Part shown: one piece after another, positions 1-64,000 of the stretch | Layout: every line of letters begins with the position of its first letter | How positions within the stretch are numbered: the stretch's first letter is position 1 | Source of the DNA: a virus | Taxonomy: Duplodnaviria; Caudoviricetes | Direction: 5' to 3' (one strand) | Virus record (IMG/VR): IMGVR_UViG_2706796482_000001 | Span: 1 to 64,000 of that record | Length of the DNA stretch: 64,000 nucleotides | Notes under the pieces: generated by a model | The model's database searches: none | What the model saw: only the letters and a program-made list of their open reading frames with translations | What the model was told of the DNA's origin: nothing | Translations under genes and position numbers: made by a program

Positions 1-112
1 GGCCAGTATGTTTCGAAGCGGAACAAACTATCTGACCAGCACATTCATAGCCCTAACAAGCATTCTGCCCCCGAATCCAAGGCAAATAAGGCTGTCAGGC
101 ATCGATAATTAC

Positions 113-683
113 GCCCCAAAACGTGCCAAAAATGAGCCAAAACACGCTGAAATCAAGGGAAATGCTGCCATTTTGCCCATAATCCTGCCATTTTCCCGCA
201 ATTTTAACAGTCATTCGTAAAAGCACGGCCTTCGGTCGTAAAGCAGCCCCAATCTAGCCCACATTCAGCCCCTGAATCAGCCCAGATGTCCAGAAAATCA
301 GGCATTCATCGTAAATGAGCCCACCATAGCATGTCTAATCGAGCAGTCATGCCTTAGAATGCTAGCCAGAGTGTCGATTCTCCCTATATACACAAGCAAT
401 AAATGATATTGAAATGCCCGGTAGTTTCAAGAGAGGTTCGTAAAGACACTAGATAGATGACACAGCATTATAGGTGTATGTATATAGGGGAGAAGGAGAC
501 CCATCACTACCGGCCTTGAATCTCTCATAGTCTTATTGGCCATGTATATAGCAGCAGACAACACAAAAGCCACCCCGAAGGGTGGCTATTTTTACAACCA
601 AAAATGTTTCCAGAATCCGGGAGTTTTCGCGCCCTTCGTAAAGGGGAATCTCTGGGAAATTTTGGACGCTATCGTAAAGGGGA
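113..683. repeat. Non-coding region with six TCGTAAA direct repeats, phased AGCCC repeats and phased A/T tracts
   Basis: TCGTAAA at about 215, 236, 309, 438, 636, 672; AGCCC at 245, 256, 267, 279; A-tracts at 118, 128, 139. Confidence 0.7.
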
Positions 684-774
684 TTTATTCGGACATGACG
701 GACAAATCGTTGCCGATATTGGTAGTCATCATGTTAGTTAGGCTAAGTAAGGTGTCCGGGCCGGACATTGAAAG

Positions 775-853
775 GTCCCTGGGGAGAGGCCGACCTTCCT
801 CTAATTAAGCCCTTGCCAGAATGACTGATAGGGCCCCCAGGGACACACTTTAT
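775..853 (-). ncRNA. Candidate small structured RNA (three-way junction)
   Basis: 10-bp stem 775-784/835-844 enclosing two hairpins; TTGACA-N18-TAACAT promoter at 860-889; no convincing ORF. Confidence 0.4.
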
Positions 854-896
854 ACTTCTATGTTAGCAAGGGTCTAACACCTTGTCAACATCACTT

Positions 897-1079
897 TCAG
901 TAAGCACTGAACGGAATGACCACCTGCGTCCCATCCTCGTTCCTCAGAGTTGAGTCATACGCACAGACAGGAGTCTCGACATCATCGACGTTGAAGAATC
1001 CGATAGCCTTGCGAGCGAAACAAATCTCGCAGGTCTCGTCTTCATCCTTCTCAAGGTACCTTACCAGTGCTCCATCCAT
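897..1079 (-). CDS. Hypothetical protein (CxxC), probably leaderless
   Basis: 60-aa ORF starting 6 nt after the TAGACT -10 at 1086-1091. Confidence 0.75.
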   Translation of the reverse strand: MDGALVRYLEKDEDETCEICFARKAIGFFNVDDVETPVCAYDSTLRNEDGTQVVIPFSAY

Positions 1080-1085
1080 ATATAG

Positions 1086-1114
1086 AGTCTAGCAGTACAA
1101 GGAGGAGCTGTCTA
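1086..1114 (-). promoter_or_regulatory. sigma70/HrdB-type promoter TAGACA-N17-TAGACT, representative of about 18 array promoters
   Basis: Similar -10 elements at 1496, 2674, 3286, 4426, 4496, 5340, 5839, 6400, 6872, 7116, 7506, 7986, 8405, 8853, 9441, 9877, 10461. Confidence 0.8.
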
Positions 1115-1158
1115 GCCACCGGGCCGATTGTCCGGGTCGGACCCCGAAGGGCCGAGCG

Positions 1159-1467
1159 TCAGAAATCAGATTCACCCATCAGGCTGTAGAACTCCTCCCC
1201 CATTTCGGCAATGGCCTCAGCCATCCAAAGAGTCCGCTCCTTCCGACGAATCTCACGACGGACCAGAGGCCCCTTTTCACCCTCATCGTCCCACTTGGTT
1301 ACGATGTGGCTGTGAGCACTGACACCAGAGTTTTTGGTTTTGTTGTACCCACAGCCACTCTTGGAGCGCCCGGTACCAGGAACAGGAATCCCCTTTTCCT
1401 TCAAAGCAAGCTCACGAGCAATGACCTGGGAGACACAGCCGTTGAAGGTGTCAGCAGGAATCAGCAT
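1159..1467 (-). CDS. Hypothetical protein
   Basis: ATG at 1467 (MLIPAD) with GAAAGAGG RBS, downstream of the promoter at 1496. Confidence 0.75.
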   Translation of the reverse strand: MLIPADTFNGCVSQVIARELALKEKGIPVPGTGRSKSGCGYNKTKNSGVSAHSHIVTKWDDEGEKGPLVRREIRRKERTLWMAEAIAEMGEEFYSLMGESDF

Positions 1468-1601
1468 GGATACCTCTTTCGTTCGTTGTAGATATAGCCT
1501 AGCAGACTGCAAGGGCTCTGTCTAGCCACTGGCCGATTGTCCGCCCCCGCCAGAAATCCCCCAAACCCTTCCGGGCCTAGGGGACTCTGACGTTTCCTGG
1601 A

Positions 1602-2615
1602 TTAGCTGGCCAGGGCCAGAACCGCCTTACGGATGCGGTTCTTCTCAGCGTTGACCACCGGGTCGAAACCGCTGGCAGCGATGAACAGGTTGTCCACGTT
1701 GCCACCACGCGGCATCCGGTACCAGTCGATACGCTCGGTCAGCGCGTTGAGCGCACCCGCAGCCGTACCGGCCAGAGACTGAGTGGTCTTGGGACCGTCG
1801 CCCGTGTCGGTGAAGATGCCCATCAGGATGTCACGCTTTGACTCCCACTTGACCATGGACCCCTTGACATCCTTCTCGGGCTTGGGGTACAGGTCCTGAA
1901 TCAGGGTGTCGAACTTGTCCTTCGTGACGGACACCTCGAACAGAGAGTTCATCTCACGCTCGAACTCATCCGCGTAGGCGAAGGTGATGTTCAGCGCCTC
2001 ACGGGCAGCAGCCATGCGACCCTCGATGGTCTGCGTGTGGCGCATCTTGAACTGTTGCTTCACACCGTTACGGAGTGCGAAGTTCAGCGTGTTCTGACAC
2101 ACGACACGAACCGGGGTGATGCTTGCCTGTACTGCGACAGACCCGTCATGCGACGTGTTGACCAGAAGGTACAGGTTGGTCACGTCGTCGTCACCGACCT
2201 TGATTTCCCGTCCGATGGACAGGGAACCGAAGACGACACGACCGTCACGGATGGAACCAGCGGTCTCCCACGTGCCACCACCCGCGAGGATGCCGTCACC
2301 GAAGCCGAACAGCTCCTCATTCTGGACGACCTTGTACCGCTCGCCCACGGTGGCCAGAACGTCATTCCGGCCGGTGAAGGGGTTGGTACGAACGACCATG
2401 TGAGGCTCAGTCACGAAGTCGTAGTTGTCCGAAATCATCCCGAGGACATCCTTGACCGACTCCAGACGCACATCCCAGCCCGAAAGGTGGGCCAGGTTCA
2501 GCATCTCGGAAGTGGTCAGCTCTCCCTCGAACACGGTTCCGAGGTTGTGCCACGCGGGCTCGCTGCGAGTGGCGAACGCGACCTGACCCTTGGAACCAAT
2601 CTCAAGACCGTGCAT
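1602..2615 (-). CDS. DUF932 family (TIGR03299-like phage/plasmid) protein
   Basis: PAWHNLG, Y..VQN.E.F, ETAGSI..GR.VF, LL.NTSHDGS and TPVRVVCQNTL motifs; GGAGG RBS before MHGLEIG. Confidence 0.85.
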   Translation of the reverse strand: MHGLEIGSKGQVAFATRSEPAWHNLGTVFEGELTTSEMLNLAHLSGWDVRLESVKDVLGMISDNYDFVTEPHMVVRTNPFTGRNDVLATVGERYKVVQNEELFGFGDGILAGGGTWETAGSIRDGRVVFGSLSIGREIKVGDDDVTNLYLLVNTSHDGSVAVQASITPVRVVCQNTLNFALRNGVKQQFKMRHTQTIEGRMAAAREALNITFAYADEFEREMNSLFEVSVTKDKFDTLIQDLYPKPEKDVKGSMVKWESKRDILMGIFTDTGDGPKTTQSLAGTAAGALNALTERIDWYRMPRGGNVDNLFIAASGFDPVVNAEKNRIRKAVLALAS

Positions 2616-2759
2616 TTTTGCCTCCATAGGCAGAGTTGGTTTAGGGCCGGTTTCCCTGCCCTTCGATGTCTCTAGTCTACAGGAAGACAAGGGGTGGTGT
2701 CTACCCATGCTGCGTGTCTATAATGTCCGTTTTGTTCCGGCCGCCCCGGACACACGAAA

Positions 2760-2777
2760 GCCCCTCCGAAGAGGGGC
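2760..2777 (-). terminator. UUCG-tetraloop hairpin, representative of the array terminators
   Basis: GCCCCTC-TTCG-GAGGGGC on the minus strand after the gene at 2799; similar hairpins next to most boxes. Confidence 0.65.
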
Positions 2778-2798
2778 AGTGTGCGAGTCTTGTTAGAC

Positions 2799-3239
2799 TC
2801 AGTAGGCGGCGTCCAGGCAGGAACGCTCCCAGTTCGCCAGGTACATGCCGTCCAGCTTGGCGATGTACTCGTCCACGATGTCCTTCGTGTCCTTGAGACC
2901 GAGACCCGTCTTGTTGCGCAGCTCCTTGATGCACTGAATCTTCTTGTGGCTGCCGACCTCTCGGACGACCTCCTTGACCAGCTCACGCGCGTTGTCCTTG
3001 ACCATCTTCTCGATGCCCCGGAGACGTGCCAGCTCGAAGTTCGTGGGGGCCTCGGTGTCCGTCTTGCCCGCCTCGTAGCCCCGCTTGTAGGCGTCCGCGT
3101 AGGTGTTGTTCTCCACCTGGATGACGCGCTCGGAGTGGAGGTCCATCAGCACCTGCGCGATGAACATCGCCTTCTTGAGGCCGATGCTGACGTTGTTGTT
3201 GTTGAGGACGGCCAGGATGCGAGCGGTGTCGAACGACAT
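2799..3239 (-). CDS. Protein with a C-terminal ribosomal L7/L12 CTD-like domain
   Basis: KIQCIKELRNKTGLGLKDTKDIVD resembles the bL12 motif KIxVIKxVRxxTGLGLKEAKxLVE. Confidence 0.75.
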   Translation of the reverse strand: MSFDTARILAVLNNNNVSIGLKKAMFIAQVLMDLHSERVIQVENNTYADAYKRGYEAGKTDTEAPTNFELARLRGIEKMVKDNARELVKEVVREVGSHKKIQCIKELRNKTGLGLKDTKDIVDEYIAKLDGMYLANWERSCLDAAY

Positions 3240-3373
3240 TTGAGTCTCCGTTTCTTAGGGGGTCCGTCCCCCTTTCGATGTACTAAGTCTACAGGACATG
3301 TGAGGCAGATACAAGCCCGAAGCCAAAGTGTCCGGGCCCGACACGGGCCCCGAAAGTCAAGGGCCCGGTAGGG

Positions 3374-3709
3374 TTAGGGGTTCGTGTGTCCCCTCTTGAG
3401 TAGTATCTGTTCGATAACGAATTTGGAATCCATTACACGATTGAATTCCTCGTCAGACCGACTTTCCTTTCTGCCTGCCCATGCATTGAACAGGCTGATA
3501 GCGAACTGAAAGAACGCGTCCTGTACAGGCTCAGGGTAGGTAGAAACGAGATAGGCGAATGCATGGAAGTCGAATGAACGCTTATCGAATTCATCGACCA
3601 GCTTATTCGCCAGACGCTCATAGGATGTCGGTCGTGGATTTACGAGTCTCGCACCCTCATACATGTCAGGTACGATTAGGCTTGTTTGTTTGAAGGGACT
3701 ACGCGCCAC
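3374..3709 (-). CDS. Hypothetical protein
   Basis: GTG start with GGAGAGG RBS, overlapping the upstream stop. Confidence 0.65.
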   Translation of the reverse strand: MARSPFKQTSLIVPDMYEGARLVNPRPTSYERLANKLVDEFDKRSFDFHAFAYLVSTYPEPVQDAFFQFAISLFNAWAGRKESRSDEEFNRVMDSKFVIEQILLKRGHTNP

Positions 3710-3866
3710 CCTCTCCCCCAAAGTCCTGAGTTGTGCCGTAGCCGTCTGATACGCTCACAGACACGCCCAGCACCTTTGCAATGAACTCAGCCGTAGCTGT
3801 TGCAAAGGGCCAGGCGCTGTCGTGTGCGTCATCATCAGGCGTGTCGATTTCGATGATGACTGACAT
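3699..3866 (-). CDS. Hypothetical protein (55 aa, MSVIIEIDTP...)
   Basis: Translated manually; fills the gap between co-oriented genes. Confidence 0.6.
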   Translation of the reverse strand: MSVIIEIDTPDDDAHDSAWPFATATAEFIAKVLGVSVSVSDGYGTTQDFGGEGGA

Positions 3867-3875
3867 GTCTATATC

Positions 3876-4397
3876 CTATCGGGTACGGACCTCAACGTCC
3901 ATCCCCAGCACCACCGGGCTCCCGCAAGAGCAGTGGGACAGGGAGTAACCGCACTTACACACCTCACGCTCCGAGAGGATGAGACGCTTGCCCCGGTACC
4001 AAGCGGTGTACTCGGTACGGTGCGAACGGGTGGGAGCAGCGTGCGGACGAACGTCCTTACCGGTCACCTTGACGTGAACACCGGGCGCAGCGGGCTTGAC
4101 TTCCGGGTTCGCCTTACGGTAGGCGTCCAGAACCTCAGCCGACAGGCGGCCACGGGTGTTGACGGTCATGCCAACCGAAGCGGCCCACGCTCGCACGGTC
4201 TTGGCATCGAACTGACCAGCCTTGGGAGCGGCCTTGACAGCCGCACGCTTGACCGGAGCGGCAGCGTCAGAGAAGACCATGCCCTTGCCCTCGGCCTCAG
4301 CGATGGCAGCGTAAGCCGCAGCGCTCATCCGACCACGGGCATCCTTGGCCAGGCCCAGAGAGACAGCGTACGCGCGACGGGTCATGTTCTCGGTCAT
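3876..4397 (-). CDS. Lsr2-like DNA-binding protein with two RGR motifs and a Cys-rich C-terminus
   Basis: VRAWAASVGMTVNTRGRLSAEVLDAY is an Lsr2 C-terminal domain; second copy RAYAVSLGLAKDARGRMSAAAYAA. Confidence 0.85.
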   Translation of the reverse strand: MTENMTRRAYAVSLGLAKDARGRMSAAAYAAIAEAEGKGMVFSDAAAPVKRAAVKAAPKAGQFDAKTVRAWAASVGMTVNTRGRLSAEVLDAYRKANPEVKPAAPGVHVKVTGKDVRPHAAPTRSHRTEYTAWYRGKRLILSEREVCKCGYSLSHCSCGSPVVLGMDVEVRTR

Positions 4398-4577
4398 TTG
4401 GGGTTCCTTCCCTCGGTGTGTACTCAGTCTATCGGATTGAAGGCGGAGAGGCAAGCCCCGGTGCAGAGGTTGGTTTCCCTCCCCTTCATGTCTTTAGTCT
4501 ACAGGACGTAAGCCATCTGTGTCTACACCTAAATGTCCGATTTGCCCGTTGTCCGCCCCGGCCCGAAGGCCCTAGCG

Positions 4578-5312
4578 TCAAGCCTTTCGACGCTTAGGAA
4601 CCTTGGACGCGAAACGAATGTCAGCCTTACCAAAGATGCAAAGGCCACATGTCACACATGCGCCACCATCCTTAGTGATAAGGGGAATGCGCTTGGCATT
4701 CTCAGGGCAGATAGCGCCAGGCTTACCAGTTTCGGCAAGCATGAATTCCTTACCCTGTTCGTGTGTTTCTGCCAGATAGGCCAGACGAACAAAGGGGTAA
4801 ATCTCCTGAGTGCCCAACGCAGCCTCTTTGTTCTCACTGTCTACACTCAGATAAACAGAGAGATTGGAGACATTTTCCAGATACGCCACGAACCCAAAGG
4901 AACGTGTGTAAATCCAGAATTGCACATCAGGGAATGCCTTGCACGTTTCCGCAAGGGCATACGCATAGTCAGAGGAAAAGATATCCCCATCTGCGTGCCA
5001 GCGGAATACCTTACTGACGTTGTGCTTTTCGCACTCATTGACGAATTCGGCAATCATGTCAGTGAGCATCGAAATCATCTCACTGATTGTTGCCTTACGC
5101 ATCAATTCCCAATTGTGCAGAGCAAGGTCTCGGAATGCCGGATATTGCTTTTCCAGCTTACCGGCATAGCAGACGGTCTCACACACACCGGTCGCACCAG
5201 GGCAGGAATACGCCTTACCACTGGGCAGGGAGAATGCGTTTTTGATGAGAGAGGCAGTGCCAGCACCGTTTGCACGATTGGCAGTCTTACGGTCATGCGA
5301 GCGCTTGAGCAT
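4578..5312 (-). CDS. GP88-like protein, putative Fe-S or radical-SAM-related
   Basis: FSLPSG..CPGATGVCETVCYA and FRWHADGDIF motifs; C-terminal CxxCxxC. Confidence 0.65.
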   Translation of the reverse strand: MLKRSHDRKTANRANGAGTASLIKNAFSLPSGKAYSCPGATGVCETVCYAGKLEKQYPAFRDLALHNWELMRKATISEMISMLTDMIAEFVNECEKHNVSKVFRWHADGDIFSSDYAYALAETCKAFPDVQFWIYTRSFGFVAYLENVSNLSVYLSVDSENKEAALGTQEIYPFVRLAYLAETHEQGKEFMLAETGKPGAICPENAKRIPLITKDGGACVTCGLCIFGKADIRFASKVPKRRKA

Positions 5313-5423
5313 GGCAGTCCTTCCGTTTGACGTAAGTCGAGTCTATCAGAACTAGGCTACGTAAACAACCCCTCAAAATGTCCTATATGTCTGTCCGGGG
5401 CGGACGCCCCGAAGGGCTAGCCG

Positions 5424-5537
5424 TTAATGATTCTCAGGATGACAACAATTCTTGCCATCACAGTCACAGGGCATGTCATGTGCTCCGAAATCACAGCACA
5501 AACACAATTCCTCGTCATTGATTTCATCAGGCTGCAT
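5424..5537 (-). CDS. Small Cys-rich protein (37 aa)
   Basis: MQPDEINDEELCLCCDFGAHDMPCDCDGKNCCHPENH with GGAGGAG RBS. Confidence 0.6.
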   Translation of the reverse strand: MQPDEINDEELCLCCDFGAHDMPCDCDGKNCCHPENH

Positions 5538-5832
5538 TACGCTCCTCCGAGCTGTAGGGCAATTCCGTGTTACGAACAACAGTGCCAAGAGAGACAGCGT
5601 TGATGGTCTTGTGACCAAGAATCCAAGCCATAACCACACGGTGCTGACCATTGTACACGGTGCCATTGTGAAAGTTGATAGGCATTTGAATTCCGTCCCT
5701 TTCACAGGACTCAATGAATTCATCGCTCATCTCAAAGAAAAGCTGAGTGAAGAGGTCCATGGTGCTCTGTCCGTCCTCGCGGTCTGCGAAGTCGGCACCG
5801 GCAACAATCTTGGCTACACTCAGCGTCTTCAT
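5527..5832 (-). CDS. ParB/Srx N-terminal-like domain protein, leaderless
   Basis: GIQMPI...NGQHRV motif; ATG 6 nt after the -10. Confidence 0.7.
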   Translation of the reverse strand: MKTLSVAKIVAGADFADREDGQSTMDLFTQLFFEMSDEFIESCERDGIQMPINFHNGTVYNGQHRVVMAWILGHKTINAVSLGTVVRNTELPYSSEERNAA

Positions 5833-5921
5833 GCTATGAGTCTAACAGAGTCAGCAGTCATGCACAACCCCTTTTTGAAAGTGTCCGGGACGGCCAAAGG
5901 GCCCCCGAAGGGGCCCGGTGG

Positions 5922-6062
5922 TCAGAGGAACATCGAGACAAGGGCGAGACCGACGATGCCACCCATCACGAAAGGCATGACGAGGTTTTCCATCAGGTCG
6001 CTCTTGATGTTGATGTAATGCGTGTAGATGTAGAAGTGAAGCTGCATGAGGAAGTACGTCAT
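5922..6062 (-). CDS. Small membrane protein (46 aa)
   Basis: Manual translation; hydrophobic C-terminus VMPFVMGGIVGLALVSMFL; GGAG RBS. Confidence 0.55.
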   Translation of the reverse strand: MTYFLMQLHFYIYTHYINIKSDLMENLVMPFVMGGIVGLALVSMFL

Positions 6063-6070
6063 TACCACTC

Positions 6071-6373
6071 CTAGAAGAGTTCGGGACCAGATTCACCAAG
6101 GTCATCCATCCAGTCCTCGGTGAATTCGATGAATTCCACATTCAACAGCCATGCGATAAGAACTCGGTGATGGCCATTGAAGACGGTGTTCGAATCCGTC
6201 ATGTAGAGAATAGGGTCGAGAATGCCCTTTGAACAAGATTCGGTGAACTCAGGGTTTCCCTCAAAGAGGTCATCGAACTTGCGCTCAAACATCTCCCAAG
6301 TAGAGACGCCCCATGCCTCAGCATCATTGAAGATAGCCGACTCAATCAGCTTCGCAACAGATACCTTGGCCAT
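6071..6373 (-). CDS. ParB/Srx N-terminal-like domain protein, paralog of 5527-5832
   Basis: GILDPI...NGHHRV motif; AAGGAGG RBS. Confidence 0.7.
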   Translation of the reverse strand: MAKVSVAKLIESAIFNDAEAWGVSTWEMFERKFDDLFEGNPEFTESCSKGILDPILYMTDSNTVFNGHHRVLIAWLLNVEFIEFTEDWMDDLGESGPELF

Positions 6374-6485
6374 GTCGTCCTCCTTGGCTTGATAGTAAGA
6401 GTCTACCCTAGCCACCGGGCCGATGTCAACACATCTGAAAATTGTCCGGGGCGGCCAAAAGGGGCCCCGAAGGGCCCCTAGTGGA

Positions 6486-6758
6486 TTAGTCCTCGCTGGT
6501 GTCCTTCTGGCTTACCAGCTTCGCACGACCGAGCAGAGAGGCGTCAGCCGCCTTCCACTTCTTGACCGGCTTGCCGACGCGCACGCGGGGGAAGTTCGCC
6601 AGGATGGCACGAGCACGGGTCTCGTCGGCCTCCAGGATGTCGAACCGCTGGTAGGGAAGGATGTTGGACGTGGCACCGAACTCGATGTCCACTCCCTGGA
6701 CAATCATGGCCACACGGAGGGAGAGGGCGTCACGCTGAGGGACGATACCGGCAATCAT
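6486..6758 (-). CDS. Hypothetical protein
   Basis: ORF with AGGAG RBS. Confidence 0.7.
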   Translation of the reverse strand: MIAGIVPQRDALSLRVAMIVQGVDIEFGATSNILPYQRFDILEADETRARAILANFPRVRVGKPVKKWKAADASLLGRAKLVSQKDTSED

Positions 6759-6887
6759 GTGCACTCCTGTGCTAGAAGTAAGCTGGGGTATTCAGTTATC
6801 AGAGACTTTGGCAGGAAGGGAAAAACCTCACGTTGCGAGGCCCTGTGGCCTGTCCCCTTGTGCTTAGCTAGAGTCTAGCAGCCGAAC

Positions 6888-7070
6888 CTAGTTGCAGTCA
6901 ACCAGGTACTCGGGCTCGTCGTCCTCGGAGACGGTCCAGATGTCCGACAGCCAGCCCTTACGGATGACACCGGCCGTCACGAACTTGTGCGGCTCAGCGG
7001 ACTCACGAACCGCGTCCGCGTGCTCCTCTTCGGAGATGATGCTGTAACCCTCGGGAATCTCGAACGTCAT
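6888..7070 (-). CDS. Hypothetical acidic protein
   Basis: 60-aa ORF after the promoter at 7116. Confidence 0.7.
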   Translation of the reverse strand: MTFEIPEGYSIISEEEHADAVRESAEPHKFVTAGVIRKGWLSDIWTVSEDDEPEYLVDCN

Positions 7071-7196
7071 GACTACCCCTTTCGTTGGGAGGCTTCCCTC
7101 CCTTTCGATGTTCTAAGTCTACATGAGCCATCGGACAGAGGCAACACTAGATGTGCACTACATTTTGTCCGGGCCGGACCCCGAAGGGCCAGGCAG

Positions 7197-7478
7197 TCAC
7201 TTACTGATAACAGCCCGAAACTTGCCATTCAAACCACGAACGACATACTTCTGGCCGTTCTTCCAGCTCTCTACCTTGATAGTGATACACGGTTCACCAA
7301 GCCTGTTTTCCATGCGAATTCCATAGTTGACATGACTCTGGAGCTTCAACATGCGAATGTAAGTTCCCTTGTCACGCTTGCGTCGGGCAAGCTTCATGTT
7401 GTATGCGATATCACGTCGAGAGAATTGCAGAGTGCCCTTACGACCAGTAGTACCAGTAACAACAACGTAGTTCGACAA
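7197..7478 (-). CDS. Hypothetical basic protein
   Basis: TTG start with GGAGG RBS; C-terminus resembles 8073-8351. Confidence 0.7.
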   Translation of the reverse strand: MSNYVVVTGTTGRKGTLQFSRRDIAYNMKLARRKRDKGTYIRMLKLQSHVNYGIRMENRLGEPCITIKVESWKNGQKYVVRGLNGKFRAVISK

Positions 7479-7572
7479 GGTTCCTCCGTCGTTTGCGTTG
7501 AAACGACTCTATCATGACTGATGGACTTGTGCAAGATGTCCGGGGCGGACACGCCCCCGAAGGGGCGCACCG

Positions 7573-7728
7573 TCAGTCTCCCATGTCGTCAAGGTGAGCG
7601 TCTGGAGCGGGCTCGAACTCAAGGAAGGTGTCTTCGAAAATCACCATCCATGAGTAACCCTCACGATTGTCCGGGTTGCACTCGCCACGGTGCATATCGC
7701 CCATGGCAGCACCACACCTGATGCACAT
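7573..7728 (-). CDS. Hypothetical protein (51 aa, MCIRCGAAMGD...)
   Basis: Manual translation; TGATG coupling to the upstream gene. Confidence 0.6.
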   Translation of the reverse strand: MCIRCGAAMGDMHRGECNPDNREGYSWMVIFEDTFLEFEPAPDAHLDDMGD

Positions 7729-7940
7729 CAGGTCAGGCTCCAGGGGGCGACGACGAACAGCTCCACGCGGTCCGTGTTGATGCTCAGACGAGCACCGTTC
7801 CTGTCCGTCATGACGAACAGACCCTCACGCCAGACGCTGTCGTTCCATGCCGTCGTCAGCTCATCGACAGACGTGTTTTCCAGGTAGGCCACGAGAGTGT
7901 CCTTGCGACCGTGAAAGTAGAGGCTGACCTTGACACCCAT
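7728..7940 (-). CDS. Hypothetical protein
   Basis: ORF with GAGGAG RBS. Confidence 0.7.
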   Translation of the reverse strand: MGVKVSLYFHGRKDTLVAYLENTSVDELTTAWNDSVWREGLFVMTDRNGARLSINTDRVELFVVAPWSLT

Positions 7941-8072
7941 GACACAACTCCTCTTCCGGGAGAACTTCTCCCTTTCGATGCTCTAACTCTACAGCATGTG
8001 GGGAGCAGATACAACCCCAATTTGAAAGTGTCCGGGCCCGACACGGGCCCCGAAGGGCCCGGTGGGAAGGTG

Positions 8073-8351
8073 TTACTTCTTGGCCTTGGCGCGCTTGTTG
8101 CTGTGGTTGCCGTTCATCAGGGCCGTGAAGTCCAGCATGATGTTCTGCTTGAAGTTGGTCGCTCCGTGGAACTTGCCGTCCTGGTCACGGATGACGATGC
8201 GGACCTCGGTGGAGTCGCTGCCCGGAGTGGTCTTCCAGGTCTCCAGACGGATGCTGTAGACGGACTTGGAGCCCTTGACCTTGAAGCCCTCGGAGATGGT
8301 GACGGAGGAGACGATGTTGTGGTTGACGCCCTTGGCGAGAGAAACGGCCAT
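8073..8351 (-). CDS. Hypothetical protein
   Basis: GAGGAG RBS; strongly GC3-biased codons. Confidence 0.8.
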   Translation of the reverse strand: MAVSLAKGVNHNIVSSVTISEGFKVKGSKSVYSIRLETWKTTPGSDSTEVRIVIRDQDGKFHGATNFKQNIMLDFTALMNGNHSNKRAKAKK

Positions 8352-8496
8352 TTTAAGCTCCTCGGTGTCTGCTAGGGGTTTCTTTCCCCCTTGCTGATAG
8401 CTAAAGTCTACACGACTCCGGAGACAAGTACAAGCCCTGATTTTATGTCCGTTTTATCCGTCCGGGCCGGACAAGGGGCCCGGAGGCCCCAAGTCG

Positions 8497-8823
8497 CTAG
8501 TCTGCCAGGATGGAAGCCAGACGCTCACGCTGTGCACGGTCATGCGCACCGGAACGACTCGCGTACTCCTGGAACTCCGACACGGTGTCGATGGTGAGAT
8601 ATCCGTTTTCGTCCAGCTTGGCCACACGCACGGTGTAACGCCTGTCGTAGTCGTCGTTCCTCTCCGAGGAGACAAAGAACATCTTGTCTCCGTCGATGTT
8701 GCTGTAGCAGATGTCCGAAATGCGCGACTTCCACCAACGCATGGTGTCAGCCGAAAAGAAGTGGTTGCCCTGGTCCTTGGCGATGGCCTTGGCGTCCTCG
8801 ATGCTGAACAGAACCTTACGCAT
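8497..8823 (-). CDS. Hypothetical protein
   Basis: Start MRKVLFS with GAGGA RBS. Confidence 0.75.
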   Translation of the reverse strand: MRKVLFSIEDAKAIAKDQGNHFFSADTMRWWKSRISDICYSNIDGDKMFFVSSERNDDYDRRYTVRVAKLDENGYLTIDTVSEFQEYASRSGAHDRAQRERLASILAD

Positions 8824-8938
8824 TTGGGGTTCCTCTCCCTCGGTGTAAGACGAGTCTATCAGAGACAAGGGACATGCACAACACCTACCGGGCATTTTTG
8901 AAAGTGTCCGGCCCCGACAGGGCCCGAAGGCCCCTTTG

Positions 8939-9262
8939 TCAGGTGAGCTGAGCCAGAAGAGAACTGATTTCCTGGCGGAGTTCGGACTGAGGCCGATAGC
9001 CTCGCTCGTTCTTCAACTCACGCTCGAAATAGGCACGAAGTTCGGTCTTGTTGTACGGACCGTGTGCCTCGTCGGTGTAGTTGATGTTCTCGAAGGGCGA
9101 CGGGCAGGAGCAACCGGAGTCACTGGCCACGTAGTACCGTCCTCGGGTCTCCTTCCACACCTGAGTGATGTTGAACTGATAGGGCTCGTCGTCCCAGTCG
9201 AATCCTCCGACATAGGCCAGGTCATCCAGCTTCGTGCGCTCGGGCTTCGAAAGGTTGGTCAT
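8939..9262 (-). CDS. Hypothetical protein
   Basis: GAGGAGG RBS; DSGCSCPSP motif. Confidence 0.75.
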   Translation of the reverse strand: MTNLSKPERTKLDDLAYVGGFDWDDEPYQFNITQVWKETRGRYYVASDSGCSCPSPFENINYTDEAHGPYNKTELRAYFERELKNERGYRPQSELRQEISSLLAQLT

Positions 9263-9271
9263 TACGCCTCC

Positions 9272-9415
9272 TCAGATGTCTTTACGCTGAACCTTACCAC
9301 ACTTGGAGCACTGGCGCACCTGAATCAGCGCCTTCCAGGTACCGAGTCTGGGGAACAGAGGGGAATCGAACGTTCCCACCATCTGCTTCCAGTCGGACCA
9401 CTTGTGGAAACACAT
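9272..9415 (-). CDS. Small Zn-binding-like protein (47 aa)
   Basis: MCFHKW...CSKCG with GGAGG RBS. Confidence 0.6.
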   Translation of the reverse strand: MCFHKWSDWKQMVGTFDSPLFPRLGTWKALIQVRQCSKCGKVQRKDI

Positions 9416-9538
9416 CCTGTCCTCCGTTTTCGTTAGCTCTAGTCTACAGGACGGATTTTTGAGTCGCAACCCCAAAGTCTGGTTTTTTAGTCGCAGATTT
9501 TTAGTCCGGGGCGGACAGGGCCCCGAAGGGCCCAAATC

Positions 9539-9853
9539 CTACTCCCACGGACGGTAGTCGCTCCAGTCGGCACCCTCACGGTTTTCGATGAGGATTTCCA
9601 CCGTGTCGCCCAGACGGTGATTCACGCTGTACAGACTCCTGTGAGAGCCCTGATAGCGCCTTTGCGCCTTGGCCCACGTGACCAGCTTCTCAGCCTGTTT
9701 GGCCGAACGGCAGGGCCATGCTTCGATGTTCTCTCCGTAGTTGAACCACCATCCACCCTCTTCCGACCCTCCACAGGCTCGGTCGATAAGGTAGATGTTC
9801 ACCCAGTGCTTATTACGACGACGCTGACCCATACGGAGCGACTTCTTCGCCAT
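9539..9853 (-). CDS. Hypothetical protein
   Basis: AAGGAGG RBS; promoter at 9877. Confidence 0.75.
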   Translation of the reverse strand: MAKKSLRMGQRRRNKHWVNIYLIDRACGGSEEGGWWFNYGENIEAWPCRSAKQAEKLVTWAKAQRRYQGSHRSLYSVNHRLGDTVEILIENREGADWSDYRPWE

Positions 9854-9966
9854 TTTTCCTCCTTGGTGATGACCTAAGTCTAACAGAAGCCTAGGACATC
9901 TACAACATGTCTACCAGGATATTTTCTCATTTAGGCATGTCCGGGTCGGACAAAAAATTCGCCTAC

Positions 9967-10027
9967 AAATTCACCCCTCTTTTCTAAGGAATTCTAGGCG
10001 AAAATCCTTGAAAAGAGGGGTGAATTT
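9967..10027. repeat. Perfect 18-bp inverted repeat (long hairpin)
   Basis: AAATTCACCCCTCTTTTC 9967-9984 pairs with GAAAAGAGGGGTGAATTT 10010-10027. Confidence 0.85.
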
Positions 10028-10044
10028 TTTCTCCAATTATTTTT

Positions 10045-10269
10045 CTAAGGCTGAATGGCGACTTTTTCGTCTTTTCCTGCCTCACAAAGGCAGTATTTCG
10101 AATGTGTCGCCTCGATTGCAGTAAAACCGCTTTCCTTGTAGCGAGAAAGGAGATTCGCCAAAAGGGAGGAATTGAAAACAGGGGTTTGGCTTTTCAACCC
10201 CTCCCTTTCCAGCAAAAGGGACATGCTGTGGAATCGAACTGTAGGAACAGCCTTTTTCCGAAACATCAT
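10045..10269 (-). CDS. Hypothetical protein (doubtful)
   Basis: 74-aa ORF, but overlaps a large inverted repeat and A/T tracts. Confidence 0.35.
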   Translation of the reverse strand: MMFRKKAVPTVRFHSMSLLLEREGLKSQTPVFNSSLLANLLSRYKESGFTAIEATHSKYCLCEAGKDEKVAIQP

Positions 10270-10284
10270 ATCCCCTTAGTGCGC

Positions 10285-10428
10285 TTAGGCCAGTTCGGAC
10301 ATGTGCGGGTAGGCGTCCCAGTCGAAGCCGTCCACACGGTCCGCATCCTGCACCTCACTGACCGGAACGGTCATGGTGGTGAAGACGCCCGCGTCACGAG
10401 CCTGCTCAAGAAGGTCACGAAGGTCCAT
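10285..10428 (-). CDS. Hypothetical protein (47 aa, MDLRDLLEQ...)
   Basis: Manual translation; GAGG RBS; promoter at 10461. Confidence 0.6.
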   Translation of the reverse strand: MDLRDLLEQARDAGVFTTMTVPVSEVQDADRVDGFDWDAYPHMSELA

Positions 10429-10534
10429 GGTGTGTACTTCCTCTCGCTTGGTGTAGTACCAGTCTACACAAGGGGTAGGGCAGATGCAAGCCCTAGATGT
10501 TCCGGGAATTTTTCGTGCCTATCGTACACGCGCG

Positions 10535-10692
10535 GGGGATATGTGGGGTATGTACGTAAGGCCCCGTAATAGGGCCTATATGTGGTATGTACCCTATGTA
10601 CCATAGGCCCTATATGTACCAGTATGGGTATGTATGTACTGTATGTACCCCTATATCCCATATGTACCCAATGTCCGTTTTGCCCCATATGT
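10535..10692. repeat. Low-complexity TATGTAC(C) repeat tract
   Basis: About 10 imperfect TATGT/TATGTAC units between divergent genes. Confidence 0.75.
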
Positions 10693-10812
10693 CGTCCGGC
10701 CCGGACAGGTCACGGTTAGGTAAAGAAACCAAGATTCTTGCTGAATCAGGGTTGCATGGGGGTCCGGGGCGGGTAGTATGTAGGCATAGCCACTACGGAC
10801 CAGGGAGACGAA

Positions 10813-11250
10813 ATGAACGCCACCACCGCCCACCACTGCAAGTACAACAACGAGACTGCCGTTAACGCCCGTATCCGTAGGCAGGTGCTCGCTACGGTGC
10901 TGTACCTGGCTAGCCTTACGGGTGACAGTGACGGTGCCACGTGGGCCAACTGTGTGGGGTGTGGGGAGCGTGCCCACGTGGGCGGTACCCCTAGGGCTAT
11001 GGACACGTTCAACCTGGGGCACGTGCTGGCAGACGCTGAGGGTGGGATGTACTGCCCTTGCAACCTGTTGCCCCTGTGCAGGCAGTGTAACGCTGACATG
11101 GGTAAGGAGACCCTTACCGATGTGCTCATTCCCACTTACGACAATCGGGAACTCTGGGACGGTAAGCTCATGGCCGACCCTGGCACCGTGGCCGCTAAGC
11201 CTGAAAGCAACCGAGGACGTGCCCGCTGGAACGTCCCTGCGACCGTCTGA
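10813..11250 (+). CDS. HNH endonuclease
   Basis: CVGCG...LGHVLADAEGG...NLLPLCRQCN. Confidence 0.8.
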   Translation: MNATTAHHCKYNNETAVNARIRRQVLATVLYLASLTGDSDGATWANCVGCGERAHVGGTPRAMDTFNLGHVLADAEGGMYCPCNLLPLCRQCNADMGKETLTDVLIPTYDNRELWDGKLMADPGTVAAKPESNRGRARWNVPATV

Positions 11251-11264
11251 GACGCTTTGAATGT

Positions 11265-11292
11265 GCCCCCTAGGGTAGTTTGCCTAGGGGGC
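11265..11292 (+). terminator. Hairpin after the HNH gene
   Basis: GCCCCCTAGG...CCTAGGGGGC. Confidence 0.6.
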
Positions 11293-11481
11293 TATTTCAT
11301 GCCCGCAGACGGGCCCTCAGCCCTTTTGAAAACGGTTTTCAAGGGCCGTGGAACCTTCCCCGGAACCTTCTTGCGACAAGATGTCAAGGGTTATGGGCGC
11401 ACTATCTGAATTGTTACAAAGGTATGCGAAGCATGTATCATACATCACAAAAAATTACTAACATTTCAGAATGCTTTTATG

Positions 11482-11709
11482 TTACTCTTCGGTAGTGTCC
11501 GGCTCGGACAATTCGTCTCCCATATCAAATGACGGAGCAGGCCCGAAAATCTTGCCCAATTGGTGTCCTCTGAAAATGACTTCTGCCTCTTGTGGATTTA
11601 CTCCACGCGCAATGCAGGTCAGCATATCGTAGATACGCATGAGCATGATGGTATTGACGACAGACGAAGTGTCTTCATCGAATACGTCATTCTCTATTTC
11701 ATCACTCAT
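11482..11709 (-). CDS. Hypothetical protein
   Basis: ATGA overlap with thyX. Confidence 0.7.
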   Translation of the reverse strand: MSDEIENDVFDEDTSSVVNTIMLMRIYDMLTCIARGVNPQEAEVIFRGHQLGKIFGPAPSFDMGDELSEPDTTEE

Positions 11710-12395
11710 TCTGTCTCCTTGAAGGGAGCTAGAGCGACAGGGAATTCAGGTACAATCAAGTCTCTGACAGCCTTAGCATACATCTGTATTTCGAGTTGCG
11801 CATTGTGTTCAAGACGCTCTCTCATAAAGTGCATTACTGCTGCAAGACTGGTTGTCCAACGCCATCTTACATACATACCATAAGCAGGAAGGAATAGCCT
11901 TGCTTGTTCCGGCGCTAGTCCACTATCCAATGCTTGATTATATAGGGTCTCACCTTGTGCAAGGAATTCTTTGAGCATATCGGTGTATTGCTCAGACGTT
12001 ATAGGGTCTGCATTATCACCGCTTCCCTGCTTCTTGTTTTCTGGTGCCATACGCCACTCTGTTGGAATGTGGTATACAGGGTCTTCTGTTATATAGCGTC
12101 TTGATGATTCGTTCCAGCCGATTTGGTCATCAAGGTGGGTTGAAGCCACTGTGTACTTCCACCACTGCCGGGCCACAAATAGTGGCGCATATACTTCGAA
12201 TGTCAATGCAACATGACGAAAAGGAGAGTATTCGTTGTTTCTGACTAGGAAATTAATCAGTCTTTCATCCTTGTCAGAGAACTCCGCACTCTCCTTTGCG
12301 TAACTAACTCGTGCTGCATTGACGATAGAAAGGTCTGAACCCATATGGTCTACAAGACGTACGTAGCCCTGGTCCAACACATCAATCTTCGTCAA
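11706..12395 (-). CDS. thyX: Flavin-dependent thymidylate synthase
   Basis: GYVRLVDHMGSDLSIVNAARVSY, NESSRRY, APEQARLFLP and HNAQLEIQMYA motifs. Confidence 0.93.
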   Translation of the reverse strand: MTKIDVLDQGYVRLVDHMGSDLSIVNAARVSYAKESAEFSDKDERLINFLVRNNEYSPFRHVALTFEVYAPLFVARQWWKYTVASTHLDDQIGWNESSRRYITEDPVYHIPTEWRMAPENKKQGSGDNADPITSEQYTDMLKEFLAQGETLYNQALDSGLAPEQARLFLPAYGMYVRWRWTTSLAAVMHFMRERLEHNAQLEIQMYAKAVRDLIVPEFPVALAPFKETE

Positions 12396-12604
12396 CTGTC
12401 ATCTCCGTTCAATATAGCGCCTTCTATATGGCGCGTCAGTCGTCTCTTCTGCCGGGCCTTTTCTTCTGGGCTCATGGCTTGGTCTCTGGTATCCAGAATA
12501 TCAGAGACGACCTCAACGAGCAACCTCTTCAACTCGTTGATGTTAATCAGTTCTGGATTAGTCACTCTTCTAGCCATTCCTGGCCGTTGAATGCGTCTAT
12601 CCAT
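12392..12604 (-). CDS. Hypothetical protein
   Basis: ORF in a tightly packed operon; start uncertain. Confidence 0.55.
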   Translation of the reverse strand: MDRRIQRPGMARRVTNPELININELKRLLVEVVSDILDTRDQAMSPEEKARQKRRLTRHIEGAILNGDDS

Positions 12605-12795
12605 TCGTTTGCAGGCAGGTCTGATGGTACCACTTCCACCTTGAAGGTGTGAATAATGCCTGTTGACCTTTCACGTACCGCAAAATGATTGCCTACCCAC
12701 GTGATATCATGAGTATCCTCGTAATGATTCCTGTTGTTGTCAATGTCTTCAAACAGGAACAGGTCGAGAACTTCTTCGGCTTTTTCTCTATCCAT
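12562..12795 (-). CDS. Hypothetical protein
   Basis: Start MDREKAEE overlapping the upstream stop. Confidence 0.6.
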   Translation of the reverse strand: MDREKAEEVLDLFLFEDIDNNRNHYEDTHDITWVGNHFAVRERSTGIIHTFKVEVVPSDLPANEWIDAFNGQEWLEE

Positions 12796-12955
12796 TGAGA
12801 TTCGCAATCTCTCCATCAAGCCGCTCAATTTCGCGCTTCTGGCGCTGCTCGCCAACGCGGTCCTTATTACGCTTTGCAAGCTCTAGTCCACGAGCAGCCG
12901 TTCTGCGCTGCTCATACAGTGAGTTAAGAGCCCTGCGTACGTCTCTGTCGCTCAT
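12788..12955 (-). CDS. Small coiled-coil protein (55 aa)
   Basis: Manual translation MSDRDVRRALNSLYEQ...; ATGA coupling. Confidence 0.6.
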   Translation of the reverse strand: MSDRDVRRALNSLYEQRRTAARGLELAKRNKDRVGEQRQKREIERLDGEIANLNG

Positions 12956-13086
12956 TTCACCAACTTATCGTTGAGTTCGTATATTCGCTTTGCAATCTTG
13001 TCAGTCGGCTTGCCCTGCTTACGCAGTTCGAGATACACAAGTCTCAGCTTACGTATCTCTTCTTGTATCTTGGCCTTGTCGCTCAT
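12952..13086 (-). CDS. Small helical protein (44 aa)
   Basis: Manual translation MSDKAKIQEEIRK...; ATGA coupling. Confidence 0.6.
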   Translation of the reverse strand: MSDKAKIQEEIRKLRLVYLELRKQGKPTDKIAKRIYELNDKLVK

Positions 13087-13403
13087 ACGTTGTTCCTGTC
13101 AAGGATACCGTGTATATAGTCGGTATCTATATCGTCGTAGTTTGATAGCATTCTCAACTCTGAGACTGCCTCTTTGTACCGGCGATTTTCTGACAGATAG
13201 TTGTCAGCATCATTAGCCCACCGGTAGGCATCTTTGCGAAGTGCTAGGAACTTCTCTCGGGGAATCTCTTCATCGGGAAGGATATCAAATTCAACCCATA
13301 CTGAATACTCCTCTTCTGTCATTCCTAGAAACTCGTGGAGTGACATTTCCGTGTCACTGTCATGCCACTTGTCCACGAGGTCTTCTAGTTGTCCTCTGTT
13401 CAT
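13083..13403 (-). CDS. Hypothetical protein
   Basis: 106-aa ORF with LHEFLGMTEEEY motif. Confidence 0.7.
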   Translation of the reverse strand: MNRGQLEDLVDKWHDSDTEMSLHEFLGMTEEEYSVWVEFDILPDEEIPREKFLALRKDAYRWANDADNYLSENRRYKEAVSELRMLSNYDDIDTDYIHGILDRNNV

Positions 13404-13757
13404 GTCACTAGGATGTCACATGTCCTGGGACATTGTCAAGACGTGACACCGCCTTGTTCACCGTATTTACGGGAATGTCCTGTCCCTTGATGTCACAAAT
13501 CTGCTTGTGCAATTCTGTCCTGTCCGTGACACCCTTGGCCCATAGGTCTCTGACCAGGGCGGACACTGATTTGTCCTTGTCCTTGTCATTTGTCACCGGG
13601 ACAGTTTTTGTCACCTTGTCTGTCCTTGGGACATTGTCCGTGACAGGAATGTCCGGTGACGTGACAGAAAATGTCTTGTCCTTCTTTGTCACCTTGTCCG
13701 GCTTTTTGTCCTTTGTCTTCTTTCGCTCCAGAGGTTGTCCCGTGACATTGGTGACAG
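13340..13757. repeat. Dense TGTC(C/A) and (G/T)GACA motif cluster inside coding sequence
   Basis: About 40 TGTC/GACA occurrences in about 420 bp, versus about 3 expected by chance. Confidence 0.85.
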
Positions 13758-14277
13758 ATTCATTCAGTCGGTAGAATACCACATCCTTGAATCCACCGAA
13801 AGTCTTGCCAGGGAAGATAAGCCAGCTAATCTTACCAAACACTGGCATACGCTTCGGAACCAGTCCGTTTGCTCTCATCTCTGAGCGGTGAATGAATCGC
13901 AGGTATAGCTCGAAAAGGATTCCTGCGATAACTGGTGGCGCTCCAAAAAGCACCATTCCAGGGACGCCATAGGATAGCAGCATGGCGTGTTCTACGTTGA
14001 GGTATACAGACGCTCCCACAAAGAGATACGTCGCTAGTTTTGTTGCCAGGCCAGAATCTTCTGTTCTGGCGTACTTGCTGGCAAGGTCAGCAACAAACAA
14101 AGCCGCTCCATCGAATGCCGCGCTGACGCCAATAGCAAGTATCTGTGGGACTCCATAAAACGTAACTGCAAGAGAATAGAGACTCCACCAACTAAGGGCC
14201 AGGGCTACGATGAGAACGACTCCGAATGAGATTGAACCTCGCCAGTCAAGAACTCTCTTGAAATCAGGCTTGTTCAC
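13408..14277 (-). CDS. DUF2637-like (Spd-like) membrane protein with a putative C-terminal HTH
   Basis: About four N-terminal TM helices (SWWSL, AFDGAAL, SVYLNVEH, GAPPVIA); low-complexity linker; helical C-terminal domain. Confidence 0.7.
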   Translation of the reverse strand: MNKPDFKRVLDWRGSISFGVVLIVALALSWWSLYSLAVTFYGVPQILAIGVSAAFDGAALFVADLASKYARTEDSGLATKLATYLFVGASVYLNVEHAMLLSYGVPGMVLFGAPPVIAGILFELYLRFIHRSEMRANGLVPKRMPVFGKISWLIFPGKTFGGFKDVVFYRLNESVTNVTGQPLERKKTKDKKPDKVTKKDKTFSVTSPDIPVTDNVPRTDKVTKTVPVTNDKDKDKSVSALVRDLWAKGVTDRTELHKQICDIKGQDIPVNTVNKAVSRLDNVPGHVTS

Positions 14278-14330
14278 TGTTCTCCTTAGACAAAAGTGCA
14301 GGCGGCCATTTCTGACCGCCTGCTATGTAG

Positions 14331-14732
14331 TTATTTCGCTGACTCGTTAAACATCCAGAGCCACTTATCGACACCTCGCTTGACTTCAATCAGAACGTCT
14401 TGCGTCGCAAGGTCATCGGTAATGTTCAGTATAGCATTCTGTAGGACGTGGGTCAATCCCCTGAGAGAAGACACCGTTCCGTCAACTACCTGCTGATAAC
14501 TTACTGATTCACCGGACATTTCGTATGCAACCTTGGGCGCAAGATACCATCCATTCGCCCTTGCACGTTCTGCAATGAGGTCAGCGTATTCAGTTATATC
14601 GGAGTGAAGCTCATCCAGCTTCTCATGTAGGAAAAAGAATTCCCTACCCCTGAGATTCCAATGACTCTCCTTGACGACCAAGGAGAGAATCAGAAGCCAT
14701 TCGAGAGCTTCCTCCATCTTTGCTTCTAGCAC
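14331..14732 (-). CDS. dps: Dps/ferritin-like protein
   Basis: HWNLRGREFFFLHEKLDE...DLIAER and DKWLWM ferroxidase motifs. Confidence 0.88.
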   Translation of the reverse strand: MLEAKMEEALEWLLILSLVVKESHWNLRGREFFFLHEKLDELHSDITEYADLIAERARANGWYLAPKVAYEMSGESVSYQQVVDGTVSSLRGLTHVLQNAILNITDDLATQDVLIEVKRGVDKWLWMFNESAK

Positions 14733-14943
14733 TCTCCACCTCCTTAATCGCCTGACTAATTTGATGATGCACCTCTAGACCAGGGAGGATGTAGATATCA
14801 CATACCGGACACCATAGTCTAAGGTCGGGAGGTGCATCAGGCTTTATTCTTGTTATGAAGTTGTTATGACAATCAGGACAGACCAATGCAGGAACGATTC
14901 CTTCTCTGGCTAGCCTATTGTATTTATGAAATTCCGACCACAT
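14644..14943 (-). CDS. Zn-ribbon protein, leaderless
   Basis: CPDC...CPVC; TAGACT 6 nt upstream of the ATG. Confidence 0.65.
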   Translation of the reverse strand: MWSEFHKYNRLAREGIVPALVCPDCHNNFITRIKPDAPPDLRLWCPVCDIYILPGLEVHHQISQAIKEVESARSKDGGSSRMASDSLLGRQGESLESQG

Positions 14944-15139
14944 GCCATTAGTCTATCATGCTATAGACGGATAGCACAACATTCATCTAACTCCGTCTAG
15001 AACAGAATGAGACCTGCAAACCATTCTCTTCCGGCCGAAATATGTAATCTCGACCACTGGCTTGTTCGGACAGTTCTTCATGAAGCACTTTCCACGCTGA
15101 TTGCGTGTATTCTCACCTTTAGTGTCTCTTCCAAGACTA

Positions 15140-15580
15140 TCAGGCATCTCTCAGCTTCTCCTTGATTCGAGTTGTTGACATTCCCGTACGCCTGTCAATG
15201 TAAATCAGAATAAGGTCGTTTTCGTCAAGCCACTCCTTGGTGAATCCCATCTGACCATAGTAATCTCTACCGGCCCAATCTGAGCCAATGGCGATAACCT
15301 CAATCATGTGTGATTCGCAGGCCAGCAGGATGGATTCCTTTGAATCCTCTTCTCCTACATTTGGAATCACAAGGTCCACATAGCGGCATGACTCAAGAAC
15401 TAGCTTGCGCTCTCTGAATGTCTGAATTGGTGGATTGCCCTTGAATCGAGCAATAAACTCGTCTGTATTCAAAGAGACTACTACTTTGCCGTCACCAGCC
15501 AGCCTCTTACAAGAGCGTAGAAGTTCTACATGACCTTCGTGAAAGAGGTCAAAAGTGCCTCCTGTGTAAATATTAGGCAC
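15140..15580 (-). CDS. Cytidylyltransferase (TagD/RfaE-like HxGH family)
   Basis: YTGGTFDLFHEGH, GSDW and STTRIK motifs. Confidence 0.88.
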   Translation of the reverse strand: MPNIYTGGTFDLFHEGHVELLRSCKRLAGDGKVVVSLNTDEFIARFKGNPPIQTFRERKLVLESCRYVDLVIPNVGEEDSKESILLACESHMIEVIAIGSDWAGRDYYGQMGFTKEWLDENDLILIYIDRRTGMSTTRIKEKLRDA

Positions 15581-16229
15581 GTAGATACTCCGCATCAATT
15601 TCAAGCTGGTTTTCTACATACCAATTGAAAGACATTTGGTCATGGTCCCAGATTGGTCCAGCATTTGCCTCTTCGTATGTCTGGTCGTGCTGTGCCTTGC
15701 CAGCATATGGATGCATATGTTCCATGTTGATGTCAGGGAGGTATGTCAGTGTGCCCAATGCCTCTCCTAGAGCCTTCCAGTAGTTGTCTGCGAAAAGATG
15801 AATAAGAGTTGGGGTCACCATGTACCCGAGCTTTCTTACAATGTTCGCATCCATAAAAACAGCAGTGGGAAGACCTTCTCCCTGCCAGCCGTCATTGGCA
15901 TAGGCAATCATATTCGGCTGGAAGGCATTAGCAATCGCTACATCCCAACGATGAGTATGAGGGATTACATCGTCTCCCATAAAGCCGATAATGTCGTAAT
16001 AGTTTTGATAGGTCAGCACTGCCTCATTCAGCGTCCCTACAAGTCTTCTGCGACGAGATACCCGAAAAGGAAGCTTTGTATCGTAGTATTCGTCAATCTT
16101 AGGGTCATCGTCATCAAGACAGAAGACCACATCAACCTCTGCCGTTGTCTGAATTGCTTCATACAGACGAACGGCATTGTCTGGTCTGCCTCTTGTAGGT
16201 ACGATAATCTTTGTTGTTTTGTCTCTCAT
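15573..16229 (-). CDS. Glycosyltransferase, GT-A fold (GT2-like)
   Basis: IIVPTRGR, FMGDD and FADN motifs. Confidence 0.8.
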   Translation of the reverse strand: MRDKTTKIIVPTRGRPDNAVRLYEAIQTTAEVDVVFCLDDDDPKIDEYYDTKLPFRVSRRRRLVGTLNEAVLTYQNYYDIIGFMGDDVIPHTHRWDVAIANAFQPNMIAYANDGWQGEGLPTAVFMDANIVRKLGYMVTPTLIHLFADNYWKALGEALGTLTYLPDINMEHMHPYAGKAQHDQTYEEANAGPIWDHDQMSFNWYVENQLEIDAEYLRA

Positions 16230-16852
16230 ATGAAGTCCGTCTCTTGTACGATGCTCTTTTCAAGACCTGTGATGTAAACAAGGTCAGCCCAGGTAGGCTT
16301 TGAGCAATATCCATTTAGCTCACCGGCCTTTGCATACGCATAAAGCGTGTCGTCGTATTGGCCAGTCAATCCATCTCGTTCGAGCAAGGCTCTAATCTTT
16401 TGAGCACCTTGCTCAGAGTACATCATTGACACGCCACCATATCTCTGATAGACCTTAGTAAGACTTCTGCTGACGCCATCTCGTCGTTCATCGAACATCT
16501 TGTCAGAGTCTCTTGGAATAAAGAGTGAGAAGAAGTCCCAGTCATCTGGCAATTCAGCAACGCGCTGCTCGAAATTCATCTGAAAATCGTCATGCAGCAA
16601 AGCGTCATCCTCAAAGGTCACAATGGGTGCCTTTTCAATCGCATTCAGTACACTGTACCAAATGCCAAGATGACCCAAACGAGCGTCCCAGTTTATTGGG
16701 TATGTGTGCTTCGTCTGGGCCTCACGTAGTTCATCAATATCACGTCCATCTACCGTACGAACGCGAACATGCTCCCAGCCATCAAGCTTTGGGAGCATTT
16801 TCTGAATGTAGTGCAGACGTGAATAGTCAATACTGAATATTGTGTATTTCAT
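16226..16852 (-). CDS. Glycosyltransferase family 25-like
   Basis: VDGR, GHLGIWYS, FEDDA and LPDDWD motifs. Confidence 0.8.
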   Translation of the reverse strand: MKYTIFSIDYSRLHYIQKMLPKLDGWEHVRVRTVDGRDIDELREAQTKHTYPINWDARLGHLGIWYSVLNAIEKAPIVTFEDDALLHDDFQMNFEQRVAELPDDWDFFSLFIPRDSDKMFDERRDGVSRSLTKVYQRYGGVSMMYSEQGAQKIRALLERDGLTGQYDDTLYAYAKAGELNGYCSKPTWADLVYITGLEKSIVQETDFI

Positions 16853-16870
16853 ATCCTTAGTTTCTCTAAG

Positions 16871-16941
16871 AGCCCCGCAAGAGAATCGAACTCTTGACTC
16901 TTCATTACGAAAGAAGTGCGTTTCCACTACGCCAGCGGGGC
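16871..16941 (-). tRNA. tRNA-Thr(CGT)
   Basis: Acceptor GCCCCGC/GCGGGGC, D-loop TAGTGG, anticodon loop TTCGTAA, T-arm GTTCGATTC; CCA not encoded. Confidence 0.85.
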
Positions 16942-16951
16942 AGCGGTGAAA

Positions 16952-17425
16952 TCAGAGCTTCCACCAGGCTCGTCTACGACGACGACGGGACTTCTTTACC
17001 TTTATTACACTCAGTATACACAGAGCAACGGCAATAGTCAATGCCAGCGGTGTCGCTCCGAAATAGAACATGGCTCCAGTGAAACCAAACAGAGCTATTC
17101 GAAGCTTCCATACATTGTTAATGAATCCTGGTCGTCTTGGTGCCGGGCGAGTTGAGCCAGCGAACCTGGCTCCCTTTGATTGATTGCATCTCAGGTGAGC
17201 AAGGGCTACATTGCCCCAAACATGCCCAGGAGAGTCCTTTCGCCATGACAAAGGAACGATGTGGTCGAGAGACGCAGACTTTGGATGAGGATATTTGAGC
17301 CTCTTTGAGACTCGCTTGCCACATAGATGGCAGGTCCAATTTGACTGCGCGTAAACGACCGGCCTGGTAATGGATGGGTCATATGGGACGCCATACTCTA
17401 TGCAACGGTCTTCATCTGTCTTCAT
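16952..17425 (-). CDS. HNH endonuclease with a C-terminal membrane anchor
   Basis: CHLCG...SLDHIVPLS...GH..GNVALAHLRCNQSKG, then two hydrophobic segments and a basic tail. Confidence 0.8.
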   Translation of the reverse strand: MKTDEDRCIEYGVPYDPSITRPVVYAQSNWTCHLCGKRVSKRLKYPHPKSASLDHIVPLSWRKDSPGHVWGNVALAHLRCNQSKGARFAGSTRPAPRRPGFINNVWKLRIALFGFTGAMFYFGATPLALTIAVALCILSVIKVKKSRRRRRRAWWKL

Positions 17426-17452
17426 AACAGAAGCATAGCATGACTGTCAAGC

Positions 17453-17989
17453 TTAGTACCAGTTGTTGCGCTGAAAGAAGCCCCAGGCGTTACAAGGAGA
17501 GCCGTAGCGGTCATCGATGTAATCCACGCCCCACTTTACTTGCGTAAATGGATTGGTCTTCCAGTCTTTACCAGCGCTTTGCATCTTTTTGGCCGGTAGT
17601 GCTTGAGGAATCCCATAAGCACCAGAAGATGAGTTCACTGCATCATGTTCCCATTCACTCTCATGGTTCCATAGCTTATTGAGACAAGAGAACTGCTTCG
17701 CACCGACCTTTTCCTTGGCAAACTCCTTCGGAGTAGGCTTTGGCAAAGGTGTACGACTAAGCAGTGAACTCAAAGACGGCTTGGGCTGTACAACAGCCTT
17801 TGGAGCCTCACTTTTGCTTGGTGTTGCTGATGGCGATGTTGATGGACGTTCAGCCACTGGCTTTGGGTTGTCCAAAGGCAGATTACCAGTCTCTGACAAA
17901 GCAGTTACAACTGTTGCTGTAGCTACTCCGATGCAGAGAGCGATAGCGGCTATATTGCCCCTCATATCTTGACCCATTGTTACCTCCAA
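17453..17989 (-). CDS. Secreted lytic transglycosylase (SLT/Rpf-like)
   Basis: Signal/TM segment; LWNHES.W...SSGAYGIPQALP...YIDDRYGSPC. Confidence 0.85.
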   Translation of the reverse strand: MEVTMGQDMRGNIAAIALCIGVATATVVTALSETGNLPLDNPKPVAERPSTSPSATPSKSEAPKAVVQPKPSLSSLLSRTPLPKPTPKEFAKEKVGAKQFSCLNKLWNHESEWEHDAVNSSSGAYGIPQALPAKKMQSAGKDWKTNPFTQVKWGVDYIDDRYGSPCNAWGFFQRNNWY

Positions 17990-18032
17990 GTCCGAGTCAG
18001 TCCAATGAGACTACAGGGCTTGGAGTTAGATG

Positions 18033-18200
18033 TCAATCCAAGACTGAGATGTACTTAACAATCTTTACGGAGAGGGCTCCATCAGCCTCAAGCTCAGCCT
18101 TCTCGATGAGAGCTTCTGCATGAGACACAATCTCATCGGTTTCCTTGAATTCTCCCTTAGTGTTTCTGTACTTAAGGAAGTATCCCTTGACTTCTGTCAT
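18033..18200 (-). CDS. Hypothetical protein (55 aa)
   Basis: Manual translation MTEVKGYFLKY...; GGAGG RBS. Confidence 0.65.
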   Translation of the reverse strand: MTEVKGYFLKYRNTKGEFKETDEIVSHAEALIEKAELEADGALSVKIVKYISVLD

Positions 18201-18373
18201 GACTCCTCCTGGAATCGTAGGTGTTCGAACTTGACAATCTTGACGTTCCTAGCGCCATCCTCTTCAAGAATAGACTTCTGGAAGTTGGCAGAACGACGAC
18301 AGAATAGTTCTTCTGTTTCTAGATTCTTTCCATCTAGCTCATAGGTTAGATAGAATAGATGGTTATTTTGCAT
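18197..18373 (-). CDS. Hypothetical protein (58 aa), paralog of 18033-18200
   Basis: LEEDGARNVKIVKF versus LEADGALSVKIVKY. Confidence 0.65.
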   Translation of the reverse strand: MQNNHLFYLTYELDGKNLETEELFCRRSANFQKSILEEDGARNVKIVKFEHLRFQEES

Positions 18374-18414
18374 TCTTCTCTCCTTTGAATTTGAATAGAT
18401 TAAATCCCCCCCCC

Positions 18415-18690
18415 AGCGTGCCTAGAGTGATAATCACTCGCTGTTGAGTCTGCGTCACTGCCACGACAAGGGCCTCACAGTCACACGCGCCTTGTCCTCT
18501 GGTGTTAGCCTTTGCTAACTTCTTCACTTTATATTTCCGGGCGATGTATAGACTTGGCGGAAGAACGGGTCAAGAAGGCCATTAGACTACAGAGACAGTG
18601 ACATCTGTAGAATTTGTCTATACCACAGCTATGTGTGACGCGGGTAGCCTCCGCTGCCTTCCCCTTGTCATCCATGTGGCTAGGGTCCTA
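18415..18690. ncRNA. Candidate structured RNA or origin element
   Basis: Nested helices 18452-58/18635-41, 18465-71/18490-96, 18504-09/18514-19, 18546-53/18616-23, 18587-93/18604-10. Confidence 0.4.
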
Positions 18691-18906
18691 TTATTTCAAG
18701 GAAGGAGAACTCCGGGAACATAAAAAGACCCTGGAGGTCGCACCCTCCAGGGTCTTAGAATCCCACGCTGGTGCGACAGCATGTGTTGTTAACAACACAG
18801 TATCACGTGTGCCAGCGTGAGTCAAATTGTCGTTGAGTGGCTGTGAGTCCACCCAACTGATATAATCGTAGCATAGCTCAAAGAGCATGTCAACAGAAGG
18901 GAAGCT

Positions 18907-19875
18907 ATGGATATCAGCTTTTCAACGATTCCGGGCAATTTGAATACGACCATCGGATATGGCGTAGCCGGATTCAACATGGTTCGGAGTCTACAGAAGC
19001 TAGGCCATAGAGTGCCCTTTGCAGACAAGAACTGTAAGATTGAGATTTTCTTCTCACAGCCAGATTACTGGGAATGGAGTAACCAGTTCTCCTACCATAT
19101 CGGATACACCCCTTGGGAGTCAACTGCTTTGCCACCGGGCTGGCTTGAGTCTATGAATCTTGCCAATGAAGTCTGGACCACATCTGAAATCATCAGACGA
19201 TGGTACACCGCAGCAGGTGTGAAGAACGTAAAGGTCTATCCTCACGGCATTGACCCTCAATGGACTCCAAAGAGCCGTCACGTGCATGAGAAGATGAAGT
19301 TTCTTCACATGGGTGAACCTGCTCCTCGAAAGGGAGGTCAGATGGCTGTAGACGCATTCCGTGCAGCCTTCGGAGACAACCCCGATGTAGAGCTTACAGT
19401 CAAGGCTCACCGATTGAACAATACACGCCGGTACGAGAACGGCAGAATCATTGGTGCAATTGATGAGTACAGCAATGTGAAGCTTGTGACGCAGGAACTC
19501 CCAGAAGACCATCTGGTTAGCTTCGTCAAGCAGCATCATGTCATGGTATATCCAAGCTGGGGAGAGGGCTTCGGTCTCATTCCATTCCAGGCTATCGCCA
19601 CGGGAATGCCAACGATTTGCACAGCCAAGTGGGCAGACTACAAGAGCTATCTTGGACCATTGGGCCTTGATTCAAAGCTTGCAGAGTCACCTTGGCCCGG
19701 TACTCATCCAGGAAAGATGCTAGAACCAAGCTTCGATGACCTTGTAGATAAGTACAGATACGCATACGAACATTTCGATGCTCTCAGTAGCTATTTCTAC
19801 TTGCAGGCACCACGTTTGCATGAAGAATATAACTGGGAAACATTGACGGAGAAGGCTTTCGCCCACTTGATTTAG
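18907..19875 (+). CDS. Glycosyltransferase family 4 (GT-B)
   Basis: RKGG and VYPSWGEGFGLIPFQAIATGMP motifs. Confidence 0.88.
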   Translation: MDISFSTIPGNLNTTIGYGVAGFNMVRSLQKLGHRVPFADKNCKIEIFFSQPDYWEWSNQFSYHIGYTPWESTALPPGWLESMNLANEVWTTSEIIRRWYTAAGVKNVKVYPHGIDPQWTPKSRHVHEKMKFLHMGEPAPRKGGQMAVDAFRAAFGDNPDVELTVKAHRLNNTRRYENGRIIGAIDEYSNVKLVTQELPEDHLVSFVKQHHVMVYPSWGEGFGLIPFQAIATGMPTICTAKWADYKSYLGPLGLDSKLAESPWPGTHPGKMLEPSFDDLVDKYRYAYEHFDALSSYFYLQAPRLHEEYNWETLTEKAFAHLI

Positions 19876-19955
19876 GTGGGCGTTTGCTGTACCATTGAGG
19901 AACTACGCGATGATAGCCGTGTCCATTCGGGGCTCGGCAAGAAGGGATTTTTACT

Positions 19956-21899
19956 TTGACTTTGGTCAACGATAAGGGCTTTCTAACAGACCCTTACAGA
20001 AACTTCATCCACACAAGCAGATACGCAAGGTACCGTGATGACCTTGGACGACGTGAAACTTATGTGGAGACTGTTGACAGATACATGAACTATATGCGCA
20101 ACAGTCTGATTAACAATCACGGATACGGAATTCCCGAAGAGGATTACGACCTCGTTCGGGATTTTATTCTTGAGCAGGGTGCAATGCCCTCCATGCGTGC
20201 CATGATGACTTCTGGTCCAGCTCTAGACCGCGACAATGTTGCAGCCTACAACTGTTCCTACGTCACAATTGATGACCCACGAGCATTCGATGAGACTCTG
20301 TACATTCTTATGAATGGTACTGGAGTTGGCTTCTCTGTCGAAGAGAAGTACGTTCGAAAGCTTCCAGTCATTGCAGAAGAGTTTGAAGCAACTGAGAGTG
20401 TAATCAAGGTTGCTGACAGCAAGGAAGGTTGGGCACGAGCATATCGTGAGCTAATGAGCCTTCTTTGGGGTGGCCGTGTTCCCCGTTGGGATACCTCTAA
20501 GGTACGTCCAGCAGGTGCTAGGCTAAAGACTTTTGGTGGTAGGGCTTCTGGTCCTGGTCCACTAGAACAGCTTTTCCAGTTCACAATTGACATTTTCACC
20601 AAGGCGGCCGGTAGGCAGTTGACCTCTCTTGAGGCTCATGACCTTGTTTGTAAGATTGCAGAAGTTGTAGTTGTTGGTGGAGTAAGGCGCTCAGCGCTTA
20701 TTTCTCTTTCCGACCTCTCTGACCTACGCATGGCAACAGCAAAGTCCGGTAGCTGGTGGGAAGGAAATGGCCAGCGTGCTCTTGCCAACAATTCAGTAGC
20801 TTATACATCAAAGCCTGACATGACAGCCTTCATGGCTGAGTGGAAGAATCTTTACGACAGCAAGTCTGGTGAAAGAGGAATCTTCAATAGGCAGGCTGCA
20901 AAGGTACAAGCAGCTAAGAATGAAAGGCGAGATGGCAGTTTCGACTTCGGAACTAATCCATGCTCAGAGATTATCCTTCGACCTAATCAGTTCTGTAACC
21001 TGACTGAGGTTGTTGTCCGACCAGACGACACCACAGAAACTCTGATGCGAAAGGTAAAGGCCGCCACAATTCTCGGAACGTGGCAGTCAACACTTACGAA
21101 CTTCAAGTATCTTCGTAAGATTTGGAAGAAGAACACCGAGGAAGAAAGACTGCTTGGCGTTTCTCTTACCGGCCAGTTCGGTAACAGACTGATGTCAGGT
21201 CAGGAAGGCATGAAGGAGCTAAAGGATGCCCTTGAAGCTCTTAAGTACAAGGCGGTAGCAGTAAATGCTGAGGTTGCTGATGCAATTGGTATTCCTCGTT
21301 CTGCTGCAATCACCTGTGTCAAGCCTTCTGGAACTGTTTCACAGCTAGTGGGCGTTCCTTCTGGAATGCACACAGAGCATGACCACTTCTATATTCGAAC
21401 GGTACGAGGAGACAACAAGGACCCTCTTACTCAGTTCCTCAAGGACAGTGGAGTTCCAAATGAGCCTGACGTAATGAAGCCAAATGACACCACAGTCTTT
21501 AGCTTCCCTAAGAAGGCAGCAGATGGTGCGCTCACTCGAAATGACCTTACGGCAATCGAGCACCTTGAAATCTGGCTTGCATATCAGCGAGCCTGGTGTG
21601 AGCACAAGCCATCTATCACTGTTTCTGTAAAGGAGCATGAGTGGATGGAAGTAGGAGCTTGGGTTTACAAGCACTTCGATGAAGTGTCTGGAATCTCATT
21701 CCTGCCATTCTCAGAGCACACGTACAAGCAGGCACCTTATCAGTCCATTACTGAGGCTGAATACAAGGAATGGCTTGAGCGTATGCCTTCTGAGATTCAG
21801 TGGGACCTTCTTCCGACTTATGAAGAAGGCGACAACACCACTGGTTCACAGGAACTGGCCTGTTCAGCGGGCCAGTGTGAAGTAGTTGATATTGGATAA
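19956..21899 (+). CDS. nrdJ: Class II (B12-dependent) ribonucleotide reductase
   Basis: AAYNCSY, VVGGVRRSA, TNPCSEI, CVKPSGTVS and C-terminal CSAGQCE. Confidence 0.92.
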   Translation: MTLVNDKGFLTDPYRNFIHTSRYARYRDDLGRRETYVETVDRYMNYMRNSLINNHGYGIPEEDYDLVRDFILEQGAMPSMRAMMTSGPALDRDNVAAYNCSYVTIDDPRAFDETLYILMNGTGVGFSVEEKYVRKLPVIAEEFEATESVIKVADSKEGWARAYRELMSLLWGGRVPRWDTSKVRPAGARLKTFGGRASGPGPLEQLFQFTIDIFTKAAGRQLTSLEAHDLVCKIAEVVVVGGVRRSALISLSDLSDLRMATAKSGSWWEGNGQRALANNSVAYTSKPDMTAFMAEWKNLYDSKSGERGIFNRQAAKVQAAKNERRDGSFDFGTNPCSEIILRPNQFCNLTEVVVRPDDTTETLMRKVKAATILGTWQSTLTNFKYLRKIWKKNTEEERLLGVSLTGQFGNRLMSGQEGMKELKDALEALKYKAVAVNAEVADAIGIPRSAAITCVKPSGTVSQLVGVPSGMHTEHDHFYIRTVRGDNKDPLTQFLKDSGVPNEPDVMKPNDTTVFSFPKKAADGALTRNDLTAIEHLEIWLAYQRAWCEHKPSITVSVKEHEWMEVGAWVYKHFDEVSGISFLPFSEHTYKQAPYQSITEAEYKEWLERMPSEIQWDLLPTYEEGDNTTGSQELACSAGQCEVVDIG

Positions 21900-21944
21900 T
21901 TAGCAGAATTTGCATTTCTGCTAATTAGAGTATATAATTGAACC

Positions 21945-22448
21945 ATGACCACATACTCATGGTTCACGGCTGAGGAAAGAGCCTCCTGGCCCTCTGAACA
22001 CAAAAAGTGTAGGGGATGCCGGGAGGTTCTTCCTTTTTCCGCATTCCACAAGCATAAGCAGGCTCTATTTGGATACGCTAACAAGTGCAAGGAATGTAGA
22101 AAGCCAACATCAAAGCAAAACTACAGCAAGCAAAGCTGGGAATATAAGATGTGGTATCGTGCCCGAGCACGCTCAAGAGAGAATGGTCGAGAATTCACTA
22201 TTCAGCTAGAAGATATTGTTATTCCTAGTGAATGTCCAATTCTCAAAAGGCCATTCGTATTCGTGGCGAATAGTCCGTGGGTTCCGTCTCTAGACAGGAT
22301 TGACCCGAGTCGTGGATATACTCCTGACAACATTATGGTCATTTCCAGCAGAGCGAACACACTAAAGAACAACGCCTCTAAGGAGGAAGCTAGACTTCTT
22401 GCTGACTGGATGGAGGCCAATTGCAACTGGACCATTGTTAGGTGCTAG
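21945..22448 (+). CDS. HNH-like endonuclease, leaderless
   Basis: CRGC/CKEC, CPIL...PSLDRIDPSRGYTPDNIMVISSRAN. Confidence 0.8.
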   Translation: MTTYSWFTAEERASWPSEHKKCRGCREVLPFSAFHKHKQALFGYANKCKECRKPTSKQNYSKQSWEYKMWYRARARSRENGREFTIQLEDIVIPSECPILKRPFVFVANSPWVPSLDRIDPSRGYTPDNIMVISSRANTLKNNASKEEARLLADWMEANCNWTIVRC

Positions 22449-22453
22449 CCCTT

Positions 22454-22495
22454 TTGCTTCATAGTCTCCTTGGATTTATACTACTAACCGAGGAG
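22454..22495 (+). promoter_or_regulatory. Endolysin promoter inside an RBS-sequestering hairpin
   Basis: TTGCTT-N17-TATACT; CTCCTTGG 22466-73 pairs with CCGAGGAG 22488-95. Confidence 0.65.
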
Positions 22496-22506
22496 GTGAA
22501 CTAATA

Positions 22507-23931
22507 ATGGCAACACCAATGACAGCAACACAGATTGTAGCTCAACTAAAGAAGTGGGGAATCAAGTACAAGGAAGTAAAGTCTTGGAAGACCCACAACA
22601 GAGATTCTGCAAGTGGTAAGTCTTTTGGTCCAGTAAATGGATTCATTTGGCATCACACGGGAGCAGACGTAAGTACAGCTAATGCTGCTAGCTATGCGGC
22701 ATCAACTCTCTACAATGGACTAAGCACTCTTCCAGGTCCGCTTTGCCAGTTTGGTCTAGCGCCAGATGGTATGCTTTACCTAGTTGGATGGGGACGTGCA
22801 AATCACGCTGGTGGAGGAGACCCAAAGGTTCTCCAGCACGTAATTGATGAAGATTACTCTGGGCAGCTAAAGCCTACTAAGGGTAATTCAAATGGTGTAG
22901 ATGGAAACGACCGTTTCTATGGCGTTGAAATCATGTACTCCGGAAGCCGTAAAATGTCTTCTGCTCAGTATCAGACTGCGCTAAAGCTTTCAGCAGCTAT
23001 TCTCGATTTCCACAAGTGGTCCGAAAAGAGCTGCATCGCTCACGGAGAATGGTCAAATGATAAGTGGGATGTTGGCTATGCATCTGGAAAGATGATGAAT
23101 ATGGCTGATGTTCGTGCTGACATTAAGGCTACACTTAAGGCCGGTCCAAAGGGAACTGTTCCAGCTCCTTCAAAGCCAGCGCCTACAATCCCTAAGCCAA
23201 CTGCTGATACATACACTGTAAAGAAGGGTGATACTCTATGGAGTATTTCCCAGGCGCTTAAGGTGACTGTCGCAGACCTCAAGTCTTGGAATGGGCTAAA
23301 GTCCGATGACCTATCAATTGGTCAGGTTCTCAAGACAAAGAAGCCCGCTACAACCCCTACAAAGCCAACCACTCCTACAGTGCCTGTTCCTGTGCCAGTA
23401 ATTGTTCCTAAGTCTCGTGAGACAAAGGACGTTATTGTTGCGCAGTCAGCAATTGCGCTCAAGGCATGGCCTTTCATCAGCGAAATTGAGAAGGCCAAGG
23501 GACTTCCAACAGGAATGCTCCTTGCAGTCGGTTCTCGTGAAACCAATCTCACCAATGTAATTGGCGACGGTGGAAATGGTTTCGGTGTATGGCAGCGTGA
23601 CAAGCGTTACTGGCCAGTCGATGAATCATATCTAAATGATGTGAAGAAGCAGGCCGAAGACGCAGCAACACTGCTTGCAGCAAACTATAAGGTTCTAAAG
23701 AGTTGGGATTATGCTGTAGCCGCTTACAATGCAGGTGTGGATGGAGTTCAAAAGGCTCTAGCCGCTCTAAAGTCTGCTGACGCAGCAACAACAGGTGGAG
23801 ATTATGCAGCCGATGTTCTTGGAAGACTAGCGTTTACCAAGGATGTGGCTCCAACAACGACGCCAACACCAACGCTAGAACAGCGTGTCGCAGACCTCGA
23901 AAAGAGAGTCGCTGCACTTGAAAAGAAGTAA
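22507..23931 (+). CDS. Endolysin: amidase, LysM and lysozyme-like domains
   Basis: WHHTG...ANHAG amidase-2; [13 protein letters not shown] LysM; SRETN...GVWQ...AAYNAG. Confidence 0.9.
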
Positions 23932-23951
23932 CGTATATGCTATCCTGTAGT

Positions 23952-24056
23952 TACAGCCTACGGAAATGAGTCCGAGACTGTCTGGCGACATTCGTGCCGC
24001 TAGCTTAGGATGGATATATTACTGCCAGGCCCCAACGTGAGTTGGGGCTTTTGGCA
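23952..24056 (+). ncRNA. Candidate sRNA (or 24-aa peptide) with its own promoter and terminator
   Basis: TTGAAA-N17-TATCCT at 23918-23946; terminator GCCCCAAC-GTGA-GTTGGGGC-TTTT. Confidence 0.45.
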
Positions 24057-24077
24057 TTTCAGTGGTAAAATCAATAT

Positions 24078-25814
24078 ATGTCTTACCAACTACAAGTTCT
24101 TACAGATGCGCCATTCAGCTATTGGAAGCTGGATGAGACAGGTCCAGCGTTTCCGGATTCAGCCGGAAGCATGAGGACCGCTGACCTCGTGGGAACAATC
24201 ACTCGTCATCCTGCCCTAGTAACAGGCTCAGGCAACGCTCTCGTATTGGATAATACGAACCACCTGGACATGGACGACCCTGTTTTCAACAAAGGCTACG
24301 AGCTACGTCAGTTCTCTCTAGAGGCATGGGTGAAGCCTGTCAAGATTACGGGTGAGGTGTCAGTCATGAGTCATTCTGGAATCTATGATGGATTGACCAT
24401 TACTCCGACACACATCTATTTCAGCACAAAGTATCTGACGGCCGGTAGCTGTGAGGTTTCATACGAATACTCAACAGGTAAGTCCTTCCATGTCGTAGGC
24501 GTTCACACCAATGCAAAGAACTCTCTATATGTAGATGGAGTATTGGTAGCAGAGACTGACCTGACAGATGAACAGCAAATAGACAGCTATTCATTCCTTA
24601 CTTCTGACCTTATTGCAGGACAGGGCTCAGGAACCATCGCTCTCGATGCACCAGCCGTTTACACAGACGCCCTTGGAGCAGAAGCTATTTCAAGGCATTA
24701 TTTCAATGGCGTGGATGTAGATACCAGTGAAGCCATTGCAGGATTCAATGATGCAATCTTCTGGAACTTCACAGACGAGACACGCAATATTGCAATCAAG
24801 AAGGTCTGGGCGTCTGATGATGATTGGTCAGACGCAGTTCTTACTGATGTTGCGGTGATTGACGGAACTATTGTGCCAAGCTATTCTCAGACAGAGACCG
24901 AAGTGGTAGAGGATGGCCTTATTGTCCCCGTTTACGAAAATACTTCTTTGCCTGGTGTCTGGCTAGCGTCCCTCTCATTTACTTCAATTCCAGAAGAGAC
25001 CATTACAGACGCGAGAATCAATTGGGTGGGCGAAGGAAGTTACACCATTGAATACTCTGTTGATGGTGGAAACATTTGGCTGGAGCCTTCTGACTCAGGA
25101 GCTACAGTTTTGGACAATGAAAGTGTCATCGACATTCGAGTCACATTCGATGGTGGAATTGTAGATGACGAGAGTTTCGTCAGCTCAATTGAAGTCGTTG
25201 GTTACTTGGATAAGTATTACCGTGGCAGCCGTGCCGACAGAACTGCACAAATGTCCGGTACAGGAGTTGTCAGTTCTAGCTACTTTGAACCAATTGAGTA
25301 TGCAGACGTAAACGGACTACGCATCATTACTGGCACAGTCAACGTCTCCCTTGATGATTCATATGAGGGGGAGCAGGAAGCTGGAGACCTTAATGTCAAT
25401 GGCATTGACATGTGGATAAAGCCTACTGTTGGAAACATCCTTACTGCAACAGGCATCAGCATCTCTCGTGTCGGAAACACCATTGTGTTTTCAGGATTCA
25501 GTTCATTCACTGTCAATGGAAATTCTGTAACTAGTGGAGACACTGTATTCGACTCAGATAGCTGGTATCACATTGCAGGAGTATTCTCAACTCCTGGAAA
25601 TTACGCAATGTCCATTGCCAGCGCAGGAACAATCATTTCACAACTTTCAGTCATCTATGGCTCACTAAGTCTGCTAGGTCTGCAACAGATATATGCGGCC
25701 TATCTCGGACTACCCGGCCTAATCGTCAATGACACTTCAACTGTAGATATTGGCGAAGGAAGTCCTGCTACAAACCTATACGCGCATGTCTGGGGAATTA
25801 CACCAGCAGGATAG
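24078..25814 (+). CDS. LamG/concanavalin-A-like domain virion protein
   Basis: YWKLDE, FSLEAWVKP, HVVGV...LYVDGVL. Confidence 0.75.
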   Translation: MSYQLQVLTDAPFSYWKLDETGPAFPDSAGSMRTADLVGTITRHPALVTGSGNALVLDNTNHLDMDDPVFNKGYELRQFSLEAWVKPVKITGEVSVMSHSGIYDGLTITPTHIYFSTKYLTAGSCEVSYEYSTGKSFHVVGVHTNAKNSLYVDGVLVAETDLTDEQQIDSYSFLTSDLIAGQGSGTIALDAPAVYTDALGAEAISRHYFNGVDVDTSEAIAGFNDAIFWNFTDETRNIAIKKVWASDDDWSDAVLTDVAVIDGTIVPSYSQTETEVVEDGLIVPVYENTSLPGVWLASLSFTSIPEETITDARINWVGEGSYTIEYSVDGGNIWLEPSDSGATVLDNESVIDIRVTFDGGIVDDESFVSSIEVVGYLDKYYRGSRADRTAQMSGTGVVSSSYFEPIEYADVNGLRIITGTVNVSLDDSYEGEQEAGDLNVNGIDMWIKPTVGNILTATGISISRVGNTIVFSGFSSFTVNGNSVTSGDTVFDSDSWYHIAGVFSTPGNYAMSIASAGTIISQLSVIYGSLSLLGLQQIYAAYLGLPGLIVNDTSTVDIGEGSPATNLYAHVWGITPAG

Positions 25815-25877
25815 CAAATTGGCTCCCATGTCGGGAGCTTTTTTGCTTTTTAACGCCAATGTCCTTATGATATCGGT

Positions 25878-26213
25878 ATGAAGAAGACCAATATCCAAAC
25901 AGTTGAAGAAGCTGCTTATGGAGTTTATGTCTGGGAAATGCCAGACGGCCGGTGGGTCGGAGACGACGATGGCAACTGGCTTTGCATTGCTGCTATGAAG
26001 GGCGACCTCAAGCGCATCAATGAACTCACAACAGCAGCTCGTCACTATGGAGTAATGCTAGGAAAGCCACTGTTCCTCTCTGGTCATCGTAAGATTGACG
26101 ATGACGAATACGAGTATCAGAAGCAGCGACAGTCCTTTGGCCTTATTCCAGACGAAAGTGACATTCCAGCTCTCGTAAGTGAGCAGATTTACAAGGAGCA
26201 CAATGACAAGTAA
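25878..26213 (+). CDS. Hypothetical protein, leaderless
   Basis: TTGCTT-N17-TATGAT-N6-ATG. Confidence 0.75.
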   Translation: MKKTNIQTVEEAAYGVYVWEMPDGRWVGDDDGNWLCIAAMKGDLKRINELTTAARHYGVMLGKPLFLSGHRKIDDDEYEYQKQRQSFGLIPDESDIPALVSEQIYKEHNDK

Positions 26214-27780
26214 TCGAGTTGTAGAGGCAGAGCCAGAAGAGAGCATGATTGAAGTCTCTCTAGGCTCAGAATATAATCGTGACATCGCTCACGACCCAGA
26301 CCCATTTCTAAAGTCAGCCGATGAGCTGAACAAGAACTTGGACGGCCTTTCTCGTTCCTTCAAGATTCGCACCACGAAGTCAATTCAGAAGTTCTATCGT
26401 GGTGTAGATGGTGCTGCCTCAAAGAAGGAAGAAAGCCAGGAGGTCACAGGTTACAATGCCTTCCAGGTAATGCTTCCTCCGTACAATCTCGATTACCTCG
26501 CAAAGCTTTATGAGGTGTCTTCTCCGCACTACTCAGCCGTAAAGGCAAAGGTTTCCAACATCGTAGGTCTTGGATTTGACCTTGTGGAAACTCCAGCAGC
26601 AAAGCGTAAGCTGGATGAAATTGAGGGTGAGGACAAGACAAAGAAGGCGCGTAAGAAGATTGCAATTGAGGGCGAACGCATCAAGGAATGGATTGCAGCC
26701 TGCAATGAGGAAGACGACTTCCTAGAAACACTTATCAAGGTCTGGACTGACTATGAAGTCACCGGCAACGGCTACCTTGAAGTGGGTCGAAAGACCAATG
26801 GTGAAATTGGCTACATTGGACATGTGCCAAGTACCACAATGAGAATCAGGCAGCGTAGAGATGGCTTTGTTCAAATCATCTCAAACAAGGCTGTGTTCTT
26901 CCGAAACTTCGGAGACAAGGAAACAACGGACCCGGTAGGAAATGACCCAAGACCAAACGAAGTCATCCATATCAAGAAGTACGCTCCAAGCAATGGGTAT
27001 TACGGAATCCCTGACATCGTGGCAGCTAAGGCTGCTGTCGCAGGTAATGAATTCGCCACCCGATTCAACTTGGACTATTTCGAGAACAAGGCCGTTCCTA
27101 GGTATGTCATTGTCATCAAGGGAGGAAAGCTCTCTCCAGCAGCAGAGCGACGAATCACCGAGTTCTTCCAGACTTCCCTAAAGGGAAAGAATCACAGAAC
27201 TCTGTATGTTCCTCTTCCACCTGATGAGCAGGACCGCAAGACCAGCTTTGAAATGAAGCCAGTCGAGGCTGGTACTCAGGACAGCTCATTCAACAATTAC
27301 CGTAAGGGAAACCTGAACGACATCCTTATGGCTCATCGAGTTCCTATCACTAAGGTGGGTCTTGCAGAGGGAGCAAGTCTAGCAGTTGCACGTGATGCTG
27401 ACAAGACCTTCAAAGAGCAGGTATGTCGTCCAGAGCAGACCATTTTTGAAAACAAGCTCAACAAGATTATGAAGGAAGTCACTGACGTATTCCTCATTCA
27501 TCTCAACGAGCTTTCACTTACTGACGAAGACACTCAGAGCAAGATTGATGAGCGTGCAATTCGCAATCAGTGGACCACACCTAATGAAATTCGTGGTCGT
27601 CAGGGCAAGCCAGGTCTCCCAGGTGGAGACAAGATTGTTGAGCTTAAGCCTCAGCAAGCAGCAGAAGCAAAGGCTCAGGCTGGTCAGACAAGAACACGTG
27701 ACCAAAATCGTTCCGCAGCTTCTCCGGACAAGGATGGCGAGGCCCGGCAGCCAAAGGGTGAAGGAAGAGCTACAGCATGA
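26203..27780 (+). CDS. Portal protein
   Basis: TGNGYLEV, EVIHIK, YYGIPD, YFENKAVP and AHRVP motifs; AAGGAG RBS. Confidence 0.9.
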   Translation: MTSNRVVEAEPEESMIEVSLGSEYNRDIAHDPDPFLKSADELNKNLDGLSRSFKIRTTKSIQKFYRGVDGAASKKEESQEVTGYNAFQVMLPPYNLDYLAKLYEVSSPHYSAVKAKVSNIVGLGFDLVETPAAKRKLDEIEGEDKTKKARKKIAIEGERIKEWIAACNEEDDFLETLIKVWTDYEVTGNGYLEVGRKTNGEIGYIGHVPSTTMRIRQRRDGFVQIISNKAVFFRNFGDKETTDPVGNDPRPNEVIHIKKYAPSNGYYGIPDIVAAKAAVAGNEFATRFNLDYFENKAVPRYVIVIKGGKLSPAAERRITEFFQTSLKGKNHRTLYVPLPPDEQDRKTSFEMKPVEAGTQDSSFNNYRKGNLNDILMAHRVPITKVGLAEGASLAVARDADKTFKEQVCRPEQTIFENKLNKIMKEVTDVFLIHLNELSLTDEDTQSKIDERAIRNQWTTPNEIRGRQGKPGLPGGDKIVELKPQQAAEAKAQAGQTRTRDQNRSAASPDKDGEARQPKGEGRATA

Positions 27781-28226
27781 ACAAGCTATGGAATAAAACA
27801 GACGAAGTTGCAAGAGGGCTGAGACGTCCAATCAATACGGCTGCAATCTCCATCATGGGTGCTTACACATTCATATGGGGATTGTGGCTGGCTCTTCCAT
27901 GGGCCACATTCAGTAGAAGTCCAATTTATGAACTCATGTTGAATCTAGCGCCAGAACTGGTATGGGGCATAGCAGCCATGTGTATTGGCGCAGTTATCCT
28001 CTATGGAGTATGGAACTCAACATATAAAGCATTGCTCAGAGGAGCCCTGGCAGGCTTCTACTACTGGTTTGTTATCTCTGGCTTCTACCTCTTGGGTTCA
28101 TGGCAGAGCACTGGATGGATTAACGCCTTCATGGTTGCCATCTACTGTGCCTTTGTTGCCATCAATTTGAGGGTAAACAGGTCTAGTTTGCATGATAATA
28201 AAGAAACTCATAAGATAAGACCATGA
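27777..28226 (+). CDS. Membrane protein (about 4 TM)
   Basis: Four hydrophobic segments. Confidence 0.75.
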   Translation: MNKLWNKTDEVARGLRRPINTAAISIMGAYTFIWGLWLALPWATFSRSPIYELMLNLAPELVWGIAAMCIGAVILYGVWNSTYKALLRGALAGFYYWFVISGFYLLGSWQSTGWINAFMVAIYCAFVAINLRVNRSSLHDNKETHKIRP

Positions 28227-29500
28227 AGATTGAGAAGGCATCCTGGCATTCTGATGAACACAATGTTCGTCTGACAATGCCGATTGCAAAGTATGATGTG
28301 GAGAAGCGTCAGGTCAGTGGATTTGCCACTCTTGACAACTTCGACTCTCATGGCGACATTGTTCTAGCAGAAGCTTCACAGAAGGCTTTTGCTCGTTTCC
28401 GTGGAAACATCCGTGAGATGCATCAGCCTATTGCAGTAGGAAAGCTGGTAGATTTCAGGGAAGAGGAGTTCTATGACTCTTCAACTCAGAAGTTCTTCCG
28501 AGGCATTTTTGCAACAGCATATGTCTCAAAGGGTGCTCAGGACACATGGGAAAAGGTACTTGACGGTACTCTAAGCGGTTTTAGTATCGGCGGTAGCATC
28601 GTAGACTCTGACACTGAGTGGAATAAGGATGCCCAGACAAACGTACGATTCATCAAGGACTATGAGCTTATCGAACTCTCCCTTGTCGATAACCCAGCTA
28701 ATCAGCTTGCCAACATTTTCAGCATTGAAAAGGTGGCCGGTGGCGACAAGGTAATGAAGGGTATGGTCGTAGAAACCTCCGTAGAGAATGTCTTCTGGTG
28801 TCCAGCAGATGAAATCGCAAAGACTACAACCGAGGAAAGTGCAAACTGTTCCGCTTGCGGAAAGTCAATGCAGAATATTGGTTGGTTCGAGACAGACAGC
28901 AACCGACAGGAAGCAGTCAAGAATCTCGTACAGGAATTTACAAAGTCTTCTGACAAGGACACTGAAAAGGGAGGTGCAGAACAAATGGCAGATGAGCGTA
29001 AGGACGACGTTGCGGAGCAGGGTCGAGCCGAATCCGAGACTCCAGTAGAGGAATCAACAACTGAGAATGCTCCAGAGGTTGAGGCTGATGGAACTGTTGA
29101 GTCCGAGGAAACAGCAGCAGAAGTAGATGAAGGTGGCGCAGAGGAGCCAAACTTCGAGAAGATGCTTGAGCAGGTCCAAGAAACAATTAAGAAGGGCCTA
29201 GAGCAGACTCGTGAAGCTACTGCTGAGGAAATCAAGACTATCGAGACCAAGGTTGATGAAATCAACAAGGCATTCGATTCAAAGTTTTCTGAGCTAGTCG
29301 AAAAGCACGGCGAGCTTAGCAAGAAGTTTGACAGTCTTTCAGACCAGCACGATGAAGTTGCAAAGCGACTTGACAGTGTTGAGAGTGAGACTGCAATCAA
29401 GAAGTCCGGCGACGTTGGCACGTCAAAGGAAGAGACGATTACCAAGGGTAACGGCTCAAAGTGGGGCGGACACTTCCTCAGTGTATCCGACATCAAGTAA
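28223..29500 (+). CDS. Capsid maturation protease with a C-terminal scaffold region
   Basis: IREMHQ, GFSIGG, ELSLVDNPAN; acidic coiled-coil C-terminus. Confidence 0.88.
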   Translation: MKIEKASWHSDEHNVRLTMPIAKYDVEKRQVSGFATLDNFDSHGDIVLAEASQKAFARFRGNIREMHQPIAVGKLVDFREEEFYDSSTQKFFRGIFATAYVSKGAQDTWEKVLDGTLSGFSIGGSIVDSDTEWNKDAQTNVRFIKDYELIELSLVDNPANQLANIFSIEKVAGGDKVMKGMVVETSVENVFWCPADEIAKTTTEESANCSACGKSMQNIGWFETDSNRQEAVKNLVQEFTKSSDKDTEKGGAEQMADERKDDVAEQGRAESETPVEESTTENAPEVEADGTVESEETAAEVDEGGAEEPNFEKMLEQVQETIKKGLEQTREATAEEIKTIETKVDEINKAFDSKFSELVEKHGELSKKFDSLSDQHDEVAKRLDSVESETAIKKSGDVGTSKEETITKGNGSKWGGHFLSVSDIK

Positions 29501-29531
29501 TCCAAGAAAAGGAAAGAGGTGAACAAACAAC

Positions 29532-30527
29532 ATGAGCGATGAGCTAATTGAAAAGGTCATTCGTACCACTGAGGTAGCATCTGGTGGCGGTGGTCTGCTT
29601 AACGCAGAACAGTCCAACCGTTTTATCGATTACATGTGGGAATCCACAGTTCTCGGTAGCCAGGTTCGTACCATCCGTATGAGAGCCGACACAGTTGACA
29701 TTGACAAGCTCGGAATTGGTGAGCGTCTAATGAGAGTAGCCACTGAGGCAGTTGACGACGGTGTAAACGCCGGAGCAACCTTCTCTAAGATTTCTCTTAC
29801 CACCAAGAAGCTTCGTCTAGACTGGGAAATCTCAACCGAGTCCCTTGAAGACAACATCGAGGGTGAGGCCCTTGAGGACCACATTGCACGTCTAATGGCA
29901 ACTCAGGCCGGTAACGACCTTGAGGACGTAGCTATTAACGGTAACACGGCCCTTACAACCGACCCTCTACTTAAGGCATTCGATGGATGGCGTAAGCGCG
30001 CCCTTGCTGGTGGTCACGTAATTGACCACGGAGGCAACGGCGTAGACCGAAGCGTCTTCAACAAGGCTCTTAAGGCAATGCCACGTAAGTACATGCAGCG
30101 TCGTAACGGCCTTAAGTTCTTCACGGGTTCCAATGTAATCCAGGACTACCTATTCAGCCTACAGAACACATCTGCTGACTATGTTACCCCAGAGGCTATG
30201 GCCGCTGCCGGTATCAACAGTGGAGTTCGTACTGAGGGTCCAGCCGGTTTCACAACTGGTAATGCATTCGGTGTACCTGTACAGGAGGTTCCTCTATTCG
30301 AGGAGACCCTTGATGGAGACTACTCAGGTGCAGCAGGCGACCACGCCGATGTATGGCTAACATTCCCTAACAACATGCTATGGGGTGTAAAGCGTGAGAT
30401 TCAGGTCTTCCGTGAGTTCAAGCCTAAGAAGGACACCACGGAGTACACCATGTACTGCCGTGTAGGTACTCAGATTGAGAACGCTGACGCATTCGTTGTC
30501 GTCAAGAACGTCAAGATTTCAGCCTAA
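29532..30527 (+). CDS. Major capsid protein (HK97 fold)
   Basis: GGLLNAEQSNRFI and EISTESLEDNIEG; follows the protease; followed by a terminator. Confidence 0.9.
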   Translation: MSDELIEKVIRTTEVASGGGGLLNAEQSNRFIDYMWESTVLGSQVRTIRMRADTVDIDKLGIGERLMRVATEAVDDGVNAGATFSKISLTTKKLRLDWEISTESLEDNIEGEALEDHIARLMATQAGNDLEDVAINGNTALTTDPLLKAFDGWRKRALAGGHVIDHGGNGVDRSVFNKALKAMPRKYMQRRNGLKFFTGSNVIQDYLFSLQNTSADYVTPEAMAAAGINSGVRTEGPAGFTTGNAFGVPVQEVPLFEETLDGDYSGAAGDHADVWLTFPNNMLWGVKREIQVFREFKPKKDTTEYTMYCRVGTQIENADAFVVVKNVKISA

Positions 30528-30550
30528 TCAAACTGAAACAATTTAATAGC

Positions 30551-30574
30551 GAAAGAGGGCTTCGGCCCTCTTTC
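30551..30574 (+). terminator. Intrinsic terminator
   Basis: GAAAGAGGGC-TTCG-GCCCTCTTTC. Confidence 0.8.
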
Positions 30575-30608
30575 TGCTTTTGTGCTACAATCGATGTATG
30601 GAGGATGT

Positions 30609-31010
30609 ATGAGTTTTGACAAGATGAAGGTCGGTGAACTTCGCCAGATTGCGGATGACTTCGCGGTGGACATTGACCCCAAGGACAATAAGGAAGTTGT
30701 GATTTCCAAGCTGGTGGAGAACGGTGTTGACTGGTCTTACTATCAGAAGCAGGTTGGTGAGGCAGAAGAAGCCCCGGCACCAGTAGTCGCAGCGACTCCA
30801 AAGTTTGATGAGCCTGCAAATGCAGAAGACGAGCAGAAGGTTCTTCTCCGCATGACTCGCGCCAATGGCACCTTTGAGGTAAGAGGCGTGAAGTTCACGA
30901 GAGACAATCCTTATGCGATTGTTCGAGAGCGTGATGCAGACTTCATCCTGGAAAAGTACGAAGGATTCAGAATTGCTTCCCCTAGGGAAGTCAAGGAATT
31001 CTACGGTTGA
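30609..31010 (+). CDS. Hypothetical head-associated protein
   Basis: GGAGG RBS; N-terminal MKVGELRQIA helical motif. Confidence 0.7.
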   Translation: MSFDKMKVGELRQIADDFAVDIDPKDNKEVVISKLVENGVDWSYYQKQVGEAEEAPAPVVAATPKFDEPANAEDEQKVLLRMTRANGTFEVRGVKFTRDNPYAIVRERDADFILEKYEGFRIASPREVKEFYG

Positions 31011-31011
31011 T

Positions 31012-31035
31012 AAAGAGGCCCTTCGGGGCCTCTTT
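31012..31035 (+). terminator. Intrinsic terminator
   Basis: AAAGAGGCCC-TTCG-GGGCCTCTTT. Confidence 0.8.
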
Positions 31036-31068
31036 GCTATTTAAGCTGAAACAATCTATAATGCAGAC

Positions 31069-31941
31069 ATGGAAATCTACCGAGACACTACAAGCAATGT
31101 TACTCTAGAACATCCAGTAACAGGAACCCTAACCGCTGACATCAAGCGCGGTGATGCGGTGATTTCCGCTAACCAGCCTGTAACTTCAAGCGGTAATATC
31201 CACACGACTTCAATTGACTGGAGCCTCACTGAATATGATGGCACCCTCACAGTCGTTTGGAAGAAGACCGGCTTTTCACGTATGACATACGTCGATGTCG
31301 TCACTCCAATTGTCCCTCTATCCCAGCTTGCTGAACTTCTTGATGATGTTGAGCAGCAGGACAGATACGATGCAGAGGCAGTTGTCAGACGAATCATTGA
31401 GGTATACACAGGACAGAGCTTTGGCAAATTCCGTGGAACTAAGGACGTAGCTGGAAACGACAGCAGCCGCCTTGCCCTCCCAATGCCCCTCATCTCATTT
31501 ACAGATATGAATGACTCAGTCCTGGCCTACGACCCTTCTGCATTTCGTGTAACGGGCGAAGGATGGTTCCTAGGACAGGCTCCAGGAGCATGGTGGACTA
31601 TCAAGGACGCTCCACCAGAAGAAGTTCTGGACCAGTTCAGTGATGGCGTAATTTATGCGCCCGGAACCATTAAGAAGCGTGACTTCTCCTACACCTCTGT
31701 GTACACCATTACCGGAGACTGGGGATATGAATCAGTGCCTTATCCAGTAATCCAAGCAGCCAAGATGCTCATTTCAGACTATGCCTGCCAGGATGCCTCA
31801 TACCGAGACAAATACCTTGAATCAATGAAGGCAGCCGACTGGAGAATTCAGTTCACTCAGGGAGCATACGATGGAACTGGAAATCTAAAGGCAGACCAGC
31901 TTCTAGAACCTTACAGACTAGTTAATATGGTGGTCATATGA
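31069..31941 (+). CDS. Head-to-tail adaptor
   Basis: IIEVYTGQSF, GDWGYESVP.PVIQAA and ADQLLEPY; synteny. Confidence 0.75.
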   Translation: MEIYRDTTSNVTLEHPVTGTLTADIKRGDAVISANQPVTSSGNIHTTSIDWSLTEYDGTLTVVWKKTGFSRMTYVDVVTPIVPLSQLAELLDDVEQQDRYDAEAVVRRIIEVYTGQSFGKFRGTKDVAGNDSSRLALPMPLISFTDMNDSVLAYDPSAFRVTGEGWFLGQAPGAWWTIKDAPPEEVLDQFSDGVIYAPGTIKKRDFSYTSVYTITGDWGYESVPYPVIQAAKMLISDYACQDASYRDKYLESMKAADWRIQFTQGAYDGTGNLKADQLLEPYRLVNMVVI

Positions 31942-32429
31942 GTTGTCTTCTTTCTTCTAGATTCAACATGCGAGCTACCGTTCTTCGACAGGTCGGAACC
32001 AATCCACAGGAAAATCCCGGTGGCCATTGGGAGACCCAGCAAGACCCAGAAACAGGAGACATTATCCGTGTATGGGTGCCAGACGAAGACAGCGATACTC
32101 CAGGAAATCAAGCCCTAACTATCAAATGTATAGTTCGTGGTGTGACAAACGGTGGTATTCGAGTAGCAGGAACAACCCAGCGATATAGTGAAGTTTATGA
32201 GAATATCGACTGGGCAACTCTGGCATTCCCAAAGGGAGTCATTCTGTCAAAGCGTGACAGAATTACCAATGTCTCCAATTCAAAGGGAGAACTAATCTGG
32301 AGAGAAGAAGAAATGGAAGGAAGCCCAGCGACGGTATTCATCGTTATGGGTGTCACTCCTGTCGTTGACCCCTTCGGAAATCACATCGAGAATACAGCTC
32401 TGATTCAGAGGGCACAGGTTCAGTCATAA
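31938..32429 (+). CDS. Head-to-tail stopper (putative)
   Basis: Synteny; beta-rich. Confidence 0.6.
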   Translation: MSCLLSSRFNMRATVLRQVGTNPQENPGGHWETQQDPETGDIIRVWVPDEDSDTPGNQALTIKCIVRGVTNGGIRVAGTTQRYSEVYENIDWATLAFPKGVILSKRDRITNVSNSKGELIWREEEMEGSPATVFIVMGVTPVVDPFGNHIENTALIQRAQVQS

Positions 32430-33229
32430 TGGCTGTAGCAAAGGGAAAGGCATTCCTCGCTGTAAATGCCGACACGGTTGAGGTCTCTGCCCTTGCTGGA
32501 TATATCACCAATCTTTCAGCAAAGGTAGGAATGGATGTCAATACTGGCCCGGTACTCAGGTTTGCTCACGACAGATTGTCTGAGAGATTTGACGCTTATA
32601 TGTCAGTAGTTGCTCCAGCAGCACCAGGTCAATTCCATCACGTATATGACTGGAATAGAATTGGTGTTCCACAGGCTCAGCTATGGAAAAACGTACTAAG
32701 GGGACGAGGCAATGAGAGATTTGCCTCATTTGAATTCAGAGCCTCTGTACTACCTGTCCCTTTGCCAGAAGGAGACAAGGTGCCTTTCAGAAGGAAGCAC
32801 CGATTCATATACAAGGCTATGGTCATGGAATACAACATGGCTGTGACGATTAGACCAAAGCGAGCAAAGATGCTCGCCTTCCCTGTGGATGACAGAATCA
32901 TTTTCACAAAGGGGCCTGTACAGGTTCAGAATCCTGGTGGAGCTGCAACGACTGGTGCATTCACAGCCGCTTGGACAAGTTGGTGGTCAGGAGCCGGTGC
33001 AGAGCAGGTCTTCAATAACGAGATTAGAAGAACACTAGAGAATGACTTCTCAGAAAAGGCAATGGCTAAATTCATCAGAAGATTCAAGCCAGCACGTAAG
33101 AAGGTAACAAAGCTATCCATTGCAGACAACAATGCCGCATTCGCAAATGGAGCCAAGCTCGCAGAAGAGTTCCTTGCAGAGCGCAATAGAAAGAACGCGG
33201 CACGAAGGAGGACAAATGACGAGCTATAA
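32429..33229 (+). CDS. Neck/tail completion protein (putative)
   Basis: Synteny; TIRPKRAKMLAF motif. Confidence 0.55.
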   Translation: MAVAKGKAFLAVNADTVEVSALAGYITNLSAKVGMDVNTGPVLRFAHDRLSERFDAYMSVVAPAAPGQFHHVYDWNRIGVPQAQLWKNVLRGRGNERFASFEFRASVLPVPLPEGDKVPFRRKHRFIYKAMVMEYNMAVTIRPKRAKMLAFPVDDRIIFTKGPVQVQNPGGAATTGAFTAAWTSWWSGAGAEQVFNNEIRRTLENDFSEKAMAKFIRRFKPARKKVTKLSIADNNAAFANGAKLAEEFLAERNRKNAARRRTNDEL

Positions 33230-33767
33230 GCTAACAGGCTCCCATGCAGTCAATGCTTTTACTCAGGCAAAGCTGGTGGAAGCTGGCTTTCTGAATATGG
33301 CTGACTACAAGGTACTGACACCAATCATTCCTGCTCAGCAGCAGCCTGAATTCACCAATCTTCCAAAGGGCATTCCATTCATTGTCTACAACTATGCACA
33401 GGAAGGCACTTATCAGGACTGGTGGCTTGAACACGAGCAGCTTGCTTATGTAGTCTACACAGATGATTCAAACAAGATTAGAGACATCGTTCACTATCTC
33501 AATCACCTATTCCGTAGATTTGACTGGTCTGCTGACGAAGTGAATCAGTGGCTTGCTGCGAATGGAACAGCAAATCAGAAGACTTTTGATATGAAGTACA
33601 TCAGAGTCGTGAATGCGACAAGCATCGAGCCAGCAACAGAAGAGGGTGGAAGGCATTCAGCGATGATTGTTTTGCACGTTTGCTTTACCGGAGACTTGTA
33701 TGGAGGCCCAACAAAGTCCACTGAACCATACCCACCTCATGGCAATGGCATGGGAATGAGAGTCTAG
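33216..33767 (+). CDS. Tail terminator (putative)
   Basis: PFIVY motif; lies before the major tail gene; AAGGAGG RBS. Confidence 0.6.
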   Translation: MTSYKLTGSHAVNAFTQAKLVEAGFLNMADYKVLTPIIPAQQQPEFTNLPKGIPFIVYNYAQEGTYQDWWLEHEQLAYVVYTDDSNKIRDIVHYLNHLFRRFDWSADEVNQWLAANGTANQKTFDMKYIRVVNATSIEPATEEGGRHSAMIVLHVCFTGDLYGGPTKSTEPYPPHGNGMGMRV

Positions 33768-33858
33768 TTTGCTTCATAACCTCTGAGCCATTAACATAAT
33801 CTTGAGGAAGTGCTCTAGCCAAGCAACACTTTTTCAAGAAAAGAGGTGAAAGAAAAAC

Positions 33859-34482
33859 ATGGCATATCAGGTTAAGAACATTATCATTGGTGCAGCAGCC
33901 GTTTACCTATCAGCAGAAGACTCTACTGAGTGGACAGCAGCGCCAACCCTTCCAACCGTATCCGGAACTAACAGCATGACCCCTGCACTCGATGCAGACA
34001 CAAGCTGGAAGCACTCTGGATTTACGTCCGAAGGTGTCGAGGTTTCTTACGAGCCAGACTACGGTGAGGTAGAGGTTGACCAGCTACTTGACTCCGCTAA
34101 GCTATTCAAGCAGTCTATGCGAGTTATGGTTAACACGACCTTCTCAGAGGCTACTCTTGAGAACCTACTCATCGTTTGGGGTCAGCAGAATACCACTCTG
34201 ACTTCCGGTGCGAGTGATACGACTCTTGGAATTTCAGCAGGTGCTCTTGGTGACGAGCCAACTGAGCGCTCCGTAGCATTTGTCGGTCCTGCACCACGTG
34301 CAGCAGCCGGTACAAAGCGTGAGCGTGTATATCACGTAAGACGTGCTCTATCAATCGAGTCTTCTTCTCACTCACTGAGAAGGAACGAGGCAACGGTATT
34401 CCCAGTCTCATTCCGACTTCTTCCAGACCCAAGCTTCTCAGGTCAGGAGTACGGTGTGATTAAGGACAGGAACATCGCCTAA
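33859..34482 (+). CDS. Major tail protein
   Basis: GFTSEGVEVSYEPDYGEVEVDQ and EATLENL; synteny. Confidence 0.85.
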   Translation: MAYQVKNIIIGAAAVYLSAEDSTEWTAAPTLPTVSGTNSMTPALDADTSWKHSGFTSEGVEVSYEPDYGEVEVDQLLDSAKLFKQSMRVMVNTTFSEATLENLLIVWGQQNTTLTSGASDTTLGISAGALGDEPTERSVAFVGPAPRAAAGTKRERVYHVRRALSIESSSHSLRRNEATVFPVSFRLLPDPSFSGQEYGVIKDRNIA

Positions 34483-34500
34483 TCCGATGACTTTAGCGTT

Positions 34501-34520
34501 AGCCCCCGAAAGGGGGCTTT
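34501..34520 (+). terminator. Intrinsic terminator
   Basis: AGCCCCC-GAAA-GGGGGCT-TT. Confidence 0.75.
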
Positions 34521-34578
34521 CGCATTTTGGATTATGAGAATGCGTTGATATAATCTAGTTAAACACATAGGAGGAAAT

Positions 34579-34923
34579 GTGGCAACACAGGTTTACACAG
34601 CGGAGGAGATTGTTCTCCAGGATGGCACAGAAGTCACCCTAAAGCCGCTGAACATTAAGAATCTCCGTAGATTCATGAAGAAGTTCAAGGAGATTGAGAA
34701 GCTAAAGGATGACGACCAGGTAGTTGACTTCCTGATTGAAGTTGGTCAGCTATGTCTTTCATCTCTGTACAAGGAGTACGAGGACACAGAAAAGTATGAA
34801 GACGCTGTTGATATGCCAACAGTTCACAAGATTATCGAAATCTGTGGAGGGGTCAAGCTCAATGACCCGGAACTGATGGCCGCAGCAGCGGCGATAATGG
34901 AGAAGGAAGCTGGGACGAGCTAA
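34579..34923 (+). CDS. Tail assembly chaperone (G)
   Basis: Between the major tail and tape measure genes. Confidence 0.75.
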   Translation: MATQVYTAEEIVLQDGTEVTLKPLNIKNLRRFMKKFKEIEKLKDDDQVVDFLIEVGQLCLSSLYKEYEDTEKYEDAVDMPTVHKIIEICGGVKLNDPELMAAAAAIMEKEAGTS

Positions 34924-35222
34924 ATCTAGCTCAACTCGAAGCAGAACTTTTCATGCTCGGCATTTGGAAGAATTTCGAAGAGATTGAGGAAAACTTGACT
35001 CTCGCAGAACTGGAGAAACTTCTCGAAGTAAAGAGAGACCAGGACTGGCAGAGCAAGAAATTCGCGGCGGCACTAAAGGGTATTGACCTTGATGAGCCTG
35101 GCGATAAGGATGCCCCAAGCTTCGATGACATCAAGCGCAGAGCAGATGCCAAGAACAGAGGCGTGTCAGCCGAGGAGCTGGAGTTTGCTGAGATTGGTAT
35201 TGGAATAGAAGGAGATGACTGA
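34911..35222 (+). CDS. Tail assembly chaperone, -1 frame extension (T)
   Basis: Open -1 frame WDELNLAQLEAE... overlapping the end of G. Confidence 0.6.
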   Translation, partial: WDELNLAQLEAELFMLGIWKNFEEIEENLTLAELEKLLEVKRDQDWQSKKFAAALKGIDLDEPGDKDAPSFDDIKRRADAKNRGVSAEELEFAEIGIGIEGDD

Positions 35223-35224
35223 CA

Positions 35225-38200
35225 ATAGAGAACATTAATATCCGCTTTAGTGCTACAGCGGACTTCCGTGCGGCTTCCAGAGAAATTGAAGCCATTAACG
35301 CTCAGCTTGCAGCAATGCAGGCTAATTTGGCGCGCGGAATGACTCCTGCTGCACTTGCAACAAATCAGGCGGCATTCAGGAACAGCGTTCGCAGTCTCGG
35401 TAGCATGACTACCGAGACCATGCGTGTTGCCTCTGCGTCTGAGATGTACACCAAGGCGCTATTGAAGGAGGATATTACTCTTCGTCAGGCTCTAAAGAAC
35501 CGTACTACATTCAACCAGGTTCTTAGAGAACAGTACCAGTTGAGTAGAGCCGCTTCAATGCAGTGGAGCACAAATACGCGAGGCGGCTCTACCATGGACC
35601 TCATTGTTCCTCGTGATGCTCCAGCACGTCTAGGAAAATTCCGTCAAACGCTGGCAGCAGTCCGTGCAGGAACCATTTCTACAAACGTAGCGCTAGGCGA
35701 GATGGCCATCAAGATGGGTCTTGTCAGCCAGGTCGCTAACTCCGCAGCAGCCAACATGATTAAGTTTGGTAAGAACACTCAGTGGGCTGGTCGTCAGCTT
35801 ATGGTTGGTCTTACCCTTCCAGTTGTTGCGGCCGGTGCTGCAATGGGTAAGCTCGCTTACGACGTAGAAGCACAGATGACTCGTATCAACAAGGTATACG
35901 ACTTCTCTGTCAACAAGGACCAGGACGCAGCCAAGTACGCACAGGAAAGTTCAACCCTCAGAGCCAATTCTATGAGGGTTGCTAAGAATGCCGCAGAGCA
36001 GTTTGGTGCGTCAATGAAGGACACCCTGACCGTAGAAGCTAACCTAGCAGCGACCGGTGAAAAGGGTAATGAGCTTATTGGTAAGACAACTGAGGTTATG
36101 CGTCTAGCCACCCTTGGTGAAATGGATTACCAGCAGGCCCTTGAAACGACCATTACCTTGCAGTCAGTTTATGGAGACAACACATCCAAGCTGGCCGAAG
36201 ACTTCAACTACATGAACGCAGTAGAGAATGCAACCTCTCTATCCATTCAGGACTTCTCAAAGGCTCTACCAAAGGTAGCAGCTCCTATGAAGACTCTTAA
36301 TGGTACATTGCAGGACGCCGGTACTCTATTGGTAGCTATGCGTGCTCGTGGTATCAATGCTGTCGAAGGTGCAAACGCAATTAAGGCATCCTTCACCCGA
36401 GTATTGAAGCCAACCAAGCAGGCCAAGGACATGTTCCAGATTTTCACCAGGCAGTCATTGACAGAGCTTACTGACAAGACCAATGGTGAAGTCATTCCTA
36501 CTTTCCAGGCATTGCAGAAGGCTACCGCAAATCTAACCGGTAAGCGTCGTCAGGCCCTATTCGCCTCTCTATTCGGTACCCAGCAGACCACTCGTCTACA
36601 GGCAATCGTAGAGGAAATGGGTAATCTTGATGACGAAACAACTCAGGTTGGTAAGGCTTACAAGATTGCTCAGCAGGAATCAAGTGCATGGGCCGACAGT
36701 GCCAGTCGAGAGATGCAGCAGCTACAGCAGTCTGCTTCTGGTCGTCTAAAGATTGCTATTGAATCCCTAAAGGTTCAGCTTGCCGAAGCAGGTAAGCCAT
36801 TCCTTGAAATTGCAGGATACATCGTTGGTGGTGTGACTGCGATTGTCAAGGCATTTAACGACCTTCCAGGGCCAATCAAGTCATTCGCTAGCATTGCAAT
36901 TATTGCTGGTGCCATTGCGGGTCCTGTCATTATGCTTGTAGGTCTATTCGCTAACCTAGCAGGACAGGCAGTCAAGATGGGCGCAGGTCTTCTTGGACTC
37001 GTATTCCGATTCCGTGCGCTTCTGCCAGAACAGGTAGCATCCCGCCTTGCTTCAATGCAGCAGACGGCAGCAATGCAGACTCAGCAGGGCCAGACTCAGG
37101 CTCTTATCGCAACGGTAAATGAACTTACCGCAGCCCTTGGACGAGCAACAGCAGCTCAGCAGGGGCTAACTCAGGCATCCCGAACAACAGCAGCAGCAAC
37201 TGGAATTCGTCCAGGCGTTGTTTCTGGTGCCCCTCTTCCACCTGTAGTTCCAGCAACTCCAACCGTAACCGGACCAATCACAATGACTGGTGCGGGATAT
37301 CGTGATGCCGCTGGTCGTGCTCTTACTCAGGCAGAGGTAAGAAATTGGCAGGCGGCTCAGGCAGCTTCTGCAAGCATTAACAACAATGCCACGAACACTC
37401 GTCGTACCTGGCAGCAGATGGGAAGCAGTTTCCAGAACGTAGCTCTAGCAGCAGGATTCATGGGAACAATGGTTACCGATTCCGGAACCATGGCTAACAA
37501 CATTTCCCAGATGCTTATCCCTCTAGCTCTATTCGGTCCAATGCTTATCGGTCCTATCACCAAGTTTGCCGGTGCCATCAAGGGACTTGTTATGCCAGCA
37601 ATCAGTGCCATTGGCTCTGCTGCTACATCAGCATTTGGAACAGTAGCTACTAGAGGTCGAGCAGCCATGGGAGCAGTTCGTACTTCAATTGGTGGAGCAG
37701 TCGCAGCTATGGGTGGACTCAGCGCAGTCATGGGAACTGTTCTTGCAGTAGCGCTTGCCATTGGTGCAGCCTGGTACATCATTAACAAGAATGTGGCAGC
37801 CTCTCGTAAGGAGCAGGAGAATATTGAAAAGTCTTCTGAGGCATGGGCAAAGACTCTAGGATTCGCCTACACTGAGCAACAGAAGATTGTTGCACAGGGA
37901 ACTCATAATGTCTCTTCTCTGAACGACAAGATGAACGAATTCAAGAAGAACAACAAGGATGCCTACAACGACATTCAGAAGTTCTACGACTCAAAGGAAG
38001 CAGAGAAGTGGGGTCGTGCCATTGAAGAGGGTGTAAAGGTTCGTCTTCACGGTGGTACAAAGAGTGCAGCCGAAGAGGCTGTAAAAACCTCTCTTGCCAT
38101 CATGGGCCAGCGATATTCAAATGCCGAATTCCAGTACAAGCTAAAGGCGCAGATTGACTTTGACGACGTTTCTCAGGTTATCGAGAAGCGTCTAAAGGAT

Positions 38201-41200
38201 GCTGCCACCGATATGCGTGACGCCACCAACTTGAAGTTTGACCAGTCTAAGTCTGAGTCCTTCGGCCGATTCTTCGCCAATCCAGGAACCATTCAGCAGA
38301 AGGCCGGTGAGGCAGTAAAGCAGAACGCTAAGGATTTGTGGGACATCTATGACAATACTCAGGATGCAGAGAAGAAGAGGGTATTTGATAAGATTGCCAC
38401 CTCTGTAAACTCTGAGTCTGTCAAGCTATTTGAAACCTACAAGAAGAAGTATTCCAAGGAATTCAAGAAGATGGGAATCGAGACCTTCAAGGACTGGACT
38501 GACTATCTGAACAAGGATAGCAACATTGAGTCTGGTGTCGCTGACATTTCTCTTGGACAGAAGCTCGGTCTTTCTGATGGAGAAATCCACAAGGTCCAGC
38601 GAGCCGGTGACGCAGTAAAGGGCTTCTCTAAGGAATTCGCTGATATGCAGGGTATTCCAAAGGGCAAGGCTGGCGTCAACTTCAATGACCTGACAAAGGA
38701 ACTTCCTGAGCTACAGAAGACCAAGCAGGAGCTATGGTCTGTAAAGCAGGCTGAGGATGGATACTACACTGCGCTTCGTGAGAGAAGTCGTGTTGGTGTA
38801 AAGACCAGCGAGGCTGAAAAGCTTAACCAGCTCAACATCTATAGAAGATTGGCCGGTCTCGAAGAGGCGACCTCCCTTGAACAGGGATTCCAGAAGGAGC
38901 TAGACAAGTCAACTGATTCTCTTACCGAGAACATGAACGCATGGGAAGCAAACTCCGATAACATCGGAGACTTCACTGACGCCTATAAGAGCGTTATGTC
39001 AAATACTCGTGATGAAGCGTTGTCACAGGCAGAGTCTCTGCTCAATGACCAGATGCAGGGCGAGATTGATGGCATCAACGCTCGTGCAGAGTCACGCTCC
39101 AAGGCCCTGGATGCCGCTCAGGAAAAGGCGGATGACAGATTCGATGCGCGACAGGACAAGACTGAAAAGCGTTTTGAGGCGAAGCAGGAAGCCCTTGACA
39201 AGAGCTACGAGAAGAAGCAGAAGGCGTTTGACAAGCGCTGGGATAACATCATGGAAAACCACGACAAGAAGTGGGAAGGCCGTACTGATGCTATCAACAA
39301 GGCTTACGACGCAAAGGTCAAGAAGATTGATGCCGCAATCAAGGCTGAGGAGGATGCCGAGAACAAGCGTCAGGAAATCTTTGAGCGTGAAAAGACTCGT
39401 ATTCAGCGTGCTGCTCAGATGGCCAATCAGAACATCGACTTCAACATGGCTATCAATTCTGGTAACCTCGATGAGGCTGCCAAGATTGGTAATAACATGC
39501 AGGCAGACCTGGATTCATGGGCTGCCGAAGATGCCGCTGGCTCAAGCCAGTCTGCTTCTGACAAGAAGATTGAGAGTCTAAACAAGCAGAAGGAAACTGT
39601 TGAATCCGAAAGAGACCGTCGTCTCAAGGTCATTCAGCAGATGGAAGAGGCTGAAAAGAAGCAGCTAGCAGCACGTAAGGAGCGTGAGCAGGAAGCTCTA
39701 AACGCTCAGCGTGAAGCTGCCAACAAGGCTTTGCAGATTGCTCGTGAGACGGCACTCAAGAAGATTCAGATTGAGCGTGAGGCTTACAACAAGGGTATTC
39801 AGGCTCAGCGTGAGGCATTGCAGAAGGAGACCAACGATAAGATTAAGGCAACGCAGCGCAAGTATGAGGCTGCAAAGCGTGCCATTGAGCTTGAGCTTGC
39901 AACCCTAAAGGCATTCATTCCACGTAACAAGAAGGAACTCGATGGACAAATCAAGAAGATTGAAGAGGCTTATAAGAAGTATGGTGTGAACCTAAAGGGC
40001 AAGGGTAACGACTGGTCCAAGTACATCAAGGACAGCCTTAACAAGAATATCAAGGTTGCAGCCGAAGACCTAAAGAACAAGATTGCATGGGACAAGATTG
40101 CAAAGTCTGTCGCATCTGAAATCTCCGAAGGTGCATTCGGCTTGACAATTGGTCAGTTCTCCGATTGGGTTTCCACAGGTAAGCTTCCTAAGTCTGGTCT
40201 GAATGAGAAGTCCGGAAAGAACAAGTCTCTAGACGCTCACCACGAAGGTGGACTAATTGGTGGAGCTTCTGGTGGCTCTGGCCGTACTGGATATTCTGGT
40301 AGTCGTGCACATTCTGAAATGGACATCCGTGCCAAAAAGGGTGAGTTCATGATGAAGAACAAGGCTGTGGATAAGTACGGTCTTGACTTCATGGAGAACA
40401 TCAACTCTGGAAAGTTCGGAACTGGTGGAATTGGTGGAGCCGAAGGAATGGGTCTTCCAGGTCTTCTCGGTGCAGGAATGGCTGGTATGATGCAGGCAAT
40501 GATTCAGAAGGGTATTCAGCAGGGTGCCGACATGGCTATGATGATGGGCATTGATGGAATGGGTATTCCTGGAGCGGCTGGAATGTATGGTGGCGTTGGT
40601 CTAAATGCAGAGCAGCTACAGAATGCCGCAACCATTATTGCGACCGGTAAGGGAATGGGTGCAAACCAGACTGACCTTATCGTATCCATTATGACCGCTA
40701 TGCAGGAATCCACCCTACGTAATCTAAACTACGGTGACCGTGACTCTCTTGGTCTATTTCAGCAGCGTCCTTCACAGGGTTGGGGAACTCCTGAGCAGAT
40801 TCGTACTCCTTCTTATGCAGCCCGTAAGTTCTTTGAACACTTGCTTGCAATGAAGGGACGAGGCAAGCTACCTCTATGGGAGCAGGCTCAGAGAGTTCAG
40901 CGTTCTGGATTCCCAATGGCTTACGCAAAGTGGGAGCAGATGGCCCGTGCAGTTGTTGCTGGAACTGGATTCAAGGCATTCGGAAGTGGCGCAAAGCGTC
41001 GTCCTGTAAACGGCCCGGTATCCAGAGACTATGCTCACCACTCTAATCTACCTAGAGCTACTGACTTTGGTGTTGGAGTAGGTACACCAGTCTATGCAGC
41101 AATGAACGGTAATGTCACCACCTCCACAGACCTTCGTGGAAACGGCAATGGCGGATACCGCTCATACGGTCGATACGTAGTCGTTCAGAACGGTTCTGAG

Positions 41201-41626
41201 AAGACTCTGTACGCTCACCTTAGCCGTAGAAATGTAGGCGCAGGTTCAAGCGTTCGTGCAGGACAGCTTCTTGGTTACTCTGGTAACACAGGTAATTCAA
41301 CTGGTCCTCACCTTCACTTTGAAACATGGCGCGGTGGTCAGACAGTATCTCCAGGTACCTTTGGAATCCCTGGTCTTGCAGTAGGTGGAAAGGTCAAGTA
41401 CGACAACACCATTGCTAACCTTCACAAGAATGAGGCAGTTCTTACAGCTCCACTCACAGCAAAGCTTGAGAATGGAATTGAGAAGATTGACTCAGGAGGC
41501 GGTAACACGTACAATTTCAATATCAATGCAGAAGCAATTAACACTGAAATTGATTTCGAGAAGGTTGTTACCAAGGCTCTCGACAGAATCGAAAGCAAGA
41601 AGGGAAGGAGTAGGGTCGTCAAGTAA
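35225..41626 (+). CDS. Tape measure protein with C-terminal transglycosylase-like and M23 peptidase domains
   Basis: >2100 aa, helical; AMQES...LGLFQQRPSQGWG; GNTGNSTGPHLHFE; frame open upstream of ATG 35315. Confidence 0.92.
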   Translation: MENINIRFSATADFRAASREIEAINAQLAAMQANLARGMTPAALATNQAAFRNSVRSLGSMTTETMRVASASEMYTKALLKEDITLRQALKNRTTFNQVLREQYQLSRAASMQWSTNTRGGSTMDLIVPRDAPARLGKFRQTLAAVRAGTISTNVALGEMAIKMGLVSQVANSAAANMIKFGKNTQWAGRQLMVGLTLPVVAAGAAMGKLAYDVEAQMTRINKVYDFSVNKDQDAAKYAQESSTLRANSMRVAKNAAEQFGASMKDTLTVEANLAATGEKGNELIGKTTEVMRLATLGEMDYQQALETTITLQSVYGDNTSKLAEDFNYMNAVENATSLSIQDFSKALPKVAAPMKTLNGTLQDAGTLLVAMRARGINAVEGANAIKASFTRVLKPTKQAKDMFQIFTRQSLTELTDKTNGEVIPTFQALQKATANLTGKRRQALFASLFGTQQTTRLQAIVEEMGNLDDETTQVGKAYKIAQQESSAWADSASREMQQLQQSASGRLKIAIESLKVQLAEAGKPFLEIAGYIVGGVTAIVKAFNDLPGPIKSFASIAIIAGAIAGPVIMLVGLFANLAGQAVKMGAGLLGLVFRFRALLPEQVASRLASMQQTAAMQTQQGQTQALIATVNELTAALGRATAAQQGLTQASRTTAAATGIRPGVVSGAPLPPVVPATPTVTGPITMTGAGYRDAAGRALTQAEVRNWQAAQAASASINNNATNTRRTWQQMGSSFQNVALAAGFMGTMVTDSGTMANNISQMLIPLALFGPMLIGPITKFAGAIKGLVMPAISAIGSAATSAFGTVATRGRAAMGAVRTSIGGAVAAMGGLSAVMGTVLAVALAIGAAWYIINKNVAASRKEQENIEKSSEAWAKTLGFAYTEQQKIVAQGTHNVSSLNDKMNEFKKNNKDAYNDIQKFYDSKEAEKWGRAIEEGVKVRLHGGTKSAAEEAVKTSLAIMGQRYSNAEFQYKLKAQIDFDDVSQVIEKRLKDAATDMRDATNLKFDQSKSESFGRFFANPGTIQQKAGEAVKQNAKDLWDIYDNTQDAEKKRVFDKIATSVNSESVKLFETYKKKYSKEFKKMGIETFKDWTDYLNKDSNIESGVADISLGQKLGLSDGEIHKVQRAGDAVKGFSKEFADMQGIPKGKAGVNFNDLTKELPELQKTKQELWSVKQAEDGYYTALRERSRVGVKTSEAEKLNQLNIYRRLAGLEEATSLEQGFQKELDKSTDSLTENMNAWEANSDNIGDFTDAYKSVMSNTRDEALSQAESLLNDQMQGEIDGINARAESRSKALDAAQEKADDRFDARQDKTEKRFEAKQEALDKSYEKKQKAFDKRWDNIMENHDKKWEGRTDAINKAYDAKVKKIDAAIKAEEDAENKRQEIFEREKTRIQRAAQMANQNIDFNMAINSGNLDEAAKIGNNMQADLDSWAAEDAAGSSQSASDKKIESLNKQKETVESERDRRLKVIQQMEEAEKKQLAARKEREQEALNAQREAANKALQIARETALKKIQIEREAYNKGIQAQREALQKETNDKIKATQRKYEAAKRAIELELATLKAFIPRNKKELDGQIKKIEEAYKKYGVNLKGKGNDWSKYIKDSLNKNIKVAAEDLKNKIAWDKIAKSVASEISEGAFGLTIGQFSDWVSTGKLPKSGLNEKSGKNKSLDAHHEGGLIGGASGGSGRTGYSGSRAHSEMDIRAKKGEFMMKNKAVDKYGLDFMENINSGKFGTGGIGGAEGMGLPGLLGAGMAGMMQAMIQKGIQQGADMAMMMGIDGMGIPGAAGMYGGVGLNAEQLQNAATIIATGKGMGANQTDLIVSIMTAMQESTLRNLNYGDRDSLGLFQQRPSQGWGTPEQIRTPSYAARKFFEHLLAMKGRGKLPLWEQAQRVQRSGFPMAYAKWEQMARAVVAGTGFKAFGSGAKRRPVNGPVSRDYAHHSNLPRATDFGVGVGTPVYAAMNGNVTTSTDLRGNGNGGYRSYGRYVVVQNGSEKTLYAHLSRRNVGAGSSVRAGQLLGYSGNTGNSTGPHLHFETWRGGQTVSPGTFGIPGLAVGGKVKYDNTIANLHKNEAVLTAPLTAKLENGIEKIDSGGGNTYNFNINAEAINTEIDFEKVVTKALDRIESKKGRSRVVK

Positions 41627-42027
41627 TGGCTATTACATTTGCTAAGCCTCGTCTGATGCGTTTCAGCAATAACGCAGTGACAGACCACAACCGTGGAGAA
41701 CTGTCCATCGACGTAGAGCGAATTGAAAAGAAGCAGCGCATGGCAGACGGTACTATGCGAAAGTACATTGTTGCAGACAAGCGTACTTTCGGTGTGTCAT
41801 GGCAGAACCTACCGCATTCTTCCTCCTATACGGTAGACGGTTTCTGGGGTGCGCGTCAATTGAAATCATTCTTTGACGCCACCCCAGGGGCCTTTACGTT
41901 GGAATTGACGTATGGAGACGGAACTGTGGAAACATATCAGGTCATGTTTTCTGACTTCAACATGAACCTGACTAAGCGTGGAGCTTACGATTTTTATGAA
42001 GTCACACTTTCAATGGAACAGGTATAA
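41626..42027 (+). CDS. Minor tail (distal tail-like) protein
   Basis: Directly after the tape measure gene. Confidence 0.7.
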   Translation: MAITFAKPRLMRFSNNAVTDHNRGELSIDVERIEKKQRMADGTMRKYIVADKRTFGVSWQNLPHSSSYTVDGFWGARQLKSFFDATPGAFTLELTYGDGTVETYQVMFSDFNMNLTKRGAYDFYEVTLSMEQV

Positions 42028-45000
42028 TGCAGACAACAACATTTGAAGTCAATAAGCTTTTGAAGGAGGGGCTTGCCGTTAAGGCACTGCCCCAGCTTAT
42101 TGCTGAATGGAACATGAATCGTTATGCTGGTATTCAGACAGTAGACAGCACCCCGACAGAGTACGATGAGGGTGACCCAGAATATTACCCAATTGAATCC
42201 ATTGCCGACCCTCTGCGACCATCCAAGAGTGGTATTGTCAAGGCACGCGCAAGCGTGGAGGGAATTGTCTCTGAATATACAGACAGGCCCGGCAATAAGA
42301 GGTATTACCTTTCCGGACTAGATGACCCATACAAGTATTGGAGCAGCCCAAAGGCTAGCTCTAATGTGGGTGGACAGAATGGATTTACAACGACTGTTCG
42401 CCCATACATTGTCTATAAGACCGCTTCATGGGTCAACAAGATTTATCTGCTTTTCGAGAACACAGCATCATTCCCTGTTGATTACGATATTGACGTAACG
42501 ACTGACGGAACCACGTGGACTACTGTCGGTGGAGATATTCAGCCTCCAGCAGATGGAAAGGTTACTCTATATCGACAGGCTAATGGTACATGGGGAACAA
42601 CTGTCTACCGAAACAATCCGGTAAAGCTTAAGGGCATTCGCATCAAGGTAAATACCATTTCAGCTCTAGGAAAGTACCTGGAGCTGATTGAGATGTCCCT
42701 GCGTCTTGAGCAAGATTTGACGTCTACGCTTATCAGCAGCGATTCTCAGTTCAGCATGGGAACGACCTCATTCGTCACTCCTTTGGGTGGAGCCTCATCC
42801 AATACTGCTAGCATTCAGCTATCAAATATTGATGGTCGTTACAACAACACCAATGACGAATCTCTCTTCTATGGCCTCATCGACAAGAACGTAAAGTTCA
42901 CTTACAGCATTGGTTATGACACAACGCCGGTAGGTGGAAGTGGAATGGTCTATATCAGAGAATACACCATGTTCGCTGATAGTTGGGCGGGTCAGGGAGA
43001 AGAGGTTGCAACAGTCTCCATGAAGGATGCCTCCAAGTTCTTGCAGGAAATGAAGCCTCCTAAGATGTTCTTCGAGAACATGACCCTTGCCCGAATTGTT
43101 TGGCAGCTTTGTGACATCATGGGATTCAGCGACTATGCCTACGAAAAGATTGATGACGACAAGGCAACTATCGTTCCTTACTTCTGGACTGATGGAGAGA
43201 AGACGATTTGGGAAATCTTCTCAAGCCTAGCAGTCACCACTCAGAGTGCAATCTACTTTGACGAATTCGGTATCCTACAGATTCTCACAAGAGACAAGGC
43301 TTACAACATTGGTAATCCAATCGCCTGGCAGCTTGACGGTCTAAAGAATGGAACAAAGCAGCCTGATATCGTTGACCTTTCTCAGCAGTATGACTATGAA
43401 GCCAACAATGTCACAGTTCGCTACTCAAAGGCGACTATGTCTGAGACGCAGCAGGGTCGTACTCCAGTAATGGACATCGTCTGGCAGCCAGAAGGCGATG
43501 TCGTATTGCGCTCAAGCCAGCTACGAGAAGCAATGAATAGCTCACAGATGTTTATCAGAATGACCGGTAGCGAAGCGGCCACTTGGCCATATCAGGGAAT
43601 CATCGAATGTGAAGGTGAGCTGATGCGCTATGACGCCAAGGGATATTGGTATTACAACAAATCTGGTGTCAGCACGTTCAAGGCTATCAAGTCTGCCGAT
43701 GAAAAGAAGCAGATTGATGAGGAGCTAAGCTCTCCTGAGCTTAAGTACAAGAATGCTTTCTCTGGTTGGTTCCGCATTACGGAGAGAGGTCTTTGGAACA
43801 CCTATCCAGCAGCTCATACAGATGACGCAAACGGATATGGAGTCAAGGTAGCAAACTACAAGGGTGACTACAAGACCTGGCGAGGGGGCTTTGTTCACAA
43901 CAAGGACCAGTCAACAGTCAGCTTGAAGGCCACCACAACGACCAATGTAAATACTTGTTACGTAGCCTCACGAGGTAGCGAAACAGATAAAAGCATTTGG
44001 TACGTGGGCACCAGGCTACGTTTCAGGGACTCTGGATACAAGCACGGAATGGCAGGCATCGCTTTCAATCTAGGTTCAAAGGACAAGGGCTACTACATGG
44101 AGATTTGTCGAACTGACAGACTTCCTGGTGGACGAAAGTATCAGAATGAAATCAACTTCTACATTCGTAGAAGCAATGGAAAGCTGGAACGATTTGGTCC
44201 TGACAAGGGCAAGGGTGTCGCAATGGCTATCTCCAAGAACATCTGGTACGACATTGACATTGCCATTCGAATGGAGAACGGTGTCTATGGAGACCCAGGA
44301 GCCTTTGTTGGTCACGTCATTCAGGTCAGTATCAATGGCCAGAACAAGATGACCTTCACCATTCCAAGGGCAAAGAAGGAACCTCTAACAGGTCGCTTTG
44401 GCGTCTTTACTCGTGGAAGCACTCACGCCGACTTTGAGTATCTGTACGGAAACGGAACAACAGAGGACTTGCACATTGACACTACAGGATTCTTCGACAG
44501 AATTCGAGGCGGTATTGTAAGTAGCCAGGCTTATACAGAATGGCTTTACAAGTGGCACTACACCAGCCACATCGTCAAGAAAAAGAAGAAGTATCTGTGG
44601 GCCAGATATGCAAATCGATTCTTCGATGATTTCGGAGCAATCTGTCATGAAGTGAGAGAGTTTGATGTGAAGTTTGATAAGGCACCAGCCGTTCATTCCA
44701 ACATCTATTTCTCAAACAATACACAGATTGTTTGTCCAGAATATCAGTCCGACCCATTTGGAGCTAAGTTCATTCTGGCCAATGCCTATCGAAGTAATGC
44801 AATCGTCAATGGTGAGGATACCCTCACCTATGGAGCAGACAATTCTATTGAACAGAAGCTGATGATTTATGGTCGAACCATTACTAAGGAAGATGAAAAG
44901 ACAATCATCTCAAAGAATGATGATGCTATTCGTCGTCGTGGTCAGGTCGATACAGAAATTCAGCCTGAATGGATTCAGTCTGAGAGTGGTGCACAGGCCC

Positions 45001-45221
45001 TTGCTGATTGGGTAACTCATCATTGGGCAGACGGTTGTGACGAGGTGGAAGCTGAAATCTTTGGCAACCCATTGCTACAGCTTGGAGATATCGTCTCAGT
45101 CAATTATCCACAGAAGGATTTCGACCCGGTACATCACAGGTACTTTGTAGTTGAAGTCCAAAGAGGATATGACACTGGATACGACAACACGAAGCTCACG
45201 TTGCGCAGAGTCAAGATTTAA
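42027..45221 (+). CDS. Minor tail protein (hub/Tal-like)
   Basis: 1064 aa; C-terminal GNPLLQLGDIVSV. Confidence 0.75.
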   Translation: MQTTTFEVNKLLKEGLAVKALPQLIAEWNMNRYAGIQTVDSTPTEYDEGDPEYYPIESIADPLRPSKSGIVKARASVEGIVSEYTDRPGNKRYYLSGLDDPYKYWSSPKASSNVGGQNGFTTTVRPYIVYKTASWVNKIYLLFENTASFPVDYDIDVTTDGTTWTTVGGDIQPPADGKVTLYRQANGTWGTTVYRNNPVKLKGIRIKVNTISALGKYLELIEMSLRLEQDLTSTLISSDSQFSMGTTSFVTPLGGASSNTASIQLSNIDGRYNNTNDESLFYGLIDKNVKFTYSIGYDTTPVGGSGMVYIREYTMFADSWAGQGEEVATVSMKDASKFLQEMKPPKMFFENMTLARIVWQLCDIMGFSDYAYEKIDDDKATIVPYFWTDGEKTIWEIFSSLAVTTQSAIYFDEFGILQILTRDKAYNIGNPIAWQLDGLKNGTKQPDIVDLSQQYDYEANNVTVRYSKATMSETQQGRTPVMDIVWQPEGDVVLRSSQLREAMNSSQMFIRMTGSEAATWPYQGIIECEGELMRYDAKGYWYYNKSGVSTFKAIKSADEKKQIDEELSSPELKYKNAFSGWFRITERGLWNTYPAAHTDDANGYGVKVANYKGDYKTWRGGFVHNKDQSTVSLKATTTTNVNTCYVASRGSETDKSIWYVGTRLRFRDSGYKHGMAGIAFNLGSKDKGYYMEICRTDRLPGGRKYQNEINFYIRRSNGKLERFGPDKGKGVAMAISKNIWYDIDIAIRMENGVYGDPGAFVGHVIQVSINGQNKMTFTIPRAKKEPLTGRFGVFTRGSTHADFEYLYGNGTTEDLHIDTTGFFDRIRGGIVSSQAYTEWLYKWHYTSHIVKKKKKYLWARYANRFFDDFGAICHEVREFDVKFDKAPAVHSNIYFSNNTQIVCPEYQSDPFGAKFILANAYRSNAIVNGEDTLTYGADNSIEQKLMIYGRTITKEDEKTIISKNDDAIRRRGQVDTEIQPEWIQSESGAQALADWVTHHWADGCDEVEAEIFGNPLLQLGDIVSVNYPQKDFDPVHHRYFVVEVQRGYDTGYDNTKLTLRRVKI

Positions 45222-45257
45222 TTTTGCCTTTGTGCAACTCTGAGATATAATCAATCC

Positions 45258-45620
45258 ATGAGCATTAACAGCAATCAAATCATCAAGAAGCCTGATGTCG
45301 TCATCGACCCCAATTTCTTTCTTCCACCTGGGGTCGTTGATGCTCGTTACCCAAACGAGATTGAAGTCACCACAGACGAAATCACTGATGTTGTAGACAC
45401 AGATGATGTACTCGATGCTGATAGTGACACAATTCTGGACGAGCCAGAAGAGACTGGTGAGGATAATGACACTGTAATCCTATATCCACCTGACACAGTA
45501 ATTGTTGTGAGCCAGACTATTCGTTTTGATGGTTCTGGCAAGCAGGTGGTAGATGTGATTCTGGAAGTGCCAGATGTTCAGGACTCCATTCAGGTAGACG
45601 TTAGGATGACAAAGGCATGA
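45258..45620 (+). CDS. Minor tail protein, leaderless
   Basis: TATAAT-N6-ATG; synteny. Confidence 0.65.
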   Translation: MSINSNQIIKKPDVVIDPNFFLPPGVVDARYPNEIEVTTDEITDVVDTDDVLDADSDTILDEPEETGEDNDTVILYPPDTVIVVSQTIRFDGSGKQVVDVILEVPDVQDSIQVDVRMTKA

Positions 45621-46414
45621 TAACAACTCAGGGAAAGTCAGTAATCTTTAGATATCTAGCAGGAAATCTTCCACGTATCGCAGAGTCAATTGCGGTGGGA
45701 ATCGGCAACTCAGCAGAGAATGTCAATGACACCATTCTTGATTTTGAGACGGAAAGAATTCCTGTTACTTTGGTGTCTGCTGATATTCTGAATGACAAAA
45801 TCGTCTTCAAGGGAACCATTCCACAAGAATATGTAGGAACCATCTATGAGGTAGGTCTTTGGTACGGAATTCCTCCACAGACATCCGGTGGAAGCACAGT
45901 CATCGTAAGCTTTGATTCTGATACAGAAGGCTGGCTGCCAGCAACATGGAATACGTCTGTAGCACGAATTGGTGTAGATGGATTGCAGGTGGCTGGAGGG
46001 GCTAGCTCAAAGCTTTCCGACATTGCCCTAGATATGTCTGTATACTCAGATGCAGATTTCATGTCTCTGGCCTATAACGCAGATGCAGCAATCAACAATG
46101 TTGCTATCAGATTCAGTACAGACGACACAAACTATTACGAATACAGTTTTGTGGCTGCCACTGGTTATGAAATCAAGACCATGGGCAAGACAGCTTTTAC
46201 AGCAACTGGAACTCCTGATTGGAGCAATATCACTTCAATCACTGTTTCAGCGACCGGTACAGGAAATGTAGTTTTTGATGGTATTAGAGCAGAAGATGCA
46301 GATACCATCAGTACAGACTACGCCCTTGTTGCCAGGTCAGTCCTCGGTACTCCAAAGGTGAAAACCTCAGACACCGAAATGGACATTGAGTACGCATTGG
46401 AAATTAATATATGA
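45617..46414 (+). CDS. Minor tail protein
   Basis: MITTQGK...IAVGIG...IYEVGL motif. Confidence 0.7.
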   Translation: MITTQGKSVIFRYLAGNLPRIAESIAVGIGNSAENVNDTILDFETERIPVTLVSADILNDKIVFKGTIPQEYVGTIYEVGLWYGIPPQTSGGSTVIVSFDSDTEGWLPATWNTSVARIGVDGLQVAGGASSKLSDIALDMSVYSDADFMSLAYNADAAINNVAIRFSTDDTNYYEYSFVAATGYEIKTMGKTAFTATGTPDWSNITSITVSATGTGNVVFDGIRAEDADTISTDYALVARSVLGTPKVKTSDTEMDIEYALEINI

Positions 46415-49400
46415 GACTTCTACTAAGAGACCTAACGCCAGGTACGGATTACAATATCCAGCTTCGCTCAAATGACGGAACCAACGTATCCGACTGGAGC
46501 AGGATTTTTCCGCTTACCACAATTCAGGACACCCTGGCTCCAGCACACCCTGTCAACGTCACATGGGTAGTTAACCGAACCGCATTCTCAGCAAAATGGG
46601 ATGCGGTTACTCAGAATGAAGACGCAAGCCCAATAGAAGATTTCTCTCACTACATTGTCAGGCTTACAGACGGAACAACTGTCGTCAATGTCAAGACAAC
46701 CAATACATTCTATGACCTGGCGTTCGAGACGAATAAGGCTTTCTTCGGTACTCCGAAGGCTACCGTCAGCATTACTGTATTTGCTGTTGACCTTACAGGC
46801 AACATCTCAGAGCCTTCTAGCACTCTGTCTGCAACCAACCCACCACCACCTGACCCAACTGGAGTAGCAGCGGCCGGTATTGTGGGTGGCGTAAGCATGA
46901 AGTGGGACGTACAGGTAATCGATGACCTCGCAGCTTATGACGTATACATGAGCACAACTGGCTCAGGATTTACCCCAACCAATTCAAACAGAGTATACAG
47001 CGGTACTGGAAATACCTTCGTATTCGACAGCAGTTCTCTGGGAATTCTTCACTACTTCAAGATTCGCTCTCGTGACGTATTTGATAGCATTTCAAATTAC
47101 GTCACTGTTTCAGCGACCCCAATTTCCCCAACTGATGTAGACACAACAGCACCCGGTGTTCCAACAGGTCTAGCAGTCACTATGGCTGTAGATACCAATG
47201 ACTCAGCTTTCGCAACGGCTGCTCTGTCATGGACTGCTCCATCTGACACTGACCTTGCTGGATACGTTGTACGATACAAGCAGAATGCAAGTAGCACCTA
47301 CGACTACGTAAATGTTCCTGTAGGCACGACCTCAATTACAATTGGAGGTCTAGTTGTTGGTGTCCAGTACAACTTCTCAGTACAGTCATTCGACCGAAGC
47401 ACCAACAGAAGCGCATTTTCTGCTGCTGTAAATGGAACTGCCGTTAACACTGCTCCGTCAACTCCAGCGGCTCCAACTGCTGTAGCTGACGTAATGAGCA
47501 TTCAGGTAAGCCACGCTTTGCAGAAGGCTGCATCCGGACGACTTGAATCAGATGTCAGCTATCTTGAGGTCCACCTAGGAACTACCTCTACATTCACCGC
47601 AAGCGACTCCACGATGATTGGACAATTGCAGGTAGAGCCTGGCAGCACCTTCGTTTCCGAAGTTTTCAACACGCCTGCTCAGGACACTTCTCTAGCACGT
47701 TGGGTCCGAGTCATTGCCGTTGACCGAGGTGGATTGAAGTCTGCTGCATCCGCAGTAGCCTCTGTCACAGTTGGTCTTATCAGCAATGCCTACATTGCCA
47801 ATGCGACCATTACCTCTGCAAAGATTAACAATCTCGATGCCAACAAGATTACGGCCGGTACGGGTATTATCAATGCTTTGCTTATCAAGGCATCTTTGAC
47901 TGTAGATACTGGTGGTGTAATCAAGAGCACGAACTATGCAGCAGGTAGTGTTGGCTATCAGCTATCCAATAACACCCTTGAAATCAATCAGGGTACAATT
48001 CGTGCCGCTGCACTTCTTTTGCAGGATGCTCCTAACATCGTTCAGCCTCAGTACGCTGACTTTGAATTCCAGTCAACCTGGTACACAGGAAAGACTGTCG
48101 TATTCAACGATGGCGGAACAACAACTTGGGCAATTGCGACCGCACCAGAAGTGACATCAAAGTTTGGTACTCAGTGCCTTAAGCACACTTGGACTGGTGG
48201 AGGAACGTTCTCCAGAGTTTATCAGGGTGCAAGTTACACGGACTACAATGTCATTGTAGAGCCAAACACTGATTACATTGCTTCTGTATGGGTGTTCAAT
48301 CCATCAGGCTCCGGTGACAAGGCGGTTGGGTTTGGTGTCAAGATGGGTGACGGAGCAACTTATCCACAGCCTGGTGGAACTCCAACCGTTGTAGCTAATG
48401 GCACCTGGACAAGAATTCAGGGTACATTCAACACTGGAGCAAACAGCACTCTCATGACTTACATGAGCCTTTATGCTGCTGGTTCCGTGTACTTTGATGG
48501 AATTCAGATTGAGCGAAAGCTAACCAGTGCAACAACTGCTTCTCCATGGAGAGCGCCAAGCACCACCTCTATTGATGGTGGAATTATCCGTACTGGTGAG
48601 ATTCGTTCTACCGCTTTGGCAAATGGTCTTTCAGGGCAGCCAGCATGGTCAATTAACATGACTGGTGGTGCCCAGTTTGGTGATGCCACAGTTCGAGGAC
48701 GTATTGTTGTTGGTGACCCAGCGAATCCAACTGCTGACGGAACGGCTTCTCGCATTCATTCTGCGAATTATTCAGCCGGTGTGAGTGGATGGATTATCCG
48801 TAACGATGGATATGCAGAATTCCGACAGCTTGCTGTAAATTCAATCAAGGTAACTGCCCTTGACTCACCGATGCAGAACAACACCTACGCAAAGCTCTTT
48901 GACTATATGCAGGACGGAAGTCTTTGGCTACAGTCTGGTTCCGTAACCCAGAAGACTGACCCTGGTGCTTACTCTGCCGAGTCTCTATTCGAATTCACAG
49001 GTCCAGGTCTGGTTCTAAGAAATGCAGTCGGTGTTACCAAGGTTGCTTATGACCCTACCATTCTGTACCGTATCTCAGCTCGTATCCGTGCGTATGAGGT
49101 AGCGACTCTGAATGCCAACCCAGGCTTTGAAACAAACACGTCTGGATGGTTTGCTTATGGCTCAAACAGCATTACCCGAGACACTACAAAGAAGTTTGCT
49201 GGAGTCGCATCTGTTCGTTGGGACCAGGTTGGTTCTTCAAACGGTGTCTACGGAATGGGAACTGTTGTCAATGTCAAGGCTGGTAGAACATACAACTTTG
49301 CTGCTCGTGTACTTCCAAACAGCACTGTTATTCGAGACAACCTCAAGATGAACATCGTCTGGAAGGACGCTGCGAATGCGACTATTTCTACAACCTTCAA

Positions 49401-52400
49401 CGACATGGCTCCACCTGTAGACGAGAACAACGTAGCAATTCCTATCGATGGAGTTACTTGGGTACAGTTTGCATCTCAGGGAATCGCTCCTGTTGGAGCT
49501 ACGACTGCCAGCTTTGAAATTCAGGCCGGTATTTCTGGAAGCCCTGTTGCAGGTATTCAGGGATGGTTTGACGATGTCCTGATTACTACAGCTCCTCGTG
49601 TCAAGGTAGGTCTGTTCGGCTTTGATAATGCGAACAATGTTATTGACTGGGACTTTGTTGACGCTGCAACGACCCCTACCAAGATGCACGCAATGCCTAC
49701 AGATTATAGCCAGCTAGCAACTTTGGCCGGTGCTCAGTACATGATGGTTTCTAACGACCAGGAAGTATCAATTGCTTCTGGTACAGGTAACACCACAGCA
49801 GACTGGATTACTGTAACTGGTTATGTTCGTGGTCGTGGTGGTACTGGAACTGATGGTCTATTCGGTATCCAGGGACAGGCTAATGACCCTTATGCTCCAG
49901 CGGCTCTAAACCAGTCTGTTCGCTACCTTGTGCCTTATGTAGAATTTGATATCGCAAGCGGCTCAAAGGCTCAGCTTGACCAGTTCTCCATTGAGGCATA
50001 CGAGAACGGTGCTCCAGGAAAGATTGACACAACTGATATCAATGGAACAAAGGGTATCTCAATTGAAAACATTGAAGATGACTCTGAGTTCGACCACGCT
50101 ATCAGATTCTACACTGGCGCATCAGACGAAATGAAGCCCGGTATGATTGGTCACATTCTTGATGGTGACCTTAACAGTGCTGCTCACATTCGTATTGCTC
50201 CTCCAATGCTCAATAACCAGAGCACTTATGGTCGAGTGTACCTTGGTATCTACGACAGGAATCCTAACTACATTTATGACTCTTCATTCCAGAAGGGAAT
50301 TGTAAACTGGACTCCTAATCCAGCAACTCCTGGCTCAGTGGTTTCATGGGATGAAACAGTTGGTCATATTGAGACTGGCTCATTGAAGATTACTACAAAC
50401 GGTACTCCTGTAGCAGCCACTGAAATATATGGTAAGTATGACATTTATACCGCAGACCACCCAGACCTGATTGGAAACAATCTGTCTGCATCAGGTTGGA
50501 TGAAGCCAGGAATGCTCAAGCCTGTTCGTATGTACATCAATTTCCATGACGAAAATGGTGCAATCATCAACGGATACTATTGGCAGAGAACTCCAGCCAA
50601 TACAACCGACTGGCTCAGGTACACTCTTACAACCCCAATTCCTGTACCAGACAATTGCTACTATGTAAGGTATTTCTGGTGGTGGAACAATGCTGCCGCT
50701 GGTGAAACAATTTGGGTTGATGAGGTTCAGCTCGAAACAGGCGGAATCTCTAACTATAGAGATGCGCAGGCATCAATTGTTTCCTTGACAAGCGACGTTG
50801 TAAGGTCAACAGGCTCAATCATCATCTCAACTTCTGACCTGGACATTCCTACGAATGTATGGGGTGGCGGAGCAAAGCGTAGGGACATGACTACCTACCC
50901 ATCATTCATCTCACAGACTGATGGTGGTAGCGGTATCTTTAGAGCAATTAACTACACTGACTCTTATGGAAACCGTGCGTCAACAACAGTCTCTAATTTT
51001 GCAGCAGACGGTACGGAAGAAGCAGCGCTAAGAATTTATGCAGCACAGGATGATAGATATCCAGGAAGAGTTGCGATTACAAACCTTTCAGGTAGTTTCG
51101 CAATTTCAACCTATGCAGACGATGGCTCTGATATGACGACGAGCACGAATGTTCGTATTGGTGGTCATCTGGATGTACAGGGTACCCCACCTTGGGTAGC
51201 GCCAACACTTTCAAATGGTGTGAATTATTCAGCGGCGTACAATGTCTCCTACTACAAGAGTAACGGAAATGTCTATCTTCGAGGAGTTATTCAGACCTAT
51301 ACGAAGACAAACACTCTGTTCACGCTGCCTTCTGGATATCGTCCAGCGCAGACTGTATATTTGAATGCCATTCAATGGAGTAGTGCAACATCAACAAATT
51401 CTGTTCTATTGCAGGTAAATACGACTGGTACTGTTCAGGTTACCTCTTCTGCAAGCACACTGGCTCAGCTATCTCTTGATGGCCTGTATTTCAGTATTGC
51501 TCCAGAAGCGGCTGCGCCTCCTGTAACTGGTGACACTACGCCTCCTGCTGCGCCTTCTGGCTTTAGCATTAATGCGTACAGCTCCGGTTCCTCAACAGGT
51601 GTTTACCAATTGAAGTGGACCAACCCAAGCACCTCCGATACGGCTGGTGTCAAGATTATCTGGAGAACTGACCGTTATCCAACAGTCACGATTCCTACAT
51701 CTGGAACAAGGACGTTGACTACTGATGGAAGCATTATCACCGTAACTGGTACTCCATCTCAGGCAAAGTCTTACAACCATTCCGGACTTCCTGTCAATAA
51801 GACAATCTACTATAGAATTGTTGCATACGATAAGTCAGGAAATCACTCCGGATACCTATCAGCTTCAAGGTACCTATTGGCATCACCATTCACTATTTAC
51901 GCTACGGATTCAGATGCTTACCGTCTTGGATACGGTGGTATGTGGCGTAACGACGGTGACGCTCCTTATCAGGGTGATTGGACTGAGAATGACAATCACA
52001 GAGGACTATTCTTCTATGGAGATGGAATCTATAACAAGCTGGCAACTGGTGGTGTTGTAAGAACTCCTACCAAGATGACAGTCTATGTTCAGAGACAGAG
52101 CACTTCTCATGGTAACAACTCTGGAGTCGGATTGAATCTACGAGGTCACACATATGGCTCTAAGCCTTCTGGAGACCCGGTAGGAAAGATGACAAATGAG
52201 GGCTCTGATGGAGATAGCATTGTAGCTCTTTCAAGAGGAGAAGCAGCAACTGTTACAATTCCATCAAGCTGGTACAACAACTTCGTGGACTCAACTTCTG
52301 CGAATAGGCTCAGGGGTGTAGGTTGTTATGGTAGCACAACAAGCGAATACCTCGTTCTGTACGGAAAGAGTTCAGGTTCATCCCATGGAAAGATTACCGT

Positions 52401-52416
52401 CTATCACAAGGGATGA
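46411..52416 (+). CDS. Large tail fibre/receptor-binding protein with FN3 and carbohydrate-binding-like modules
   Basis: 2001 aa; several FN3-like repeats (DTTAPGVPTGL, WTAPSD); CBM-like NPGFETNTSGW. Confidence 0.8.
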   Translation: MRLLLRDLTPGTDYNIQLRSNDGTNVSDWSRIFPLTTIQDTLAPAHPVNVTWVVNRTAFSAKWDAVTQNEDASPIEDFSHYIVRLTDGTTVVNVKTTNTFYDLAFETNKAFFGTPKATVSITVFAVDLTGNISEPSSTLSATNPPPPDPTGVAAAGIVGGVSMKWDVQVIDDLAAYDVYMSTTGSGFTPTNSNRVYSGTGNTFVFDSSSLGILHYFKIRSRDVFDSISNYVTVSATPISPTDVDTTAPGVPTGLAVTMAVDTNDSAFATAALSWTAPSDTDLAGYVVRYKQNASSTYDYVNVPVGTTSITIGGLVVGVQYNFSVQSFDRSTNRSAFSAAVNGTAVNTAPSTPAAPTAVADVMSIQVSHALQKAASGRLESDVSYLEVHLGTTSTFTASDSTMIGQLQVEPGSTFVSEVFNTPAQDTSLARWVRVIAVDRGGLKSAASAVASVTVGLISNAYIANATITSAKINNLDANKITAGTGIINALLIKASLTVDTGGVIKSTNYAAGSVGYQLSNNTLEINQGTIRAAALLLQDAPNIVQPQYADFEFQSTWYTGKTVVFNDGGTTTWAIATAPEVTSKFGTQCLKHTWTGGGTFSRVYQGASYTDYNVIVEPNTDYIASVWVFNPSGSGDKAVGFGVKMGDGATYPQPGGTPTVVANGTWTRIQGTFNTGANSTLMTYMSLYAAGSVYFDGIQIERKLTSATTASPWRAPSTTSIDGGIIRTGEIRSTALANGLSGQPAWSINMTGGAQFGDATVRGRIVVGDPANPTADGTASRIHSANYSAGVSGWIIRNDGYAEFRQLAVNSIKVTALDSPMQNNTYAKLFDYMQDGSLWLQSGSVTQKTDPGAYSAESLFEFTGPGLVLRNAVGVTKVAYDPTILYRISARIRAYEVATLNANPGFETNTSGWFAYGSNSITRDTTKKFAGVASVRWDQVGSSNGVYGMGTVVNVKAGRTYNFAARVLPNSTVIRDNLKMNIVWKDAANATISTTFNDMAPPVDENNVAIPIDGVTWVQFASQGIAPVGATTASFEIQAGISGSPVAGIQGWFDDVLITTAPRVKVGLFGFDNANNVIDWDFVDAATTPTKMHAMPTDYSQLATLAGAQYMMVSNDQEVSIASGTGNTTADWITVTGYVRGRGGTGTDGLFGIQGQANDPYAPAALNQSVRYLVPYVEFDIASGSKAQLDQFSIEAYENGAPGKIDTTDINGTKGISIENIEDDSEFDHAIRFYTGASDEMKPGMIGHILDGDLNSAAHIRIAPPMLNNQSTYGRVYLGIYDRNPNYIYDSSFQKGIVNWTPNPATPGSVVSWDETVGHIETGSLKITTNGTPVAATEIYGKYDIYTADHPDLIGNNLSASGWMKPGMLKPVRMYINFHDENGAIINGYYWQRTPANTTDWLRYTLTTPIPVPDNCYYVRYFWWWNNAAAGETIWVDEVQLETGGISNYRDAQASIVSLTSDVVRSTGSIIISTSDLDIPTNVWGGGAKRRDMTTYPSFISQTDGGSGIFRAINYTDSYGNRASTTVSNFAADGTEEAALRIYAAQDDRYPGRVAITNLSGSFAISTYADDGSDMTTSTNVRIGGHLDVQGTPPWVAPTLSNGVNYSAAYNVSYYKSNGNVYLRGVIQTYTKTNTLFTLPSGYRPAQTVYLNAIQWSSATSTNSVLLQVNTTGTVQVTSSASTLAQLSLDGLYFSIAPEAAAPPVTGDTTPPAAPSGFSINAYSSGSSTGVYQLKWTNPSTSDTAGVKIIWRTDRYPTVTIPTSGTRTLTTDGSIITVTGTPSQAKSYNHSGLPVNKTIYYRIVAYDKSGNHSGYLSASRYLLASPFTIYATDSDAYRLGYGGMWRNDGDAPYQGDWTENDNHRGLFFYGDGIYNKLATGGVVRTPTKMTVYVQRQSTSHGNNSGVGLNLRGHTYGSKPSGDPVGKMTNEGSDGDSIVALSRGEAATVTIPSSWYNNFVDSTSANRLRGVGCYGSTTSEYLVLYGKSSGSSHGKITVYHKG

Positions 52417-52492
52417 CCTTGGACTTGACAGATTGGCCCGGCATGGGCTAAGGTGTAGTTACACTTGGAAAAGAAAGAGAGAAATAGAATAA

Positions 52493-52696
52493 ATGATGAG
52501 TAAAGATGCTCTTAAGTTCCTAGCAATTAAGGAAAGAATTGCACAGATTACTGCTGATTATGAAGAGAGAATCGCAGACCTGCGTGCAGACTACACCTTG
52601 ACAGTCGAGGAGCTTAATGGCCAAGTTGCACAGCTAACCGAAGAGAATAACAATCTCAAGGCGGAACGCGATGCGGTGGCTGAGAAGAAGAACTAA
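52493..52696 (+). CDS. Small coiled-coil protein
   Basis: Heptad pattern. Confidence 0.65.
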   Translation: MMSKDALKFLAIKERIAQITADYEERIADLRADYTLTVEELNGQVAQLTEENNNLKAERDAVAEKKN

Positions 52697-53114
52697 GAAG
52701 CTAGTAGCGCCAACAGTCCCTGTGGATTATCCCACAGGGACTTGCGTGCAGACAGAGAAGGGCGTATTCTTCATCAAGGGTCGGTTCAGGTTCAGGGTGA
52801 CATCTGACCGAATCCTGTCAAGCTGGCAATATCCCTTTGTGATTCCCTCTACAGAGGCGGCTTGCACGAAGTACAAGATAGGCGGTAAGCTAGGCTTTCG
52901 TCAAGGAACTTTGGTTAAGGATATGTCCAATGGTAAAATGTATCTGATATCAGAGAATCTTAGACGACAGATAGTTTCGCCAGACTTCTTTGATGTCATG
53001 CTATTTCCCAGAGACAAGATGATTGAAGCGTCTCCGGAGGAAATCGCCCTACACAAGGAAGGAGAGAACATAACTTGGCAACTACCCCCTACAAGCCTAC
53101 AAGCTGGTCAGTAG
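52671..53114 (+). CDS. Hypothetical protein
   Basis: 147-aa ORF. Confidence 0.65.
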   Translation: MRWLRRRTKKLVAPTVPVDYPTGTCVQTEKGVFFIKGRFRFRVTSDRILSSWQYPFVIPSTEAACTKYKIGGKLGFRQGTLVKDMSNGKMYLISENLRRQIVSPDFFDVMLFPRDKMIEASPEEIALHKEGENITWQLPPTSLQAGQ

Positions 53115-53515
53115 GTGAGCAGATTACTCGTGAGAAGCTAAACCAGATGACTTCTAACGACCAGTATATCTTTGAGAATCAGCCTAATGCATTCTACAAT
53201 GCACACGGAATCAAGAAGACTTCTGGTCTCAAGATTATGGCTGGTTACGTTTACATCAAGGGTGGAAAGGCCCGGCACTACGAGAAGGCTGTTTATTTTG
53301 GTAACTTCTTCTCAGTAGGATGCAAGCCAGTAATCGTAACAGGACAGGTCATTCAGAAGCAGTCACGAATTCACTGCATCATCCGTGGTCTAACTGGAGA
53401 ATACTGGCCAGACCACAGAGGCTTTACTGCTGTCGTTGACTCTGACGAGCTAAGCTCAAAGTCAAACTATTTCCACTATGGCGTGAACGTTCAGTTCATT
53501 GCTGTTGGATATTAA
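53075..53515 (+). CDS. Hypothetical (tail-associated) protein
   Basis: TTG start with AGGAG RBS; YKPTSW..GEQITREKLN motif. Confidence 0.65.
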   Translation: MATTPYKPTSWSVGEQITREKLNQMTSNDQYIFENQPNAFYNAHGIKKTSGLKIMAGYVYIKGGKARHYEKAVYFGNFFSVGCKPVIVTGQVIQKQSRIHCIIRGLTGEYWPDHRGFTAVVDSDELSSKSNYFHYGVNVQFIAVGY

Positions 53516-53811
53516 TGTACAGACCAATCCGTAATTGGCACAATCGCAAGAAAACCATTTCAAGCGAAGGATACGTACTAGTCTTTGCTCCTGAGCATCC
53601 AAAGTCTTTCAATGGAGGATGGTACTATGAGCATCGGATGGTCTTTGAAGCTAAGCTTGGAAGGCTCCTCAAGAGTGATGAGACTGTTCATCATATCGGA
53701 GTCAAGAGTGACAATTCTAGAAAAAACCTGTTCCTCTGTAGTTGGAGAGAACATGAACGTCTGAACCGCCAGGAACATGTGGCCTTGACACAGCGTCAGC
53801 GCTCATGTTAG
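53515..53811 (+). CDS. HNH endonuclease
   Basis: YEHRMV..LGRLL...ETVHH...DN...NL. Confidence 0.8.
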   Translation: MYRPIRNWHNRKKTISSEGYVLVFAPEHPKSFNGGWYYEHRMVFEAKLGRLLKSDETVHHIGVKSDNSRKNLFLCSWREHERLNRQEHVALTQRQRSC

Positions 53812-53841
53812 GCTTGTCCAACAACAACGAAAGGAACAAGC

Positions 53842-54597
53842 ATGTCCGATATGACATGGCTGTTTGTGTCTGACATTCATTTCCCGAATCACGACAGGCG
53901 AATGCTTGACCTGTGGTTTGAGGTGATGAAGTATCTTAAGCCAGGTGCTATTGACCTGCTTGGAGACATTGACGACGCAGACGGAACTGGCCGATGGGCC
54001 GAAGGAACTTCACGTGAGGGCTTCTCTCAGAACGACCCTGGCGTTACAGGGACGCGAGACTTTCTTGCCGAAGTTCACTCAAAGGCACCGAAGGCTGATA
54101 AGCACTTTTTCGATGGTAACCACGGTTGGCATCGACACGTAAAGTGGCTGGACAAGAACAATCCACAGTCTCTCGAAGATGGCATTTATACTCCTGAAAG
54201 CATTTATGGGGTTGCGGCCAATGGATTTGTATGGCATAACTATCTGGAGCGCCCGGCAAAAAGGTACGGAGACATCTACGCTCATCATGGCGTAAGCATC
54301 TCTCAGTATTCTGCCGAGTCTGTTCGTAACGATGTGAAGAAGTTCGAAGTCTCATTGATTCGAGGACACTCACACCGTCAGGGCTATTACGCTCATACAG
54401 CTCCGCTTGAGGACCGAACTGTTCGTGGTTGGGAGATTGGCCACATGTGTGTGCCTACAGGACAGGATTACGACCTGTCTCCTGACTGGCAGGCCGGATT
54501 TGCATATGGCGTAGTATCAGGTGATGAGGTCTTCATCGACCTTGTTCCAGTAATGAACTACCGATGCAATATCGGAACCAAGGTATTCAACGGATAA
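53842..54597 (+). CDS. Calcineurin-like metallophosphoesterase
   Basis: SDIH, GD..D, GNH, HHG and GHSHR motifs. Confidence 0.85.
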   Translation: MSDMTWLFVSDIHFPNHDRRMLDLWFEVMKYLKPGAIDLLGDIDDADGTGRWAEGTSREGFSQNDPGVTGTRDFLAEVHSKAPKADKHFFDGNHGWHRHVKWLDKNNPQSLEDGIYTPESIYGVAANGFVWHNYLERPAKRYGDIYAHHGVSISQYSAESVRNDVKKFEVSLIRGHSHRQGYYAHTAPLEDRTVRGWEIGHMCVPTGQDYDLSPDWQAGFAYGVVSGDEVFIDLVPVMNYRCNIGTKVFNG

Positions 54598-54604
54598 AGA
54601 TAAG

Positions 54605-54642
54605 ACCTCCCATGCTATAATGTTAGAAAAAGCAAGGGAGGT
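54605..54642 (+). promoter_or_regulatory. Holin promoter inside an RBS-sequestering hairpin
   Basis: ACCTCCC-A-TGCT pairs with AGCA-A-GGGAGGT; extended -10 TGcTATAAT at 54613-54621. Confidence 0.65.
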
Positions 54643-54648
54643 TAAATC

Positions 54649-54900
54649 TTGAGAACAAGCAAGTTTTGGAAGGATGCATTCGAGCGAGCAATCAAGACCG
54701 TTGCCCAGTCTGCTGTTGCAATTCTAGCTCTATCCACTGGCCTTATTGATGTCAGTTGGATTGATGCTGCATCTGTGGCTGGTCTAGCAGGTCTAGTTTC
54801 TCTTCTTACATCCATTGGTTCTGCTGGAGTTGGTAGCTCCGAGAGCGCTTCCCTTGTCGTAGATACAAAGGACAAGGTACCAACTAGTGAACCATACTAA
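54649..54900 (+). CDS. Holin (r1t family)
   Basis: FWKDAFERAIKTVAQ...SLLTSI. Confidence 0.88.
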   Translation: MRTSKFWKDAFERAIKTVAQSAVAILALSTGLIDVSWIDAASVAGLAGLVSLLTSIGSAGVGSSESASLVVDTKDKVPTSEPY

Positions 54901-55066
54901 ATGTGGTGGAAGAGTATTTATTGACAGAGTCTTTTCAGATAAGACTCATCTTGAACTAGCCTGCATTGAATGTGGTGCTAGATGGATGCTCGACAAAACC
55001 AAGAACAAGCTTGCCCAGTGGCTTACAGCAAGAGAGAAAACACACTCTGCTAAGTTTGCTCGGTGA
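54887..55066 (+). CDS. Small Zn-ribbon protein (59 aa)
   Basis: Manual translation: KCGGRVFIDR...CIECGARW. Confidence 0.6.
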   Translation: MNHTKCGGRVFIDRVFSDKTHLELACIECGARWMLDKTKNKLAQWLTAREKTHSAKFAR

Positions 55067-55143
55067 AAGACAGGATGCTATACTCGACATAGCGCTCCCC
55101 TGCGTACGCAAGTGCGCAGGGGACATTATTGTTTGGAGACCAA

Positions 55144-55659
55144 ATGGGAAAAGAAACTAGGATTGGGAAGAGAAATCCTAATCGATATTTCTTCCTCGAT
55201 GGCGTTCCTCACAAGAAACTACAAATCAACCGTGGAGCAGACACTCTGCTCGCATGGAATTATATTGAACGCAAACGAGTTGCGTATGTATGGTCTGTAG
55301 CAAAGAGAAACATGCAGGCTGCATTTCTGAGCAAAGACGTTCGAAGAATGTTGAATCGTCATCGAAACAGTCTTCATCTCTATATTCATGAGCAGCAAAT
55401 CAAGACTCCTTTCAAAACCTATTCCCTGGATGGGGAATTCCGTCCAGGAATGTATTTGTGGTCAGAGAAGGATATTCTTGACCTGCATGAATTGCTCGTA
55501 AATCGAGGTTACGGCCGGAAGCGCAAAGACGGTTTGCCTCCAGCATCACGCCTTCCTTCCCGAGCAGAGCTACTTGCCATGATGCGTAACGATGTGGTTC
55601 TATACACTAAGACCAAGGACGGCAACTTTACGCCGGTCTGGCAAGAGAATGATTGGTAG
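55144..55659 (+). CDS. Putative HTH DNA-binding protein
   Basis: DVRRMLNRHRNSLHLYI...WSEKDI, MerR/Xis-like. Confidence 0.6.
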   Translation: MGKETRIGKRNPNRYFFLDGVPHKKLQINRGADTLLAWNYIERKRVAYVWSVAKRNMQAAFLSKDVRRMLNRHRNSLHLYIHEQQIKTPFKTYSLDGEFRPGMYLWSEKDILDLHELLVNRGYGRKRKDGLPPASRLPSRAELLAMMRNDVVLYTKTKDGNFTPVWQENDW

Positions 55660-55664
55660 GTCTG

Positions 55665-55952
55665 ATGGCTACAGCTAAGTACACCCCCTTTGGGGATAGG
55701 CTCGACCCTTCAATTGCAATTGTGCAGGCAGCAAATGCATTGGACGTTGCAGCAAAATTTGCGGTTGAGACAAAAGACTCAAGAGCCCTAATCGATGTGG
55801 CTCGGTCATGGGTTGAACTCAGTGGTCGGCTGGGGTATGATGACGAAGAAGAGGACGACGAGCCCGAGAATGAGGAGCGTCGTTCATTTGGTTTCTCAGT
55901 GACAAGCGACATTGGAGAGGAGGACGCTGAGGATGACGGTAGTGAAGGGTAA
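55665..55952 (+). CDS. Hypothetical acidic protein
   Basis: ORF in operon. Confidence 0.6.
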   Translation: MATAKYTPFGDRLDPSIAIVQAANALDVAAKFAVETKDSRALIDVARSWVELSGRLGYDDEEEDDEPENEERRSFGFSVTSDIGEEDAEDDGSEG

Positions 55953-56124
55953 TATCAGCTACACGCACAACCTTGGAAATTTCAGGAGTGTGAAGGTGGA
56001 TGTTGGTATTGAAGATACAGTCCGAGAGGGCGAGAATGTTGACCAGGCATTTGAGCGAGTTTTCAGTAAGCTAGAGGACCAGCTTGGTACTCGTGTAGCG
56101 AAGGCGGTAGATGAGCTAGGATGA
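55933..56124 (+). CDS. Hypothetical protein
   Basis: YTHNLGNFRSVKVDVG motif. Confidence 0.65.
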   Translation: MTVVKGNISYTHNLGNFRSVKVDVGIEDTVREGENVDQAFERVFSKLEDQLGTRVAKAVDELG

Positions 56125-56486
56125 CCAGGAAGCAGAAGAGTCCCAGGCAGCAGGCACGAGCCCTCATTGAGACATACAAGAAGCTTGTTGAGGAGCGATA
56201 TGGCCGTAAGCCTATTCTCAATAGCAATAGCCTTTCATGGGGCTTCATTGACGCAATCAATGACCTAGGATATGGTGATGCCAAGAAGGCGCTCGAATAC
56301 TTCTTCACCTGTGACTCTCCTGGTCATGATGTATATGTCTATCTCAACAAGTATGAGAAGCTTCATGAGAACAGGCTCAAGGTTGAGGAAGACGCCCGGA
56401 AGAGAGTAGAGCGTCTACGTAAGACAGCGGCTATGGTAGCTGCACTGGACAAAAAGAATGAGGAGGCAGCACATGGCGAGCACTGA
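56121..56486 (+). CDS. Hypothetical protein
   Basis: ATGA coupling; precedes the helicase. Confidence 0.7.
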   Translation: MTRKQKSPRQQARALIETYKKLVEERYGRKPILNSNSLSWGFIDAINDLGYGDAKKALEYFFTCDSPGHDVYVYLNKYEKLHENRLKVEEDARKRVERLRKTAAMVAALDKKNEEAAHGEH

Positions 56487-57693
56487 GGCAAAGGTAATTA
56501 GCGCAGTCTGCCGTTCTAAGCAGGTAGCGCCACTACTCGCTGATAGCGTTGACGACCTCTTTGTATCACATAGAGATATCTGGGTTGCTCTGCGAAAGTA
56601 TTACATGCAGTTCAAGGCAATCCCAGACCTCTCTGTGCTACAAGAGCGCTTCTCTCTGCTAGATGATGTTGAAGCGAAGGGCGAGCCTGATTTCTACCTT
56701 GACGAACTAAAGGGTGAATACCTTCGTAGCCGCATGGTGGGCATCATGGACAAAGCTGATACCGCTCTGAATGGAGAGGCACCAGCGCGTGTTCTTGCAA
56801 AGCTTACAGCCGAACTGGGCAAGCTGAACAAGTTCACCAACAACGTACGTGACCTTGACCTTATGGACATTGAGTCTGCTGAGCGTCACTTTGAGGTTGT
56901 ACGTGAAAGGGCGGCAGCAAATGGTTCACCTGGTATTCCTACTGGAATCAAGGCAATCGATGCCGCATATCCTACAGGTATGGCACCTGGCCACCTTATC
57001 GTGGCTATTGGTTGGCCTGGTAAGGGTAAGACTTGGTTCACTTCCTATCTAGCCTGTAAGGCTTGGGAGCGTGGATTCAAGCCGATGATTGTCTCTCTTG
57101 AGATGTCTCCTGAGAACATGCGTGACCGAATCTATACTCTTATGGGTTCTGGTCTGTTCTCAGCGACGGACTTTGCTCGTGGTCAGATTGACATTGACAA
57201 TTTCCGTGCATGGGGACAGAAGAAGCTGGCTAACAAGCCAGAGTTCATCATCGTTTCAAATGAGGGTGTTGGCGATGTTACGCCTAACGTTGTTCAGGCG
57301 AAGATTGAGCAGCACCGTCCAGACCTGGTAATCTGTGACTATCACCAGCTATTCACGAACAACAACCGAAGCAACTCTCCCGTAGAGCGAGCAATGGGTG
57401 TGTCTCGTGAATTCAAGCAGCTTGCAATCACGAATAACATTCCTCTGATTGACATTACGGCTGCTACGGCTGATGATACGAACAGCACAAAGACGGCTCC
57501 AATGCTGAACCAGGTTGCATGGTCCAAGGCCATCGAGTATGATGCTGACATGGCGTTTGCGGTTCACCGTGACCCTGACAGCGGCCTTATGCAGGTTATT
57601 TGCAGGAAGAATCGTCATGGTTCTGACTTCGAATTTGAGATTGATGCAGACCTCGACAAGGGTGTCTGGAAGGAATCCTACGGCGGTTTCTGA
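56473..57693 (+). CDS. dnaB: DnaB-like replicative helicase
   Basis: GWPGKGKT Walker A, SLEMS, ICDYHQL, IEYDAD and KNRHG. Confidence 0.9.
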   Translation: MASTEAKVISAVCRSKQVAPLLADSVDDLFVSHRDIWVALRKYYMQFKAIPDLSVLQERFSLLDDVEAKGEPDFYLDELKGEYLRSRMVGIMDKADTALNGEAPARVLAKLTAELGKLNKFTNNVRDLDLMDIESAERHFEVVRERAAANGSPGIPTGIKAIDAAYPTGMAPGHLIVAIGWPGKGKTWFTSYLACKAWERGFKPMIVSLEMSPENMRDRIYTLMGSGLFSATDFARGQIDIDNFRAWGQKKLANKPEFIIVSNEGVGDVTPNVVQAKIEQHRPDLVICDYHQLFTNNNRSNSPVERAMGVSREFKQLAITNNIPLIDITAATADDTNSTKTAPMLNQVAWSKAIEYDADMAFAVHRDPDSGLMQVICRKNRHGSDFEFEIDADLDKGVWKESYGGF

Positions 57694-57989
57694 TGCACAG
57701 CAATGTCAAAAGGTTTCAGGTGGACGGCATCATCAATGATGATGCTGATTTTCCACGACTGAGAGCAAACTACGAACACTTGCTGGTTAAAGAAATGCGC
57801 GGTACAGGATACATCCCAGTCCTTGACTTGGGTCCATACTTCTCAACTGAATACAGGCAAGACAGCAAATATAACTTTGTCATAACGGCTTATGGAATCT
57901 ACGTTGGGAGGAGAAAGTCTTGGGAAATACACGGAATAGTGAATGGGCTCCCAGTATCTATGACTACACAGAAGAACAAATCGCAGTAG
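57693..57989 (+). CDS. Hypothetical protein
   Basis: TGATG coupling. Confidence 0.7.
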   Translation: MHSNVKRFQVDGIINDDADFPRLRANYEHLLVKEMRGTGYIPVLDLGPYFSTEYRQDSKYNFVITAYGIYVGRRKSWEIHGIVNGLPVSMTTQKNKSQ

Positions 57990-58984
57990 TCATTCAGGGT
58001 GTTGGAGTAGAGGTAGACGGCGAAACGGGCAATGACTTCCTTTGCTACTGTCCTTTCCATGGAAATACGGATACCCCAAGCTTCTCCGTTTCCAAGCGTA
58101 ATGGTACATTCATCTGCTTCAATGCTGCGTGCGCAGAGCAGGGGAATCTAATCGGCCTGGTGCAGAGGCTTCGAAAGTGCAGTATGATGGAAGCACTTCG
58201 ATTCGTCATGAAGCACAAGGAGACTCGACATGTATCTCTTGCCGAACGACGACAGAAGCGTCTGGACCGTGGTGGAGAATTCAATATTCTTCCTGATGCT
58301 CCATTCGAGCGCATGTACAATGACTTCTGGAACAATCCTGAACCAGTCAGGTACATGGTCGAAGACAGGGGTTTTGAGGAAGATACTCTTCATCACTTCA
58401 AGATTGGTTACTCTGTCAAAAACGACATGGTGATTGTTCCCATGCATTCCCCAGAGGGAAAGCATGTGGGACTCATTGGTCGTAGCATTGAAGGCAAGCG
58501 ATTCAAGAATTCACCTGGCCTTCCAGTGAGTAGAACTCTTTGGAATTTGAACAGAGCAAGGGCGGCCGGTGATGCAGTGGTTATCACAGAAGCGTCCTTT
58601 GATAGTATGAGAGTTCATCAGTCAGGGTATCCTTGTACAGTAGCTCTACTAGGAGGCCATCTAAGCCTTCTGCATATTGAGCTTTTGAATAGATACTTCA
58701 ACACTCTTATCATCATGACTGATTTTGATAAGAAGGAAGACCACATTTCCCCTGTATGTAGAAAGTGCGAGGGGCAGTGTAAGGGGCACAATCCAGGAAG
58801 AGACCTTGGTAAGCTCATCGTAGAGTCCTTTCCTCGTAAGCGAGTGCTTTGGGCTTCACATGGCTACAAAGAGGTTTATCCAGATGGCGCTAAGGACCCT
58901 GGTATGATTTCTGATAAGGAAATCAAGACCTGTGTTCAGAACGCTGTGTCCAACTTTGAGTACAAAAGGTGGGGCTTGTACTGA
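57920..58984 (+). CDS. dnaG: DNA primase (CHC2 Zn finger and TOPRIM)
   Basis: CPFH..TDTPSF...CF..C; TEASFD; DFD. Confidence 0.88.
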   Translation: MGNTRNSEWAPSIYDYTEEQIAVVIQGVGVEVDGETGNDFLCYCPFHGNTDTPSFSVSKRNGTFICFNAACAEQGNLIGLVQRLRKCSMMEALRFVMKHKETRHVSLAERRQKRLDRGGEFNILPDAPFERMYNDFWNNPEPVRYMVEDRGFEEDTLHHFKIGYSVKNDMVIVPMHSPEGKHVGLIGRSIEGKRFKNSPGLPVSRTLWNLNRARAAGDAVVITEASFDSMRVHQSGYPCTVALLGGHLSLLHIELLNRYFNTLIIMTDFDKKEDHISPVCRKCEGQCKGHNPGRDLGKLIVESFPRKRVLWASHGYKEVYPDGAKDPGMISDKEIKTCVQNAVSNFEYKRWGLY

Positions 58985-59061
58985 CAGGCTCCCATCTGCT
59001 ACAATAGAGACTAGTAGGCGCTAAGGCGACCTCGAATAAAACTAGGAGAATATAAACTAAT

Positions 59062-59829
59062 ATGGGTACTCTTAAGGGTCTCGCAGCAATTCGCGCACAT
59101 AATGAGAAGCAGGCACAGGCAGCCAAGGAGCGAGAAGCGCGTCTCAACTCCGCAAAGGTAGAATACCTTAGCCTGAATGATGGACAGAGCGTAAAGGTTC
59201 GTTTCCTACAGGAGATGGACGCAGAGGCGAAGAACTACGACAAGGCTCGTGGCGTAGGCGTTGGTGTCGTTGAGCACAGCGTTTACGACAAGGCAAACCG
59301 TCGTATGTACCGCACCGCCTGTCTGATGGACGACGAGGGTCGCTGCTACGGTTGTGAGCGTTACCGTGCTGGCGACAAGGATTATTCAACAAAGCGTAAC
59401 TACTACATCAACGTCCTGGTAGATGCAATGGACGGTGAGGCTCCAAAGACTATGGTACTTTCCCGTAGCCTAGGCTCCTCATTCTTCGAGAAGCTTATTA
59501 CCATGCATGACCTTCTCGACAGCATCACTGAGCACAACTTCAAGGTCACCCGAACGGGTACCTCAAAGGACACCAAGTGGGACCTACAGCTCCTTAAGGG
59601 AGATGCAGCACTGGATGACAGTGAGGCTGTAGTCCACGACATCGACAATGAGGCCAATGGCATCATCCGTCGTTACCCATACGAGGCCACTTCTGAGAGG
59701 GCTTCCCAGGAGCAGTATTTCGCTGGTGAAACCTACAAGCAGAAGGAGGGTGGCGCTTCCGATTCCGGCAATGCAAATTCCGGTGGTGGAGCTAAGTCTT
59801 CTGGCTACAACATGGACGAGTCCTGGTAA
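59062..59829 (+). CDS. Single-stranded DNA-binding protein (gp32-like, putative)
   Basis: VKVRFL, Zn-type Cys, acidic/aromatic tail; lies between primase and polymerase. Confidence 0.65.
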   Translation: MGTLKGLAAIRAHNEKQAQAAKEREARLNSAKVEYLSLNDGQSVKVRFLQEMDAEAKNYDKARGVGVGVVEHSVYDKANRRMYRTACLMDDEGRCYGCERYRAGDKDYSTKRNYYINVLVDAMDGEAPKTMVLSRSLGSSFFEKLITMHDLLDSITEHNFKVTRTGTSKDTKWDLQLLKGDAALDDSEAVVHDIDNEANGIIRRYPYEATSERASQEQYFAGETYKQKEGGASDSGNANSGGGAKSSGYNMDESW

Positions 59830-59836
59830 ACAAGAT

Positions 59837-59856
59837 AGCCCCTCTTCGGAGGGGCT
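59837..59856 (+). terminator. Intrinsic terminator
   Basis: AGCCCCTC-TTCG-GAGGGGCT. Confidence 0.75.
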
Positions 59857-59914
59857 TCTTGCATCTCTGGCCCGCGTCTGATAGAGTAGACCTACAACAA
59901 CAAGGAAGGTATCG

Positions 59915-62900
59915 ATGAAGCAGAATATTGAACTTCACCTTCACGACCATTACTCCTCCATGGACGGAACCAATACAGCAGCAGAGTATATGGTTCGTGC
60001 CAAGGAATTGGGAATGACGCACCTTGCTCAGACGAATCACGGAACACTTGGTGGACACCGTGAGTTTCAGCAGGCTGCGATGGACGCAGGTATTGTTCCA
60101 ATCCTCGGTGTAGAGGCTTATATCTCACCGACTGACCGCTTTGACAAGCGCTCCAAGGCGTCTCGTGCAGACGGCACAAATGCATACAACCACCTTATTA
60201 TCCTGGCTCAGAACGAGACGGGACTACAGACTCTCAACCGAATCAACCGTGTTGGCTGGACCGAGGGCTTTTATTCTAAGCCTCGTATCGACATGGAAGT
60301 TCTGGAAAACGACAATGAGGGTCTGATTGTTCTTTCTGGATGCCTTAACGGACTCATCTGTAAGGCAATCGAGGCCGGTGAGCTTGAAGAGGCTCTAAGC
60401 ATTGCTGACCGCTTCAAGAGTATTCTAGGTGACCGATTCTTCATTGAGGTTCAGGGTCACAATCCTGTTGAGATGAATGAGGCACTGTTCCACATTGCTG
60501 ACACCAAGGGCATCAAGCCTGTTGTCACGAGTGACTGCCACTACGCTCGTAAGGAAGACCTGTGGATTCAGGAAGCTATGCTCATCCTGAGCACGAATCC
60601 AAAGAAGAGTAAGGACGCTGAGCTTTCCAAGTCACAGAAGATGGAGATGCTTGAGCGATTCAATTACCTGTATCCTGACCGCAAGATGACCTTCGAGAAG
60701 ATTGAGATTTACCTTCACGATGCACAGGAGCATCTTGATGCGTTCAAGGCTCAGGGATTTGACCGCGAGGATATTGTGTCTAACACGCACGTCGTTGCAG
60801 ACATGATTGGCGATTATCCATTCCACCGTGGCCTTGACCTTCTTCCTCGTCCGTCTGATGGGAATCCTGATGACATTCTGGAAGAAAAGTCCCGGCAGGG
60901 ATTGAGGGACCGTGGTCTGTATGACACAAAGGGATACGTAGCGCGGCTTGAAGAAGAACTAGACATCATCAAGTCAAAGGACTTCTCTACTTACTTCCTC
61001 ATTGTTGAGGACATGATTTCATGGGCAAAGTCTCAGGGAATTATGGTTGGTCCTGGTCGTGGTTCTGGTGCTGGTTCACTCGTGAACTATGCTCTCGGCA
61101 TTACAGAGATTGACCCAATTGCAGAGAATCTTCTGTTCTTTCGATTCATCAACCCTGAGCGAAATGACTTTCCTGACATTGACACCGACTTCGAGGATGC
61201 TCGTCGTGGTGAGGTCAAGGAATATCTTCGCAAGAAGTATGGCCACGTTGCATCAATTGCAACCTATGGCTACTTCAAGGACAAGCAGGTAATCAAGGAC
61301 GCAGCGCGTGTATTCTGCATTCCTGTGGGCGAGGTAAATCGAGCCCTCAAGTTTGTGGATAAGTGGGAGCAGTTCCTTAGCTCTCCTACGACTGAGGAAT
61401 TTCGTAAGAAGTATCCAGAGGTCATCAAGCTGGCAGAGCGCCTTCGTGGTCGTATCCGTCAGTCTGGTATGCACGCGGCCGGTGTGGTAATTGCGAATCA
61501 GCCTCTGGCCAACTTCGCACCCATCGAAACTGCAAAGGACCCTAACGACCCCAACGGCCCTAGGATTCCCCTTGTAGCCATGGACATGGACCAGGCAGCA
61601 GACCTTGGTCTTGTAAAGCTTGACGCCCTTGGGCTTAAGGCTCTTAGCATTATCAGGGACTCTCTTCGAATGATTGAGGAGCGTCATGGTCGAAAGATTG
61701 ACCTGAACGCTATTCCACTCACTGACAGCCGAGTGTACGGAATGCTTTCTGAGGGATACACCAAGGGTGTGTTCCAGTGTGAGGCTACCGCTTATACGAA
61801 GCTGATTATCAAGATGGGTGGCGTCTCTAATTTCGATGAGCTTGCTGCGTCTAACGCTCTTGTTCGTCCTGGTGCCATGAATACCATTGGTGCCGAGTAC
61901 ATTGCACGAAAGAACGGAAAGTCTCCTGTTAAGTATCACCACTTTGAGATGAAGCCATTCACCTCAGAGACGTATGGTGAGATTCTGTATCAGGAGCAGG
62001 TCATGCAGACGATGACTGAATTGGCCGGTATGAAGATGGCCACTGCCGATAAGGTACGTAAGATTATCGGTAAGAAGAAGGATGCCAGTGAGTTCGACCA
62101 GTACCGAGAGGAATTCCTTGAAGGTGCTAGCAAGAAGGTTCACCCTGCTGTTGCTGAAAAGCTCTGGCAGGACTTCGAGGCTCACGCTGGCTACTCCTTC
62201 AACAAGTCTCACGCTGTGGCTTACTCACGGCTCTCCTACTGGACTGCATGGCTCAAGAAGCACTATCCTCTGGAGTTCATGTGTGCCACACTTCGCAATG
62301 AAGGTGACAAGGACTCTCTGACTGAGTACCTGATTGAGACAAAGCGTATGGGCATCAAGGTTCTCCTTCCACACGTCAACATCTCAAAGGTCAATTTCGA
62401 GATTGAGGGTGACGCGATTCGATTCGGTCTCGCCAACATCAAGTTCATTCGTGAGCCTGGTGCAATGAGGCTGATTGAGTATCGTCCATTCACCTCCTAT
62501 GCTGACCTAAAGGAAAAGATTCAGGAGTCTGGTAACGGCCTGAACGTACGTGCTTTGAAGGCTCTGTATCTTGTAGGTGCAGCAGCATTCGAGGACATGC
62601 CTCGTACAGGAGAGGAACGAGAGAACTTCTACGAATACCTTGGTATTCCTGCTTTCGAATTGAAGTTCATTCCACCAAAGGTCAGGGCACAAATGACTGA
62701 CCTGGAGGATTTCAAGGACAAGGGTGCTTTCTGTATCCTTGCCATGGTCAAGGGAATTAAGCGTGGTGAGGGATGGGCTCGATTGGACTTGATTGATGAG
62801 ACTGGCACCGCAGGTGTCTTTACTAATCCTGAGACTCCTATTGAGCCTGGCCAGATGTATGCTATCCTGGTATCTGACAACAGGGTTGCGAGGTTTGCGA

Positions 62901-63199
62901 CCATGGATGAACTGATTAACAGGATTCCTAACGGCTTCGTGGACTATCTCTATGCGAGTGAGTACGGTGACATTCCTGACGGCATGTACAAGGTGCTTGC
63001 TTTCCAGAGGTACGTTACGAAGGCGAAGAAGACAATGGCGTACACGACTGTATGTGACTCTGAAAAGAATCTCTATCCAGTCATGGCCTTCCCAACCATG
63101 TTCCACAAGGCATATGGCAAGTGCAAGGATGGTGCAGTAATTGACGCCATCCTTAAGCAGACTCAGGAAGGTAGCTGGTTTTACGACAATATCCTGTAA
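59915..63199 (+). CDS. dnaE: DNA polymerase III alpha subunit
   Basis: HLHDHYSSMDG PHP domain, GPGRGSGAGSLV, PDIDTDF and YSFNKSHA. Confidence 0.95.
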   Translation: MKQNIELHLHDHYSSMDGTNTAAEYMVRAKELGMTHLAQTNHGTLGGHREFQQAAMDAGIVPILGVEAYISPTDRFDKRSKASRADGTNAYNHLIILAQNETGLQTLNRINRVGWTEGFYSKPRIDMEVLENDNEGLIVLSGCLNGLICKAIEAGELEEALSIADRFKSILGDRFFIEVQGHNPVEMNEALFHIADTKGIKPVVTSDCHYARKEDLWIQEAMLILSTNPKKSKDAELSKSQKMEMLERFNYLYPDRKMTFEKIEIYLHDAQEHLDAFKAQGFDREDIVSNTHVVADMIGDYPFHRGLDLLPRPSDGNPDDILEEKSRQGLRDRGLYDTKGYVARLEEELDIIKSKDFSTYFLIVEDMISWAKSQGIMVGPGRGSGAGSLVNYALGITEIDPIAENLLFFRFINPERNDFPDIDTDFEDARRGEVKEYLRKKYGHVASIATYGYFKDKQVIKDAARVFCIPVGEVNRALKFVDKWEQFLSSPTTEEFRKKYPEVIKLAERLRGRIRQSGMHAAGVVIANQPLANFAPIETAKDPNDPNGPRIPLVAMDMDQAADLGLVKLDALGLKALSIIRDSLRMIEERHGRKIDLNAIPLTDSRVYGMLSEGYTKGVFQCEATAYTKLIIKMGGVSNFDELAASNALVRPGAMNTIGAEYIARKNGKSPVKYHHFEMKPFTSETYGEILYQEQVMQTMTELAGMKMATADKVRKIIGKKKDASEFDQYREEFLEGASKKVHPAVAEKLWQDFEAHAGYSFNKSHAVAYSRLSYWTAWLKKHYPLEFMCATLRNEGDKDSLTEYLIETKRMGIKVLLPHVNISKVNFEIEGDAIRFGLANIKFIREPGAMRLIEYRPFTSYADLKEKIQESGNGLNVRALKALYLVGAAAFEDMPRTGEERENFYEYLGIPAFELKFIPPKVRAQMTDLEDFKDKGAFCILAMVKGIKRGEGWARLDLIDETGTAGVFTNPETPIEPGQMYAILVSDNRVARFATMDELINRIPNGFVDYLYASEYGDIPDGMYKVLAFQRYVTKAKKTMAYTTVCDSEKNLYPVMAFPTMFHKAYGKCKDGAVIDAILKQTQEGSWFYDNIL

Positions 63200-63207
63200 G
63201 GAGGATA

Positions 63208-63387
63208 ATGGATGAAGCAGTCAGGCCAGAAGACATTCTGCGCCTGTTGCTTATCGCCAATGGCCCTGTCACTGTCTCTGCTGAGGAGATGGACAGGGCC
63301 TTGTGTGATGCAACACAATATCAGGTAGCTGTAAGCTACGAACCATTCAAAGAAGAATTCACAATACACCTGGAGAACAATGATTAA
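63208..63387 (+). CDS. Hypothetical protein (59 aa)
   Basis: Manual translation MDEAVRPEDIL...; AAGGAGG RBS. Confidence 0.65.
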   Translation: MDEAVRPEDILRLLLIANGPVTVSAEEMDRALCDATQYQVAVSYEPFKEEFTIHLENND

Positions 63388-63754
63388 CGGACTTGAAAAT
63401 CTTGGCAATGACCTGAGCATCAACGATTACCAGCTAACTGCCAATGAGACTGCGATTTACCCTGAGAATGGCGAGGCCAGTACAGCGGCTATCAATTACT
63501 GCATTCTTGGCCTGGTAGGTGAAGCTGGAGAGATTGCGAACGGCTTCAAGAAGACCATTCGAGACGATGATGGCATTGTCACAGGAGAGAAGGCAAAGGC
63601 TCTGGCAGCAGAGCTGGGAGACGTTCTCTGGTATGCAGCAAATCTTGCCAGTGAGCTTGGATACCCTCTGGAGCTGATTGCCAAGCAGAATACGCAGAAG
63701 CTCAAGTCTCGTCAGGCACGAGGTGTCATTGCTGGCAGTGGCGACAACCGCTGA
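63380..63754 (+). CDS. MazG-like nucleotide pyrophosphohydrolase
   Basis: LGLVGEAGEIA...ELGDVLWY. Confidence 0.88.
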   Translation: MINGLENLGNDLSINDYQLTANETAIYPENGEASTAAINYCILGLVGEAGEIANGFKKTIRDDDGIVTGEKAKALAAELGDVLWYAANLASELGYPLELIAKQNTQKLKSRQARGVIAGSGDNR

Positions 63755-63773
63755 CGCCTGATATACTTGGCCT

Positions 63774-63974
63774 ATGAGCACAGAAGCATATTTCCTCCGG
63801 GGAGTCGAAGACGAACACCTATTGGTATTCCGAGGCGACGACGCGGAGGAAATTTTGTTTATCATTGCGCGGTTGGCCGCCTGCCGCGACAAAAAAATAA
63901 AGGCAATGGCAAGAAAACTTGAAGAGGAATGGAATCAAATAAACTATGGAAATCGAAGAGGAGATTCTAGCTAA
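63774..63974 (+). CDS. Hypothetical protein, leaderless
   Basis: TATACT-N6-ATG. Confidence 0.65.
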   Translation: MSTEAYFLRGVEDEHLLVFRGDDAEEILFIIARLAACRDKKIKAMARKLEEEWNQINYGNRRGDSS

Positions 63975-64000
63975 GCTAAGTCCAAAGGTACTAGCAAGAG
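63946..64000 (+). CDS. 5' fragment of the next gene (MEIEEEILAKLSPK...), truncated by the window edge
   Basis: ATG with a frame open to the window end. Confidence 0.4.
   Translation, partial: MEIEEEILAKLSPKVLAR

Follow-up and report, generated by a model that had tools for sequence, protein, structure and literature searches.

Palindromic boxes and mobile gene cassettes in the terminal repeat of Streptomyces phage Jay2Jay: a PeSL-like array with a possible HNH endonuclease site

Repeated promoter/stem-loop (PeSL) cassettes shuffle genes in T4-type phages, and T5 and SPO1 carry early blocks devoted to host takeover; the initial annotation of the DNA analyzed here drew both comparisons, and we judge them apt. 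Two further systems are relevant: stoperators, which evolve in concert with their repressor (PMC6550527, PMC9283540), and the small phage HNH enzymes, which are site- and strand-specific nickases with sites of 3-7 bp, e.g., CG^GT and CSG^GT (PMC3592412, PMC4027164). The window (the whole 64,000-nucleotide stretch analyzed) starts at the left end of the 133,531-bp genome of Streptomyces phage Jay2Jay (cluster BE1), the phage covered in PMC5764925. Bases 1-11,438 are the left copy of an 11,438-bp direct terminal repeat (DTR), identical to bases 122094-133531 with 0 mismatches, and this copy contains an entire array in which 17 boxes on the minus strand delimit 16 cassettes of one to three ORFs each (24 ORFs in total). 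About 17 cassettes had been annotated; the number of boxes stands, but that of cassettes is 16. We are highly confident in the array and its modules as described below, and no mention of the box or cassette elements was found in the searchable literature. The array would be the early (host-takeover type) gene region of this lytic cluster BE1 phage, with early timing suggested by the architecture and by analogy with T5 and SPO1.

With a 15-bp consensus of TGTCCG-N3-CGGACA and up to two mismatches tolerated, the window contains 20 boxes against 2.3 expected (largest shuffle, 7), four of them exact against 0.00 expected. Seventeen of the 20 are intergenic and span 753 to 10707, which bears out the 17 copies of a 15-bp palindrome first reported. 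The other three lie at 10359 (coding, in an unremarkable context), at 13551 (within a GACA-rich membrane-protein gene) and at 11496. Across the whole 133.5-kb genome, matches with at most one mismatch all fall in the two DTR copies, with the sole exception of the last of these (11496-11510, minus strand), which lies 58 bp beyond the repeat, where the first unique gene has its final codons, and has lineage-appropriate counterparts in Karimacvirus and Tomas. The box is thus DTR-confined and not at background frequency, in keeping with the annotated lack of full boxes in the structural and replication regions. Among the Jay2Jay boxes, the right arm (CGGACA) is far better conserved than the left.

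At most junctions, the minus strand presents the annotated order of a GC hairpin (its loop usually UUCG), the box and a promoter, here of the host-sigma (HrdB) type. A conserved leader comes next, and the four elements form composite modules of ∼110-130 bp that separate the 16 cassettes. A U[U/C]CG-tetraloop hairpin precedes 10 of the 17 boxes by local folding and 12 by eye, while the boxes at 3329 and 1538 are preceded by GC hairpins of other kinds; stem and box are 0-7 nt apart, unless the stem runs into the left arm of the box. The promoter motif (TTGNNN or TAGACA, a spacing of 17-18 nt, then TAGA[C/G]T or TAGGCT) follows 16/17 boxes and occurs 17-18 times on the DTR minus strand (0.17 in shuffles), with none found on the DTR plus strand. 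The layout is less uniform than first described, given that the head box (10693) has no hairpin and lies ∼200 nt from its own promoter, the tail box (753) lacks a downstream promoter, and two promoters in the array have no box (-10 at 6872 and 4426). These modules would both start and insulate early transcription. Hairpin-promoter modules without a box occur elsewhere in the genome (59840, 95093, 104458, and 112048), and because of these and of how rarely the box folds in RNA, we infer that it is a DNA-level extra belonging to neither terminator nor promoter.

Alternatively, the box could act in RNA, as a second hairpin completing a tandem terminator, as 3′-end protection, or as a processing mark. 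Its usual position directly after the terminator hairpin, its constant orientation, which places a C-rich centre on the transcribed strand, its complementary arms, and arm-arm pairing in 8/13 Bmoc and 8/16 Coruscant predicted folds are in line with such a role, but the arms pair in just 3/17 intergenic Jay2Jay boxes (4/18 folded matches) and in 0/8 Wofford folds, and a lone box hairpin has a folding energy of only -1.6 to -7 kcal/mol. Moreover, mismatches in imperfect boxes are G.G, C.C, and G.A and not G.U wobble, a U-tract is absent, canonical terminators show no enrichment, the genome's other terminators come without a box, and the head box has no upstream transcript on its strand. No Rfam family match for the box was found, and we regard an RNA role as highly improbable.

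Read from head to tail on the minus strand, the array begins with box 1 (TGTCCGGGCCGGACG; 10693-10707), which is 203 nt from the first -35 and whose frame is conserved in all lineages. GTACAT-word repeats (10550-10662) and cassette 1 (together 9953-10692; -35 at 10484-10489, -10 at 10461-10466; ORFs 10285-10428 and 10045-10269) lead to box 2 (TGTCCGACCCGGACA; 9938-9952; exact), followed by cassette 2 (9518-9937; -10 at 9877-9882), whose 104-aa ORF (9539-9853) is found in 20/20 phages. Box 3 (TGTCCGCCCCGGACT; 9503-9517) heads cassette 3 (8920-9502; -10 at 9441-9446; ORFs 9272-9415 and 8939-9262, the latter DUF7574) and box 4 (TGTCGGGGCCGGACA; 8905-8919) heads cassette 4 (8474-8904; -10 at 8853-8858; ORF 8497-8823, DUF7447), both patchy in relatives. 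Box 5 (TGTCCGGCCCGGACG; 8459-8473), with an extra half-site at 8445, precedes cassette 5 (8044-8458; -10 at 8405-8410; ORF 8073-8351). Cassette 6 (7552-8028; -10 at 7986-7991; ORFs 7728-7940 and 7573-7728) varies in presence among three sub-lineages, the junctions lying within the box; the boxes on either side of it, box 6 (TGTCGGGCCCGGACA; 8029-8043) and the exact box 7 (TGTCCGCCCCGGACA; 7537-7551; 2 nt before the -35), are the upstream and downstream partners of a box-to-box deletion in Evy and Targaryen. The ORF of cassette 7 (7181-7536; -10 at 7506-7511; ORF 7197-7478) is restricted to Jay2Jay, Evy, and Targaryen, apart from a 47% copy in Coruscant. The left arm of box 8 (GGTCCGGCCCGGACA; 7166-7180) overlaps the hairpin stem, and cassette 8 (6458-7165; -10 at 7116-7121; ORF 6888-7070) has a second promoter without a box (-10 at 6872-6877) ahead of ORF 6486-6758.

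Box 9 (TGGCCGCCCCGGACA; 6443-6457) is a hybrid with a Bmoc-type left arm, and cassette 9 (5897-6442; -10 at 6400-6405) encodes ORFs 6071-6373 (annotated as ParB-like in relatives) and 5922-6068. Box 10 (TGGCCGTCCCGGACA; 5882-5896) is followed by cassette 10 (5407-5881; -10 at 5839-5844; ORFs 5527-5832, ParB-like, and 5424-5537), in which ORF 5527-5832 looks leaderless, its ATG being 6 nt past the -10. Box 11 (CGTCCGCCCCGGACA; 5392-5406), with GACA words after it, heads cassette 11 (4565-5391; -10 at 5340-5345; ORF 4578-5312, GP88 family, in 20/20 phages). Box 12 (GGGCCGGGGCGGACA; 4550-4564) is turned the other way, with a G-rich centre, and other lineages keep this orientation at the orthologous site; cassette 12 (3344-4549; -10 at 4496-4501 and a second at 4426-4431) contains ORFs 3876-4397 (Lsr2-like), 3699-3866, and 3374-3709, each in 20/20 phages. 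Box 13 (again TGTCGGGCCCGGACA; 3329-3343) heads cassette 13 (2753-3328; -10 at 3286-3291), whose ORF 2799-3239 (L7/L12 C-terminal-domain-like) is duplicated in relatives, and box 14 (TGTCCGGGGCGGCCG; 2738-2752), with a half-site at 2723, heads cassette 14 (1553-2737; -10 at 2674-2679; ORF 1602-2615, DUF932, in 20/20 phages). Two patchy cassettes complete the array: cassette 15 (1144-1537; -10, TAGGCT, at 1496-1501; ORF 1159-1467) after box 15 (TGGCGGGGGCGGACA; 1538-1552; degenerate left arm), and cassette 16 (768-1128; -10 at 1086-1091; ORF 897-1079, apparently leaderless) after box 16 (GGTCCGACCCGGACA; 1129-1143). Box 17, the tail box (TGTCCGGCCCGGACA; 753-767), is exact.

We compared the array with ∼25 relatives (ORF-content counts refer to 20 phages). 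Each lineage has a palindrome of its own, in the same slot and confined to that phage's repeats, and the two arms change jointly: GTCCG-N3-CGGAC in most Samistivirus, GGCCG-CCC-CGGCC in Bmoc, Anedea, and Riptide, GCCG-CCC-CGGC in Karimacvirus, GACCG-GCC-CGGTC in Tomas, GGCGCC-C-GGCGCC in Coruscant, and TGCGCC-C-GGCGCA in Mandalore. At no fewer than 12 positions, the box is swapped while orthologous promoters and leaders stay. From this we infer a symmetric recognition site with lineage-specific arms.

The extra half-sites that had been annotated are real (CGGACAT at 2723, 4533, 8445, and 10671; GGACAT at 5379), and these ATGTCC(G) words are an element separate from the box and are conserved across every lineage, the BK phage Wakanda included. 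The Jay2Jay box arms contain GGACA, and the GACA-rich gene at 13408-14277 (14 GGACA and 7 TGACA words) encodes a DUF2637-like, membrane-anchored protein that might use the boxes as docking sites to tether the repeat to the membrane. This is barely plausible: Bmoc and Anedea share a near-identical protein tail and GACA words, yet their box is without GACA, as are those of Karimacvirus, Tomas, and Coruscant, and the protein would be better suited to the half-sites.

Three clean cassette indels separate close relatives, and in each the crossover falls either within the box or on its right-hand edge. Jay2Jay 7565-8022 is missing from Evy and Targaryen, the switch falling within CCCGGACA, and box junctions equivalent to this one are seen in Mildred21/Daubenski and in Bmoc/Anedea (here within a Bmoc-type box). 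Hairpin-box-promoter-leader modules flank at least six ORF replacements, and ORF content is patchy across the 20 phages. In these alignments, the modules are the places where cassettes are gained, lost, and exchanged between related phages, and the boxes themselves are quite likely crossover points. The recombination site that the initial annotation had offered as one option thus survives in part: gain, loss, and replacement occur at boxes and modules, but no reordering of cassettes was seen among relatives, and many homology breaks lie away from boxes, either at the edges of genes or within paralogous ones. No sign of a dedicated recombinase was seen.

Such crossovers could also arise if the box had no reader and were a GC-rich repeated microhomology whose copies gene conversion between modules keeps alike in each genome, with a new variant (e.g., one imported with the HNH cassette discussed below) spreading by drift or biased conversion. 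Box-box crossovers do occur, even the loops are the same throughout a genome (Bmoc, Coruscant), copies share one orientation, the Bmoc head box came in with the HNH gene, and the phage has genes for RecA-like and RuvC-like recombination proteins. Six lineages nevertheless retain palindromes with both arms compensated, and drift and conversion can spread variants but cannot create symmetry; adjacent hairpin stems and spacers are not homogenized, and hairpin-promoter modules outside the repeat never gained a box. This explanation is improbable, and the comparisons suggest instead that a phage protein probably reads the box at the DNA level.

That protein might be a symmetric regulator, encoded by the phage, for which the box is the operator, switching the whole early array off (or on) jointly, with recombination as a by-product of the repeated sequence. 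The palindrome (arms of 5-6 bp, a 3-bp centre) with jointly changing arms suits this role, the box occurs only at promoters of the repeat while other HrdB-type promoters lack it, and stoperators offer a known parallel. The box centre also lies on whole helical turns from the -35 in Samistivirus (Jay2Jay R=0.80, p=7e-5, statistics inflated because the modules are paralogous copies), which is more in line with a transcription factor than with a nuclease site; in Coruscant and Mandalore, the distance is a constant 29.5 nt. However, Karimacvirus and Tomas show no helical phasing (distance classes of 20.5 and 27.5-28.5 nt), and box distance is tight to the hairpin (0-7 nt) and loose to the promoter (2-203 nt), the head and tail boxes being remote from a promoter or without one. 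No HTH protein was found among the repeat-encoded proteins, annotated Bmoc HTH genes are not clearly discordant, and identical loops (CCC in 11/13 Bmoc boxes) with fixed orientation are unexpected from symmetric-dimer selection alone. We consider an operator, the other option in the initial annotation, unlikely.

The likeliest reader, though a tentative candidate, is the HNH endonuclease (145 aa; 10813-11250, plus strand) encoded at the array head and transcribed away from the array. It belongs to phrog_7426 (1e-95), has a weak Pfam HNH_5/HNH match below the curated cut-off and weak fold matches, and carries two invariant CxxC pairs and H70/N84/N93. Its tree tracks box type, even against the genome backbone: Bmoc and Anedea group with Karimacvirus (99/96), in agreement with their common box core, a grouping rejected by DUF932, ThyX, Lsr2, and GP88 (p = 2e-78 to 1e-3). 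Among 26 left-end Bmoc genes, only HNH is closer to Karimacvirus; across the genome as a whole, the Karimacvirus reference is the closer one for a few more, namely a tail protein, two small ORFs, and a methyltransferase. Riptide has a Bmoc-type HNH and a Bmoc-type box, matching prediction, the Peebs group combines a long HNH branch with 1-2 perfect boxes (6-10 in other GTCCG-type phages), and neither an HNH of this kind nor the box was found in sister cluster BK. The link is drawn from one backbone-discordant lineage and from between-genus differences confounded with phylogeny. The outer arm pair is not the same in Coruscant as in Mandalore, yet their HNH enzymes are 87% identical, and the Bmoc HNH was acquired along with the adjoining head box and upstream segment, so that linkage and spread of the box by gene conversion could mimic a functional link. 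The many off-box homology breaks also count against the favored reading as a whole.

Under the HNH reading, the endonuclease at the array head would recognize its lineage's own box, and its nicks or breaks there would both turn boxes into crossover points and keep all copies within a genome alike. Overall, we offer, as a view held at slightly under even confidence, that the Jay2Jay repeat carries PeSL-like mobile regulatory cassettes in an SPO1/T5-style early region, with the box as the putative site of the HNH enzyme. Like the PeSL cassettes of T4-type phages, its modules are sites of gene gain, loss, and exchange between related phages, and the repeat region resembles SPO1 and T5 in the style of its presumed early block.

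The phage genome is 133,531 bp long and the window begins at its left physical end, the first bases of which (1–11,438) recur at the right end, at an offset of 122,093, with 0 mismatches. This Streptomyces phage, of cluster BE1, belongs to the Stanwilliamsviridae, a family of siphoviruses; its nearest records are Evy and Targaryen (∼96% identity), and about 95 BE-type records exist. The genome announcement for the BE cluster describes direct repeats of ∼11 kb with 20–25 ORFs, likens them to those of T5 and SPO1, and mentions no promoters, terminators, or palindromes (PMC5764925); the Coruscant paper and the MindFlayer and MulchMansion helper papers are likewise silent on these elements. Variability in BE genomes is greatest in the direct terminal repeats, and the phages are reported to be without an integrase (PMC10690885). 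Products encoded in the repeat include DUF932, L7/L12-CTD-like, Lsr2-like, GP88, DUF7447, and DUF7574 proteins, an HNH endonuclease, and ParB-like proteins (a label taken from the annotation of relatives). The Lsr2-like, L7/L12-CTD-like, ParB-like, GP88, and DUF932 content is compatible with, and no more than suggestive of, host takeover. The 146-aa early protein encoded at 2799–3239 matches the ribosomal L7/L12 C-terminal domain (Pfam, 9.6e-8); its gene has two paralogous copies in relatives, and recombination between the two paralogs accounts for one of the differences between Jay2Jay (the phage of this window) and Evy.

The early genes of this repeat form a modular array on the minus strand, a structure that we consider solid. 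The palindrome TGTCCG-N3-CGGACA (the box) occurs four times exactly in the window (0.00 expected) and 20 times with up to two mismatches (2.3 expected), and 17 of these 20 matches are intergenic and on the minus strand, from 753 to 10707. The initial annotation had proposed a genome-wide motif scan; with up to one mismatch, all copies lie inside the two copies of the repeat except one at 11496, 58 bp outside. That annotation had also described about 17 cassettes, each headed by a box, of which the 17 boxes stand, but they bound 16 cassettes, carrying 24 ORFs of 37–337 aa. The order that it gave on the minus strand (hairpin, box, promoter) is seen at most junctions, where a stop codon is followed by a GC hairpin, the box, a promoter, and a conserved leader, tagaNcatcgaaaggGAG. 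A GC hairpin is present upstream at 14 of the 17 junctions, the end of its stem lying 0–7 nt from the box or overlapping it; U[U/C]CG tetraloop hairpins number 10 in the local fold and 12 by eye, with two other GC hairpins in addition. Within the repeat, the minus strand has 17–18 copies of the promoter motif (TTGNNN or TAGACA, 17–18 nt of spacing, and TAGA[C/G]T), compared with 0.17 in shuffles, and the plus strand has none. Two ORFs appear leaderless, with starts 6 nt past a TAGACT −10 element (1079–1091 and 5832–5844). The right arm of the box, CGGACA, is much better kept than the left arm, and occurs 24 times on the same strand of the repeat (3.3 expected) while being under-represented elsewhere. 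At the ends of the array, the head box (10693) has no gene upstream on its strand, and the tail box (753) is without a promoter.

Other repeated words occur near the ends of the repeat. In the 750-bp non-coding stretch with which the left end begins, six TTTACGA words occur on the minus strand (215–672), often as CCCCTTTACGA; these represent half of the minus-strand copies in the genome, and one copy lies near the Coruscant end too. A 113-bp stretch (10550–10662) lying between the head box and the first early promoter contains seven closely spaced GTACAT words (GGTACATA-type repeats), 7 of the genome's 33 copies on that strand; similar repeats are found in all BE lineages, and they may serve as iterons or as a signal for packaging or for an injection stop. 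A palindrome kept across lineages, TTGAAAAC-GGTTTTCAA (11320–11350), lies downstream of the HNH gene, past the GCCCCCTAGGG hairpin of that gene. The inner repeat boundary (11438) is spanned by a word of ∼30 bp, TAGTAATTTTTTGTGATGTATGATACATGC (11425–11470, minus strand), which is kept in Samistivirus, Karimacvirus, and Tomas, and probably marks the site where the genome end is cut or copied. The box outside the repeat (11496–11510) has perfect arms and falls within the final codons of the first gene beyond the boundary; its position gives the HNH gene a box on both flanks. At the corresponding site, Karimacvirus and Tomas each have a box with arms of their own type, followed by AAGATCATCTATT.

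If the box acted as RNA, as a hairpin or tandem terminator, its arms should pair in transcripts. Predicted folds of transcript 3′ regions, covering every junction in five lineages, pair the arms at 3 of 17 intergenic boxes in Jay2Jay (4 of the 18 matches folded), 5 of 18 in Mildred21, 0 of 8 in Wofford, 8 of 13 in Bmoc, and 8 of 16 in Coruscant, and the box hairpin by itself reaches −1.6 to −7 kcal/mol. The mismatches in imperfect boxes are G.G, C.C, and G.A rather than wobble pairs, canonical U-tract terminators are not enriched (13 terminator-like sites compared with 9.4 expected) and are few at junctions, and a search of Rfam returned no relevant family match. With arms that seldom pair, mismatches of this kind, and no U-tracts, we rate the RNA reading low. 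The same genome provides an internal control, in that UUCG hairpins run straight into a −35 element without a box at 59840, 95093, 104458, and 112048. The fold results, these boxless modules, and the contexts of the head and tail boxes together indicate that the box is an extra, repeat-specific element acting as DNA, and there is good support for the view that a phage protein reads it as a DNA site. Elsewhere in the genome, 19 more HrdB-type promoter motifs occur on the plus strand (59859–115929), mostly at 83–116 kb among tRNA and small genes; some are directly behind a UUCG hairpin, and none of the 19 has a box.

In other lineages the same slot is occupied by another palindrome, each limited to the terminal repeats of its phage: GGCCG-CCC-CGGCC in Bmoc, Anedea, and Riptide, (A)GCCG-CCC-CGGC(T) in six Karimacvirus phages, GACCG-GCC-CGGTC in Tomas, GGCGCC-C-GGCGCC in Coruscant, and TGCGCC-C-GGCGCA in Mandalore. 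Four box types retain CCG-N3-CGG, and the outer arm positions differ, always in both arms jointly. Copies share a single orientation (0 forward and 22 reverse in Bmoc), apart from one box upstream of the GP88 gene, the opposite orientation of which is kept across lineages. When orthologous modules of Bmoc and Mildred21 are compared, promoters and leaders are kept, whereas 12 or more positions have a replaced box; the box thus evolves in concert within each genome, under a constraint that preserves its symmetry. Neither a box nor an HNH of this type was found in the BK cluster; the repeated word ATCTCGGGAGA of the BK phage Wakanda, considered as an analog of the box, turned out to be a leader/Shine-Dalgarno element. 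The modules of Coruscantvirus (Coruscant and Mandalore) have a second inverted repeat, TAGATG-N7-CATCTA, at a fixed distance past each box and abutting the −35 element, with TAAGCT as the −10 element; this repeat is absent from Samistivirus and looks like a separate, operator-like element.

Comparison of close relatives shows the box to be a crossover point. Three clean indels distinguish close pairs, and at each the flanking alignments overlap by 16–33 bp at the hairpin and box. Jay2Jay 7565–8022 is absent from Evy and Targaryen, whose hybrid module has the upstream-type box and changes to the downstream flank just past CCCGGACA; Mildred21 7056–7546 is absent from Daubenski, with the junction at the right box edge; and Bmoc 7350–7817 is absent from Anedea, with the junction inside the Bmoc-type box. 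One and the same two-gene cassette is concerned in all three. Additionally, at least six ORF replacements end ∼70–77 nt past the box, at the start codon, with homology resuming 15–30 nt ahead of the next box, at the hairpin, such that the entire module is retained. Other homology breaks fall at gene edges or within paralogous genes. The earlier suggestion that cassettes are gained, lost, and reordered, with breakpoints at the boxes, is thus borne out for gain, loss, and replacement, and for the position of the three indels and the at least six module-bounded swaps, but not for the remaining breaks; nor was any reordering seen, gene order being collinear in the annotation tables. Across the 20 phages compared, approximately 9–10 of the 24 ORFs are universal or nearly so and approximately 10 are patchy, and one is shared with the distant Coruscant alone. 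The 93-aa cassette ORF at 7197–7478 is limited, among Samistivirus, to Jay2Jay, Evy, and Targaryen; with a 47% copy in Coruscant, it looks like a laterally moved cassette. No recombinase was found among the proteins encoded in the repeat.

The sole candidate found to co-vary with box type is the HNH endonuclease, whose gene (10813–11250, plus strand) lies inside the repeat ∼190 bp from the inner boundary. The 145-aa protein has invariant C47/C50 and C89/C92 (a [CxxC]2 zinc site), as well as invariant H70, N84, and N93; it matches the phrog_7426 HNH at 1e-95, with a Pfam score below the cut-off, and its structure model (pLDDT 75) retrieves only weak HNH-domain matches with Foldseek, of a generic fold from which specificity is not readable. 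Bmoc and Anedea group with Karimacvirus in the HNH tree (99/96), as they do by their common box core, GCCGCCCCGGC. The DUF932 tree places them within Samistivirus beside Mildred21 (100/99), as does the ThyX tree with weaker local support. Samistivirus monophyly is rejected by the HNH data (p-AU 0.028, for a group named after the tree was seen), and a grouping of Bmoc with Karimacvirus is rejected by DUF932 (p = 2e-78), ThyX (2e-7), Lsr2 (1e-5), and GP88 (1e-3). Among 26 left-end Bmoc genes, HNH alone is nearer to Karimacvirus (73% compared with 60%). Riptide, a close kin of Anedea, was picked because its HNH is of the Bmoc type, and its box is of that type too. The Peebs group combines a long HNH branch with 1–2 perfect boxes, compared with 6–10 in other GTCCG-type phages. 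A scan of IMG/VR added three uncultivated lineages, in which the box and HNH pattern is consistent in three of three and discordant in none, and metagenomic HNH homologs are present on long contigs.

From these co-variation patterns, the HNH protein is the best single candidate for the reader of the box, a reading to which we assign somewhat less than an even chance. The link is limited, since it comprises one backbone-discordant event and the remainder is confounded with phylogeny. That event has a live alternative explanation, namely physical linkage between the HNH gene and the head box, followed by spread of the imported box through the array: Bmoc acquired its HNH together with the adjoining head box and an upstream segment. 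Genome-wide, a few other Bmoc genes are also nearer to the Karimacvirus reference (a tail protein, two small ORFs, and a methyltransferase), in a comparison that serves as a rough filter, its reference being Jay2Jay and not the closest relative of Bmoc. The HNH enzymes of Coruscant and Mandalore are 87% identical, although the outer arm pair of the box differs between the two phages. A counterpart of the Bmoc methyltransferase gene (66065–66835 of that genome) occurs in MindFlayer (53%) but not in the phage of this window; like HNH, this gene is among the few genes off the Samistivirus backbone. The terminase lies ∼68–70 kb into the Bmoc genome, with a separate HNH adjacent.

Should the HNH protein read the box, it would nick or cut at the boxes bounding every early cassette, and breaks there would lead to the gain, loss, and swapping of cassettes, while also holding all boxes matched to the resident enzyme. 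The enzyme and the lineage-specific palindromes might then constitute a dedicated cassette-exchange system of a lytic phage, integron-like with a nuclease replacing the integrase, a proposal that we regard as less likely than not. As a variant, HNH could cut the differently typed boxes of co-infecting relatives, a marker exclusion directed against the early region of a rival, which would also account for the joint switching of box and enzyme.

The main rival to a nuclease as the reader is a phage regulator for which the box would be the operator. The box is a multi-copy site with a genome-specific consensus, and a point in favor of this reading is that in Samistivirus its center lies near 10, 21, 31, 41, or 52 nt from the −35 element, a helical phasing (Jay2Jay, R = 0.80, p = 7e-5; Mildred21, R = 0.79; Anedea, R = 0.84) whose p-values overstate independence because the modules are paralogous copies. 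The same distance is fixed at 29.5 nt in Coruscant and Mandalore, and falls into non-helical classes of 20.5 and 27.5–28.5 nt in Karimacvirus and Tomas. Two boxes, those at the head and tail of the array, have no nearby promoter; of the proteins encoded in the repeat, 20 were scanned with Pfam and showed no HTH or RHH domain. A DUF2637-like membrane protein, the gene of which was confirmed to be full of GACA words, was considered as the reader and rejected: Bmoc and Anedea retain the same tail and GACA words with a box that has no GACA, and the protein is therefore not the determinant of the box. The extra half-sites in the initial annotation (2723, 4533, 5379, 8445, and 10671) are present, with others on the plus strand (690 and 762), but belong to an element distinct from the box. 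These AAA(A/T)CGGACAT sites are GACA words, often two to four in a row ∼10 bp apart, located upstream of the DUF932, Lsr2 operon, and GP88 promoters and at both array ends. They are kept in every BE lineage irrespective of box type (relatives listed: genomes L010, L011, L018, L019, and L065) and in the BK phage Wakanda. They match the word enriched in the DUF2637-like gene, whose product may read them. Among host regulators, we know of no site for BldD, AdpA, DasR, GlnR, PhoP, LexA, Rex, or WhiA that fits the box, and a host factor is disfavored because phages of one host carry different boxes. Restriction-site avoidance or enrichment was rejected, as the box types correspond to no common enzyme site.

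How lytic phages renew their small early host-takeover and anti-defense genes is an open question. The chief mechanism described so far is that of the promoter-early stem-loop cassettes (PeSLs) of T4-type phages, for which no counterpart has been reported in actinobacteriophages. In the BE phages, this logic recurs independently, in a group that is large and well sampled (∼95 genomes, from a teaching programme) and has tractable Streptomyces hosts, and with an added element: a short palindrome at every cassette bound, in at least six lineage versions, switched with one nuclease gene, which opens the mechanism to testing. Were the nuclease to prove the reader of the box, the array would be a nuclease-driven cassette system and would readily supply new short-site nicking enzymes; were it a regulator, the lineages would offer natural orthogonal operator/regulator pairs over strong Streptomyces promoters. 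Whichever reader applies, Streptomyces engineering gains candidate parts in the 17–18 compact promoter/hairpin modules, and core early genes can be told from exchangeable ones on the cassette map.

Several known systems share features with the array. Integrons have a row of cassettes with an imperfect palindromic site (attC) at each bound, where gain and loss occur. However, BE phages are reported to be without an integrase, the proteins of the repeat include no recombinase of the IntI tyrosine type that would go with an attI site, and the BE cassettes have their own promoters and much shorter sites, with no folded single-strand substrate indicated. The temperate Streptomyces phage phiC31 has a repressor that binds conserved inverted repeats (CIRs), present in more than 12 copies near early promoters and terminators. 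The BE boxes resemble these as many conserved inverted repeats in a Streptomyces phage; the CIRs differ in belonging to a temperate phage with a known repressor, in sequence, and in not being confined to a terminal repeat. The stoperators of cluster A mycobacteriophages, which are temperate, are asymmetric 13-bp sites for a monomeric immunity repressor, distributed over the whole genome (PMC6550527, PMC9283540). They are likewise many, short, intergenic, oriented with transcription, and genome-specific in consensus, and they co-evolve with a phage-encoded protein, comparable to the co-variation of box type with HNH; unlike them, the BE boxes are palindromic, repeat-confined, and those of a lytic phage. 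Small phage HNH nickases such as N.phiGamma are site- and strand-specific, with sites of 3–7 bp (CG^GT, CSG^GT, AC^CGR) that resemble the box arms CCGGT, CCGGA, and CCGGC (PMC3592412, PMC4027164). The BE protein is similarly a small HNH with a [CxxC]2 zinc site, within the 95–300 aa class, but the nickase genes adjoin terminase/cos whereas the BE gene lies in the repeat and its terminase has another HNH. Sequence and fold similarity to these enzymes is weak, and nicking by the BE protein is a candidate activity.

The host-takeover module of the Bacillus phage SPO1 lies in its terminal redundancy, and the pre-early region of T5 in its terminal repeat (PMC6873191, PMC10531801, PMC5764925). Both have in common with the BE phages a long direct terminal repeat (10–13 kb) packed with many small genes, and the presumed role, early host takeover, would be the same. 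In SPO1 and T5, the promoter/terminator layout consists of short operons with strong host-type promoters. The likeness to T5 and SPO1 put forward in the initial annotation was upheld in the long exact repeat and in the short operons with their own host-type promoters. Their gene content is unrelated to that of the BE repeat and, to our knowledge, no repeated palindromic box around each operon has been described for them.

PeSLs are mobile regulatory cassettes (PMC2839356, PMC4122927). They, too, pair a stem-loop terminator with a strong early promoter for the host sigma factor, a composite that recurs in a hyperplastic region between ORFs of small size that are often orphans, with the insertion, deletion, and replacement junctions of close relatives inside the elements and without a known dedicated recombinase; the annotation's PeSL analogy held for promoter, stem-loop, hyperplastic region, and junctions alike. 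The BE array differs in its location in a terminal repeat, in the extra box co-varying with an HNH endonuclease, and in virus family, host, sigma consensus, and sequences, with no indication of common descent. Since the phage group, host, and sequences are unrelated, PeSLs are an analog of the BE array and not its homolog. By this analogy, the array appears to work like PeSL cassettes set within an SPO1/T5-style terminal-repeat early region.

Follow-up and report, generated by a model that had tools for sequence, protein, structure and literature searches.

Among described systems, the nearest experimental precedent for a protein with binding sites inside its own gene appears to be SpdA2 of the Streptomyces plasmid pIJ101, which specifically binds palindromes in its own coding sequence (Thoma et al. 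2014, PMC4170104). These sps sites impose an SRDD/E peptide motif on SpdA2 and are removed by synonymous recoding, and the phenotype associated with SpdA2 and sps is the segregational stability of the plasmid (PMC4170104). The pSVH1 protein SpdB2 has four membrane helices and is reported to bind DNA without specificity (Tiffert 2007; Thoma 2015, PMC4447253), and SpdB2 homologues have been reported on actinophages, including phiC31 (PMC4447253).

The locus described here lies in the first 64 kb (the left end, hereafter the window) of a linear phage genome of 133,531 bp with an exact direct terminal repeat of 11,438 bp. SpdA2 is a small soluble protein of 135 amino acids, and sps is a 12-bp palindrome found in two or three copies and conserved across plasmids; here, by contrast, the protein is a four-helix membrane protein, and its gene carries about 40 copies of a lineage-specific, non-palindromic word of 5-6 bp. 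Nor does the array take the form of sps, a 12-bp palindrome present two or three times within the gene or immediately upstream. The likeness to SpdB2 lies in the four predicted transmembrane helices of the phage protein, which belongs to the DUF2637 family, and in the origin of both from Streptomyces mobile elements, whereas SpdB2 acts with TraB in the spd operon and the DUF2637 gene is located 62 kb from a TraB-like gene. We found no match to PF10935 (Pfam DUF2637) in phiC31, and a plasmid homologue (L053) adjoins a TraB-like gene, yet is array-less. The label 'Spd' is applied to the DUF2637 protein as a functional analogy only.

Lambda O, a soluble initiator, binds within the stretch of its own gene that specifies a flexible linker between domains, at four 19-bp iterons accompanied by an AT-rich element. 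The array does cover a linker-coding region as well, an analogy of layout only; it differs from ori-lambda in consisting of about 40 short words, in having no adjacent AT-rich element, and in belonging to a gene for a membrane protein. The clt sites of TraB in Streptomyces conjugative plasmids (pSVH1 GACCCGGA) are likewise short, plasmid-specific words clustered in or beside transfer genes, and their reader, the C-terminal DNA-binding domain of a membrane-anchored protein, is comparable to the candidate reader proposed below. However, clt comprises a few 8-bp copies read by an FtsK-like pump, whereas here elements that have no such pump carry arrays, and it is with the DUF2637 tail that the word changes. 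Lastly, phi29 p16.7 and the B. subtilis systems Noc-NBS, RacA-ram and Spo0J-parS hold DNA at the membrane or the pole through an anchor or a partner. Binding by p16.7 is non-specific, a parS site lies inside spo0J, and the sites of Noc, RacA and ParB, palindromes of 14-16 bp, are dispersed over the replicon; the DUF2637 protein has a fold unrelated to those of p16.7, Noc, RacA and Spo0J, and its sites form a dense array of a 5-bp word in one gene. The protein has no ParB-family match (Pfam, NCBIfam, PHROG), and the array contains no 16-bp parS-type palindrome. A full-text literature search on DUF2637 returned no paper describing a word array within the gene.

A DUF2637 gene dense in TGTC/GACA words

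Across the array-gene region, the window shares 98.6% identity with the Streptomyces phage Evy (Samistivirus, cluster BE1). The DUF2637 protein (Table) is 98% identical to those of Evy and Targaryen, and relatives are annotated as 'membrane protein' only. It scores 27.3 bits against the PF10935 profile (cut-off 22.8, E 4e-6, residues 21-165), and the same domain is present in all of its close homologues. Because the terminator-like hairpin upstream leaves no room for a separate promoter, expression of the gene would be by read-through.

Table. Features of the array locus and of the second array (window positions unless marked as genome positions)
Feature	Position	Strand	Basis
DUF2637 membrane protein gene, 289 aa	13408..14277	-	ORF list; PF10935; phrog_10376; homologue Evy gene 32
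Array of 40 [G/T]GACA / TGTC[C/A] words	13342..13756	both	motif counts
Four predicted transmembrane helices, residues 6-136	13870..14262	-	AlphaFold: 6-39, 45-69, 76-100, 104-136
Disordered hypervariable linker, residues 185-231	13585..13725	-	pLDDT ~31; variable in length and sequence across 30 homologues
C-terminal three-helix bundle, residues 238-278	13444..13566	-	pLDDT ~87 in both models
Downstream gene, 106 aa, phrog_12828	13083..13403	-	array tail in its first codons
Terminator-like hairpin, between the Dps/ferritin-like gene upstream and the start codon of the DUF2637 gene	14298..14323	-	consensus match only
Second array, 25 copies in the PhoD-like phosphatase gene	genome 79,781-80,050		7.2 +/- 2.0 expected (codon resampling)

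The initial annotation of this DNA, made from the sequence alone, had described a protein with about four N-terminal transmembrane helices and a helical, HTH-like C-terminus. The first part agrees with the AlphaFold model, in which four long hydrophobic helices precede two further helices and then the linker. The four-helix region is the most conserved part of the protein and holds most of the invariant columns of a 30-sequence alignment. Positively charged residues lie around the N-terminus and after helix 4, and on this basis both ends of the protein are predicted to be cytoplasmic. The linker peptide is rich in VT, DK, DM, SV and GQ, which is the array word translated in its frames. As to the C-terminus, the three-helix bundle is predicted with confidence, and its helix 3 (NTVNKAVSR) is a candidate recognition helix; the likeness to HTH proteins, however, is limited to weak matches. 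The fold neighbours are mostly HTH or winged-helix proteins (small terminase, transposases, Fur, MecI, Lrp), with Z <=6 and Foldseek E ~1 or worse. Pfam and PDB profile searches with residues 232-289 gave no match, and with either the whole protein or the tail as query, Foldseek against PDB, VIA-align wide and the PDB profile search yielded nothing significant.

Between 13340 and 13757 (418 nt) we counted 29 TGTC and 11 GACA, i.e., 40 words, versus 4.5 expected at the window-wide rate; the earlier figures, about 40 words with about 3 expected, were thus correct in count and of the right order in expectation. Every other 400-nt bin of the window contains at most 12, and the interval is the densest spot for these 4-mers in the whole 133.5-kb genome, where the runner-up has 25. 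The base 3' of TGTC is C at 20 and A at 18 of 41 sites, so the words are indeed mostly TGTCC or TGTCA, as had been stated; in the other orientation GGACA is counted 20 times and GTGACA 14 times. Both orientations and several codon phases had been reported too, and we find the words on two strands and in three reading frames (on the coding strand, GACA in frames 0, 1 and 2, TGTC in frames 1 and 2). About 70% of them read GACA on the coding (minus) strand, and across lineages the sense fraction is 70-95%, a bias that could point to a DNA-tracking reader or to a role at the RNA level.

The array extends from the end of the juxtamembrane helices through the linker, the C-terminal domain and the stop codon, and into the first 21 codons of the next gene, while the first 173 codons of the DUF2637 gene contain none of the words. 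Some fall within the part that encodes the folded C-terminal domain. The core of the word is short, 4-6 bp, and mostly non-palindromic. Distances between pairs of sites show the 3-nt coding period only, with no helical phasing, and a tandem repeat was rejected, the 17-nt TTGTCC run being all that Tandem Repeats Finder detects in the array. The Streptomyces DnaA box is resembled by one array site only, TTGTCCACG at 13368; DnaA boxes were rejected, A following TGTCC at 2 of the 41 sites. The reported WhiA motif is GACAC, and this candidate was likewise discarded for the phage array (4 of 41 sites).

The excess of words is not accounted for by the encoded peptide. The last 117 codons contain 34 words, compared with 22.1 +/- 2.0 (maximum 28) upon synonymous shuffling in 5000 trials and with 11.6 +/- 2.5 (maximum 20) when codons are resampled from the codon usage of the window. 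In twelve homologues, whose G+C content ranges from 34% to 72%, codon resampling yields z = 4.5-9.4. The initial annotation had named codon-shuffled controls as a way to refute its claim, and the excess survives them. It had also pointed to a run of words past the stop codon; six sites do lie there (13342-13407), although this tail alone is not significant (5 observed versus 2.5 +/- 1.1 in the first 22 codons of the next gene). Taken together, the codon controls, the use of several frames and both strands, and the conservation described below despite divergence of the linker support the earlier proposal that selection acts at the DNA level on the array region, rather than on the protein.

Words, helices and boxes in related elements

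Among all Boydwoodruffvirinae examined, 26-37 copies are found at the same place, despite differing linker peptides, and in every lineage the words occupy 2-3 frames and both strands. A codon alignment shows the conserved peptide VVTNVTG written with TGTCAC in BE1 phages and with GTGACA, the opposite orientation, in BE2 phages. Most relatives share a constant GACA, and the base 5' of it is lineage-specific and tracks helix 3. This base is G or T in Samistivirus and Coruscantvirus, whose helix 3 reads NT[VI]NKAVSRL, and T in Karimacvirus (29-31 of 29-31 copies), in which the helix is NTI[TS]V[AS]LSR. The temperate phage Kromp, with DTVARTRRRI, has G at 18 of 21 copies (word CGGACA); integrated satellites, with GTINKSLSRM, have A or G; and the satellite MulchRoom, with STLNTCIQRY, has C at 20 of 21 (word CGACA). 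In the satellite MiniFlayer a different helix is accompanied by an unrelated word, TGCGA(A), with 22 copies versus 0.5 expected. In a test that the initial annotation had proposed, then, the word does change from lineage to lineage together with the C-terminal helix of the protein whose gene carries it.

MindFlayer with MiniFlayer and MulchMansion with MulchRoom are two published helper-satellite pairs (PMC10690885). The helper MindFlayer carries TGACA 30 times, while its satellite MiniFlayer has no TGACA and 17 TGCGA; MulchMansion has 18 GGACA and 19 TGACA, and its satellite MulchRoom 20 CGACA. That is, helper and satellite words are orthogonal, each satellite's word being absent from its helper. 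Some family members are array-less, namely Muntaha, Circinus, L020, L045, L046, L050 and the plasmid homologue L053; in Muntaha and Circinus, both of cluster BK, the tail is similar, yet no word forms an array in the gene. With the family alignment as query, scans recovered 17 loci in IMG/VR and one in species genomes, mostly close relatives.

The second array of this genome (Table) uses the same 5' bases (G 12, T 8). It is kept in Samisti12 and absent from Tomas. Karimac is missing the PhoD-like gene, and at the syntenic place has 19 intergenic copies, all of them (19/19) TGACA. Because the second arrays use the word of their lineage and are non-coding in Karimac, the arrays are independent of coding context, and the same lineage-specific reader appears to act at two loci.

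The initial annotation had also linked the array to a set of boxes with a TGTCC core. Such boxes exist in the terminal repeat: a TGTCCGGGNCSGAC-type palindrome yields 31 strand-matches versus 1.5 expected, at ~17-19 places from 753 to 11510. The order within these early cassettes is a terminator hairpin, the TGTCCGG-N-CCGGACA palindrome and a promoter-like TTGnnn-N17-TAGACT. The proposed link itself did not hold up. In Karimac the equivalent boxes read G(A/G)CCGCCCCGG(T/C)C, and in Coruscant they read TGGCGCC-C-GGCGCCA. Neither form contains GACA, though the arrays of both phages use it; the boxes therefore do not co-vary with the array word, and the TGTCC common to array and boxes in the present phage is probably a coincidence or a lineage-specific extra.

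Candidate readers of the array

Because the word co-varies with the C-terminal helix, self-binding inside its own gene is the most economical reading of the array. We lean slightly towards the view that the array provides docking sites for the HTH-like tail of the protein encoded by the very gene that carries it, and that phage DNA is thereby held at the membrane. The initial annotation had proposed that the protein binds a site in its own gene; the co-variation supports this, and the binding itself we infer. In the mechanism that we envisage, the ~40 copies would be docking sites for the tail, the N-terminal four-helix domain would reside in the cytoplasmic membrane with the tail facing the cytoplasm, and binding would therefore hold the DNA at the membrane. 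The tail would load in cis on its own gene. The location of the sites in the 3' half of the gene would be explained by the disordered linker, which may tolerate almost any peptide, and by membrane insertion during transcription and translation, in which case the emerging tail would meet its own gene first. The tether could be a hub for replication, segregation or packaging, an interpretation that we infer; the initial annotation had suggested positioning, spread along hyphae or shut-off of the cassettes as possible roles. Several observations weigh on the other side: some homologues with similar tails are array-less, the core is short and unphased, the tail has no significant match, and the words show a sense-strand bias.

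At the opposite extreme, it is very improbable that the array has no function at the DNA level and is a by-product of slippage in a low-complexity linker (DK, VT, ET), of codon bias or of an antisense gene. The amino-acid sequence alone does lift the expectation to ~12 from a base rate of ~4, simple peptide repeats occur in some homologues (ET in L054, DT in Kromp), and the antisense strand has an open frame of 113 codons across the array. Nevertheless, the count lies above every one of the 5000 codon shuffles, the words, in several frames and on both strands, extend through the part for the folded C-terminal domain and beyond the stop codon, and arrays are also found in non-coding DNA (Karimac) and in a folded PhoD-like domain, with the excess listed in the Table. 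The controls thus largely refute the by-product explanation; the antisense frame in particular is interrupted in Coruscant, Mildred21, Bmoc and L018, and an overlapping gene was rejected as not conserved. If the words are read, the reader might still be another protein, either a TraB/FtsK-like translocase acting on a clt-like locus or a host factor such as WhiA, and to this we assign a slim chance. The genome does encode a TraB-like ATPase that is anchored in the membrane and ends in a winged-helix-like tail (genome 75,279-77,162), the second arrays follow its gene at a distance of 1.6-2.9 kb downstream, and the sense-strand bias of the array recalls the polar words of translocases. Yet arrays are carried by Kromp, MulchRoom, MiniFlayer and the plasmid NZ_CP107756, none of which encodes a homologue of the TraB-like protein. 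Furthermore, this phage and Karimac share 83% identity over the C-terminal 100 residues of their TraB-like proteins, although they use different words (G/T versus T only). A shared host reader cannot explain lineage-private words and the orthogonality of helper and satellite, and GACAC is disfavoured in the phage array.

Two further explanations keep the DUF2637 protein as the reader and give the array a more specific role. In one, which corresponds to the shut-off idea of the initial annotation, array and boxes form a single regulatory system: the protein would act as a transcription factor held at the membrane, with the boxes as operators at the early cassettes and the array as a sink or an autoregulatory roadblock. 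In this lineage each box does consist of two inverted GGACA half-sites, with a terminator hairpin on one side and a promoter-like -35/-10 on the other, and Kromp has cognate CGGACA palindromes in a region resembling a repressor/cro-like immunity switch (~8 versus 0.6 expected); what makes this explanation improbable is the GACA-free boxes of Karimac and Coruscant, the lack of cognate palindromes beyond the arrays in the Karimac, Coruscant, MulchRoom and MiniFlayer DNA examined, and the single occurrence of the box geometry, TGTC-N7-GACA, within the array. In the other, which we consider unlikely but less so, the array would be a lambda-type replication origin with iterons in the linker, and the DUF2637 protein a membrane-bound initiator or origin organiser. 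BE-phage satellites have been reported to be without replicase or primase (PMC10690885), yet they retain the DUF2637 gene together with an array of their own word; in the integrated ones, it takes up the position at which other satellites have a replication module. Moreover, the orthogonal words resemble incompatibility avoidance, and an AT-rich stretch lies ~150 nt from the intergenic second array of Karimac. Against an origin, there is no AT-rich unwinding element beside either array of the present phage (40-nt windows reach an AT fraction of at most 0.62), the mobilisable elements with array-bearing DUF2637 genes have a separate IstB/DnaC-like module, and no part of the DUF2637 protein was found to resemble a known initiator. 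A lambda-type origin would be a special case of self-binding, with its function specified.

Possible private words across actinobacterial mobile elements

If the tail of the DUF2637 protein does bind its own gene, a private word for each mobile element would allow a co-resident helper and satellite to mark their own DNA without cross-talk, much like partition and iteron systems. The DUF2637 gene with its array is the only module common to BE phages and their satellites, and is likely to be key to how the satellites, which reportedly lack replicases, mark or multiply their DNA. The proposed docking function gives DUF2637, which is widespread on Streptomyces phages, satellites, plasmids and mobilisable islands, a concrete and testable role. 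It also illustrates that a coding region can be overwritten by dozens of putative protein-binding words and still encode a working protein, and genes of this type are a warning against naive recoding. The natural, orthogonal pairs of word and reader ([G/T]GACA, TGACA, CGACA, RGACA, TGCGAA, GAGACC and CGGACCA) could become tools for Streptomyces.

More broadly, the family as a whole might constitute a self-addressed system of actinobacterial mobile elements, with private words, loading in cis, a centromere or replication hub at the membrane, and an incompatibility-like orthogonality. We put this forward tentatively, as an extension that is more probably wrong than right in its full form. It would embrace lytic and temperate phages, satellites, plasmids and relaxase-bearing islands, each with 20-40 copies of a 5-7-bp word. 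Distant DUF2637 genes do carry other words at the same position within the gene, namely CGGACCA, TGACCGG and GAGACC, the last in 34 copies. The distant carriers of arrays include a Streptomyces chromosome, modules that combine IstB-like, WhiB, DUF2637, NikA-MobC and relaxase genes, and a 94-kb plasmid.

Arrays outside the window and the neighbours of the DUF2637 gene

The [G/T]GACA word of the DUF2637 array is also concentrated elsewhere in the source genome. A second array lies within a gene for a PhoD-like phosphatase, with 25 copies as compared to 7.2 ± 2.0 expected from codon resampling, and a smaller one lies in the DUF3307 gene, with 13 copies over the whole ORF, as compared to 3.9 ± 1.6 expected. 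Both are found 1.6-2.9 kb downstream of a gene encoding a TraB/FtsK-like ATPase. This protein combines Walker motifs with two hydrophobic helices and a C-terminus resembling a winged helix, and its best match with a name is the plasmid transfer protein TraB; such a gene is unusual in a virulent phage. In Karimac, the intergenic DNA at the syntenic position (L060:4200-4370) contains 19 TGACA words.

The gene immediately upstream of DUF2637 encodes a Dps/ferritin-like protein, and the pair is kept in all BE relatives examined. The array itself is spanned by an open antisense frame, which is long in several relatives and broken in Coruscant, Mildred21, Bmoc and L018. The frame is probably a by-product of the codons that the array word dictates.

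Features of the source phage (window or genome coordinates) and of Kromp
Feature	Position	Strand	Remarks
TraB/FtsK-like ATPase gene	genome 75,279-77,162 (L014:1-1163)		outside window
Mini-array	genome 78,772-78,856 (L014:2773-2857)		8 TGTC, single orientation; in DUF3307 gene
Second [G/T]GACA array	genome 79,781-80,050 (L014:3782-4052)		inside PhoD-like phosphatase gene
Dps/ferritin-like gene	window 14331-14732	-	Pfam Ferritin, E 2e-9
Open antisense frame	window 13433-13774	+	113 codons; spans array
Terminal-repeat palindromes	window 753-11510		about 17-19 sites, e.g. 753-767, 3329-3343, 7537-7551, 9938-9952, 11496-11510
AAAWCGGACATWW-form word	window 2723, 4533, 8445, 10671	-	upstream of several terminal-repeat promoters
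HNH endonuclease gene	window 10813-11250	+	just inside inner terminal-repeat boundary
Palindromes of form TGTCCGCG(N0-2)CGCGGACA	Kromp 30,228-30,760 (L022/L010)		between genes 37 and 38

Palindromes of the terminal repeat and of Kromp

All small leftward cassettes of the 11.4-kb terminal repeat share one layout: a GC hairpin comes first, then a GC-rich palindrome, a TTGnnn-N17-TAGACT site resembling a promoter, and a ribosome-binding site. The palindrome differs by genus: it is GTCCGG-N-CCGGAC in the source phage and Evy, G(A/G)CCGCCCCGG(T/C)C in Karimac, and TGGCGCC-C-GGCGCCA, in 12 copies, in Coruscant. It has the appearance of an operator for a fast-evolving early regulator. The AAAWCGGACATWW-form word recurs in intergenic regions of Evy, Karimac and Coruscant, i.e., it is kept across three genera. 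As Karimac, which uses TGACA in its array, has it too, this word probably represents a signal separate from the array. With an AT content of 0.70-0.72 in 60 nt, 11401-11490 ranks among the most AT-rich stretches in the genome, and it falls exactly at the inner end of the terminal repeat (11,438).

In the temperate phage Kromp, the palindromes lie between the divergent HTH gene 37 and the immunity repressor gene 38. The same word, CGGACA, builds both these palindromes and the array in the Kromp DUF2637 gene 82.

Arrays in integrated satellites and mobilisable modules

Three loci, from Streptomyces chromosomes and an assembly (L015, L016 and L017), are integrated MulchRoom-like satellites of about 12 kb and 56-58% G+C. 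They carry genes for an integrase, HTH regulators, an Lsr2-like protein, DUF2637 with a GACA array, terminase, portal, scaffold and capsid. A glutamine synthetase gene adjoins one of them.

Two paralogous modules in the genome of a Streptomyces sp. (L051 and L052, in G001) consist, in this order, of an unknown gene, an IstB/DnaC-like ATPase, (WhiB), DUF2637 with an array, a NikA/MobC-like protein and a MobA/VirD2-like relaxase. The relaxosome genes are directly downstream of the array, which occupies the place expected of an oriT.
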